IMG/VR virus record: IMGVR_UViG_3300031853_000142
Span: 1-36,062 of that record
DNA from: a virus
DNA length: 36,062 nucleotides
Strand: one strand, 5' to 3'
This document shows positions 1 to 36,062 of the stretch, piece after piece (the first letter of the stretch is position 1; each line of letters begins with the position of its first letter). Both the position numbers and the translations under genes were made by a program. A model generated the notes under the pieces. The model did not search any database and was not told where the DNA came from. It saw only the letters and a list, made by a program, of their open reading frames with translations.

Positions 1-2
1 GC

Positions 3-164
3 GAATGGATTAATAGTGAATGGTTCGGTTTGAACAGAGCTTTAGTCAATGCCCGTACTGTTAGCAGATTGATTAGTAGCGGTATGTATTGCAATAGTAA
101 TATTTTAAGTGAAATCAATTATGAGAAGGATGGTAATCTTGGATATTACTGGGTGGAAGTATGA
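3..164 (+). CDS. 5'-truncated hypothetical protein (...EWINSEWFGLNRALVNARTVSRL...YYWVEV*)
   Basis: Open frame from window start to TGA 162-164, overlapping the MTase start as ATGA (translational coupling typical of virus operons); not in the ORF track. Confidence 0.6.
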   Translation, partial: EWINSEWFGLNRALVNARTVSRLISSGMYCNSNILSEINYEKDGNLGYYWVEV

Positions 165-1453
165 AACAACCAATAAAATATTTCAGTATGTTTAGTGGAA
201 TAGGAGGTTTTGAGTATGGAATGGAACAATCTGATTATGAATTTGAGTGCGTTGGTTACAGCGAAATAGACAAGTATGCGAGGAGTATTTATGAAAGACA
301 CTATCCAAACCACATTAACTACGGAGATGCAACACTCATCAATACCGAAGACTTGCCAAGTTTTGAGTTCCTCGTTGGAGGATTTCCTTGTCAAGCTTTC
401 AGCATTGCTGGAAAACGAAAAGGATTTGACGAAGCAAGAGGAACACTATTTTTTGAGATTGCAAGGGTTCTCCGAGACAAAAAGCCCTCTTGTTTTTTAC
501 TCGAAAACGTTAAGGGCTTATTATCTCATGATAGGGGCCGAACTGTCCAAACCATTTTTAGGGTCTGCGATGAACTCGGGTATGATGTATCATGGGCGGT
601 TTATAATTCCAAAGACTATGGTGTGCCGCAGAATAGGGAGAGGATTTTTATTAAGGGATATTCTCGAACCAGTTGTGGAGGAGAAGTATTATCTGTCCCC
701 AGAGTTGACAAGGCGGTTGATGAGCCAATGAGCAACACTTATTATGGTGTTCGTGCTGGTCGTGGGCATAAGGATGATGAGATTATGAACACCTTGTCTT
801 GCAGTGGTCATAATGGTGGAAGTAGCCAGTTAATACAAATCAATGATAAGAAGCAACAAGCAGAGCGTGTTTATGATAGTGAGGGTTTGGCTGCAACATT
901 GTTAGGTACGGGGAGTAAAGGATTGTATAAAATCAATAAGGTTGGGGAAATCAATAATCATCAATCTGGTCAAGTTTATGATGTTGATGGGATTTCTCCT
1001 ACACTATGTGGTGGTGATGGGGGATTAGGTGCAAGAACTGGATTGTATAAGATTAACACGGTTAAAAAGGGTAAACATCAAAGTGGGAATGTTTATGGTG
1101 ATGATGGAGTGAGTCCTTGTTTAACTGCTGTAGATTATAAAAGACCAGTGAAAATTGTTCAACCTGTGCTTACTCCTGAACGTGAAAACAAAAGACAAAA
1201 CGGCCGCCGTATGAAAGACAATGATGAGGAAATGTTTACATTAACAGCAACAGACAAGCATGGAGTCTACGATGGCATAACCGTCCGCAAACTAACACCA
1301 GTGGAATGTGAAAGGTTGCAAGGGTTCCCTGATGACTGGACAAAATACGGCAAAGACAACGAACCGATATCTGACACACAACGATACAAATGTTGTGGTA
1401 ATGCAGTTACTACGAACGTGATATCTGCGATAATAGAGGAGATGTTCCAATAA
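161..1453 (+). CDS. DNA (cytosine-5)-methyltransferase, main (alpha) reading frame
   Basis: Motif I FSGIGG, IV GFPCQ, VI ENVKGL, VIII PQNRERIF, variable region with repeated modules, IX RKLTPVECERLQGFPD, X RYKCCGNAV. Confidence 0.96.
   Translation: MKQPIKYFSMFSGIGGFEYGMEQSDYEFECVGYSEIDKYARSIYERHYPNHINYGDATLINTEDLPSFEFLVGGFPCQAFSIAGKRKGFDEARGTLFFEIARVLRDKKPSCFLLENVKGLLSHDRGRTVQTIFRVCDELGYDVSWAVYNSKDYGVPQNRERIFIKGYSRTSCGGEVLSVPRVDKAVDEPMSNTYYGVRAGRGHKDDEIMNTLSCSGHNGGSSQLIQINDKKQQAERVYDSEGLAATLLGTGSKGLYKINKVGEINNHQSGQVYDVDGISPTLCGGDGGLGARTGLYKINTVKKGKHQSGNVYGDDGVSPCLTAVDYKRPVKIVQPVLTPERENKRQNGRRMKDNDEEMFTLTATDKHGVYDGITVRKLTPVECERLQGFPDDWTKYGKDNEPISDTQRYKCCGNAVTTNVISAIIEEMFQ
291..731 (+). CDS. 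Overlapping +1-frame ORF (146 aa), M.EcoHK31I beta-polypeptide-like
   Basis: AGGAG SD at 281-285 before ATG 291; C-terminal NSGMMYHGRF...LLRDILEPVVEEKYYLSPE resembles the recalled beta polypeptide; ATG and open frame conserved in the diverged second copy. Confidence 0.72.
   Translation: MKDTIQTTLTTEMQHSSIPKTCQVLSSSLEDFLVKLSALLENEKDLTKQEEHYFLRLQGFSETKSPLVFYSKTLRAYYLMIGAELSKPFLGSAMNSGMMYHGRFIIPKTMVCRRIGRGFLLRDILEPVVEEKYYLSPELTRRLMSQ
368..732 (+). repeat. 365-bp exact direct repeat, copy 1 (identical to 35698-36062)
   Basis: Line-by-line comparison; offset 35330 bp; upstream sequence is homologous but diverged back to the MTase start, and unrelated beyond it. Confidence 0.97.
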
Positions 1454-1462
1454 AGAGGTGGA

Positions 1463-1612
1463 ATGATGAGTGATTGTGATAATTGCATACACACTTTCTA
1501 TAATGATAATACGTGGTACTGCCTACTAGGTAACCGACCAAACAAGGAATGCGAGGACTACCACCACTGGAACAGATTAACAGATGAAGAGAAGAGACAA
1601 TGCAGAAGCTGA
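1463..1612 (+). CDS. Small Cys-rich hypothetical protein (49 aa, CDNC...C...C)
   Basis: GAGGTG SD upstream; fills the gap between the MTase and the next ORF; not in the ORF track. Confidence 0.65.
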   Translation: MMSDCDNCIHTFYNDNTWYCLLGNRPNKECEDYHHWNRLTDEEKRQCRS

Positions 1613-1803
1613 AATGTAATTATTGTGGGAATACCCTAACTATAAGCGAGGTTTGGGCATTCCTACATTATTTATTCAAAAAGAAGTATTATGTGCAATG
1701 CCCAAAGTGCAAGCATATTAGCAATTACTATATTCGCTTATGGCTAACCCATGATACCACCGACAAGCTCGAAAAAGAAACCAACAAAAAACTAAGATGG
1801 TGA
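1600..1803 (+). CDS. Small zinc-ribbon protein
   Basis: CNYC...CPKC pair; overlaps neighbours in an operon-like fashion. Confidence 0.7.
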   Translation: MQKLKCNYCGNTLTISEVWAFLHYLFKKKYYVQCPKCKHISNYYIRLWLTHDTTDKLEKETNKKLRW

Positions 1804-2054
1804 GAAACTTTATGACAACAACAAAAACAATACCCTTAAAAGACCTGGTAGAACAAGCCCGCAAAGAATACGGATGGCCAAACCTACGCTCAAGTCCAAA
1901 GAAAGACGAAATACGAAAAATCCCAGACACCTACTGGAAAGAACAACACGATCAAGGCAAACAACTAAAAGAAGTAGCCGAAGAATTAAACATAAGCCCC
2001 TGCTACCTATCTAAATACCTAACATCACAGGGCATCTATTGGAGACAGTTATGA
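1797..2054 (+). CDS. Helix-turn-helix DNA-binding protein (start may be 1812)
   Basis: C-terminal GKQLKEVAEELNISPCYLSKYL HTH-like pattern. Confidence 0.65.
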   Translation: MVRNFMTTTKTIPLKDLVEQARKEYGWPNLRSSPKKDEIRKIPDTYWKEQHDQGKQLKEVAEELNISPCYLSKYLTSQGIYWRQL

Positions 2055-2233
2055 TGAATGGCAGATACGAATATGACATACAGAACCGGTTAATCAAAAA
2101 AGATGGGAATTACCTTGCAAGATTAACCGACAAGGAAGCCCACAAGATAATTGATGAGCTTAACAGACAAGACAGAAAACTGAATGAGTATGAAAGAACA
2201 ATCGCCAAGATAAGGAAAATATTAAGAAGCTGA
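2051..2233 (+). CDS. Hypothetical protein
   Basis: ATGA coupling with the upstream stop; C-terminal coiled coil. Confidence 0.65.
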   Translation: MMNGRYEYDIQNRLIKKDGNYLARLTDKEAHKIIDELNRQDRKLNEYERTIAKIRKILRS

Positions 2234-2239
2234 TAAACC

Positions 2240-2404
2240 ATGCCGAACCAATTAGAAAACCTACTACGGGAAGTACAACAAAGCATAACCATGATAGACA
2301 AAAGAATACACTCACTTGATGAAAGAAAAACTGAACTAGTCCAATTCCGCCAGGAACTAGTCCAGGAACAAGAACGATTACTCAGGGAGAAGAGGATAAG
2401 ATGA
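2240..2404 (+). CDS. Small coiled-coil hypothetical protein (54 aa, MPNQLENLLREVQQS...)
   Basis: Fills the gap; stop overlaps the next ATG (ATGA); not in the ORF track. Confidence 0.65.
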   Translation: MPNQLENLLREVQQSITMIDKRIHSLDERKTELVQFRQELVQEQERLLREKRIR

Positions 2405-2595
2405 ATCCAAAACATAAAAGAAGCCTAAACATAATCAATGACACAATAACCGACCTAACCAACTTCATCAATAATTTTTACCAACAACTACCAAAAGGAG
2501 GAGACGATCCAAACCTTGACAAGAGGATAAAGTCTGACCTTGAAGACCTAAGGATTTGCATTCAATTATATGAGAACAGGTTGGAACGGGAATGA
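2401..2595 (+). CDS. Hypothetical protein
   Basis: ORF track; ATGA coupling at both ends. Confidence 0.65.
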   Translation: MNPKHKRSLNIINDTITDLTNFINNFYQQLPKGGDDPNLDKRIKSDLEDLRICIQLYENRLERE

Positions 2596-2858
2596 AATGC
2601 GGATACTGTGGGTCACCCTTTATTCCACAGTATCCTCATCAGAAATATTGCAGTAAGACTTGCAGCAGTAATCGCCACAGAGAGCAGAAATGTGCTTATG
2701 CAAGGCGAAGATATAAAAGGATAAGGGATAAAGACCTGATTAATCCCAGTCAATTCAAGCCAGGCACAAGCAACTTACACCAACACAAGCTTGCTGATGA
2801 TGAGGCGGAGTACAAGCGAATACAACAAGAAATGCGACGATTAAAATTGAGAGGTTAA
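2592..2858 (+). CDS. Zinc-finger protein (CxxC...YCSxxC), paralog A
   Basis: CGYCGSPF...QKYCSKTC; C-terminal DEAEYKRIQQEMRRLKLR shared with 3470-3733. Confidence 0.75.
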   Translation: MKCGYCGSPFIPQYPHQKYCSKTCSSNRHREQKCAYARRRYKRIRDKDLINPSQFKPGTSNLHQHKLADDEAEYKRIQQEMRRLKLRG

Positions 2859-3149
2859 ACTGTCTATAAGTATTAGTAGTATAGGAGGAAAACAAAGGCA
2901 AAAAATGGGGATCAAACATTTTCACCTAAAAACTTGGATGATACTTCCCAATAATAATACTAATCTTCCCCACACTACTTCCTTTCTTTTTCTTTTATAC
3001 AATGTGCATATAGTAATTCATTAATACAAAGTTCCAAGTAATTAAAAGTCAAATCGTCGCAAAGCAAAGTATATACCAAATAGTTTTACCATTTTCTATA
3101 GCCAAAAAATATAACAACAGTCTTCAATCATTTGTGCAATATAGTATTC

Positions 3150-3179
3150 ATTTAAGTCCCTCCTATAAGGATTTGAAAC
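3150..3179 (+). CRISPR. Solitary CRISPR-repeat-like unit (30 nt), not a full array
   Basis: ATTTAAGTCCCTCCTATAAGGATTTGAAAC; the 3' 18 nt differ by one base from CCTATAAGGAATTGAAAC, the recalled 3' end of 30-nt type I-B-associated repeats; small hairpin TCCT-ATA-AGGA. Confidence 0.5.
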
Positions 3180-3360
3180 ACAACAAATGGGAAATGTATC
3201 ATCCAAAAATGGTGAAAAAAACAAGTTTATTCTTTTAACTGGCATGGATTTTTGGTTCAAACCCAAACCAAGCCACAATATTTCCAAAAAAAGAAACCAT
3301 TGTTTAAGGAATATGTGATATAAAAATATGCAAACCAATATCATAATATAGTAAAAAACT

Positions 3361-3430
3361 GGGGGAGTACCATTGGGGGCTTCAGCAACCATAACACTTT
3401 TTTATGGGCCTCAAAACTCCCCCTTTTTTT
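3361..3430 (+). ncRNA. Candidate structured small RNA or RNA element followed by U7
   Basis: Nested stems GGGGGAGT/ACTCCCCC, TTGGGGGC/GCCTCAA and CCATAA/TTATGG, with an 8-nt bulge TTCAGCAA; GC-rich island in AT-rich intergenic DNA. Confidence 0.45.
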
Positions 3431-3469
3431 ACCACTACAAAAAAAGATAATACTTTTAACACTATTTTT

Positions 3470-3733
3470 ATGACTACTCACTACTGCCAACTATGCGGAA
3501 AACCCTACAAGAAAACCACGAACAACCAAAGATACTGCTCACAAGAATGCAGTCAGGAGGCCCGCAGACTCAAATCACGAGTATATTTTAGTCGATGGTA
3601 CACGAAAAACAAAGTATACTGTTGGGCAAGAAAAAAAGGCACCGGCACACTAGGACCACACAGGCACGAAACCGATGAATCCGAATACGAAGCGATCCAG
3701 AAAGAATTGCACCGCCTACGGCTACGAAAATAA
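3470..3733 (+). CDS. Zinc-finger protein (CxxC...YCSxxC), paralog B
   Basis: CQLCGKPY...QRYCSQEC; the track start at 3404 lies inside the RNA hairpin, and ATG 3470 aligns with paralog A. Confidence 0.75.
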   Translation: MTTHYCQLCGKPYKKTTNNQRYCSQECSQEARRLKSRVYFSRWYTKNKVYCWARKKGTGTLGPHRHETDESEYEAIQKELHRLRLRK

Positions 3734-3757
3734 AACTAACCCTAATCCTTTTTGACT

Positions 3758-3800
3758 TGCTTTGAGTGTATAATAACAGAACCCAAAATAAAAGGATAGG
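3758..3800 (+). promoter_or_regulatory. Putative late promoter/leader, copy 1 (TGCTTTGAGTGTATAATA...AATAAAAGGA)
   Basis: 18-bp exact match to 8871-8888 plus a shared downstream AATAAAAGGA; lies before the packaging operon. Confidence 0.6.
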
Positions 3801-3809
3801 GAGGATAGG

Positions 3810-4169
3810 ATGAGTGGAGTCGAATGCCTACACGAAGAACAAATACAAGCCCAATCACGGAAAATAACCGAACTAGAAACCCGTGCGGATTTCAAAGACA
3901 AACGAATCGATGAACTATACACTAAGATGGATAAGATGGAAAACAAACTAGACAAGCTTAATGAGAATGTCAATCAATTATTGATACAATCACGGCAAGG
4001 GGACACCGACCTCGAATTAAGACTCAAAGCCATCGAAACCGAACTCGCACTACAAAAACAAACCACCCTCGATAACCACAACCGAATATCTAGCTTGTTA
4101 GCAATTATTGGTGTCGGATTAACTATTATAACCATCTTGATTAACGTTTATTTCAACATAATACGATAA
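3810..4169 (+). CDS. Coiled-coil protein with C-terminal transmembrane helix (XhlA-like architecture)
   Basis: Heptad-rich N-terminus; hydrophobic LLAIIGVGLTIITILINVYF; GGAGG SD. Confidence 0.7.
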   Translation: MSGVECLHEEQIQAQSRKITELETRADFKDKRIDELYTKMDKMENKLDKLNENVNQLLIQSRQGDTDLELRLKAIETELALQKQTTLDNHNRISSLLAIIGVGLTIITILINVYFNIIR

Positions 4170-4221
4170 CCCATTCATTAGAGAAAAATAAGATACAACA
4201 AGATTAAATAAGGATGATAAT

Positions 4222-4929
4222 ATGGCAATAACCGAATGGCACACTCCAATACATGAATGTCAAAAAGGAGAAGTACAAAGGGAACGATGCTATTTAGAGC
4301 CATACTTTTTCTTCAATGGAAACTTAAAGGACTATGCCAAATTATTGCAGTATGCATTTGCTAAACAACATGAACAAAACCTGAACAAAACTTGCACAAA
4401 TTATGAAGAGTTCCTTGAGAAACAACCTATCTGTTTTCATCCATATGACAAAGACAAAGGCCAAGCTCCAACATACCAACAATTAAGACATTGGAGCAAT
4501 GGAGTCAATACCAACTGTGATGAAAAACATAACTGGGATGAAAGAAGGTCCAGTAAAAGAAATGAGTTCAGTAGATTACAATCAGAAAATATGGCTGCAC
4601 AGTTTGCCGAGGATATGCCTTATTTTTATGAATGTGTTAAAAAAGGATTTCAAGAAGTTGATGAGTCTGTAGACAATGCCAAAATGATGGGGAAATTCAC
4701 ACCACATCAAGCAGAATCCGCAACCAAAGGAAGAAACAATGCAGTCAACAGTTTACTCCAATTAACTGGTAAAGACAAAGATTATAATGTTAAAGCCGAT
4801 GTCAATGCAGATATTGAAGCCAAAGCAGAAGTAGAAACCAAAGCAGATATTGCTCAAGACATCATACTCAAACCAGAATATGTAGAACTAACAAGAAAAC
4901 TGTTGGAGGATGTTGTCAATGACTCCTAA
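4222..4929 (+). CDS. terS: Probable terminase small subunit
   Basis: Position directly upstream of and overlapping terL; size; helical C-terminus. Positional inference only. Confidence 0.6.
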   Translation: MAITEWHTPIHECQKGEVQRERCYLEPYFFFNGNLKDYAKLLQYAFAKQHEQNLNKTCTNYEEFLEKQPICFHPYDKDKGQAPTYQQLRHWSNGVNTNCDEKHNWDERRSSKRNEFSRLQSENMAAQFAEDMPYFYECVKKGFQEVDESVDNAKMMGKFTPHQAESATKGRNNAVNSLLQLTGKDKDYNVKADVNADIEAKAEVETKADIAQDIILKPEYVELTRKLLEDVVNDS

Positions 4930-6394
4930 AATACCTGACAACCCAGCATTCTTTGCAATGAAAGCAAGTGAAAACACATGGAAACCCTTCCAACACTTAA
5001 TACTCATAATTGAATTATTACTCTATGTAGTACAAGGCAGACTATCACGATTAATGATATTCTGCCCACCAAGACATGGCAAATCAGAATTAATCAGTTA
5101 CTATTTTTTAGCATGGTACCTCGGATACTTCCCTGACAAGAAAGTCATATTAACAACACATACTGCAGCTTTCAGTAGGAAATGGGGAAGAAGAGTCCGG
5201 AACCTATTAAAGAAATACGGATTAACACTCTTCGAACAAGAAATACGATTATCAGAAGACAGTCAAGCCGCAAGTAACTGGAACATCAAAGGCCATCAAG
5301 GAGGATTATTCACAAGTGGTACTGGTGGGGCAATCATAGGTGAAGGTGCAAACCTATTCCTAATTGATGATCCAACTAAAGGTTTCAAAAAAGCTAACAG
5401 TAAAACTCACCAACAAGAACTGAATGACTGGTGGTATACTGAAGCCAAGACAAGACTTGATGCCGACCTTGAGAAAGGAATCAAACCGGGAGTAATTGCT
5501 ATCTTCCAAAGATTAAACAAATGGGATTTAGCCGGACAAATATTGTACAAAAAAGATGGGGAGAAGACAGTTCCCAACGAACCTCAAATGGATATATTCA
5601 AAGCATTGGAAATCCTACGGAATGGTGGAACTATCCCTTATGGCACATGGGTTATCTGTAATCTACCAGCAATAGCTGAAGAGAATGACCCATTGGGCCG
5701 TGAACCCGGAACTGCATTATGGCCTGAAAAAGTACCTGTTGAAGAACTCCAACAAAACAAAAGAACAATGGGTAGTTTCAGATTCAATGCAGTTTATCAA
5801 GGTAACCCAATGGAACCTGAAGGGGGAGTATTCAAAAGAAAATGGTTCCGAAATAGCAAAGTGCCTGACAAGCAGATGGACCAAATGATAAAAGACTTGC
5901 CAAGCTTGCGATATTGGGATTTGGGTGCAAGCGGTGAAGAGGGAGACAATACTGCCGCTAATTTAAGTTATTATGATGGAGAGTATTTGTATTTTAGAAA
6001 ACAATTGAACAAAGGATTGACTCCATTGCAAGTAGATAAATATTTTGTTAATGTTACTTTGAGAGATGGTAAAGAAACCACAGTTCGTATTGAGCAAGAA
6101 CCGGGTGCATCTCCTAAAGTTTTGATAAATAAATTTTCAAGACATAAAAAACTGAAAGGGCATCGAATAAGGCCTGACAAAGTGAGAAATGCTGGTGATA
6201 AATTAACAAGAAGTTTCGATTTGCAGTCTTTGGCTGAAGATGGAAAAGTGTTGATAGCAGAATCAATCTTTGATGAAGTTGTTAATGAGTTAGTGGAATT
6301 CACCGGAGAAGAAGGCGGAACCGATAACATTGTGGATACCTGTACTGGTGCTGCAAGGTATTGGTTAAGGCCTAAAAGGAAAGTTAATGCGTGA
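4919..6394 (+). CDS. terL: Terminase large subunit
   Basis: Walker A PPRHGKSEL, Walker B LFLIDDP, C-terminal RNase H-like nuclease (YWDLG...DNIVDT); GGAGG SD favours ATG 4919 over the track start 4910. Confidence 0.95.
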   Translation: MTPKIPDNPAFFAMKASENTWKPFQHLILIIELLLYVVQGRLSRLMIFCPPRHGKSELISYYFLAWYLGYFPDKKVILTTHTAAFSRKWGRRVRNLLKKYGLTLFEQEIRLSEDSQAASNWNIKGHQGGLFTSGTGGAIIGEGANLFLIDDPTKGFKKANSKTHQQELNDWWYTEAKTRLDADLEKGIKPGVIAIFQRLNKWDLAGQILYKKDGEKTVPNEPQMDIFKALEILRNGGTIPYGTWVICNLPAIAEENDPLGREPGTALWPEKVPVEELQQNKRTMGSFRFNAVYQGNPMEPEGGVFKRKWFRNSKVPDKQMDQMIKDLPSLRYWDLGASGEEGDNTAANLSYYDGEYLYFRKQLNKGLTPLQVDKYFVNVTLRDGKETTVRIEQEPGASPKVLINKFSRHKKLKGHRIRPDKVRNAGDKLTRSFDLQSLAEDGKVLIAESIFDEVVNELVEFTGEEGGTDNIVDTCTGAARYWLRPKRKVNA

Positions 6395-6400
6395 TATATT

Positions 6401-7993
6401 ATGACAAAGAAATCTGATAGTTTTATAGTGACAATCGACAATGAAAAAGAGTACCATGTTATCGACCAGTTAGAACTCGATAAATATGCAATGAAAGCGG
6501 ATATTGACCCTGCGACTGGGAGCAAACAGGTAGTGGATGAAACTTACAGGATGGGGCATAACATCCTCAATCCGAAATATAACCCATACGATTTAGTGGC
6601 TTTACTAGATTTGTACACTTATCATGCGAGTTGTGTTGAAGCGGTCGCAATGGATGTCAGCGGTATCAGTTACACATTGAAACCAATAGAAGGTACTGAG
6701 CCAATCGAGGTGGAAAAGGAACGTTTCATTACTGTGTTAGATAATTGTACCCCAAGTATTAATACTCATTTGCAACGCCTTGTTTATGACCGCAGAACAA
6801 TCGGCTATGGTGCTTTGGAAGTGATACGGGAGGATAAGTCTGATTCTGATATTATAAGGTTGAAGCATATTCCTGCACAGACATTAAGAAGACACGCCGA
6901 CCTTAAAAGAGTATTGCACACTACACCATCTGGCAAGCGAGTATGGTTCGTGATTTATGGCAAGAATTATGATGAGTATGGTAACAAGTGTGATGTTCAT
7001 GCAGATACTGGTGAATTCCACCCATATAATTCATTGGAGCCTCATGAGAAAGCCAACGAATTACTATGGAGTATGGAGTATTCACCAGGGACCAACTATT
7101 ACGGCAGACCTCCAATAGTCAGTTGTCTTGGCAGTATTAAGGGGGATATTGGAGCAGTCAAATACAATAATAGTTTCTTTGAGAATTATGGAATGCCGAA
7201 GTTTGCTATTACTGTTACTGGTGACTTCGCAGATTATGATGTGGATCCAGATGATGAAGATTATGACATCACACAGACTTTAAGGTATAAGATTGGTCAG
7301 CAGATTAAGGAAGTTATTAAGAACCCACACTCCGCTATTTGTATTACCATTCCAAGTGAGGGTGAAGAGGGTAATGTTGACTTGCAGATTACTCCATTAA
7401 GTGTGCAGACGGAGGAGGGTCATTTCCGTATGTATCGTAAGGATACCCGTGATGAGGTTATTCATGCTCACCACATGGACCCAAGCCGTCTCGGTGTATT
7501 CGACTCCGGTAACCTGAACGGCAGTAACTCCGAAGCGACTATGAGCAGTTACAAATATGGCACTATTGCTCCAATCAAGGCAGAAATGGAGTCATTGATT
7601 AATCAAATTGGAACCGAATTAGGAATCACTAGTTGGAAGTTCTGTATTGAAGAAGTGGCACCAATCGACTACACAAAGGATTTAGCATTAGCGGAGTTCC
7701 TGTTTGCAAGGGGTGCTATGACTATTAAGGAATTGATTGATAATTTCGGTGGTAAATTCGGACTAACCATGGAAGACCCAGATGACTACTACCTGAATGC
7801 AAGATACATGAATGGTCAACCATTGGACATATTATGGGGAAATGTGGAAGACAATCCAAACCTTGAATATGATACAATACTCAGCTCAATAGAAGATACA
7901 TTCAGAGGAGAAACTAATCATGAAAACATCACTGGAGAAGAAGAGGAAACTGATAGCATCATTAGTGACAAGGAAGAGGTCACAACTGAATGA
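6401..7993 (+). CDS. Portal protein
   Basis: Follows terL; YYGRPPI, NNSFFENYGMPKFAITV and DEVIHAHHMDPSRLG are typical portal motifs. Confidence 0.92.
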   Translation: MTKKSDSFIVTIDNEKEYHVIDQLELDKYAMKADIDPATGSKQVVDETYRMGHNILNPKYNPYDLVALLDLYTYHASCVEAVAMDVSGISYTLKPIEGTEPIEVEKERFITVLDNCTPSINTHLQRLVYDRRTIGYGALEVIREDKSDSDIIRLKHIPAQTLRRHADLKRVLHTTPSGKRVWFVIYGKNYDEYGNKCDVHADTGEFHPYNSLEPHEKANELLWSMEYSPGTNYYGRPPIVSCLGSIKGDIGAVKYNNSFFENYGMPKFAITVTGDFADYDVDPDDEDYDITQTLRYKIGQQIKEVIKNPHSAICITIPSEGEEGNVDLQITPLSVQTEEGHFRMYRKDTRDEVIHAHHMDPSRLGVFDSGNLNGSNSEATMSSYKYGTIAPIKAEMESLINQIGTELGITSWKFCIEEVAPIDYTKDLALAEFLFARGAMTIKELIDNFGGKFGLTMEDPDDYYLNARYMNGQPLDILWGNVEDNPNLEYDTILSSIEDTFRGETNHENITGEEEETDSIISDKEEVTTE

Positions 7994-8843
7994 GCGAAAA
8001 CTTGAACGTGAAATCAGCCGATACTTCAAAGGTTTAGAAGAAGAAATCCTTGAGAATCTTGATGAATACTGGACCGATTACCAGTTAATGCAAGGACAAA
8101 TCAACCTAATCAAACAACCCATACTCGACAGTCACCAAGACTACTATGAGATACTTGAAAAGTATAATAAACGGGAATATCAAATCGGAACCGATGAAGG
8201 CAAACGATTAGTCGAATACGCCACCGGCAAACACTCCGAAAAGGGGATACTTGACATAATCAAAATGACCGCCAGTAGATACAACCTATTCGGAACATTA
8301 CGATGGACCGAACAAACATTACTGGAACGATTATTCATTGCAAGTCAATCTACACTTGAAAAGGTTGATGAGAACATTAACGAAATAATCAGTGAGGGAT
8401 ACCGTAGTGGTAAAGGAATCAATTATGTTCGAAGCAAGATACGTGAACGATTCACACAGTTACGAACATGGGAAGCAACCAGGATAGCAAGAACTGAAAT
8501 CCACACTGCCCATAATGAGGGAATAATGCGAACCTATGATGAAATGAATGTGTCCTATACTCAATGGATTGCCCATATTGATAATCGTACAAGACCAAGT
8601 CACGGCGGAAGAGTCAAAGGCAAGAAAAGCACTGCACATTCAGTTAGCAATGTCAATGGTGAAATCATACCATTCGGCGGAACATACTCCAATGGATTGG
8701 CTTATCCGGGTGACAAGTCCGGACCAATAGAGGAATGGATTAATTGTAGGTGCAGTAATGCTCCTTTCGTAGTGCCGTATGGGTATATGGCACCAAGTTT
8801 CAGTCCGTTCCGTGAGTCCGACCTTATACCGATTAATAAATGA
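7920..8843 (+). CDS. Minor head morphogenesis protein (SPP1 gp7/Mu F family)
   Basis: ATRIARTE, QWIAHIDNRTRPSH and INCRC motifs. Confidence 0.9.
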   Translation: MKTSLEKKRKLIASLVTRKRSQLNERKLEREISRYFKGLEEEILENLDEYWTDYQLMQGQINLIKQPILDSHQDYYEILEKYNKREYQIGTDEGKRLVEYATGKHSEKGILDIIKMTASRYNLFGTLRWTEQTLLERLFIASQSTLEKVDENINEIISEGYRSGKGINYVRSKIRERFTQLRTWEATRIARTEIHTAHNEGIMRTYDEMNVSYTQWIAHIDNRTRPSHGGRVKGKKSTAHSVSNVNGEIIPFGGTYSNGLAYPGDKSGPIEEWINCRCSNAPFVVPYGYMAPSFSPFRESDLIPINK

Positions 8844-8870
8844 AAATTCTCACCTATCTTTTTTTTAAAC

Positions 8871-8925
8871 TGCTTTGAGTGTATAATAGAAAGCCCCACA
8901 ATAAAAGGAAGGTACAGGGGCTTTC
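8871..8925 (+). promoter_or_regulatory. Putative late promoter/leader, copy 2, followed by a 9-bp hairpin
   Basis: TGCTTTGAGTGTATAATA at 8871-8888; GAAAGCCCC (8889-8897) pairs with GGGGCTTTC (8917-8925); precedes the protease-capsid operon. Confidence 0.6.
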
Positions 8926-8930
8926 GGAAA

Positions 8931-9971
8931 TTGATGCGTATGAAAACAATAAAAACACTAACCGATGGCACAATCCTACTAACAGCCCCCGTAATGATAC
9001 CAGGAGCAAAAGACTGCGACTACGAGAATGGGGAAGAGCCTTTAACCGAAACCCAAATCCGTGAATTCGCAAAAACCTACCAAGACTACGGCTTCATAGA
9101 CCACGAACACGGACTAACCAGAAACGGCGAACGGATAGGAGTGCCAGTCAACTCATTCTTACTAACAGAAGACACTACCATGACCACCATAGATGGATCC
9201 ATGAAATCATATCCTAGGGGGTCATGGTTTGTCACTTCACATATAACCCAACCCCAAGCAATTGAGACGGCTTTGGGTGGTGGTTATACTGGGTATAGTG
9301 CTAGTGTCTTCACCAGGTCACGGGCGGACGAGTACCTAGCCGCACTAAAAAGCGATAAGAGTACTCCGATGCCTTGCAGTTGTAAAGATGTTAGTAGCTC
9401 AGGCAACAGCTTAATTAAGGATGTGCCTGACCCAGTAGTACTATCAGTAAGCCTAGTGAAATCTCCTTGCTTGCATGATAGCCAATTCTGTGAAGTAAAT
9501 GGTGATATAATGGAAAACCAGGAAGATGTAAAATCATTAAAATCTAAGGTGCTCTCTGCTATGGGCATGACCGAGGAGGCAGAAGTCCTTGCATTGAAAA
9601 GTGAAGTTGCAGATATGCAGGCTACACTTGAACAATTAAAAAAAGACTTCAATGATGCACTCAAAACCCTGCAGGAAGAGTTCACCAAGACTTTAACTGA
9701 AGCTTTAACTCCAGTGGATGAAGAGGAACCAGAGGAAGCTGAAGCCGAAACTGAAGCCGAAGCCTCTGCAGAGAAATCCCTGGAAGAACCAGTTAAAGAA
9801 GAAGAAGAAGAAGTAGTAGAAACCGAAGAAGAAGCGGCCGAAGAACCGGTAGCTGAAAAAGGCGAATCCAAAGCAGAACCAGTACATGACAACCTTTCTG
9901 CTGAGAAGAGTAAGCCTGTTAATATTTATGAAATCATGGGCAAAAACCCTGATGGAACACGTAAAAAATAA
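8931..9971 (+). CDS. Prohead protease (XkdF-like serine protease) fused to scaffold; start 8931/8934/8940 uncertain
   Basis: IDHEH, PRGSW and GGYTGYS motifs; Glu/Ala-rich coiled-coil C-terminal half; directly upstream of the capsid gene. Confidence 0.85.
   Translation: MMRMKTIKTLTDGTILLTAPVMIPGAKDCDYENGEEPLTETQIREFAKTYQDYGFIDHEHGLTRNGERIGVPVNSFLLTEDTTMTTIDGSMKSYPRGSWFVTSHITQPQAIETALGGGYTGYSASVFTRSRADEYLAALKSDKSTPMPCSCKDVSSSGNSLIKDVPDPVVLSVSLVKSPCLHDSQFCEVNGDIMENQEDVKSLKSKVLSAMGMTEEAEVLALKSEVADMQATLEQLKKDFNDALKTLQEEFTKTLTEALTPVDEEEPEEAEAETEAEASAEKSLEEPVKEEEEEVVETEEEAAEEPVAEKGESKAEPVHDNLSAEKSKPVNIYEIMGKNPDGTRKK
9510..9971 (+). CDS. Putative nested in-frame scaffolding protein (153 aa)
   Basis: GGTGAT SD at 9501-9506 before an in-frame ATG at the protease/coiled-coil boundary. 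Confidence 0.6.
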   Translation: MENQEDVKSLKSKVLSAMGMTEEAEVLALKSEVADMQATLEQLKKDFNDALKTLQEEFTKTLTEALTPVDEEEPEEAEAETEAEASAEKSLEEPVKEEEEEVVETEEEAAEEPVAEKGESKAEPVHDNLSAEKSKPVNIYEIMGKNPDGTRKK

Positions 9972-9997
9972 ACCCCCTATTTTGAGGTATGATATTT

Positions 9998-10999
9998 ATG
10001 GTGAATGAACATATTTTATCCCAAATCGTAAACGAACAAGAACGCGAAGTTTTTAAATCAATGAGAATTGATATGAATACTGCAAAAGCATTATTGAATG
10101 ATGAGCAGTTTGCCACCTTTATGCGTGCTGCTACTATCAGTCAAACCATGTTAGCAGATGCAAGTTTCCGCCGTATGAACAGTACCAGCCAAGTGGTATC
10201 CAGTACCAAAATCGTTGGCAGAGTATTACAAAACGGTTACGATTCTAACGGTGACACTCAAGACCAATTAACCGAAGCAACCATCGGTTTCGGTAAAGCA
10301 GAGTTAAACGCTAAAAAATTAAAAGCAAAAACCAGCATCCTCGATGATGACAAGGAAGACAACATTGAACAAGCTCAATTCGAACAAACCTTACTCAGTA
10401 TGATGGGTGAAGCAGTAGGTGTAGACCTTGAAGCATTAGCGGTCTATGGTGACACTACCAAGACCGGACTCTTCGGTGTTACTAATGGATGGTTAAAAGG
10501 AGCAACCAACCACATCGTACAAGGAACCGATTACGATGTAACCACCAAAGGCATTACTGACTTGTTCAATCAAGCATTATACAAATTACCTGAAGCATAC
10601 AGACAAGCAAACCTCATGAAAGACCTTGTCTTCTATGTACCTTTCGAAGTTTACGAAGCATACAGAAACTTCCTCATTGATCGTGAAACCGGATTAGGAG
10701 ACTCTAGTTTATTGAATGCTGATGAATTAAAATACAAAGGAATCCCAGTAAAATACGCACCAGTCCTTGATGCAGCAGATGGAAGAACCTCCTACGGCAA
10801 AGTTGCAGGCTGTGTACTCACTGTGCCTGAATTCCTTTGGTACGGCGTCTGGCGTGACCTTAGCGTGGAGCCTAATCGTGTTGTCGCTGAAGAAAAAACC
10901 GAGTATTTCTACCGTATTAGATGCGATGCAAGTCTCCAATGGACTGATGCTATCGTTGTCGCGGACATGACCGCAGCTGAAGCAGCAGCATTATTATAA
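9998..10999 (+). CDS. Major capsid protein (HK97 fold)
   Basis: Position, size and motifs (LNAKKLKAKTSILDDDKEDNIE, GWLKGA); GAGGT SD favours ATG 9998. Confidence 0.9.
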   Translation: MVNEHILSQIVNEQEREVFKSMRIDMNTAKALLNDEQFATFMRAATISQTMLADASFRRMNSTSQVVSSTKIVGRVLQNGYDSNGDTQDQLTEATIGFGKAELNAKKLKAKTSILDDDKEDNIEQAQFEQTLLSMMGEAVGVDLEALAVYGDTTKTGLFGVTNGWLKGATNHIVQGTDYDVTTKGITDLFNQALYKLPEAYRQANLMKDLVFYVPFEVYEAYRNFLIDRETGLGDSSLLNADELKYKGIPVKYAPVLDAADGRTSYGKVAGCVLTVPEFLWYGVWRDLSVEPNRVVAEEKTEYFYRIRCDASLQWTDAIVVADMTAAEAAALL

Positions 11000-11013
11000 G
11001 TAGGTGATGTGGT

Positions 11014-11154
11014 ATGGCAGAAAAGAAAACTGCTAAAAAAGCAGCACCAAAAAAACAATCTGAGTTATTACCTTTTGATGAATTGCCAATAGTGGTAAAA
11101 CGTAACCGTAAACTTTTATACGAATATATTAGGACTGGAGAATTACCAAACTAA
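11014..11154 (+). CDS. Small Lys-rich protein (46 aa, MAEKKTAKKAAPKKQ...)
   Basis: AGGTGAT SD; located between the capsid gene and a T-tract; not in the ORF track. Confidence 0.7.
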   Translation: MAEKKTAKKAAPKKQSELLPFDELPIVVKRNRKLLYEYIRTGELPN

Positions 11155-11167
11155 ACATCTCCATTCC

Positions 11168-11190
11168 TTTTAATTATTTTTTTTTATTAT
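11168..11190 (+). terminator. Oligo-T terminator-like tract after the capsid operon
   Basis: T-run downstream of the stop; archaeal terminators are oligo-T. Confidence 0.5.
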
Positions 11191-11204
11191 ATGGTGAATA
11201 ATTT

Positions 11205-11603
11205 ATGTGGATTAGTGTAGATGACGTAATCAATTTCACAGGTTTAAAACCAAAGCATTTAAATCTTGAAAAAGACGACACCACAGGATTAAATAACATA
11301 GTATCCGATTGGATTAATCAATCACAGGATTTGATTAACGTGTACACTAATCGGAACTATACAGATGCAACCGTAAGAGATGCCATCCGCAATGTTTGTC
11401 TAAGATTAACCAGTAACATGGTAAGTCTTGCCATACAGAAAAGGGATTCCCCGATTATTAAGGTGAATGACTGGACAATCCAAAACGTATCTTCAGACAT
11501 TTTTACTGAAGAATTGAAACATGATCTAAAACCATTCATCAAAGACAGTAGTAACGATAAAGACAGCATCGGCATATTAGCCATAACCGGTAGTGATGAG
11601 TAA
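11205..11603 (+). CDS. Head-tail adaptor (gp6/gp15-like)
   Basis: Position after the capsid gene; N-terminal SVDDVINF and helical DAIRNVCLRLTSNM pattern. Confidence 0.7.
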   Translation: MWISVDDVINFTGLKPKHLNLEKDDTTGLNNIVSDWINQSQDLINVYTNRNYTDATVRDAIRNVCLRLTSNMVSLAIQKRDSPIIKVNDWTIQNVSSDIFTEELKHDLKPFIKDSSNDKDSIGILAITGSDE

Positions 11604-12013
11604 TGGTTCAAATTGATGTGGACTTGTCCCATTTGAAAAGCTTTGGAGCAGGAATCCCTGAAGTCCAGAAACGTGGATTGGAATTAACTGCATTGGACTT
11701 AATCGGTAAGTTAATGCGGAACAGTCCAGTCGACCATGGATTATTGAAACAATGGGCAATCACCAAACGCTCCAGTGACAGTATCACTGTACAATCCCCT
11801 GCAAAATATGCAGCGGCACAGAACTATGGTACAAAACCATATATGCTCCGACCGAAGAATAAGAAAGCATTACACTGGGATGGAAAATACTTCAGTAAAG
11901 GACATATGATGCCAGCAAGACCTGGAAAACACTTCGTTGAAAGGAGCATTGAACAAGTGCAACCAAGAATACAGAATCATTTCAAAGTAGCGATTAGGGA
12001 AGTGTTAATGTGA
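11603..12013 (+). CDS. Tail completion/head-tail protein (HK97 gp10-like)
   Basis: SPVDHGLLK, YAAAQNYGT, MPARPGKHFVE motifs. Confidence 0.8.
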   Translation: MVQIDVDLSHLKSFGAGIPEVQKRGLELTALDLIGKLMRNSPVDHGLLKQWAITKRSSDSITVQSPAKYAAAQNYGTKPYMLRPKNKKALHWDGKYFSKGHMMPARPGKHFVERSIEQVQPRIQNHFKVAIREVLM

Positions 12014-12522
12014 CCGTAAACATAGTAACTGGTTTTGAGAAAATCAATGAGATAATGCAAACCTGCATAACAACCGAAATGACAGAGGACGGTTTATTAT
12101 CTGATGTTGAAACCTTTGTCAACACTTACTATGATGAAGGCAGTGTCGATGAACCAGTAATATGGATGACACAACACCCCACAACTGCGGACAGACAAGC
12201 CGACATCAGTCAAACAATGCAATTAATCACTCCCTTCGAATTCGATTGCGGAGTCTACGATAATGACATGGACACTGCCGATTTGGAAAGTCAAAACCTT
12301 GCAGGTAGAGTCATACTCTCAATACTAAGGAATTGGCAACGAACTCAAGCCGAAGTATTGCCTGGACAAAGAATGATAACTAATGTCACATTAGAAACCT
12401 ACAGTCCAGTCGGTTATGTAGATGTCACAGGCAAATCAGATAAAGTCCCGGTGACTGGTGTAATCTTGAATATTCATCATATTATTAATTGGAAATTATG
12501 TTTAAAACAATTAGGAGCTTAA
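12010..12522 (+). CDS. Probable tail terminator protein
   Basis: Position between the gp10-like and tail tube genes; size. Confidence 0.55.
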   Translation: MTVNIVTGFEKINEIMQTCITTEMTEDGLLSDVETFVNTYYDEGSVDEPVIWMTQHPTTADRQADISQTMQLITPFEFDCGVYDNDMDTADLESQNLAGRVILSILRNWQRTQAEVLPGQRMITNVTLETYSPVGYVDVTGKSDKVPVTGVILNIHHIINWKLCLKQLGA

Positions 12523-12526
12523 AATT

Positions 12527-13582
12527 ATGGTAGATAGAGGATTTGGATTAGAACTTGAAAGCACCTACGCCGACACTACTGTTGCCAAATCAAGTTTTGA
12601 CCCTGATTGGTGGAATCAAGCCGAGGATGTTGATTTCAACCTTGGTGATGAACCAGTATTAAGGTCAGGTGGTTCCCGTATGAACCGTCGTGCTCGTGCA
12701 GGTATCATGAAACCATCCGGTAGTACTACTGCTGATGCAGACTTGCAACAATTGGCTTGGTATTTCCGTGGTTTCCTTGATAATTATAAGTATACTGCTG
12801 GTAGTGGTAGTGTGCATACTCATGAGTACTGGGGCGGTGAAGGTAAGGAGTTACCATCTTTCCGTGGTATCGCAGTGTATGATATGCTCAAGAAATACCT
12901 TTATGGATTGTTAGAGGATAAATTAAGTCTTGAAGTGTCCGATGAAGGAATGACAGTACAAGCAGACTGGATATACAGTACTGAAAAAGCAGGCATCATT
13001 GGAACTGATGATACTTTCACTCGTCCTGATGAATTAACCAACGAGCAAATATTCATCATGTTCTACGATGTTGGTTTGAAAATGGGAACTGACGGTCAAG
13101 GTAACCTTAAAGACTTGGACGGTGTTAGCACTGCTTTCAGTTATGAGGGTAACAACAACCATGATGTGGACGGTACAATTGGATTAGGTAGCAGATATCC
13201 ACAGAAACGTGCACAGGCTGGTAAACGTGAAAACACAATAAGCATTACAACCACATTAACAAGTGACACAGTAAGGAGTATCCTTGATGCTCAGTATGGT
13301 GAAGTGAATGCATTAGAACCATCTGCTTGTAGATTATTACAAGTGCCACTGCAAGTCCGTATTGCTCATTGTGAAGCAAGTGACTTGGAATGCATTATAT
13401 TCTTCCCTAAATGTACATTAAGAGTAGAGTATACTATGAGTGGTGTTGATGCTATTGAAACCACCATTACATTAGATACTCTCGGTTCAGGTACTGCAAC
13501 ATTAGCAGATGGAACCACTGAAGTGGAAACGGATATGTACGTTAAATTAGTTAATAACCAAGAAGAACTCATTGCCAACTAG
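12527..13582 (+). CDS. Major tail tube protein
   Basis: Position; beta-rich acidic sequence; GLGSRYPQKRAQAGKRE pattern; followed by chaperone and tape measure genes. Confidence 0.8.
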   Translation: MVDRGFGLELESTYADTTVAKSSFDPDWWNQAEDVDFNLGDEPVLRSGGSRMNRRARAGIMKPSGSTTADADLQQLAWYFRGFLDNYKYTAGSGSVHTHEYWGGEGKELPSFRGIAVYDMLKKYLYGLLEDKLSLEVSDEGMTVQADWIYSTEKAGIIGTDDTFTRPDELTNEQIFIMFYDVGLKMGTDGQGNLKDLDGVSTAFSYEGNNNHDVDGTIGLGSRYPQKRAQAGKRENTISITTTLTSDTVRSILDAQYGEVNALEPSACRLLQVPLQVRIAHCEASDLECIIFFPKCTLRVEYTMSGVDAIETTITLDTLGSGTATLADGTTEVETDMYVKLVNNQEELIAN

Positions 13583-13594
13583 ATGGCAATACCC

Positions 13595-13618
13595 TTTCTT
13601 CTTTATATTTTTTTTTAT
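13595..13618 (+). terminator. Oligo-T terminator-like tract after the tail tube gene
   Basis: Pyrimidine/T-run in a short intergenic gap. Confidence 0.45.
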
Positions 13619-13645
13619 TAGTGAATTACCAAGAAGTGAAATATT

Positions 13646-14056
13646 ATGGCAGTGTTAACTAAATCGGATATCTTATCTGGAATCAAAAAAGTACAAAAAA
13701 TCAAAATCGAAACATTAAACGGCGAACTATGGCTAAGACCACTAACATCAGCCGAAGTCAACGAAATCCTAAACATCGAAGCACAAGGATACGGAACATT
13801 CAACGCATCCAACAATCGTGGACAAACAATGGCAGATGGAAAAATGAACCTAGCCAAACTACAAGAAAAACAAGCCGAAGCAAAATACCAAGCAATCTAC
13901 AAATCAATCAACAATGACAAAGGCGATGAATGGACAATCGATGAAATCAAAGAATTCAAAGCCAATGCAGTAGATGAGATTTATGATCATATCATGGAAA
14001 TTTCAGGAGCAAATGTCAAAGAGGCAGATGTGAAAAAATTTCCTGAAAACGAATGA
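13646..14056 (+). CDS. Tail assembly chaperone (short form)
   Basis: Position between tail tube and tape measure; ends in AAA AAA TTT CCT GAA AAC GAA TGA. Confidence 0.8.
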   Translation: MAVLTKSDILSGIKKVQKIKIETLNGELWLRPLTSAEVNEILNIEAQGYGTFNASNNRGQTMADGKMNLAKLQEKQAEAKYQAIYKSINNDKGDEWTIDEIKEFKANAVDEIYDHIMEISGANVKEADVKKFPENE

Positions 14057-14231
14057 AGCAAAACAGATAATCATCTTTGAAGATAAAGGCTATAAGTTAG
14101 CCACTACACAATCGGACCTAACCTTGCCACAGGAAGTATTCTTAGCACTTGGTTGGGAATGGTTGGAAAATGAACGTGAAAAACAAAGGAAAAAACAAGA
14201 ACAAAAAGCAAAAGCAAAACATAGGCGATAA
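14034..14231 (+). CDS. Tail assembly chaperone frameshift extension (65 codons, no start codon, +1/-2 frame)
   Basis: Open frame KNFLKTNEAKQIIIFEDKGYKL...KAKHRR* begins right after an in-frame TGA (14031-14033) and overlaps the chaperone 3' end; not in the ORF track. Confidence 0.75.
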   Translation, partial: KNFLKTNEAKQIIIFEDKGYKLATTQSDLTLPQEVFLALGWEWLENEREKQRKKQEQKAKAKHRR

Positions 14232-14306
14232 ATGGAAGATTACCTACACTACTCTCTATTTATTGCCTTTTTTTATTAAACAAATTTTATAGGAATAGGG
14301 TAATAT

Positions 14307-16778
14307 ATGCCAAGCCAACAATTGATTAACATTATAATTAAAGCAACTGACCAGGCTTCGGCAGCTGCACAGAAAGTAGACCAGAACCTACGTAAGATTG
14401 GTGAATCTGGTTCAAGGTTAAGTAAGATTCCAGGTTTCGATGCTATGAAAACTAAGATATCTGGACTTGCCACAACCTTGGATGGGAAACTCAATGGAGC
14501 ATTGACAAAGGCTCGTAACGGTTTCAACACCATCCGAACATCCATTGGAAACGTAGGCAGTACCATTAAGGGCAAGTTTGGTGGTGCGGTTGATGGTGTG
14601 CGGAACAAGTTAACCACCTTATCAAATGGTAGTAAAGGATTGGTTAGCAGTATGAATTTCCTTAAAGGTGCAGCATCGATGACCGCAGGTATGATAGGAT
14701 TTGAATTAGTGTCCGGTCTGATTGAAGCCGGAAGAGCTGCAATAAATGCTTCTTCACAATTGGATTATTTCGGTCAGAGATTGAATAAGATGAGTGGACA
14801 ATCCCATTTATCAAGTCAACAGTTCAAACAGTTCAAATCAGAATTAGGAGACTTGCAAAAGGAATTCCGTAAGGTGGACATGACTTCTGTCGGTGCTACT
14901 GCGGAGGAAATGGCAGTGAAAATGAACCTTCCTGCTAACAAATTAAGTGACCTAACAAGAATGACTGCGGTAATGTCATCCACTTTCGTTAAAGAAGGAC
15001 GTTCACAGGAGGATGCGATTTTAGCCGTTAGTGATGCAATGGACGGTCAATTCCGTAGACTCCAAGAGATAGGTATCAGCCAAGAAGACTTGCAGAATAA
15101 TGGTTGGGATGGTAACCTTGAAAACCAAGCAGGTTTAATCGATGCATTGAACAAGACAATGCAAGAAATGGGTTATGAGCAAACCGCAAAAGACATCACT
15201 AACTTGGATGAGGCTTTTACTGCTTTAAGCATTGCTGGTGGACAATTATTATCCGCTATTTTGATTCCATTAACTCCAGTGTTGATTCAGATTGTTGATG
15301 CTTTGTTGATGGCAGCAGATGCAGTTAAACCTTTCATTGATGCTTTGACTGGTGCAATTGGTGGAATGCCTGACTGGGCAAAATATGCCGGTTTGATAAT
15401 GGGATTCGCAGTAGTGGTGAACCTTGTTGCAGGTTGGATTACGGCAACATTGGTACCTGCATTAGCAGCAGCATCATTGGCCGCATTGGATTTCGCAGCT
15501 GCAATGTTGGCAAATCCATTAACATGGTATGCAATAGCAATCATGGCAATCGTAGTAGCGATATATGAGATTGGTAAAGCTTTCGGATGGTGGACAGATG
15601 TTTCTTCAATGCTTGATGCTGTATGGGCCGGCCTTAACAGGTTATGGCAAGCTTTCATAAATCATCCTGATGTACAGGCAACAATACAAGCATTATCACA
15701 AGCATGGGATGTATTATCCTCTGCCATAGGTGGTGTGATAAGTTGGATTGGAAGCTTCTTTGAAGCAAGCGGCGGCGGAAACTTCGATGTTGTCAGGGCC
15801 TTGATAGAGGGTATTGGACTTGCATGGGAAGCATTGACATTACCTATCAGAACAGTAATAACCATTGTGCAAACATTAGCGAATATATTTTCAAGCGTAG
15901 GCAGTTCACAGATAGACATATTAGCCGCTGTAACTACTGTGTGGGACCTTTTGAAAACATATATTGGTAATGTGCTCTTGCAGATAGCTTCATCTATTGT
16001 TAACTGGGGAATACAGATATTTACTGCAGCAGTTAGTGCTGGACAGAGTTTTGTCAATGGAGTAATCACATACATTAAGATATTACCTGGCAGATTGCTC
16101 ATGTATCTTTTCATGACAGCGGCCTATATAAGAATACAATTCACTAAGATGGTTACAACTGCAAGACAGAAAGCATTGCAGCTTGTTAGTGCCGTGGCTA
16201 ACCTTATACTAGGACTGCCTAGAAGAATGTTATCTGGTCTCCTTGGGGGCGTCACAAGCATAGTAACTGCTGGTGGAAGATGGGTAAGTAATGCAAGGAC
16301 CGAAGCAGGTAAAGTAGTTACAGCAGTAAGCAATAAATTATCAGGAATAGGTGGAGCAATCAGTGGAGCCTTAAGCGGTGTGGTCAATGCATTCACCAAG
16401 CCATTCAAAGATGCGTATAGTGCCGTTGCGGACTGGGTGGGTAAAATCAAAGCGAAAGCCAAGGAAGTGCCAGTAATTGGTGGTGCTTTCGGTGGTGAGG
16501 ACCTGCCCCTTGCTTATGGTGGCGAAGACTTAATCAGTTCACAAGTAGGTAGTATTGAGAAGATGGAAATCCACACTACTAATGATGTTAACTTAAGTTT
16601 GGATCTAAGGAATGTTCCGGCTGGTATTGATGAGGTTGTTTTAAGGAATGCATTAGTTGAGAGTTTGACTGATAAGAGTGTGTTAAGTGTGTTGGTGAAT
16701 AATAATGATTTCCAAAGTTTGGATAATAGGGCGAAGGCTCGTATCCTTGCAAGGAATAATAGAGCGAGAGGAGTGTAA
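14307..16778 (+). CDS. Tape measure protein
   Basis: 823 aa, Ala/Gly/Leu-rich helical; N-terminal IIIKATDQAS; Trp-spaced amphipathic repeats. Confidence 0.92.
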   Translation: MPSQQLINIIIKATDQASAAAQKVDQNLRKIGESGSRLSKIPGFDAMKTKISGLATTLDGKLNGALTKARNGFNTIRTSIGNVGSTIKGKFGGAVDGVRNKLTTLSNGSKGLVSSMNFLKGAASMTAGMIGFELVSGLIEAGRAAINASSQLDYFGQRLNKMSGQSHLSSQQFKQFKSELGDLQKEFRKVDMTSVGATAEEMAVKMNLPANKLSDLTRMTAVMSSTFVKEGRSQEDAILAVSDAMDGQFRRLQEIGISQEDLQNNGWDGNLENQAGLIDALNKTMQEMGYEQTAKDITNLDEAFTALSIAGGQLLSAILIPLTPVLIQIVDALLMAADAVKPFIDALTGAIGGMPDWAKYAGLIMGFAVVVNLVAGWITATLVPALAAASLAALDFAAAMLANPLTWYAIAIMAIVVAIYEIGKAFGWWTDVSSMLDAVWAGLNRLWQAFINHPDVQATIQALSQAWDVLSSAIGGVISWIGSFFEASGGGNFDVVRALIEGIGLAWEALTLPIRTVITIVQTLANIFSSVGSSQIDILAAVTTVWDLLKTYIGNVLLQIASSIVNWGIQIFTAAVSAGQSFVNGVITYIKILPGRLLMYLFMTAAYIRIQFTKMVTTARQKALQLVSAVANLILGLPRRMLSGLLGGVTSIVTAGGRWVSNARTEAGKVVTAVSNKLSGIGGAISGALSGVVNAFTKPFKDAYSAVADWVGKIKAKAKEVPVIGGAFGGEDLPLAYGGEDLISSQVGSIEKMEIHTTNDVNLSLDLRNVPAGIDEVVLRNALVESLTDKSVLSVLVNNNDFQSLDNRAKARILARNNRARGV

Positions 16779-16781
16779 TTT

Positions 16782-19775
16782 ATGGCTAGTGTGACTAAGT
16801 ATGCTGGTACTGTTTCGCAGACTACTGGTGGTCATTATGTTAGTTTTGATTATTTGAATAATATTAGGAATGCGGCGGAGAATAGTCATGCCATATCAAG
16901 TATTTTGATTCAGGGTAAAAGTGAAACCAAGAATAGACCATCTACTATATCTTGTACTGGGTTTAATTTTAACTTGCCGTTGGGTGCAGAACCTACAAAA
17001 ATCGTTGTGGAGTATCGTCATCGTAAGAATACTGGCAGTGATTATAGTAGTAAGTATCCTAAGAGGGTTTTGAATATTCCTGCACCTACTATATCATTGT
17101 TGGGTGTGAGTGGTTTTAGTGCGAAGGGAGTAGCACCGACTACCACTATGAAAACCAATACTAAAACCTTTGATGTTAAGGGTAAAATATCAAGGGCTCA
17201 GTTGAATAGTACGGGTTTTGGTTGCCGTATTAATTATCCGAGTAATACTAATAAGTGGAATGGTTATTTAAGAATTAGTTATGTTCGTGTCCGTGTTGAG
17301 TATGTCCTGAGTGATTACACGGTTAAGGTTGATGCGGTTGATGGTTATAATCAGGAACCTTTTGATGTTACTTTAAGGATTAGTAATAAGAATTTGACAA
17401 GGTATAATCCATCATTGACACTTACGACACCAGTTGGGTTCTCTTATGAGTCCTACGAAGGAACTGGTAAAATAACCAAGGTTAATAATACTACTTATCG
17501 TTGGGAGCCGAGTGTCGGTGGTAGTGGCAGTAGCAATATTACATTAAGGTTTACACCATCGGTTACTTATCCAAGTGGGTCTGATGTTTTCACTGGCACA
17601 TTTACTTTAAGTGAGAGTTTGAATGGTAGTAATGCATCTAAATTGGTTAGTATTCGTGAAAAACCACAGACCAGTACCGAATCCGAGACTGGTGACACTA
17701 CTGATGTTGAGAGTGCGTCTGATGATGATGGAAACATGATTATCGATATGCCAACTGACACGGTTTATCAGACTGTCAATGAAGAGTTTAAATTCATAGT
17801 ACGTAAAGAAGATATGCCCTATGACGCAACCCACGGCTACTGGTATCAAGTAATGGCTGTTGACCCTCGAACCGGCATTATCAGTCTGGAGAGACTCCCC
17901 GCAGATGTCATTTGCCAAATCTACCCCGACGATGATAATGTCCAAGTAATCGTGGAGGATTGGGGTGACGAAGAAAGTATAAACTTCCTAATATATTTCA
18001 CTGCTCTCGGGGCACAAACCATCGGATTAATAGATAAGGATGGGCGTGTTGTGGATTATCATTTCCATATTATTCCACAAACTGGTGAGGTGGTTAACAG
18101 TATCCTCCTCCAACCCTCCGAAGAAGAAACTGACAGATTAGGAACAGGTTATGCTTACATCGCACAAGCAGATATGAAACAAACCACCACCGACACTTAC
18201 AAACGCGACTGGTACAAAAACAATCGTATCGGAGTATTCAACAATCCAATAACTGATAATATCACAATAACCGAAACTACCGACCCAGACACAGGCGAAA
18301 TAACCGAAACCATAACAGACACAACCGATTATGAAAACCTAACACCAACCCAAATCATTCAGAATGCGGAATACTGGAGCAACAACCTCGCCGGCATTAA
18401 CGAGTATGATACTGTTGATGTGGACTTCACCTATAATGAAAATTACCCATTATACATAATCATAACCGGCGACCACACCGAAGCCGAAGGGGCAGGGTTC
18501 GACCCTGGAAACATAACCTTTGATAATGTCTGTATTATTGAGAAACAGGTGTACAAGGGCAGAGAACAAACTGGCAACTACCCCTCACCAATCACTAACC
18601 TACTCGATGAAAACATAGCCGAGACAAGCATTCCTAATTTGGATACAACAGAAACCATAGTCCTCTATGATTTCCCACTAGAAGAAGAGTACGGAACCGA
18701 CGAAACACACTCAATCAGGGGAATTGAAGTAACTGGAACCATAGAACAAGCCGATGAAATGGTATTATCCGCGAAACTCGTAAGCCCAAGTGGTGAGACT
18801 GGTGAAAGAACCATAATCATAAACAACCAAGACACCATCGACTCCCAAACCGAATTCCAGTTCGGAGGCTTAGGCGATTTATGGGGCTTCCAAACCACCG
18901 ACCTAACACAATTAGGTGATTGGGAGGTGCAAATCTTCGCCAACAACATATTATTAGAAGAAGAGGCGAATTTGAATTTTGGAGATATAAGAATAGGCTT
19001 CTACATCGAACAATTACAAGAACAACTAATCAATGTAAAGGTAAATGGAGAAGATTTAAGTTACTATGGTGCCTTTATAGAAGATGCACAAATACCAGAA
19101 GGACTTGACACAGATACAAGCTTCTTGAGCATTGATGGAACCGATACCAATGATGCTTACAGGCAGAATATTCGTGAAAAGGTTATTGAATTGGAGATGA
19201 GTATCGGCGAATGCGACCTACAAACAAGTACCGATATGCTCAGACAACTAACCAAACTACTCGTCAACGAAAAAGACGAATACAACCGACCAATACCAAA
19301 CACGATCGAATTCAGCCACTACCCAGATGTCTACTTCGAATATATTATGACCGACACAATGGACATAACCACAAGTGCAGGAGCCTACACTATCAAGGCA
19401 AAACTAACAATACCGGCAGGTACTGCATACTCAAAACAGAACACCAGTACCAATATCACTGGTTTTGTGCAGGGAATAGCATCAGTTAATCCAGTAATCA
19501 GTTTAAAGGCACAAGATAATGTAATCACACTCCAAGAAACCGTAACCGGTCAAAAATTCACAATCGGCTACGATGGAGACTGGCAAACTGGTATCGTGGA
19601 GATTGATTGCGAAGAGCGGAAAGTCTACCACCGGACTAATGAGGACGATACAGAACCAACCGACCTGTCAAAGTATGTGGACTTCAACAGCGACTGGTTC
19701 AACCTGCACGGAGAATACAACTTCAACGCCACCGGCTGCACAGTCAGAAAGGTAGAATTTACGGAGAGATGGTAA
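16782..19775 (+). CDS. Distal tail (Dit-like) protein with large adhesin-like N-terminal extension
   Basis: C-terminal ~250 aa Dit-like (VKVNGEDL...EIDCEERKV...DWFNLHGEYN); DUF11/Ig-like segment (FDVTLRISN...TYRWE) and jelly-roll-like segments upstream. Confidence 0.7.
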   Translation: MASVTKYAGTVSQTTGGHYVSFDYLNNIRNAAENSHAISSILIQGKSETKNRPSTISCTGFNFNLPLGAEPTKIVVEYRHRKNTGSDYSSKYPKRVLNIPAPTISLLGVSGFSAKGVAPTTTMKTNTKTFDVKGKISRAQLNSTGFGCRINYPSNTNKWNGYLRISYVRVRVEYVLSDYTVKVDAVDGYNQEPFDVTLRISNKNLTRYNPSLTLTTPVGFSYESYEGTGKITKVNNTTYRWEPSVGGSGSSNITLRFTPSVTYPSGSDVFTGTFTLSESLNGSNASKLVSIREKPQTSTESETGDTTDVESASDDDGNMIIDMPTDTVYQTVNEEFKFIVRKEDMPYDATHGYWYQVMAVDPRTGIISLERLPADVICQIYPDDDNVQVIVEDWGDEESINFLIYFTALGAQTIGLIDKDGRVVDYHFHIIPQTGEVVNSILLQPSEEETDRLGTGYAYIAQADMKQTTTDTYKRDWYKNNRIGVFNNPITDNITITETTDPDTGEITETITDTTDYENLTPTQIIQNAEYWSNNLAGINEYDTVDVDFTYNENYPLYIIITGDHTEAEGAGFDPGNITFDNVCIIEKQVYKGREQTGNYPSPITNLLDENIAETSIPNLDTTETIVLYDFPLEEEYGTDETHSIRGIEVTGTIEQADEMVLSAKLVSPSGETGERTIIINNQDTIDSQTEFQFGGLGDLWGFQTTDLTQLGDWEVQIFANNILLEEEANLNFGDIRIGFYIEQLQEQLINVKVNGEDLSYYGAFIEDAQIPEGLDTDTSFLSIDGTDTNDAYRQNIREKVIELEMSIGECDLQTSTDMLRQLTKLLVNEKDEYNRPIPNTIEFSHYPDVYFEYIMTDTMDITTSAGAYTIKAKLTIPAGTAYSKQNTSTNITGFVQGIASVNPVISLKAQDNVITLQETVTGQKFTIGYDGDWQTGIVEIDCEERKVYHRTNEDDTEPTDLSKYVDFNSDWFNLHGEYNFNATGCTVRKVEFTERW

Positions 19776-19778
19776 ACT

Positions 19779-22700
19779 ATGGGATTAACTATTGTTGTGA
19801 TGACTGGTGATGAGGAATTTTTAAGATTCCTCGACCCAGAACTCTGCGATTTAACAGAAACACACGAACAAGGTGGCTTACGCTCACTTGACTTCACCTA
19901 CCAGTTCCAAGACCTGCACGAAGACAAGCAACTATTCCGTATAGGTAACAAGGTGTGGATTAGTGGCGACAACAACCTAACCGACTGCCTATATGTGATA
20001 AATACACCAGTCGAGACCGATGTATACCAAGAAAACAGTTTCCACACAGAACTGGAAGAAGTATTAGTCGAGCTCAACTATGCTCCATTATTCACACAGA
20101 ACGAACTAACCACGGCTAATGGGTTTGATGTGAGCATAACCAATGGACAACAAAGCGTAAACATCGACTATAATGCCTTACATTACTGGTTCGGCGACTG
20201 GTTTAATATTGGAGTAGTACAATATGCAATGAACAAAGCCTACAACCATATTAGTCTGAATGGTACAATTAACCTAATGGCATTGCTCCGATACATCGAA
20301 GAAGAAACCGGTAATGTCTTTGTTACAAGGTACGAAAAAGACCAACTCAATAATACAATCCATCGTTACTTGGACTTCTTGAATCCGATAGATGTAAGCA
20401 AGAACTGGCAACTCAACATCGAATACGATTTCGTAACCGAAAACACCACAACCCCAGAAATCTACGATAGCGATGGAAACCCCACAACCGATACTTATGA
20501 GGATGTCGAAGAAGAAGACGACATAGTAAACTTTGAGGACGGAACACCATTACTGAATATAGATCCAACAGTTACAGAGTTAAGGATAACCAATGCAAGT
20601 GGCGAACTCCTTAACAGTGATGGGCTGGTCTACAAAGAAGGGGATACTGCTTTAAGTTGGAATGCCGAAACAGTTGGCCTTGATGGAACCGACCAAAATG
20701 TAGTAATCGTGTTAAGTATGAATCACGGAACCCTTGGAATGGAAATCAAGGGTAAAAGCTTCGCCGTCGCACCATCAGATGTTTGTGGTATTCAGCCGAA
20801 AAGCTTCATCAGTATCGCGGATGACCCTGACACAATCGAGGACACCACTATCCCAGATGACAGTTATTTCACCATTTATGATACTGAAAACAAGATTAAC
20901 TTGTACATGACTTGCATCAATCGTGAAATCGGACACGTACACGAAGAGGTATTGGATTTCGGTTTTAACTTGGAGAATGTGCAGTTTGAGACAGATGAGA
21001 CCGAAACATTCACCAGCATAAGCCCAATCCTAAGCCTTGATGACAATAATGGTCTTACAAGGAATGATATGAACAACATCATAACTGCTTGGAAGAACCT
21101 ATCTGTCACTAAGGGCGAAACAATACCAATGATAATCGAGAAGGTGCAGATACAAGCAAATGACACCAGTATGGCACAGCAACAAATGGGAGCAAGCAGT
21201 AAGAGTAATTTCTGGCAGAGACCATACCACCCACAAGACCAGCCTGATACACAAACCGCTAGCAATAGCAAATGGGAGTATTGGAGAGCCACCGCATACT
21301 GGAAAGCACCCTATACTAAACTGGCGGGTGATTTGCACATAAGCACCGAGAACATTCCTAATATGGAGTATACCACAGTATACGGCAACCCAGATGTAAG
21401 AGACGATTTCTTATTGAACCGTCCGAAGATGGGAACCGTCGAAACAAGCGACGAAGTAGCCCTAGCAATCTACAATGATGTTGCAATGAAACTCAAAGAA
21501 AAATCCACTAGGGAATTCAACATCACCTTAGATGTCGCTAACCTACGGAAAGAAGGAAGCTTCAACGATTATGAACTGCACGATAAGGTTTATGTGAAAC
21601 TCCCTGATTATAGCGAACTTGTTACTGCTCGTGTAGTCAAGACTAGCAAGGAGGCTCATGATGTCGCCAAAAACACCATTGAGTTATCCAATTATAGCCT
21701 TAACAATATTAAAGCAGTGACCAAGGAAACAAGCATCAATGCCAATAATGTCAGTTTTAAATATCCGAACGAGAAACTATACAGTATTAGGCTTGAGAAC
21801 TTGGATTATGATGAGACCGACACCTACAGCACACAATATTTAGCCAATAAACTGGTTACTTTTGCCTTGTATACTGTCAAAGAGAATGGCAGTAGTAAGA
21901 CTTTGACCAAGCATACCTATAATCGTTTGACTGATGCTGATGGTTATGCAAGGCTGAACTTGCAGTTTAGCCCAGGGGATTATGAACTGGTTATAAGTTT
22001 TGGTGGTGATGAGGAGTACGAAGAAGCCACAAATACCGTTCAAGTCAATGTGTCTGGTACTATGGAGACTCCGCCGAAGCCAGTTGACACTAAAAAGAAG
22101 ACTCCAAGTAATTTGAAGCAGAAAACCACAAAGAAAACCAGTAAATCCACAAAAAGCGTAAAAAGGTATTACAGCAAGTATGGAGTAAGTCCTGATGGAA
22201 AGTACCTTATGGCTATTGGTCTACCTAGTGCATATGGTGAGTTACCCAAATATGGTGCCAAATTTTATAAAACCGTGTTTAAAAGGAAATGTCCATTCTG
22301 TGGCAGTAAGGAACTTTATTGGGGTATATTCTGGGCTGGCAACGAGCACAGCAACTGGGGAAAATTCCCAGCCACAGGCAAACGAGAAGGAGGCTCAGCC
22401 GAAGGCCATATCTTCTGTAAAAAATGCGATGCAGACTTCAGCACAATTACTGGCGCGAACCACGGCTCAAACCCTAAAAAGTTGAAAATGTACAAGAAAC
22501 CAGTAATAAGCAAGAAAACCGAAGCCTACACCCTTAAAAAAGGGAAAATGTACTACGACACAATAACAAAAACCGTCAAAGCCAAGAATGTCGAATCCAA
22601 CAAAACAAGAACCCAGAGTTACACGATCAACAAGAACCTAGTCCAACTTGCCAAAAACATAGTCGGCAACAGCACAGGTCTTGCAGCTGCCAAGAAGATA

Positions 22701-23069
22701 GCAGCGTGGTGTGGTAAAAAGAGTAATCTCAGGTATGATTATTATGATAATTTCAGGCGTTCACCAACATATGTTATGAAAGTGAAAGGAGCGAATTGTT
22801 GTGATAGTACACGGTTTATGTTCACATTGATGGATGCGGCTGGTTGCACCGAAACATTAAGGTTGGAGTATGTGCATACAAAGAATGGCATTAACGGTCA
22901 TGTCCTCGGCAAGATTACCACCATTAGCAGTGGCAAATGGCGGTACGTGGACCCCGTCTTGAAGTCTCGTGCACCATGGGGCCACCACCTAAATAACCCA
23001 AAATATGGTAATGTCCCTGGGACTACTCATAGTTATCAGGGTCCGAATTATCCTAATGGTTTCTTCTAA
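19779..23069 (+). CDS. Tail hub/Tal-like protein with C-terminal transglutaminase-like pseudomurein hydrolase
   Basis: Follows Dit; YELHDKVYVK...VTARVVKTSK...NTIELSN tail-endopeptidase-type motif; Ig-like domain; CPFC...CKKC zinc motif; putative Cys-His-Asp triad (GANCCD, NGHV, YVDP). Confidence 0.75.
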   Translation: MGLTIVVMTGDEEFLRFLDPELCDLTETHEQGGLRSLDFTYQFQDLHEDKQLFRIGNKVWISGDNNLTDCLYVINTPVETDVYQENSFHTELEEVLVELNYAPLFTQNELTTANGFDVSITNGQQSVNIDYNALHYWFGDWFNIGVVQYAMNKAYNHISLNGTINLMALLRYIEEETGNVFVTRYEKDQLNNTIHRYLDFLNPIDVSKNWQLNIEYDFVTENTTTPEIYDSDGNPTTDTYEDVEEEDDIVNFEDGTPLLNIDPTVTELRITNASGELLNSDGLVYKEGDTALSWNAETVGLDGTDQNVVIVLSMNHGTLGMEIKGKSFAVAPSDVCGIQPKSFISIADDPDTIEDTTIPDDSYFTIYDTENKINLYMTCINREIGHVHEEVLDFGFNLENVQFETDETETFTSISPILSLDDNNGLTRNDMNNIITAWKNLSVTKGETIPMIIEKVQIQANDTSMAQQQMGASSKSNFWQRPYHPQDQPDTQTASNSKWEYWRATAYWKAPYTKLAGDLHISTENIPNMEYTTVYGNPDVRDDFLLNRPKMGTVETSDEVALAIYNDVAMKLKEKSTREFNITLDVANLRKEGSFNDYELHDKVYVKLPDYSELVTARVVKTSKEAHDVAKNTIELSNYSLNNIKAVTKETSINANNVSFKYPNEKLYSIRLENLDYDETDTYSTQYLANKLVTFALYTVKENGSSKTLTKHTYNRLTDADGYARLNLQFSPGDYELVISFGGDEEYEEATNTVQVNVSGTMETPPKPVDTKKKTPSNLKQKTTKKTSKSTKSVKRYYSKYGVSPDGKYLMAIGLPSAYGELPKYGAKFYKTVFKRKCPFCGSKELYWGIFWAGNEHSNWGKFPATGKREGGSAEGHIFCKKCDADFSTITGANHGSNPKKLKMYKKPVISKKTEAYTLKKGKMYYDTITKTVKAKNVESNKTRTQSYTINKNLVQLAKNIVGNSTGLAAAKKIAAWCGKKSNLRYDYYDNFRRSPTYVMKVKGANCCDSTRFMFTLMDAAGCTETLRLEYVHTKNGINGHVLGKITTISSGKWRYVDPVLKSRAPWGHHLNNPKYGNVPGTTHSYQGPNYPNGFF

Positions 23070-23099
23070 AAAAAAGAGTATTGGAGTGTGAATTAAAAT

Positions 23100-23447
23100 A
23101 TGGTTGAGAAAATCCTAATAAGCCCAGCCCGTTTAAGGTGCTATGGGAATGTAATAAGTGAGCATAGTCTTGAAGATTATATGCTGAATAAGAGTATTCT
23201 TGTGAAGATGACTGACACTATCGATGGTGTGTTGCAGACTGTTTATCAGTTCGGCTACACATTGTATGGTTTCATCTTCGGCGTGGATACGGGGTTGAAA
23301 GAATTGTATGTGCAGACAGAGAATACTGGATTGTTAAGCTTCGGCTTGAGTAATAAGAGTTTGTACGTGGAAACAAGCAGTGAGGATATGACTTGCAGTA
23401 TTGGTGTAGATGATAAGAGCGTGTATATTGAAGTAAATGAGGTATGA
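23100..23447 (+). CDS. Hypothetical virion/tail-tip protein
   Basis: ORF track; position in the tail-tip cluster; internal repeat (ELYVQT/SLYVET/SVYIEV). Confidence 0.6.
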   Translation: MVEKILISPARLRCYGNVISEHSLEDYMLNKSILVKMTDTIDGVLQTVYQFGYTLYGFIFGVDTGLKELYVQTENTGLLSFGLSNKSLYVETSSEDMTCSIGVDDKSVYIEVNEV

Positions 23448-24115
23448 TATGTATGAGTGAAAGAAGCAGCGTAAGTATAGCGGAAGTTTTGGGTGATAAT
23501 TATTACATTGACAAGTTAACCAGTAGTGAGTATAGTCCTGCCGTAGGTGATACTGTTACAATAACATTACTGGTTAAGGATGTGTTCGGCGACCCAGTCA
23601 CTGGTCAGACCCGTACTGTTACTTGTACTGGTGGCAGTTTTGTTAGTGTGAATGGAAGTAGCATAACCTCATCAAGTAGTGTTGAGGTTACTACTGGTAG
23701 CGGGGGCACTGTTACATTGGGTTTAAGTGTATCCGTGGCGGATAATATTATTGTATCTGATGGTAGAGCAGAGTGTGTTGTCAGTTCGTTAAGCACCAGT
23801 ATAGCGAATATTGGAACTTTTGAAAAAGTAGCCGAAAACACCACCTATGAATTATGGGTGAACACTACTACAAGATGTGCAAGAATAATAGGGCATCGTA
23901 CAAACGTCACAATAGGCTCTGGTGAGCGTTTTAACAATTATAGTGATTTCATAATCCCAAGTGCCTACTACCCACAGAGGAGTATATATCGTTTGATTAT
24001 GCGAAGTAATCAATTCATATTCTACCTATACGATAATGGCAGTTATGGGATTTACAATACTGGTAGTAGTGTTAGTGATTATAATCTCAGTTTCCAAATC
24101 GACTACACCTATTAA
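23444..24115 (+). CDS. Putative receptor-binding/adhesin protein with Ig-like (Big_1-like) domain
   Basis: VGDTVTITLLVKDVFGDPVTG...VTTGSGGTVTL Ig-like pattern; aromatic-rich C-terminal domain. Confidence 0.6.
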   Translation: MICMSERSSVSIAEVLGDNYYIDKLTSSEYSPAVGDTVTITLLVKDVFGDPVTGQTRTVTCTGGSFVSVNGSSITSSSSVEVTTGSGGTVTLGLSVSVADNIIVSDGRAECVVSSLSTSIANIGTFEKVAENTTYELWVNTTTRCARIIGHRTNVTIGSGERFNNYSDFIIPSAYYPQRSIYRLIMRSNQFIFYLYDNGSYGIYNTGSSVSDYNLSFQIDYTY

Positions 24116-24152
24116 TTAATAATGGTAGAAGACCACAAAAAAAGGGTGAAAA

Positions 24153-25199
24153 ATGACAAAAATCAAAACAACTGACATTATCAAAGAAGCGGTTGAAGTT
24201 AAACATTTTATTGAAACTAATAAGAAGCTTCCACGGTACTGCACAATCCAAGGCAACCAATACACCCCATACACGGTCGCCTACTTGATAAGCCGAACCA
24301 TTGCAAACTTGAAAGCAGATACTTTTAATGTTAAAGCAATTGGCAAGTCTAACCAAGGATTCAGTGTGAAACTCTCCGAAAATTGTAGCAAAACAACCTA
24401 CCTTGATATGATAGGTAGGTTTAATGATTATTGTAGCAAAAATGGTAGAGTCCCTGCATATGTAGTAACCATAAGAAACAAATCCGATTTCACAACTTAC
24501 CTTTACGGAGTGTGTAAAATACTAAACTACTACAAGCAAAACAATACTTTGCCGAAGACTTGCCTATTTACAAGTGCCTACATTGATGTAAATGGAAGGA
24601 GCAGTACAAATTCAAAAAAAGATACTGCTCAATCTACATCAAGTAATGCAAACCTTGAAGTTTATACCAGTAGCCCACACTATCTGAATACTGGATGCAA
24701 CAACCTAGGACAATGCACCAGTTATTACTGTGGTGTTCATTCAGTCCATCAAGTATTGCGGAAGTTTGGAATAACCAAATACAACGAAAACAAACTAGCA
24801 GGCTGGGCAGGAACCACAACCTCAGGAACCGACCATCAAGGCATACTTACTGCGATTGCCAAGGCAAGTAATGGCAAACTACAAGCAAAGTGGATTAATT
24901 TTAGCAGTCTTGGAAATGATACAAACAGTAGGTTTAAAGCATTAGGCAAACTAATAAGCCAAAAGGATACTGACTGCATCATACACAACCTATACCGATT
25001 AAAATATGGTCATTATGAAACCATCCACAAAATCGACCACACCAACAAAACAGTATATGTCTTAAACAGTCTTGGCAATAAGTGTGGCACAACCAGTTAT
25101 TGCGGATACATAGAAAAAAGAAGCTACAATGAATATGCCAAGTATATTGCAAATACACCGGCTAACCAACCAAGCATATGCCTAATCACAAAAAAATAA
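24153..25199 (+). CDS. Endolysin: pseudomurein endoisopeptidase (pseudomurein-binding repeats + C39-like peptidase, PeiR-like)
   Basis: N-terminal repeats (FIETNKKLPRYC; YCSKNGRVPAYV; YYKQNNTLPKTC); GQCTSYYCGVHS nucleophile motif; GHYETI; VYVLNSLG. Confidence 0.85.
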   Translation: MTKIKTTDIIKEAVEVKHFIETNKKLPRYCTIQGNQYTPYTVAYLISRTIANLKADTFNVKAIGKSNQGFSVKLSENCSKTTYLDMIGRFNDYCSKNGRVPAYVVTIRNKSDFTTYLYGVCKILNYYKQNNTLPKTCLFTSAYIDVNGRSSTNSKKDTAQSTSSNANLEVYTSSPHYLNTGCNNLGQCTSYYCGVHSVHQVLRKFGITKYNENKLAGWAGTTTSGTDHQGILTAIAKASNGKLQAKWINFSSLGNDTNSRFKALGKLISQKDTDCIIHNLYRLKYGHYETIHKIDHTNKTVYVLNSLGNKCGTTSYCGYIEKRSYNEYAKYIANTPANQPSICLITKK

Positions 25200-25387
25200 T
25201 GATGCTTATGTCAATACAAAAAATAATCTTAAACCAGAAAATAGCCAACCGATTATATGATTGCCTGGGCGATCATAAACTCGTGATTGAATACCAAGCA
25301 AAAATCAATGAAAGAAACCATAAGGAGAATATCATTAATAAGAGTGATATTGTCTTTACGGATGAGAATGGAAACTACATACAGTGA
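25199..25387 (+). CDS. Hypothetical protein
   Basis: TAATG coupling with the endolysin stop. Confidence 0.55.
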   Translation: MMLMSIQKIILNQKIANRLYDCLGDHKLVIEYQAKINERNHKENIINKSDIVFTDENGNYIQ

Positions 25388-25400
25388 GGTGAAAATTTTT

Positions 25401-25709
25401 ATGTCAAACCATACTGGAAACCTATCAACTATCGTGAAAATGATACTTCTGACCGTCTTGCCCTACATCATAGCAGACACACAAACCCAAGACCAAGTAA
25501 TAAGCATAATCCTTGCAATCGTGGGTCTTATTATTGCTTATGTTGATGCGAAGTATCCGAATACATTGGCTTTCCTTGATAATGATGAGAGTTTGGAGGA
25601 GCCGGCACAGGTCGGTGAAATCAGACAACCAATAATCCTGAACGAGGAGTACATCGAGCCAATCCCAGAAATAGAAGCCGAAACCGAAACCAATGATGAT
25701 GGATGCTAA
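25401..25709 (+). CDS. Putative holin
   Basis: GAGGTG SD before ATG 25401; two hydrophobic helices then an acidic tail; adjacent to the endolysin. Confidence 0.65.
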   Translation: MSNHTGNLSTIVKMILLTVLPYIIADTQTQDQVISIILAIVGLIIAYVDAKYPNTLAFLDNDESLEEPAQVGEIRQPIILNEEYIEPIPEIEAETETNDDGC

Positions 25710-25722
25710 AAACCTATAAAAC

Positions 25723-25753
25723 TTTTTTTACTTTTTTTTATTATTTTTTTTTT
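25723..25753 (+). terminator. Multiple oligo-T tracts ending the late/lysis operon
   Basis: Three consecutive T7-T10 runs. Confidence 0.6.
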
Positions 25754-25816
25754 GAATATGCTCAAATCACAACTTATATATATTATTACCGATATAATGT
25801 ACAACTAGGTGATACA

Positions 25817-26329
25817 ATGTTTTACGAAAACATAGAATATGATATAATATCAGATATTCCATTAGAGGAACTGCAAAAATACCTAGTTGAAAACAATATT
25901 TATCTTAATATGTCCACCACAACAGAAAAATGGGCAGGATTTAGTCATTATTACGCAAGAGAACACGGCCTTAATGATGTGTATGCTGGAAGTTTCGCTA
26001 ATATGGTAGCACAATTTGTCACTGGAATGAGTTGCAGCTGCGGAACTGAAATGTATTTGAAAGAAGAGAAAATAGAGTATGAAATCTTGAAAATAAGTGA
26101 CAGGATAAGATTGTCAAATTTCACTGATGAAGAAAAAGTTAAGATGTTGTTTCATGAGATCTTCAAGTTCTACAATTCAGACAATTTTCAGCAGTATGAA
26201 TTAGCTTTTGGTAGGCTGGATTGCAGACTTACTTATACTGATACTGTCTTGTTTGAAAAAGTTGAGGGGGATAACCCTACTCAAAAAGTTAGAAATCTTC
26301 TTAGGTTCTATGATGATCATACGGAATAA
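25817..26329 (+). CDS. Stand-alone accessory (moron-like) protein, 170 aa, unknown function
   Basis: AGGTGAT SD before ATG 25817; own TATA box upstream and T-tract downstream. Confidence 0.75.
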   Translation: MFYENIEYDIISDIPLEELQKYLVENNIYLNMSTTTEKWAGFSHYYAREHGLNDVYAGSFANMVAQFVTGMSCSCGTEMYLKEEKIEYEILKISDRIRLSNFTDEEKVKMLFHEIFKFYNSDNFQQYELAFGRLDCRLTYTDTVLFEKVEGDNPTQKVRNLLRFYDDHTE

Positions 26330-26444
26330 TTTTTCTTTTTATTATTTTTTTGATTTATTCAGAAAAGTTTATATACTATGAATGACATACTATGTACAAC
26401 GAAGTATAACATTACTCCAAAACAGAAATAAACGAAGTGATAAA

Positions 26445-26750
26445 ATGACAGAATATGTAGAATTTGAAATTGTAAGCACCGAAAACAGTCAAATAACCCT
26501 CAAAGGATATGTGGACATCACAACAATCGATGATGATGAACCTGAAATCGGCTACTATGACCACCAAGGATTTACCACCACAAACCTGCCAAAAAACCCA
26601 TTTGACTTCGCAGAAAAAGAGCATATGCAATACTACAACTTGATCCAAAAATGGGCAGAAGACTCCCAGTTCCTGCAATGGATATGGGATTGTAAAGATG
26701 ACAACAGAAGGGAAATAGACAGAGGAAATTACTATTTAATAATCAATTAA
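26445..26750 (+). CDS. Stand-alone accessory (moron-like) acidic protein, 101 aa, unknown function
   Basis: TTTATATA box at 26368-26375; AGTGAT SD-like site; T-rich region downstream. Confidence 0.7.
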   Translation: MTEYVEFEIVSTENSQITLKGYVDITTIDDDEPEIGYYDHQGFTTTNLPKNPFDFAEKEHMQYYNLIQKWAEDSQFLQWIWDCKDDNRREIDRGNYYLIIN

Positions 26751-27049
26751 AACTAATTTTTGTTTAATCGAGTATAATAATTTCATTATAGTATTCCTTT
26801 TTTTCTATTTTCATTTTTTTATTACATTTACTCGTTTTTTTATTACTACCTTATTGCTTTTTAACCCTAAAAAAACAAACCAAAATACATACCATACACA
26901 AAAAAGTGATAAAAATATGAAAAACCGGTAGAAACCAAACAAGGTTTCATCTAAAAAACAACCAAAGTTTCCACCCCACAAAGCATATTACTTTTCAAAT
27001 GCACTCACTCTATTTTAAAAAAGACCAAAAAACAAAAAGGTAAAACACA

Positions 27050-28168
27050 ATGATATACGAAGAAGACAAAAAACTTCTTCAAGAAATAAGCACCGCTAAA
27101 AACCTGAACAAAAACACGATAAGCAATTACAGGTCAAGCATAAAACAATACACACAATGCATTGGAAAAAGCATGACCAACTTGCTAATCGAAGCAGAAA
27201 CGGAGGAAGAACAAGGCATACGGTGGAAAAAAAGGAAAATCAGGACACACCTAATACGGTACCGGGCACACCTAATAGACAAGTACGAGTACGAAGGAAC
27301 CATCCGAGTATACCTAACAAAAATACTCGCAATCTACCGACACTACGAGATAGAACTCCAACCACTACCACAGGTAAGCACACGAGACAAAACCCAGACA
27401 ATGGTCAAATACGCGGACTTACCTGACAAGGAAATAATCCGAAGAGCCCTAAACATTGCAGACCCACAAACTAAAGCAATAATCTTGCTAATCTGCAGTG
27501 GGGGGATGGGCAGGACTGAAGTCACAAATCTCACAGTACAAGACTTCATAACCGCGACCAGTGAATACCACAACAAAACGGACATCCATGAAGTCCTGCA
27601 AGAGTTAGATCCAAACACTGATATAATCCCAACTTGGCAAGTGCACCGGCAGAAAACCAACAAGGATTATTATACTTTCAGCACACCTGAGAGCACAAGG
27701 GCAATCCTCTACTACTTATACGACACACGGCGAAACCTAACAAGCGAGGACTTATTGTTTGGGATAAAACCGGATTACCTGGGAAGGAAATTCAGGACGA
27801 TTAACAACAGATTAGGACTTGGCAAGGTTGGAGCATACAACCGGTTCCGACCCCATATGCTCAGGAAGTATCATGCAAGCCAACTCAACCAGGGCAAGCA
27901 TAAGCTGAGCCTTGATGAAGTGGATAGTTTGCAGGGACGAGGCAAGAGTGGCACACGGGCTTCCTATTTCCTATCCAATCCAGAGGATTTACGGCGTAAG
28001 TATTGTTTGAATATGGGCGAGCTGCTTATTCTTGAAGCTGAAAAAAAGAGTAATGATAGTGAGTTGCTTGAATTGCAAAGACGGTATGATGAATTACAGG
28101 CTAATATTAAGGAGGCTGCACGTTTGGAGGTGAAAAAGATACTTGAAGAATTAGGTTACAAATTATAG
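27050..28168 (+). CDS. int: Tyrosine recombinase/integrase
   Basis: Catalytic R (GMGRTEV), K (RQKT), HxxR (PHMLRKYH), LQGR and Y (ASYF); N-terminal core-binding domain. Confidence 0.93.
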   Translation: MIYEEDKKLLQEISTAKNLNKNTISNYRSSIKQYTQCIGKSMTNLLIEAETEEEQGIRWKKRKIRTHLIRYRAHLIDKYEYEGTIRVYLTKILAIYRHYEIELQPLPQVSTRDKTQTMVKYADLPDKEIIRRALNIADPQTKAIILLICSGGMGRTEVTNLTVQDFITATSEYHNKTDIHEVLQELDPNTDIIPTWQVHRQKTNKDYYTFSTPESTRAILYYLYDTRRNLTSEDLLFGIKPDYLGRKFRTINNRLGLGKVGAYNRFRPHMLRKYHASQLNQGKHKLSLDEVDSLQGRGKSGTRASYFLSNPEDLRRKYCLNMGELLILEAEKKSNDSELLELQRRYDELQANIKEAARLEVKKILEELGYKL

Positions 28169-28276
28169 AAAATAAAAATTAGTAGGGGTATGGCTGCCAA
28201 AGCAGTAGTATAGAATAGAGAATAATACGATAAAAAAAAAGAGAGTTCCATTAGTTAAAATAATAACTTATAATTT

Positions 28277-28291
28277 TTTGCACAAATAGGA
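28277..28291 (+). repeat. 15-bp direct repeat TTTGCACAAATAGGA, copy 1 (copy 2 at 28741-28755)
   Basis: Exact match; both copies are followed 9-12 nt later by ACTATGAAAA. Confidence 0.85.
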
Positions 28292-28403
28292 TTTATTTTT
28301 TGAACTATGAAAACCTTTACTTTTTATAGCATTGTTTATCTTCAGCAACCATGAACTTATTTTTGTCCATGATTACTTATAAAGATGTCGCTACATTAAG
28401 GTT

Positions 28404-28595
28404 TTAATCGTCGCTATTTTCTCTCTTTTTTACTGTTATCACCTTCTCATCATCGATGACATTGACAGTCCAAGTCAACTCATCATTGGGTTCAACTTCT
28501 AAAACATCACCAATTGCCTTCGGAATGCCAGTTCGGAGGCTATTACTGGTGGTGTTTGCCTTATTGATTTTACTATGCTGTTTCAAGATTATCAT
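28404..28595 (-). CDS. AbrB/MazE/SpoVT-family DNA-binding protein, putative lysogeny/early-gene regulator
   Basis: SNSLRTGIPKAIGDVLEVEPNDELTWTV swapped-hairpin signature; GAGGT SD; the only minus-strand gene, divergent from the early operon. Confidence 0.85.
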   Translation of the reverse strand: MIILKQHSKINKANTTSNSLRTGIPKAIGDVLEVEPNDELTWTVNVIDDEKVITVKKRENSDD

Positions 28596-28635
28596 ACCTC
28601 TTGTTATATTTTTCGTTATATATAATTATACTTTT

Positions 28636-28690
28636 TATCTATAATAAATGTTGCCATTAAGTTAAACAAAAAGTCGCAACTTTTATATAA
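28636..28690. promoter_or_regulatory. Back-to-back divergent promoters with palindromic operator AAAAGTCGCAACTTTT
   Basis: Rightward GCAACTTTTATATA and leftward (reverse complement) GCAACATTTATTATA; palindrome at 28669-28684. Confidence 0.55.
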
Positions 28691-28740
28691 GATGAAAACA
28701 AATAATAAAACAAGCAAGACTTAAAATCTTGACTTAAAAA

Positions 28741-28755
28741 TTTGCACAAATAGGA
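28741..28755 (+). repeat. 15-bp direct repeat TTTGCACAAATAGGA, copy 2
   Basis: Exact match to 28277-28291; forms the leader of ORF 28768. Confidence 0.85.
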
Positions 28756-28767
28756 AAATTTGGTACT

Positions 28768-28899
28768 ATGAAAATAGAAAACGAAACCCTGGTCATACTC
28801 CCTAACGGGGAACTGACCAACGGAGAAAACATAATACGAGCATTAAAGCTCGAAGAAAGAATACTGAAATTTGCCAAAGAAGGTGAAAACAATGGTTAA
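28768..28899 (+). CDS. Small hypothetical protein (43 aa, MKIENETLVILPNGEL...)
   Basis: First ORF of the early operon; overlaps the next start; not in the ORF track. Confidence 0.6.
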   Translation: MKIENETLVILPNGELTNGENIIRALKLEERILKFAKEGENNG

Positions 28900-29071
28900 G
28901 CAGAAACTTTACGCGATCAACCCAGACAGTATCTGGTGCATCGGCAGTCGGGGTAAATGCTACGAAGCCTACCTCGGCAGAACTGTTAAACGAAGCCAAC
29001 TCAAACTTGGCAAGACAGTAGAAGTCGAATTCCACAATCACAAAGCCTACATCAAGGGAGTGTGCCAATAA
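28892..29071 (+). CDS. Small hypothetical protein (beta-rich)
   Basis: AGGTGA SD before ATG 28892. Confidence 0.65.
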   Translation: MVKQKLYAINPDSIWCIGSRGKCYEAYLGRTVKRSQLKLGKTVEVEFHNHKAYIKGVCQ

Positions 29072-29253
29072 TGGAACCATGGGAACATGACGAAATATTC
29101 AACACAACACACTCAATTGATGCACCAGATGAACAAATCCCACCATATGATCCTTATGATGAGGAGCAGTACATGGTGGATTGTTACTTAAATGATGAGG
29201 CTTATTTGGAAGCCCATATAAGCAGCCTGCTTGGTGAAGAGGTGAAACTATGA
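29071..29253 (+). CDS. Small acidic hypothetical protein
   Basis: TAATG coupling. Confidence 0.65.
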   Translation: MEPWEHDEIFNTTHSIDAPDEQIPPYDPYDEEQYMVDCYLNDEAYLEAHISSLLGEEVKL

Positions 29254-29459
29254 AGAATGGACTGCAAAACTTCCTTGCATATTGTTATATGTGTTATACT
29301 GGCAAGGCAAGACTGGACCGTGTACAGACTGATATCCACAGGACACTTGTCCTGGTTGGTTTTGTAACACTCCTTGTTTTAGCATTTCTAGGGCTTGTAG
29401 CACTTTGCTTCATTATAAAGCCACCGGAGTATTATAGTACTCCTTTGGCTTTTTTATAG
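29250..29459 (+). CDS. Small membrane protein
   Basis: One long hydrophobic helix LVLVGFVTLLVLAFLGLVALCFII; GAGGTGA SD. Confidence 0.7.
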   Translation: MKNGLQNFLAYCYMCYTGKARLDRVQTDIHRTLVLVGFVTLLVLAFLGLVALCFIIKPPEYYSTPLAFL

Positions 29460-29470
29460 GAGGATTTTTG

Positions 29471-29659
29471 ATGAGAACTATCAAGAAACAAGAAACAATC
29501 CGTACCGATTGGCATGGCATCTTGAAAGAGATTAACCGAATAGGTGTATTCGGTGCCAAGAAAGTACAAACCATCAGCATCAAGCAATACGAGTCAGACC
29601 TACATAATAAACCAGAGTACACACTTACCATCAATACTTTGGAGGAGAGAGATGACTAG
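29471..29659 (+). CDS. Hypothetical protein
   Basis: AGGAGG SD; ORF track. Confidence 0.7.
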   Translation: MRTIKKQETIRTDWHGILKEINRIGVFGAKKVQTISIKQYESDLHNKPEYTLTINTLEERDD

Positions 29660-29846
29660 TATTGGAGAGTTAGCAGACGAACTATTAGAAACCATAGCAC
29701 TGGAAGACGAAATGTACTTCCAACGGCATGGCTTCTACACCACAAGGACAAGGGCAAACGAATGCCGAGTCCTTGTCTTTGAAATACCAAACGAACAAAA
29801 GAAACTTGAAGATTTTAACATATGGAGATGTAAGAATGGCAACTAA
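29652..29846 (+). CDS. Hypothetical protein (MTSIGELADELLE...)
   Basis: GGAGG SD before ATG 29652. Confidence 0.65.
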   Translation: MTSIGELADELLETIALEDEMYFQRHGFYTTRTRANECRVLVFEIPNEQKKLEDFNIWRCKNGN

Positions 29847-30222
29847 AAAAGAAGCTGAAGAGAACCCTTTTGAAGAAATGAAACCATTACGATACACCGA
29901 TACTGTTTACAACTGCATCGGACTATGGAGACAAAAAGGCATCGACGTCAACATGATGCTAATCAAAGAACTAGAAGGAGCAAAGAAAAACCTAGACGTC
30001 TACCGACAGAAAGTCGATATTGACAAAAACACCCTGTTGCTTGAAACCAACTGGGACAATGTGAACGAAGAAAGAAAAGCACAAGGCCTCCCAAAAATAT
30101 CAAATGAGAGTATGAGGAAGGCTTACATAGACTCTCAACTCGTACAAGAAAAAAGAGAACTAAACACACTCACAGTCGAATATGAGACACTATTAAGAAT
30201 TTATGATGCAATCAAGGAGTAA
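29836..30222 (+). CDS. Helical/coiled-coil hypothetical protein
   Basis: GGAG SD before ATG 29836. Confidence 0.7.
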   Translation: MATKKEAEENPFEEMKPLRYTDTVYNCIGLWRQKGIDVNMMLIKELEGAKKNLDVYRQKVDIDKNTLLLETNWDNVNEERKAQGLPKISNESMRKAYIDSQLVQEKRELNTLTVEYETLLRIYDAIKE

Positions 30223-30227
30223 ATACT

Positions 30228-30581
30228 ATGGCATTTGAAACAATAGAACCTGGAGTAGACGAAACAAGCAGATACTGGGAACCACTAACAGTTGGAGACC
30301 GAATAGAAGGAAACGTAATAGACTTTGTAGAAGACAACTACGGCAACACAAGAATATTATTAGAACTTGAAAGTGGCTTCGAAAAAGAACTACCATCACA
30401 CAGAGACCTGCAAAGATACAACCGCAAAGTCGACATCGGCGACTACATCAGAGTAACCCTTGCGAAGATAATCCCAAGCAATAATGAAAATTATGCGGAT
30501 AAAAGGGTTTACAAGGTTGAAAAAGACCCATCACGCCGTGTAGAGTATGAAGAAGACGAAGGTGAAGTATATGACTACTAA
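30228..30581 (+). CDS. Putative OB-fold single-stranded DNA-binding protein
   Basis: YWEP...GDRIEGNVI...VDIGDYIRVT beta-barrel pattern, acidic C-terminal tail, next to a putative annealing protein; pattern-level inference. Confidence 0.5.
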   Translation: MAFETIEPGVDETSRYWEPLTVGDRIEGNVIDFVEDNYGNTRILLELESGFEKELPSHRDLQRYNRKVDIGDYIRVTLAKIIPSNNENYADKRVYKVEKDPSRRVEYEEDEGEVYDY

Positions 30582-31389
30582 AAACGAAATCATAGAGGCG
30601 GAGGCAAAAACCTCCTCCCTCGACCTAATCAAAGACGAAAACAAACTCAAAACCGAAAACCATAACGCCCTAGCAGTAGTACACGAAGTATTGCACAACA
30701 AGGAGAAGCCTGTTATCGTGAACGGTAAAAGGCATCTTGAATTTGAAGACTGGATCGCACTAGGCAATGCATTCGGAATAGCCGTACGGACAGGTGAAGC
30801 AGAACCAGTCGAGATATTTGAAGCCAAAGGATTCAAAGCAAGAGCCGAAGTAGTCAGAGTATCCGATGGCATAATCATTGGAGGAGCCGAAGCTTACTGC
30901 TTGAACAATGAAAGAAACTGGAGAAACAAGGATTACTTCCAAATGGCTAGCATGGCACAGACCAGAGCCGGCAGTAAAGCCTTAAGCAACCAGTTAAGAG
31001 GATTTGTCTCCTTGGATAAGAACCTTAATGGTACACCATCCGAGGAAATGGTAGGGATAAACAATGAGAAAAAAGGTCAAGTTAGGCGTAGGAAGAAGGC
31101 TCCGGCACAACCGAAAAAAGAAAAAGAAGCCGAAGAAGAAGTCATCGAAGCCGAAATAGTTGAAGAAAAACCAAAATCCGATAATCCTGCATTAGTCTTA
31201 AAGGGGACTAATAATGTTGTCTTAGGTGAATGGTTCCGAAAAATAATACAAAAACTCGAAAGACGCGGAGACGAACTAACCAAGAAAAACTTCACCCGCA
31301 TCAGTAAGCTTTGGGCCTATGATAACCAATACCCAGACTTCAATGAGGACATATGCAAAGAATTACTAAGCCACGTGGAAGAAGCATAA
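30571..31389 (+). CDS. Putative ssDNA-annealing recombinase-like protein
   Basis: VIVNGKRHLEFEDW...FKARAEVV...ASMAQTRAGSKAL resembles phage annealing proteins; K/E-rich linker; GGTGA SD at ATG 30571. Confidence 0.5.
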   Translation: MTTKNEIIEAEAKTSSLDLIKDENKLKTENHNALAVVHEVLHNKEKPVIVNGKRHLEFEDWIALGNAFGIAVRTGEAEPVEIFEAKGFKARAEVVRVSDGIIIGGAEAYCLNNERNWRNKDYFQMASMAQTRAGSKALSNQLRGFVSLDKNLNGTPSEEMVGINNEKKGQVRRRKKAPAQPKKEKEAEEEVIEAEIVEEKPKSDNPALVLKGTNNVVLGEWFRKIIQKLERRGDELTKKNFTRISKLWAYDNQYPDFNEDICKELLSHVEEA

Positions 31390-31449
31390 CCCCCATCTTC
31401 CACCACTTTTTTTTATCACCCAAACAAATACGGGAGGTGAAAAACCACA

Positions 31450-33486
31450 ATGACAGCACAAGTCAAAACAATACAAAGCCTAACCCAAACACTAACAGAA
31501 ATCAAACCAGAACTCACAGACACACTACTCAGACAAATCATAAGCGAAATGTTCACACAAGAAGTAGATCCAGAAACCTGTGAAGACATCATAAGGCCAT
31601 TATGTGAAAACCTTGTCAACAATCCTGATTTTGAAACCATGTTTGACTGGGCCGACATAAACACATACCTAAATAATATCTACTCCTTAGAGGATAAGCC
31701 TAATACTGGATTAGATGGTGTTAGTTTTTTATTGTCAAGGAATTATGATGAGGCTGAAACCACAATGTTCAATCGTCGGTTGAAAAAGGCTTTGGCTCCG
31801 TATGGTACTAAAAAGGTTTACAGGGAGAAAACCGGAACCAACACCAGTATCATACTTAATCAGAAACTGGAGATAATCCAGTATGAATGGGATAATGGTA
31901 AGAAAGGCGAAAGGAACCTTGAAACTGTGATTAATGCTTATCCTCAGGAAGTTATAATCCATGACAGTCCACTCGATGATATTGGCAGGACATTCACTAT
32001 ACGATGGGTGAGTAAAACCAGTAGCAGAGTATTCGAGACCAATCGTAAAACCATCAAGGAAATCGAACAATACCTTGAAGAAGCCGGATGGGTAATAACA
32101 CCAAGACGATTAAAAGGAACACTCGCAGCAGTAATCCAAATCGCAGTCAAATACAAACTCGCCCAAATGCATAACGAGATTGACAACCCTGGAGTGTACT
32201 GGGATAAAACCAATGAAGAATTGAAAATCATCCACCTTGATGTAGATGAGCCAAGCCAAGATGAAGTAAATGAGGCACTTAATGTCATAGATTTACTTGC
32301 TCCCTTCTTTAAAGGACATGAAACCAAACTAAGTACCTGTTTAAAATGGGGATTAATGAGTATATTTGATTACAGTATCAAACAGATAGGTGGTAAATGG
32401 ATGCCTTGGCTATACTTGTATGGTAAGGCTGGAAGTGGTAAGACCACCCTTGGCGAAATCATACTCTTCATCTATGATATCCCTAACGAGGATAACAACC
32501 TAGGCGGAAGCAGTTTCGACACTGTCGCAAGAGTCGGAAGCAGAGTAAGCCAATTCACCAAACCAATAATGGTAAGCGAACCAGAAGGAGCACTCAACAA
32601 GCCTTCAATCGTTGGAATGCTCAAAACCGCGATAGAATCCACAACCGCCCGTGGAAGATACCAAGGCAAAGCCTACAGGACAATACCAAGCTTCAGCTGT
32701 GGAATAATAACCGCAAACCAAGGCTTACCGTCAGGTGATGCATTATTCAGAAGATTCACCAGCATCCTATTCAGCCACAACGAAAAAAAGGCCGCAGATA
32801 ACAAGAAAGAATTTGATGAAATCTTCAAAATAAACAGTCCTAAAAGAAGCATACTCAACAAATTAAAGGCTCTGGGTAATTATTTCATAACCGAAATAAA
32901 AAGCAACCCAGAATTATTACTCAACGATTGGCAAGAAACAGCAGACCTACTAGTAGGAAGAGCATACCTAGACACCGGCCACGATATGCCAAGTTGGATA
33001 CTGGACTGGCACAAAACCGAAACACTCGACGATCTAGATGAAGAAGAAATCGAAGAAATCAGATTATTCCTGATAGAGAAAATAAACCGAGCCACACAGA
33101 AAGTCCAAGTATGGAGTGAAGAAACCGGCAGACCATTAAACCAACAAGACCTTGACACGGATTTCAAAACCAATGATGATTTCAATGATAGAGTGTGGAG
33201 TGTGTTGAATGAGAAGCTGATTCCTTGGCTTGACCTTCACCGTGGCCGTGATGGGACTATTAATGTGGTTTGCAGTAGCGGTATAAAGAAGGAACTTAAA
33301 CAGATTACTAGCAGCAGCTATAACTTGCAATCCATTAGCGAATTGTTAGGCTGGGAATACAAGCCAATATTGATTAATGGTAAAACTAAGCGGATGATGA
33401 TTGTTAATTATCATGATTTCCTGGATTTCCTGTATCCTAAACTTGACGAGTATGATGGCGAAGGCAACTTTGAGGTGATAAGGTAA
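31450..33486 (+). CDS. Replication protein with superfamily 3 helicase/P-loop ATPase domain
   Basis: Walker A YLYGKAGSGKTT; degenerate Walker B IMVSE; motif C GIITANQ; followed by an iteron cluster. Confidence 0.8.
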   Translation: MTAQVKTIQSLTQTLTEIKPELTDTLLRQIISEMFTQEVDPETCEDIIRPLCENLVNNPDFETMFDWADINTYLNNIYSLEDKPNTGLDGVSFLLSRNYDEAETTMFNRRLKKALAPYGTKKVYREKTGTNTSIILNQKLEIIQYEWDNGKKGERNLETVINAYPQEVIIHDSPLDDIGRTFTIRWVSKTSSRVFETNRKTIKEIEQYLEEAGWVITPRRLKGTLAAVIQIAVKYKLAQMHNEIDNPGVYWDKTNEELKIIHLDVDEPSQDEVNEALNVIDLLAPFFKGHETKLSTCLKWGLMSIFDYSIKQIGGKWMPWLYLYGKAGSGKTTLGEIILFIYDIPNEDNNLGGSSFDTVARVGSRVSQFTKPIMVSEPEGALNKPSIVGMLKTAIESTTARGRYQGKAYRTIPSFSCGIITANQGLPSGDALFRRFTSILFSHNEKKAADNKKEFDEIFKINSPKRSILNKLKALGNYFITEIKSNPELLLNDWQETADLLVGRAYLDTGHDMPSWILDWHKTETLDDLDEEEIEEIRLFLIEKINRATQKVQVWSEETGRPLNQQDLDTDFKTNDDFNDRVWSVLNEKLIPWLDLHRGRDGTINVVCSSGIKKELKQITSSSYNLQSISELLGWEYKPILINGKTKRMMIVNYHDFLDFLYPKLDEYDGEGNFEVIR

Positions 33487-33489
33487 AAA

Positions 33490-33715
33490 CACAAGATTAC
33501 ATTTGAAATTACATTTTGTCTTTGTAATTCCAAAACATTGGAGAACCCAGTATTTTGTAGTTTTGAGTATTCATAGGATTTATTATAAAATTACAAAATT
33601 TTTTCAATGGGTATTGGTATATTACAGAGAGACCTTTTTTATTGTTTGTAATTTTGTAATAATGTAATTCTAAACAATAAGATAAGCAATGTAATTTTGT
33701 AATTTTGTAATTTCA
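33490..33715. repeat. Putative replication origin: 11 copies of ATTACA/TGTAAT in both orientations
   Basis: ATTACA at 33496, 33508, 33590, 33621; TGTAAT at 33523, 33647, 33655, 33663, 33690, 33698, 33706 (8-bp period in two triplets). Confidence 0.7.
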
Positions 33716-33738
33716 AAAAAAATATAAGGAGACAACTT

Positions 33739-34107
33739 ATGTTAACTTGTGAATACGATGAAAGAAACCAATGCAAAGGCTGCAAACTAGAAAACAACTG
33801 CCTACTCAAAATAGGACTAACACCCAGCCTAAGACAAATACAAGACCACATACGAGACCTACTCAAGTTGATAAACATGGCAGAAACAGACCTAAACACA
33901 ATCGACAAAATACAACGATTCATCGACAACGGATTATACGAGAAACAAAGAAACATCTTCGGCGATCCAATAACAAAGGTTAGTGATGTTGCCAATTATC
34001 CGCCAAGGGATGAAGTGGCTGAAGAGTTGGATGATTTACGGTATGAGCTTAAATTGTACAGGCGTAAGGAATTCGAATTGATTAAAGAAGTGGTGAATAA
34101 ATTATGA
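33739..34107 (+). CDS. Hypothetical protein with N-terminal Cys cluster
   Basis: C...CKGC...C; AGGAG SD. Confidence 0.7.
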   Translation: MLTCEYDERNQCKGCKLENNCLLKIGLTPSLRQIQDHIRDLLKLINMAETDLNTIDKIQRFIDNGLYEKQRNIFGDPITKVSDVANYPPRDEVAEELDDLRYELKLYRRKEFELIKEVVNKL

Positions 34108-34817
34108 GGATAATTGTTGATACTCGTGAGCATGGCCCAAGGGGCTTAACATCTACAAGGAAGAGCCGAGCCCTGGAGTATTATTCTAGTAAGGGTTACG
34201 ATTGCGAAATACGGCAACTTGAATTCGGTGATTACCTATTCAATAACCAAGTAGTTTTTGAGTATAAACTAATCGATGACCTGATGAAGAGCATCACCAA
34301 CGGCCGTTTATTCGACGAGTGTGTTAACCAAACAGTAACTTACCCTTACAGTTACTTGATTGTTGAAGGAGATTTGCAGGATTATATCCTGGATAGTTGG
34401 GAGTCATATAATGTTCGCAAGCAGTACCTATTTGATTATCATAAATTCATAAAATCCACATATTCAAGGTATGAAGGAGCAATAAGGCGAGTGCAGACCA
34501 TCTGCCCAGTAATCTATGCAGCATCTGAGAGTGTGGCTTTCCAGGAGATGCTTTTACAGGCTCAGAAATGTTGTGAAAGCCGGTACTATGGTAGTGAGGT
34601 TAAGAATCTTGTTAAATCTGCTTCCGCGGTGGATAGTGTGTTGTGTAGTGTTAAGGGTGTGAGTGATAAGAAGGCAAAACTGATTAAGGAAACATTAAAC
34701 ATCAAAAATTTAAACGATTTAATCAATTGTTCTGTCAAGGATTTTAACAAGGTCAAATCAATAGGGGAAATCACTGCGAATAATCTATATGAGTTTATTC
34801 ATAAAAAGGAGGATTAG
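34104..34817 (+). CDS. ERCC4/XPF-family structure-specific nuclease with HhH2 (probable resolvase)
   Basis: IIVDTRE, GDY, FEYK..DD and LIVEGD motifs; two HhH motifs (SVKGVSDKKA, KVKSIGEITA). Confidence 0.88.
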   Translation: MRIIVDTREHGPRGLTSTRKSRALEYYSSKGYDCEIRQLEFGDYLFNNQVVFEYKLIDDLMKSITNGRLFDECVNQTVTYPYSYLIVEGDLQDYILDSWESYNVRKQYLFDYHKFIKSTYSRYEGAIRRVQTICPVIYAASESVAFQEMLLQAQKCCESRYYGSEVKNLVKSASAVDSVLCSVKGVSDKKAKLIKETLNIKNLNDLINCSVKDFNKVKSIGEITANNLYEFIHKKED

Positions 34818-34822
34818 ATATT

Positions 34823-35074
34823 TTGTTGAAATGTCCCAAGTGTAAAAAAATGATACATCAAAAATATGCTGCATGGACTAACACGGAACCAATGATAAGC
34901 CGAAGAGCCTATGACTGCCAAGCTTGCCGGACCCGTTTTATTGAAACTGTGGAAGTTGGATCATGCAGGGTGTTAGGGATTGTTGAGGAGAGGTTTGTTG
35001 ATAGGCAGAGTACATTAGATTTTTTTAATGGAGGATTGAGTAAAGATGTTGGAAGTAGTACAAGAAGAGGATAA
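34823..35074 (+). CDS. Zinc-ribbon protein (TTG start)
   Basis: CPKC...CQAC; AGGAGG upstream. Confidence 0.65.
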   Translation: MLKCPKCKKMIHQKYAAWTNTEPMISRRAYDCQACRTRFIETVEVGSCRVLGIVEERFVDRQSTLDFFNGGLSKDVGSSTRRG

Positions 35075-35258
35075 ATTGAAATGCAGTAAGGATTTGAATT
35101 TTATCAAGTTGAGTTTGAGTAATCTTAGGATTGGGCATAGTCAACTAATGCTAGACCTGCCACTTGATTACCATAGCGAAGACTTTGATACTGCTTTCAT
35201 GGAGTTGGTGGATGAGTTGGAGGATTTAATCAAAGATTACGAGGCACGGATACTATGA
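35046..35258 (+). CDS. Hypothetical protein
   Basis: GGAGG SD; ORF track. Confidence 0.65.
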   Translation: MLEVVQEEDKLKCSKDLNFIKLSLSNLRIGHSQLMLDLPLDYHSEDFDTAFMELVDELEDLIKDYEARIL

Positions 35259-35338
35259 GTGAAGCTGATTATTGCATTTTAGGAGAAGGATTTTGCCAAT
35301 GGTGTAGGTATTGTATAATCAAGTATAAGGAGGATTAG
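35255..35338 (+). CDS. Tiny Cys-rich peptide (27 aa, MSEADYCILGEGFCQWCRYCIIKYKED)
   Basis: ATGA coupling to the upstream stop; four Cys; not in the ORF track. Confidence 0.45.
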   Translation: MSEADYCILGEGFCQWCRYCIIKYKED

Positions 35339-35341
35339 AGA

Positions 35342-35482
35342 TTGACTGATGACCAATTATTCGGTGAAACCGACCTTGAAGAAAAAATTAAGGAACTGGA
35401 AGGGGAAGTGAAATCTTTGAATGCTTTCCTTGTACATAATGGCTTTGCAGAAGAGTATACCCGATGGAAAGGTGATGATTGA
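35342..35482 (+). CDS. Small hypothetical protein (46 aa, TTG start)
   Basis: AGGAGG SD upstream; stop overlaps the MTase ATG; not in the ORF track. Confidence 0.55.
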   Translation: MTDDQLFGETDLEEKIKELEGEVKSLNAFLVHNGFAEEYTRWKGDD

Positions 35483-36062
35483 TGAGTGAAAAAACAATCA
35501 AATACTTCTCGATGTTTAGCGGCATTGGAGGATTTGAATACGGAATAGAAAAAGCAAACACACAAACCGACTTTGAATGCGTCGGTTATTCAGAAATAGA
35601 TAAATACGCGGTGAGCATATATGAAAAACACTATCCAAACTACATTAACTATGGAGATGCAACAAAAATCAATACCGAAGACCTGCCAAACTTTAGCTTC
35701 CTCGTTGGAGGATTTCCTTGTCAAGCTTTCAGCATTGCTGGAAAACGAAAAGGATTTGACGAAGCAAGAGGAACACTATTTTTTGAGATTGCAAGGGTTC
35801 TCCGAGACAAAAAGCCCTCTTGTTTTTTACTCGAAAACGTTAAGGGCTTATTATCTCATGATAGGGGCCGAACTGTCCAAACCATTTTTAGGGTCTGCGA
35901 TGAACTCGGGTATGATGTATCATGGGCGGTTTATAATTCCAAAGACTATGGTGTGCCGCAGAATAGGGAGAGGATTTTTATTAAGGGATATTCTCGAACC
36001 AGTTGTGGAGGAGAAGTATTATCTGTCCCCAGAGTTGACAAGGCGGTTGATGAGCCAATGAG
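35482..36062 (+). CDS. DNA (cytosine-5)-methyltransferase, second copy, truncated by the window end
   Basis: MSEKTIKYFSMFSGIGG...GFPCQ...ENVKGL...PQNRERIF; GGTGAT SD; absent from the track because no stop is reached. Confidence 0.93.
   Translation, partial: MSEKTIKYFSMFSGIGGFEYGIEKANTQTDFECVGYSEIDKYAVSIYEKHYPNYINYGDATKINTEDLPNFSFLVGGFPCQAFSIAGKRKGFDEARGTLFFEIARVLRDKKPSCFLLENVKGLLSHDRGRTVQTIFRVCDELGYDVSWAVYNSKDYGVPQNRERIFIKGYSRTSCGGEVLSVPRVDKAVDEPM
35621..36061 (+). CDS. Overlapping +1-frame ORF (146 aa), beta-polypeptide-like, second copy
   Basis: GGTGAG SD at 35610-35615 before ATG 35621; same length as 291-731 despite 5' divergence. Confidence 0.72.
   Translation: MKNTIQTTLTMEMQQKSIPKTCQTLASSLEDFLVKLSALLENEKDLTKQEEHYFLRLQGFSETKSPLVFYSKTLRAYYLMIGAELSKPFLGSAMNSGMMYHGRFIIPKTMVCRRIGRGFLLRDILEPVVEEKYYLSPELTRRLMSQ
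35698..36062 (+). repeat. 365-bp exact direct repeat, copy 2 (runs to the window end)
   Basis: Identical to 368-732. Confidence 0.97.

Follow-up and report, generated by a model that had tools for sequence, protein, structure and literature searches.

The 365-bp exact repeat carried by the viral contig studied here can be read with good confidence as the wrap-around overlap of a 35.3-kb circle, in front of which stands a 367-base spur from a second, co-occurring allele of the same methyltransferase gene, with no true duplication. The window, by which we mean the whole IMG/VR record IMGVR_UViG_3300031853_000142, is a single contig of 36,062 bases, classed in IMG/VR as linear and assigned a CheckV completeness of 91%. 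The evidence comes from the repeat itself, from the gene order of related viruses, from an independent assembly and from the occurrence of the spur and of its parts in other samples.

An exact repeat behind two different methyltransferase N-termini

Both copies of the repeat lie in a gene for a C5 cytosine DNA methyltransferase. In the following list of features at the two ends of the window, X and X' denote the two N-terminal alleles and Y denotes the variable region downstream of the shared core.

1..164 (partial ORF 3-164), + strand: 3' part (53 codons and the stop) of a gene of ~85-93 aa, a component of the spur
161..1453, + strand: C5 cytosine DNA methyltransferase as written (X'-core-Y), 430 aa, PF00145 with E 4e-82
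161..367, + strand: N-terminal allele X', codons 1-69, with motif I FSGIGG, second part of the spur
368..732, + strand: shared catalytic core, first pass, codons 70-190 plus 2 nt, with PCQ, ENV and QNRER (motifs IV, VI and VIII), in the PF00145 match
733..1230, + strand: variable target-recognition region (Y) with tandem GLYKIN...SP(T/C)L modules
34823..35481, + strand: small-ORF cassette (83, 70, 27 and 46 aa), from the ORF list and its translations, in the slot held by the 93-aa gene in relatives
35482..35697, + strand: N-terminal allele X, codons 1-72, continuous with the genome body
35698..36062, + strand: shared core, second pass, an exact copy of 368-732 that runs to the contig end

Alignment and direct string comparison both returned 365 identical bases out of 365 between 368-732 and 35698-36062, as a preliminary description of this DNA had reported. 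The same description had noted that the N-termini diverge and that the genes before them are unrelated, and both observations hold: the translations read MKQPIKY...EQSDYEF on the left and MSEKTIKY...EKANTQTDF on the right, preceded by the 3' part of the ~93-aa gene and by the ORFs of 83, 70, 27 and 46 aa, respectively. An exact repeat of 365 bp in 36 kb is far beyond chance. Its identity halts sharply at 367/35697, where a G faces a C. Upstream of this point, 161-367 (207 bp) and 35482-35697 differ at ~50 positions and by a 6-nt indel, which amounts to ~75-80% identity, and 5' of the two start codons (161 and 35482) the sides have no meaningful alignment. The repeat reaches the right terminus only, since the left copy begins at 368, after the 367-base divergent stretch. 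The left copy is part of a complete 430-aa ORF (161-1453), and the right copy belongs to the first 193 codons of a gene that is cut by the contig end. No further copy of either segment occurs within the window.

The PF00145 match covers positions 2-323 of the 324 in the profile. Motifs I (FxGxG), IV (PCQ), VI (ENV), VIII (QxRxR) and X (GNAV) are all present in the translation and are invariant in the homologue alignment. In the protein collection, the methyltransferase of this very record is listed as P0230, a JGI/IMG product from a 36,062-base contig.

Closing the contig at the repeat restores a gene and a conserved gene order

Joining 35482-35697 to 368-1453 yields a stop-free, in-frame methyltransferase of 433 aa, and closing the contig at the repeat gives a circle of 35,330 bp (bases 368-35697). 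The contents of the circle, in the order of the contig, are given below.

161-1453, + strand: methyltransferase (PF00145), with small ORFs next to it
3404-3733: g109
4222-4929: TerS-like gene
4910-6394: TerL
6401-7993: portal, then a Mu-F-like head protein, capsid and tail genes and a Dit-like protein
After the Dit-like protein and before the endolysin: tail protein of 1,096 aa with a transglutaminase-like end
24153-25199: endolysin with a pseudomurein-binding repeat and a C39-like domain
27050-28168: tyrosine integrase, mid-contig, with early genes next
Between the early genes and the ERCC4/HhH nuclease: primase/helicase-like protein of 678 aa
34104-34817, + strand: ERCC4/HhH nuclease (PF02732, E 9e-13), a conserved gene that bounds the variable accessory locus on the left

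Starting from the integrase, the gene order thus reads integrase, replication genes, ERCC4, methyltransferase, TerS, TerL, portal, capsid, tail and lysis. The integrase lies mid-contig, and neither host DNA nor an att-bounded provirus layout was found anywhere in the 36,062-base record; we therefore regard the contig as a circularly permuted genome of a temperate virus, broken inside the methyltransferase gene. From its gene content, the virus is predicted to be temperate and tailed and to infect a pseudomurein-walled methanogen. The assignment to Methanobacteriales follows from the pseudomurein-binding repeat in the endolysin and from the best named match of TerL, which among named records is closest to that of Methanobacterium virus Drs3 (43%). 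A bacterial host had also been weighed, since in the genome collection the methyltransferase has its nearest homologues in Saccharibacteria MAGs (~52%); it was dropped on account of the same endolysin repeat and the same TerL match.

The gene order of relatives bears directly on the closure. Two IMG/VR records whose TerL is 92-93% identical (L111 and L112) have the ERCC4 gene directly followed by a g109 homologue, TerS and TerL, and L112 also carries a homologue of g119. Since ERCC4, g109, TerS and TerL are contiguous in these two records, a conserved gene order crosses the end-to-start join of the window. The structural module is likewise colinear with that of relatives. No C5 methyltransferase (PF00145) is present in three near-complete relatives (CheckV 95-100%), and none of the records examined holds two PF00145 genes, relatives carrying zero or one. 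By this synteny, the methyltransferase and its small neighbours form an insertion in the slot between ERCC4 and g109. Pfam and PHROG searches with the small ORFs in 34823..35481 gave nothing except a weak zinc ribbon.

An independent assembly breaks just inside the repeat

Contigs of the Logan assembly of SRR9036418 match the window in two places. The first (L100) is 100% identical to 26104-35727 and, with a full length of 17,515 bp, should begin near 18213; the second (L105; 3,054 bp) is 100% identical to 1231-4284. With 100% identity over 12.7 kb, SRR9036418 is probably the window's own read set. L100 ends at 35727, which is 30 bases past the last mismatch between X and X' at 35697, that is, k-1 in the Logan graph, whose k we take to be 31. 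Such a break is produced when a second sequence that differs at 35697 and is identical afterwards converges in a k=31 graph, and the left copy in the window is a sequence of this kind. The break therefore implies that the junctions of X with the core and of X' with the core both exist in the reads of SRR9036418.

Breaks at 1230/1231 and 4284/4285 mark more boundaries between variant and shared sequence in SRR9036418. An internal repeat as the cause of the break at 1231 was ruled out, since no repeat of 30 nt or more is found there. Because these breaks have no internal repeat behind them, they point to a co-occurring relative that shares 1231-4284 at 100% and diverges on both sides, and sharing of this degree would suggest that the two viruses exchanged sequence very recently. 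L100 is unbranched for at least 9.6 kb upstream of its end (17.5 kb by its full length), which indicates that the second virus shares only patches with the first, namely the core and 1231-4284. Among the Logan contigs retrieved, none covers 398-1230.

The spur and its components occur in other samples

The 93-aa gene at the start of the spur is present on dozens of contigs. Its homologues comprise 15 proteins at 72-100% identity, mostly 84-93 aa in full length, with one fragment of 73 aa. At the nucleotide level, 1-158 is 99% identical to three contigs (L101, L102 and L104), in which the gene is followed by small ORFs, a GIY-YIG nuclease or an N6/N4 methyltransferase. In L103 it lies directly after the ERCC4 gene and before the methyltransferase, and in L099 the ERCC4 gene is followed by a 78-aa distant homologue of the 93-aa gene and then by a C5 methyltransferase. 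Since the gene or its distant homologue lies between ERCC4 and the methyltransferase in these two contigs, the spur (the 93-aa gene and X') is allelic to 34823-35697 (the small ORFs and X).

Matches that reach farther into the methyltransferase gene break off at different points. A MEGAHIT contig from a different sample (L106; ERZ27256883) is 100% identical to 1-334 and then continues into a core that is ~73% identical, and L098 and L099 are ~99-100% identical to 201-750 with different genes upstream. Megablast searches of deposited phage genomes with the two ends of the contig gave no match, and neither did exact-pattern scans of IMG/VR with a 34-mer from the end of the core and with the junction between the 93-aa gene and the methyltransferase. 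When JGI metagenomes were scanned with this 34-mer, the sole match was L107, which comes from another metagenome and carries an allele at 90% identity.

Apart from its place in the spur, the 93-aa gene keeps 96-100% nucleotide identity across L101, L102, L103, L104 and L106, which are from different samples, and the genes on its 3' side are wholly different. Its distribution is that of a putative mobile module, very conserved, that lies beside two unrelated methyltransferase classes (C5 and N6/N4).

The methyltransferase locus is mosaic

A methyltransferase from another sample (P0003) is 96% identical to X'-core-Y over its full length. The close alleles (P0003-P0009) vary between motifs VIII and IX by whole modules, with loss in P0004 and P0007 and gain in P0006, and phrog_8411 matches the methyltransferase of the window in two stretches. 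This variable region suggests a multispecific enzyme whose set of specificities is altered by recombination. N-termini of the X type, at 88-93% identity, are found in many other contigs, whose cores are otherwise only ~65-70% identical; in P0018 and P0079 an X-type N-terminus is joined to the core type seen here. Both N-terminal types, and both pairings with this core, occur in other samples. The exchange points fall at 334/335 and 367/368, shortly ahead of motif IV (367/368 is six codons before the catalytic PCQ), and at ~733-750 and 1231, on either side of the target-recognition region. These points lie at the edges of conserved blocks, which is where homologous recombination would be expected to join alleles that have diverged. 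The accessory C5 methyltransferase locus is block-wise and highly mosaic and is common to co-occurring viruses, which is real and ordinary phage biology.

The closest methyltransferases in the prokaryote genome collection belong to three Candidatus Saccharibacteria MAGs (L061, L062 and L063; 44-52% identity), and methanogens were not the source. These matches hint at a cross-domain spread of the methyltransferase lineage, or at viral contigs that were mis-binned.

A proposed path through the assembly graph would account for the contig

We propose that the record represents one pass round a circular (or circularly permuted) genome of 35,330 bp, assembled in a de Bruijn graph from a sample that would also hold at least one related virus with a different allele of the accessory C5 methyltransferase. 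The two alleles would have the 365-bp core in common and differ before it (X versus X', each with its own upstream genes) and probably also after it, in the target-recognition region. The core would then form a separate edge of the graph with two entries (X and X') and probably two exits (Y and a second region, Y'). On this model the contig would follow the X' edge (1-367), the core, the long edge 733-35697 and the core once more, and would halt at the next branch. Path extension from the long edge 733-35697 would add the core at its end and stop there, the next edge being ambiguous or already used, and extension backward would add the core and then the sole unused entry, X'. Bases 1-367 would thereby be an allelic alternative to 35331-35697, and not additional genome.

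The assembler is presumably JGI's usual metaSPAdes, or a metaSPAdes-like path extension, the record being of JGI/IMG origin. A plain unitig was rejected as the origin of the contig, since a unitig cannot traverse the same 365-bp segment twice, and the 365-bp repeat is longer than any k that we know of for such assemblers. The path of X', core, long edge and core explains why the repeat exceeds any such k and is bounded exactly by the first and the last shared bases. It explains in the same way why end-repeat detection failed and the IMG/VR class is linear, since a 367-base variant edge stands in front of the repeat. The preliminary description had held that an overlap from circular assembly would be identical back to base 1 and hence could not explain the repeat. 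That was too strong, since an overlap that lies between branch points of the graph and is preceded by a short variant edge fits exactly. Of the options that it listed, the join of variants from strains or related viruses is the one we favour, in agreement with the single 35,330-bp circle that it had itself set against its reading of the locus.

Since the contig stops at 36062 and a Logan contig begins at 1231, a second exit at 732/733 (Y') is probable; scans of JGI metagenomes and IMG/VR with the core-end 34-mer recovered no Y' contig from the window's own sample. We infer that the two alleles lie on separate molecules. The choice of X', core and Y at the start of the contig could reflect real read-pair support for this linkage. 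Stretches of 100% identity recur (the core and 1231-4284), and the contig may therefore pass from one virus to the other at further points, so that the circle may carry either allele.

Arrangements in which the contig order or the circle is read differently

The predicted graph and its Logan break points are alike whether the two alleles lie on separate molecules or on one. We consider it unlikely that they lie on one, through recombination of a 35.3-kb virus, via the identical core, into a related resident provirus or a co-replicating genome. The resulting tandem would have the order A-left...X'-core-Y...(virus B)...X-core-Y'...A-right, with the contig as its resolvable middle. The contig as written does have this order, and the junctions of X' and of X with the core are both present in the reads of one sample. 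Yet a 35-kb unit is beyond the span of short reads, and the order therefore carries no weight; co-occurring related viruses are also the commoner case in host-associated methanogen communities. A 365-bp stretch of 100% identity between alleles that are 75-80% identical is a competent substrate for homologous recombination, and the further shared stretch 1231-4284 indicates recent exchange between the two viruses. However, neither host nor provirus sequence flanks the unit in the record, and the contig runs out within the repeat, halting exactly at graph branch points like an unresolved repeat. Moreover, the virus has its own integrase mid-genome, and normal integration would permute the contig there and not in the methyltransferase gene. 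Recombination into a related provirus, which the preliminary description had placed first among its options, would give the same assembly graph, yet nothing in the data requires it.

The wider form of this idea, to which we likewise assign a low probability, is that the contig order is real and that two methanogen viruses are joined in tandem via the core, or are in continual exchange, so that the core would serve as a 'handle' by which recombination brings N-terminal and target-recognition modules into new combinations. If true, such a handle would diversify methylation specificity within the host population.

Quite unlikely, too, is a misjoin elsewhere in the contig. X'-core-Y would then be the true gene of the virus that supplies 733 onward, the contig would pass between two co-occurring viruses at one or more of the stretches that they share at 100%, and the 35.3-kb circle would itself be chimeric, made up of two related genomes. 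The haplotype X'-core-Y is coherent and occurs naturally, as its full-length match to P0003 and the matches of L098 and L099 to 201-750 indicate, and the Logan breaks at 1231 and 4284 reveal more shared/variant boundaries in the same reads. The Logan matches cover 1231-4284 and 26104-35727 and leave 4285-26103 outside them; yet L100 gives 26104-35727 as one unbranched stretch, with the implied start near 18213, and the colinearity of the structural module with relatives also speaks against a chimera. Moreover, a misjoin of this kind alters only the assignment of alleles to viruses, and the terminal repeat remains an assembly product.

Two paralogs with cores kept identical by gene conversion and specificity regions exchanged were a further option of the preliminary description. 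That one genome, exceeding the contig in size, carries such a pair is very improbable: whole-module differences and block-wise N-terminal swaps do show recombination to be frequent in this gene family, but both upstream regions fill the same slot between ERCC4 and the methyltransferase in relatives, which makes them alleles and not neighbours, relatives with zero or one copy and none with two are found, every conserved tailed-virus module is present once in 35.3 kb (in keeping with the CheckV value), and the 'second gene' is a truncated 5' half only, which ends with the contig.

Implications and comparison with known systems

With the wrap-around overlap and the spur as the preferred reading, the two bracketing methyltransferase alleles on one molecule, as first described, most likely do not exist. 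Since the alleles are most likely not on one molecule, no mechanism of duplication, dilysogeny or gene conversion is needed. The record is probably a complete circular genome of 35,330 bp despite its listing as linear and 91% complete, its terminal repeat being masked by the 367-base spur. Offset terminal repeats may conceal other complete genomes in such catalogues and could be screened for. The mosaic methyltransferase and the 100% shared patches would fit a counter-restriction gene at which recombination is frequent, a pattern to be expected of phages and, to our knowledge, little documented for archaeal viruses.

The window resembles the 'DTR' class of CheckV and IMG/VR, in which a de Bruijn walk round a circular genome makes the end repeat near-start sequence exactly, and joining the ends here restores a gene and the gene order of relatives. 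Unlike in that class, the repeat is offset by 367 bases from the left terminus. The locus also resembles a strain-variant branch or spur in metagenome graphs, in which a segment that is 100% identical in two co-occurring relatives becomes a repeat edge with two entries and independent contigs break k-1 inside it. In contrast to such spurs, the variants here are not near-identical strains.

For the protein, the nearest parallel is the set of multispecific C5 cytosine methyltransferases of the Bacillus phages SPR, phi3T and rho11s, reportedly described in the literature of the Trautner laboratory. Like these enzymes, the methyltransferase is a single PF00145 protein with several tandem modules between motifs VIII and IX, and its alleles differ by gain, loss or exchange of modules, module function here being read from sequence repeats only; unlike theirs, the host here is predicted to be an archaeon with a pseudomurein wall. 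For the genome, a parallel is offered by the viruses of gut Methanobrevibacter (MSTV1-like 'usuviruses'), which combine a conserved structural module with a hypervariable array of small genes and in some members carry DNA methyltransferases (PMC11375127). As in those viruses, the methyltransferase cassette of the window belongs to a variable part of the genome, here the slot from ERCC4 to g109, and close relatives lack it; the likeness is one of description, the nearest TerL among named records being that of Drs3 (43%).

Two further repeats were seen away from the methyltransferase locus. A 48-nt direct repeat (81% identical) at 3749-3796 and 8862-8909 contains GAGTGTATAATA and lies just 5' of g119 (3810) and of a 346-aa gene at 8931; the two genes may have a promoter or TATA-box element of this kind in common. 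Downstream of the primase/helicase-like gene, an AT-rich gap holds repeated TGTAATTTTGTAAT motifs at 33647-33720 (two 31-nt copies, 43 nt apart), and this region is a candidate replication origin.

Follow-up and report, generated by a model that had tools for sequence, protein, structure and literature searches.

The closest described system in gene layout is M.EcoHK31I of E. coli (YGGCCR), a C5-cytosine DNA methyltransferase (MTase) in which the gene for alpha also encodes, wholly inside it and in a different frame, a small beta polypeptide (PMC2836561, PMC3404938). Both chains are required for activity (PMC2836561 and PMC3404938, where the result is taken from Lee, Kam and Shaw 1995), and beta supplies motif IX, which is missing from its alpha (PMC2836561, PMC3404938). 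M.AquI is a natural two-chain C5-MTase, the alpha and beta of which are split in the variable region, and an artificially split M.SssI tolerates the loss of a few proximal residues of this region (PMC3404938).

Nested ORFs of the type analysed here have been annotated in bacterial viruses. The genes orf13 and orf14 of Streptococcus phage MM1-1998 (GenBank DQ113772) carry the putative annotation 'C5 methyltransferase alpha/beta subunit', and the nested ORF of S. thermophilus phage P0093 (gp46/gp47) also has a putative annotation in GenBank. Our literature search yielded no paper in which such nested ORFs are treated as a family.

Here, we have analysed a 36,062-bp IMG/VR record over its full length (the window), in which an MTase gene, alpha, contains a second ORF, beta, in the +1 frame (Table 1). 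As in M.EcoHK31I, beta lies entirely within alpha. However, beta does not supply motif IX; its 146 aa extend over motifs IV–VIII and the segment that follows motif VIII, while EcoHK31I-beta is 61 aa long. The likeness to EcoHK31I, which we compared by its description, is therefore one of gene layout and not of the piece supplied. A resemblance of the beta C-terminus to EcoHK31I-beta, proposed in the preliminary description of this DNA, was not borne out, because EcoHK31I-beta carries motif IX, a different element. The division seen in M.AquI, with motifs I–VIII in alpha and IX–X in beta, is found in three relatives of the window gene (L056, L064 and L066). In the window itself alpha is untruncated through motifs IX–X, beta has neither a target-recognition domain (TRD) nor IX–X, and the two chains, unlike those of M.AquI, overlap over motifs IV–VIII (146 codons).

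MM1-1998 and P0093 have an MTase of the same family and the same layout as the window, with +1 ORFs of 139–141 aa. In MM1 the +1 ORF opens ∼25 codons ahead of motif IV and has SLSDILE..V.E.YFLS at its end, and the window shares with orf13/orf14 a stop-depleted +1 ORF that spans motifs IV–VIII and extends past them on both sides. These two phages infect bacteria (Firmicutes), whereas the window is from an archaeal virus. The precedents for annotating the nested ORF are thus MM1-1998 and P0093, and what is particular to the window is the combination of a short form of this ORF and an archaeal host.

The methyltransferase gene and its two alleles

The record is classed as linear and ∼91% complete. 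Its structural genes resemble those of Methanobrevibacter viruses, and the top match of its MTase gene in the phage collection is Methanobacterium virus Drs3, in agreement with the earlier assignment to a virus of methanogenic archaea. The Drs3 MTase (gp12; NC_062738) shows 73% DNA identity over 43% of the gene, and its +1 ORF, which is unannotated in the record, shows 47.6% protein identity over 98% of the window beta. Unlike the window, Drs3 has a long form of the ORF (198 aa) with an extra N-terminal stretch that looks TRD-like by eye; a phmmer comparison of the Drs3 +1 ORF with frame-0 TRD regions gave no match at E ≤ 0.01. Downstream of the homologous MTase gene, Drs3 has a gene with an ERCC4-domain annotation and a second MTase gene.

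Table 1. Coordinates of the features of the MTase locus in the window
Feature	Position	Strand	Remarks
Alpha, complete C5-cytosine DNA methyltransferase gene, 430 aa	161–1453	+	Pfam PF00145
Alpha motif I	191–211
Alpha motif IV	380–394
Alpha motif VI	503–517
Alpha motif VIII	629–643
Alpha motif IX	1286–1330		RKLTPVECERLQGFP
Alpha motif X	1397–1420
Three tandem TRD-like modules of alpha	∼860–1123	+	..ERVYDSEGLAATL.., ..GQVYDVDGISPTL.., ..GNVYGDDGVSPCL..
17-codon +1-frame mini-ORF	216–269	+	SD AGGAGG 202–207; ends 6 nt before ATG 276
AGGAG, Shine-Dalgarno-like	281–285	+	5 nt upstream of beta ATG 291
Beta, nested +1-frame gene, 146 aa	291–731	+	ATG 291 to TGA 729–731
Beta 'anchor', residues 94–146	570–728	+	hairpin SGMMYHGRFII 576–608, LRDILE 651–668, KYYLS 684–698
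Second alpha allele, 5'-diverged	35479–36062	+	cut by the record end; identity of 91% overall and of 100% in the last ∼365 nt
Second beta copy, 146 aa	35621–36061	+	GGTGAG at 35610–35615 upstream

Alpha matches the Pfam family PF00145 with E = 4e-82 over profile positions 2–323 of 324, and its closest solved relative is M.HhaI (E = 1.6e-50). All ten motifs of the C5-MTases are present, including I (F.G.GG), IV (PCQ), VI (ENV), VIII (Q.R.R), IX and X; the last two had been ascribed to alpha before, and we located both. The TRD-like modules of alpha suggest, from their sequence, a multispecific methyltransferase. Such enzymes are known from Bacillus phages, which the window alpha would resemble in this respect. 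We also noted that the second of these modules aligns weakly to the target-recognition loop of M.HhaI.

What alpha does not have is the feature that canonical single-chain enzymes carry in the same chain after motif VIII (F.FPK...L.D.L...KYYLS). When the profile of the alpha family was compared with canonical MTases, a gap appeared opposite 'skyyls'. In an AlphaFold2 model of alpha alone the large domain was well modelled and residues 177–371 had a pLDDT <50. Judged by sequence, alpha probably has a structural gap at the post-VIII position.

The second copy of beta has the same ATG and length as the first, and a different Shine-Dalgarno (SD) sequence, as was described earlier; beyond about base 370 the two alpha alleles do not differ (100% identity), so that the second copy offers independent evidence over only ∼80 nt (19 differences). 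The MTase gene is found at both ends of the record (1–735 and 35320–36062), with different 5' parts and different upstream genes. The differences between the end copies comprise 19 in the region 270–370 and indels near the start, the last ∼365 nt being identical. The ends of the record look like two alleles joined via a common core (the genome being circular or concatemeric, or two strains having been assembled together) and not like a clean terminal repeat. Upstream of the second allele there is a 237-aa ORF at 34104–34817.

Depletion of stop codons in the +1 frame

We measured the openness of the +1 frame by permuting synonymous codons within alpha, a procedure that keeps the protein and the codon usage. 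For the region 270–728 of the window gene, 6.1 stops in the +1 frame were expected and 0 were observed. The probability of finding no stop in this region was 5e-5, and that of any open run of at least 153 codons was 2.5e-4.

For comparison, 59 related loci were fetched from IMG/VR. Every homologue in which motif VIII of alpha is followed by Q.RER..I.GHL.G.S...VFP has a +1 ORF of 141–309 codons in the same region, while the +2 frame of the same homologues is open for only 7–81 codons. For 26 distinct full-length genes, 30–60% identical to the window alpha, stops were counted over a region that begins 20 codons ahead of motif IV and closes 30 codons past motif VIII. The expected number of +1 stops was 3.6–9.3 per gene; 25 of the 26 genes had none and the remaining one had a single stop. 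In the +2 frame of these genes the number of stops matched the expectation (11.4 versus 11.1).

As a control we used a sister group of canonical MTases, in which the catalytic core is equally conserved and most members have F.FPK...L.D.L...KYYLS in frame 0. The 42 control loci lacking the +1 ORF had 5–22 stops in the +1 frame of the same region, about as many as expected. One locus of the control set, L115, is alone in having KYYLS in the +1 frame, where its ORF extends over 174 codons. The check on stop depletion that had been proposed for this locus thus came out in favour of the nested gene, and the open +1 frame is not a product of chance.

The ORF is also widely distributed. A HMMER search with beta matched 540 database proteins (protein clusters) at E ≤ 1e-3, and tblastn with beta matched 215 phage records, mostly of Streptococcus, Clostridium and Lactococcus phages, where it is almost always unannotated.

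Codon-level selection in the overlap

Along the rest of alpha the entropy of the three codon positions follows the normal order, with the third position (H3) highest. Over alpha codons 161–180, which encode the LRDILE...KYYLS of beta, this order is reversed (H1 0.93–1.03, H2 0.66–0.74, H3 0.35–0.65), which indicates that the +1 frame is the more constrained one there. The reversal over the anchor is also seen when the 19 short-form genes are taken alone (H3 of 0.47 versus H1 of 0.91).

A synonymous-site test was carried out on conserved codons in which no change at the third position can produce a +1 stop. At these codons the third-position entropy was 0.61 inside the overlap versus 0.77 outside (p = 0.007), and no difference was seen in the canonical controls (0.79 versus 0.80). 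This lower synonymous variability in the overlap points to some amino-acid constraint on the N-terminal part of beta too. Reduced synonymous variation, another computational check suggested for this locus, is hence present in the family and absent from the controls. Stop depletion, together with a coding-type codon pattern, supports the earlier view that the +1 ORF is selected as a coding frame, and on these computations both frames are under purifying selection across a large phage family.

Start signals and surroundings of beta

The nested ORF, its enclosing gene and the AGGAG before its ATG are as the preliminary description gave them. The extent of beta relative to the motifs was stated there too narrowly: it does not lie wholly inside motifs IV–VIII, as its first codon is 32 codons ahead of the PCQ of motif IV (386) and its end is 33 codons past the QNRER of motif VIII (629). 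An alternative ATG for beta is present at 276, and the +1 frame is free of stops over 270–728 (153 codons).

A start preceded by an SD sequence is expected in 14% of the synonymous shuffles of the window gene. Among the 44 ORFs of the window virus, GGTGA is found upstream of 7 and AGGAG upstream of 6. Conservation of the SD and ATG held in part across the family: the pair is enriched, being present in 9 of 27 genes where 3 were expected, but it is not universal.

Several further features were observed around the ORF. The SD (AGGAGG) and the ATG of the 17-codon mini-ORF upstream of beta are formed by motif I codons (GIGGFEYG). The second copy has no ATG at this place and hence no mini-ORF. In the long-form relatives L014 and L032, the SD and ATG within motif I open the long beta ORF. 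The beta stop codon TGA overlaps an in-frame alpha Met190 codon (ATGA, 728–731). We considered this overlap as a coupling signal and rejected it, as it was seen in none of 26 other homologues examined. In a metagenomic relative of 95% identity (L065), frame 0 is interrupted by a stop where the window has base 683, and a gene is called from the ATG at the Met190 position, so that alpha is split there and beta is intact.

The C-terminal anchor of beta and its predicted fit onto alpha

In an alignment of 44 beta sequences, the invariant and near-invariant columns fall in the last 50 residues, with K72 as the one exception. The conserved columns (G97, G102, L121, D123, L125, V129, Y133, L135 and S136) are all present in the window beta, which thus shares with the MM1 type both the C-terminus G..NG...L.D.L..V..KYFLS and the selection on the +1 frame. 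When the beta C-terminus was compared with the canonical post-VIII segment by hhalign, a probability of 91% and an E of 1e-6 were obtained. L.DILE...KYYLS had earlier been recognised as a stretch that canonical single-chain C5-MTases carry in cis behind motif VIII, and the comparison confirmed this. The +1 ORF is present exactly when this segment is missing from frame 0. At the level of profiles, the computation shows that alpha lacks the post-VIII segment and that beta has it.

Modelling of alpha together with beta, one of the checks proposed earlier, gave a predicted docking that passes its controls: the complex scored 0.82 and the best of three controls 0.00, although the score may owe something to single-chain MTases known to the model, which have the segment in cis. 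By the tool's own statement, the mark for this score is reached by 58 of 80 solved complexes and by 2 of 110 mismatched pairs. The runs agreed in at least 81% of the contacts, with a partner pLDDT of at least 73. In the model, beta residues 94–102 pair with alpha 142–147 (the motif VII strand), and beta 121–146 contacts alpha 374–386 (motif IX).

Taken alone, beta had a mean pLDDT of 54 in AlphaFold2, and only residues ∼121–146 were confident; its protein-language-model recognition score was low. A Pfam search with beta returned only sub-threshold noise, the profile of the 44 beta sequences had only chance Pumilio matches among PDB sequences (E ≥ 0.08), and a search of the ESM Atlas by features gave no usable match for beta.

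Long-form relatives and possible movement of modules between frames

In the long-form relatives the +1 ORF opens near motif I, and its upstream part has phmmer matches, with E as low as 7e-16, to TRD regions that other MTases encode in frame 0. The N-terminal part of the long-form beta of P0038 matched the window TRDs weakly by BLASTP (E = 0.022). In L064 and L066, alpha ends shortly past motif VIII, and it is the +1 protein that runs on to include motifs IX–X, so that a complete enzyme in these relatives needs translation of the +1 frame. Compared with these forms, the window beta would be the short form, i.e. the anchor alone, of a modular second subunit, with the TRDs and motifs IX–X retained in alpha.

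Two other arrangements were noted among the relatives. An (AG)9 tract (L064:645–662) lies between the end of the conserved part of beta and the TRD, at the frame junction. At present the beta frame of L064 continues into TRD-IX-X and alpha stops; one more repeat unit would join alpha to them instead. Phase variation by this repeat is possible. No simple-sequence repeat switch was found in the window. In L067 (65–1621) and L066 (1456–2554), alpha is extended between motifs I/II and IV by long hydrophilic insertions of low complexity, which in the +1 reading form a well-formed TRD module. In these insertions the main frame seems to be merely kept open for the nested gene.

A probable two-chain enzyme and its alternatives

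From these results we consider it probable that the MTase gene is dual-coding and that the working enzyme is a heteromer of alpha and an independently translated beta. A two-chain MTase, as first suggested for this DNA, remains the best reading, with a predicted complex that passes its controls. According to this proposal, frame 0 would give alpha, with the ten C5-MTase motifs and three target-recognition modules and without the canonical post-VIII segment, and the +1 frame would give beta from its own start (ATG 291 behind AGGAG). The first ∼95 residues of beta would be overprinted on motifs IV–VII of alpha, and the last ∼50 would be the missing canonical segment. This anchor would dock on alpha through the motif VII edge strand and the motif IX helix, and in the alpha–beta assembly it would complete the junction of the catalytic and target-recognition domains. 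We infer that beta is translated independently, binds to alpha and takes part in methylation; independent initiation is favoured because in every homologue the +1 frame stays open over at least 100 codons ahead of the anchor. Alpha, judged by its numbered motifs, every one of which is present, and by its full-length Pfam match, might nevertheless work alone.

Alternatively, beta might be translated and selected as a regulator of alpha (a competitor or a timing switch) or for an unrelated function in infection. The full set of ten motifs with the full-length Pfam match, the lack of a recognisable fold in the N-terminal ∼95 residues of beta and the weaker selection on this part than on the anchor would all suit such a role, which we regard as unlikely: the most conserved part of beta is the very segment of canonical MTases that alpha is missing, the ORF occurs exactly when that segment is not in frame 0, the same protein carries TRDs and motifs IX–X in the relatives, and the complex model places the anchor on alpha. 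Another reading takes the short-form beta as a shrinking, still open remnant that became dispensable once alpha had acquired its own TRDs and motifs IX–X. The window beta is indeed devoid of the N-terminal TRD modules of the long forms, and a stop at 267–269 separates it from their motif-I start. However, the 19 short-form genes taken alone have the reversed pattern over the anchor and a lowered H3 in the overlap, 16 of the 17 short-form genes tested have no stop (the other has one), and the ORF is kept in both window alleles and in the 95%-identical metagenomic relative; we find a remnant distinctly unlikely.

Independent initiation of beta has itself to be weighed against programmed ribosomal frameshifting near motif VIII, which would produce a truncated alpha ending in an LSDILE...KYFLS tail. 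The SD and ATG are not conserved in most homologues, and a T-run (645–649) lies just upstream of the anchor, both of which would fit a frameshift. Yet a frameshift at this place has no need for the +1 frame to be open further upstream, where all the homologues keep it open; the H3 of 1.21 in codons 151–160, around motif VIII, argues that there is no conserved slippery site; and the long forms have TRD modules in the upstream +1 part. We therefore hold frameshifting to be very improbable. As to an open frame that arose by chance, or an ancestral one that has died and no longer codes, it is true that scanning many windows yields some long ORFs in alternative frames, and that the second copy, being mostly identical to the first, is uninformative. 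The family-wide stop depletion, the matched controls and the coding-type substitution pattern of the +1 frame contradict this explanation, which is barely credible. The alpha–beta heteromer with a separately initiated beta is thus the reading that we carry forward.

Implications for phage methyltransferases

Should beta work as a subunit, half of the enzyme is missing from most annotations of this common phage MTase family. Alpha clones that have been recoded or codon-optimised would then silently lose beta, and both frames would be needed for predicting the methylation specificity of a phage and hence its escape from host restriction. The pair would also be among the clearest and most widespread long same-strand overlapping genes in prokaryotic viruses, and the family with the overlap comes with a built-in control family that has none. 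The same device would serve both a methanogen virus and Firmicutes phages.

More tentatively, a very large family of C5-MTases from phages, prophages and archaeal viruses may consist of obligate heteromers, with the second chain overprinted on the catalytic core and serving as a modular specificity subunit; on present evidence we would not put this generalisation above a possibility. Should it be true, modules can move between frames and one gene could vary what gets methylated, a simple-sequence repeat may switch the reading frame of the modules in some relatives, and the layout spans the boundary between bacteria and archaea.
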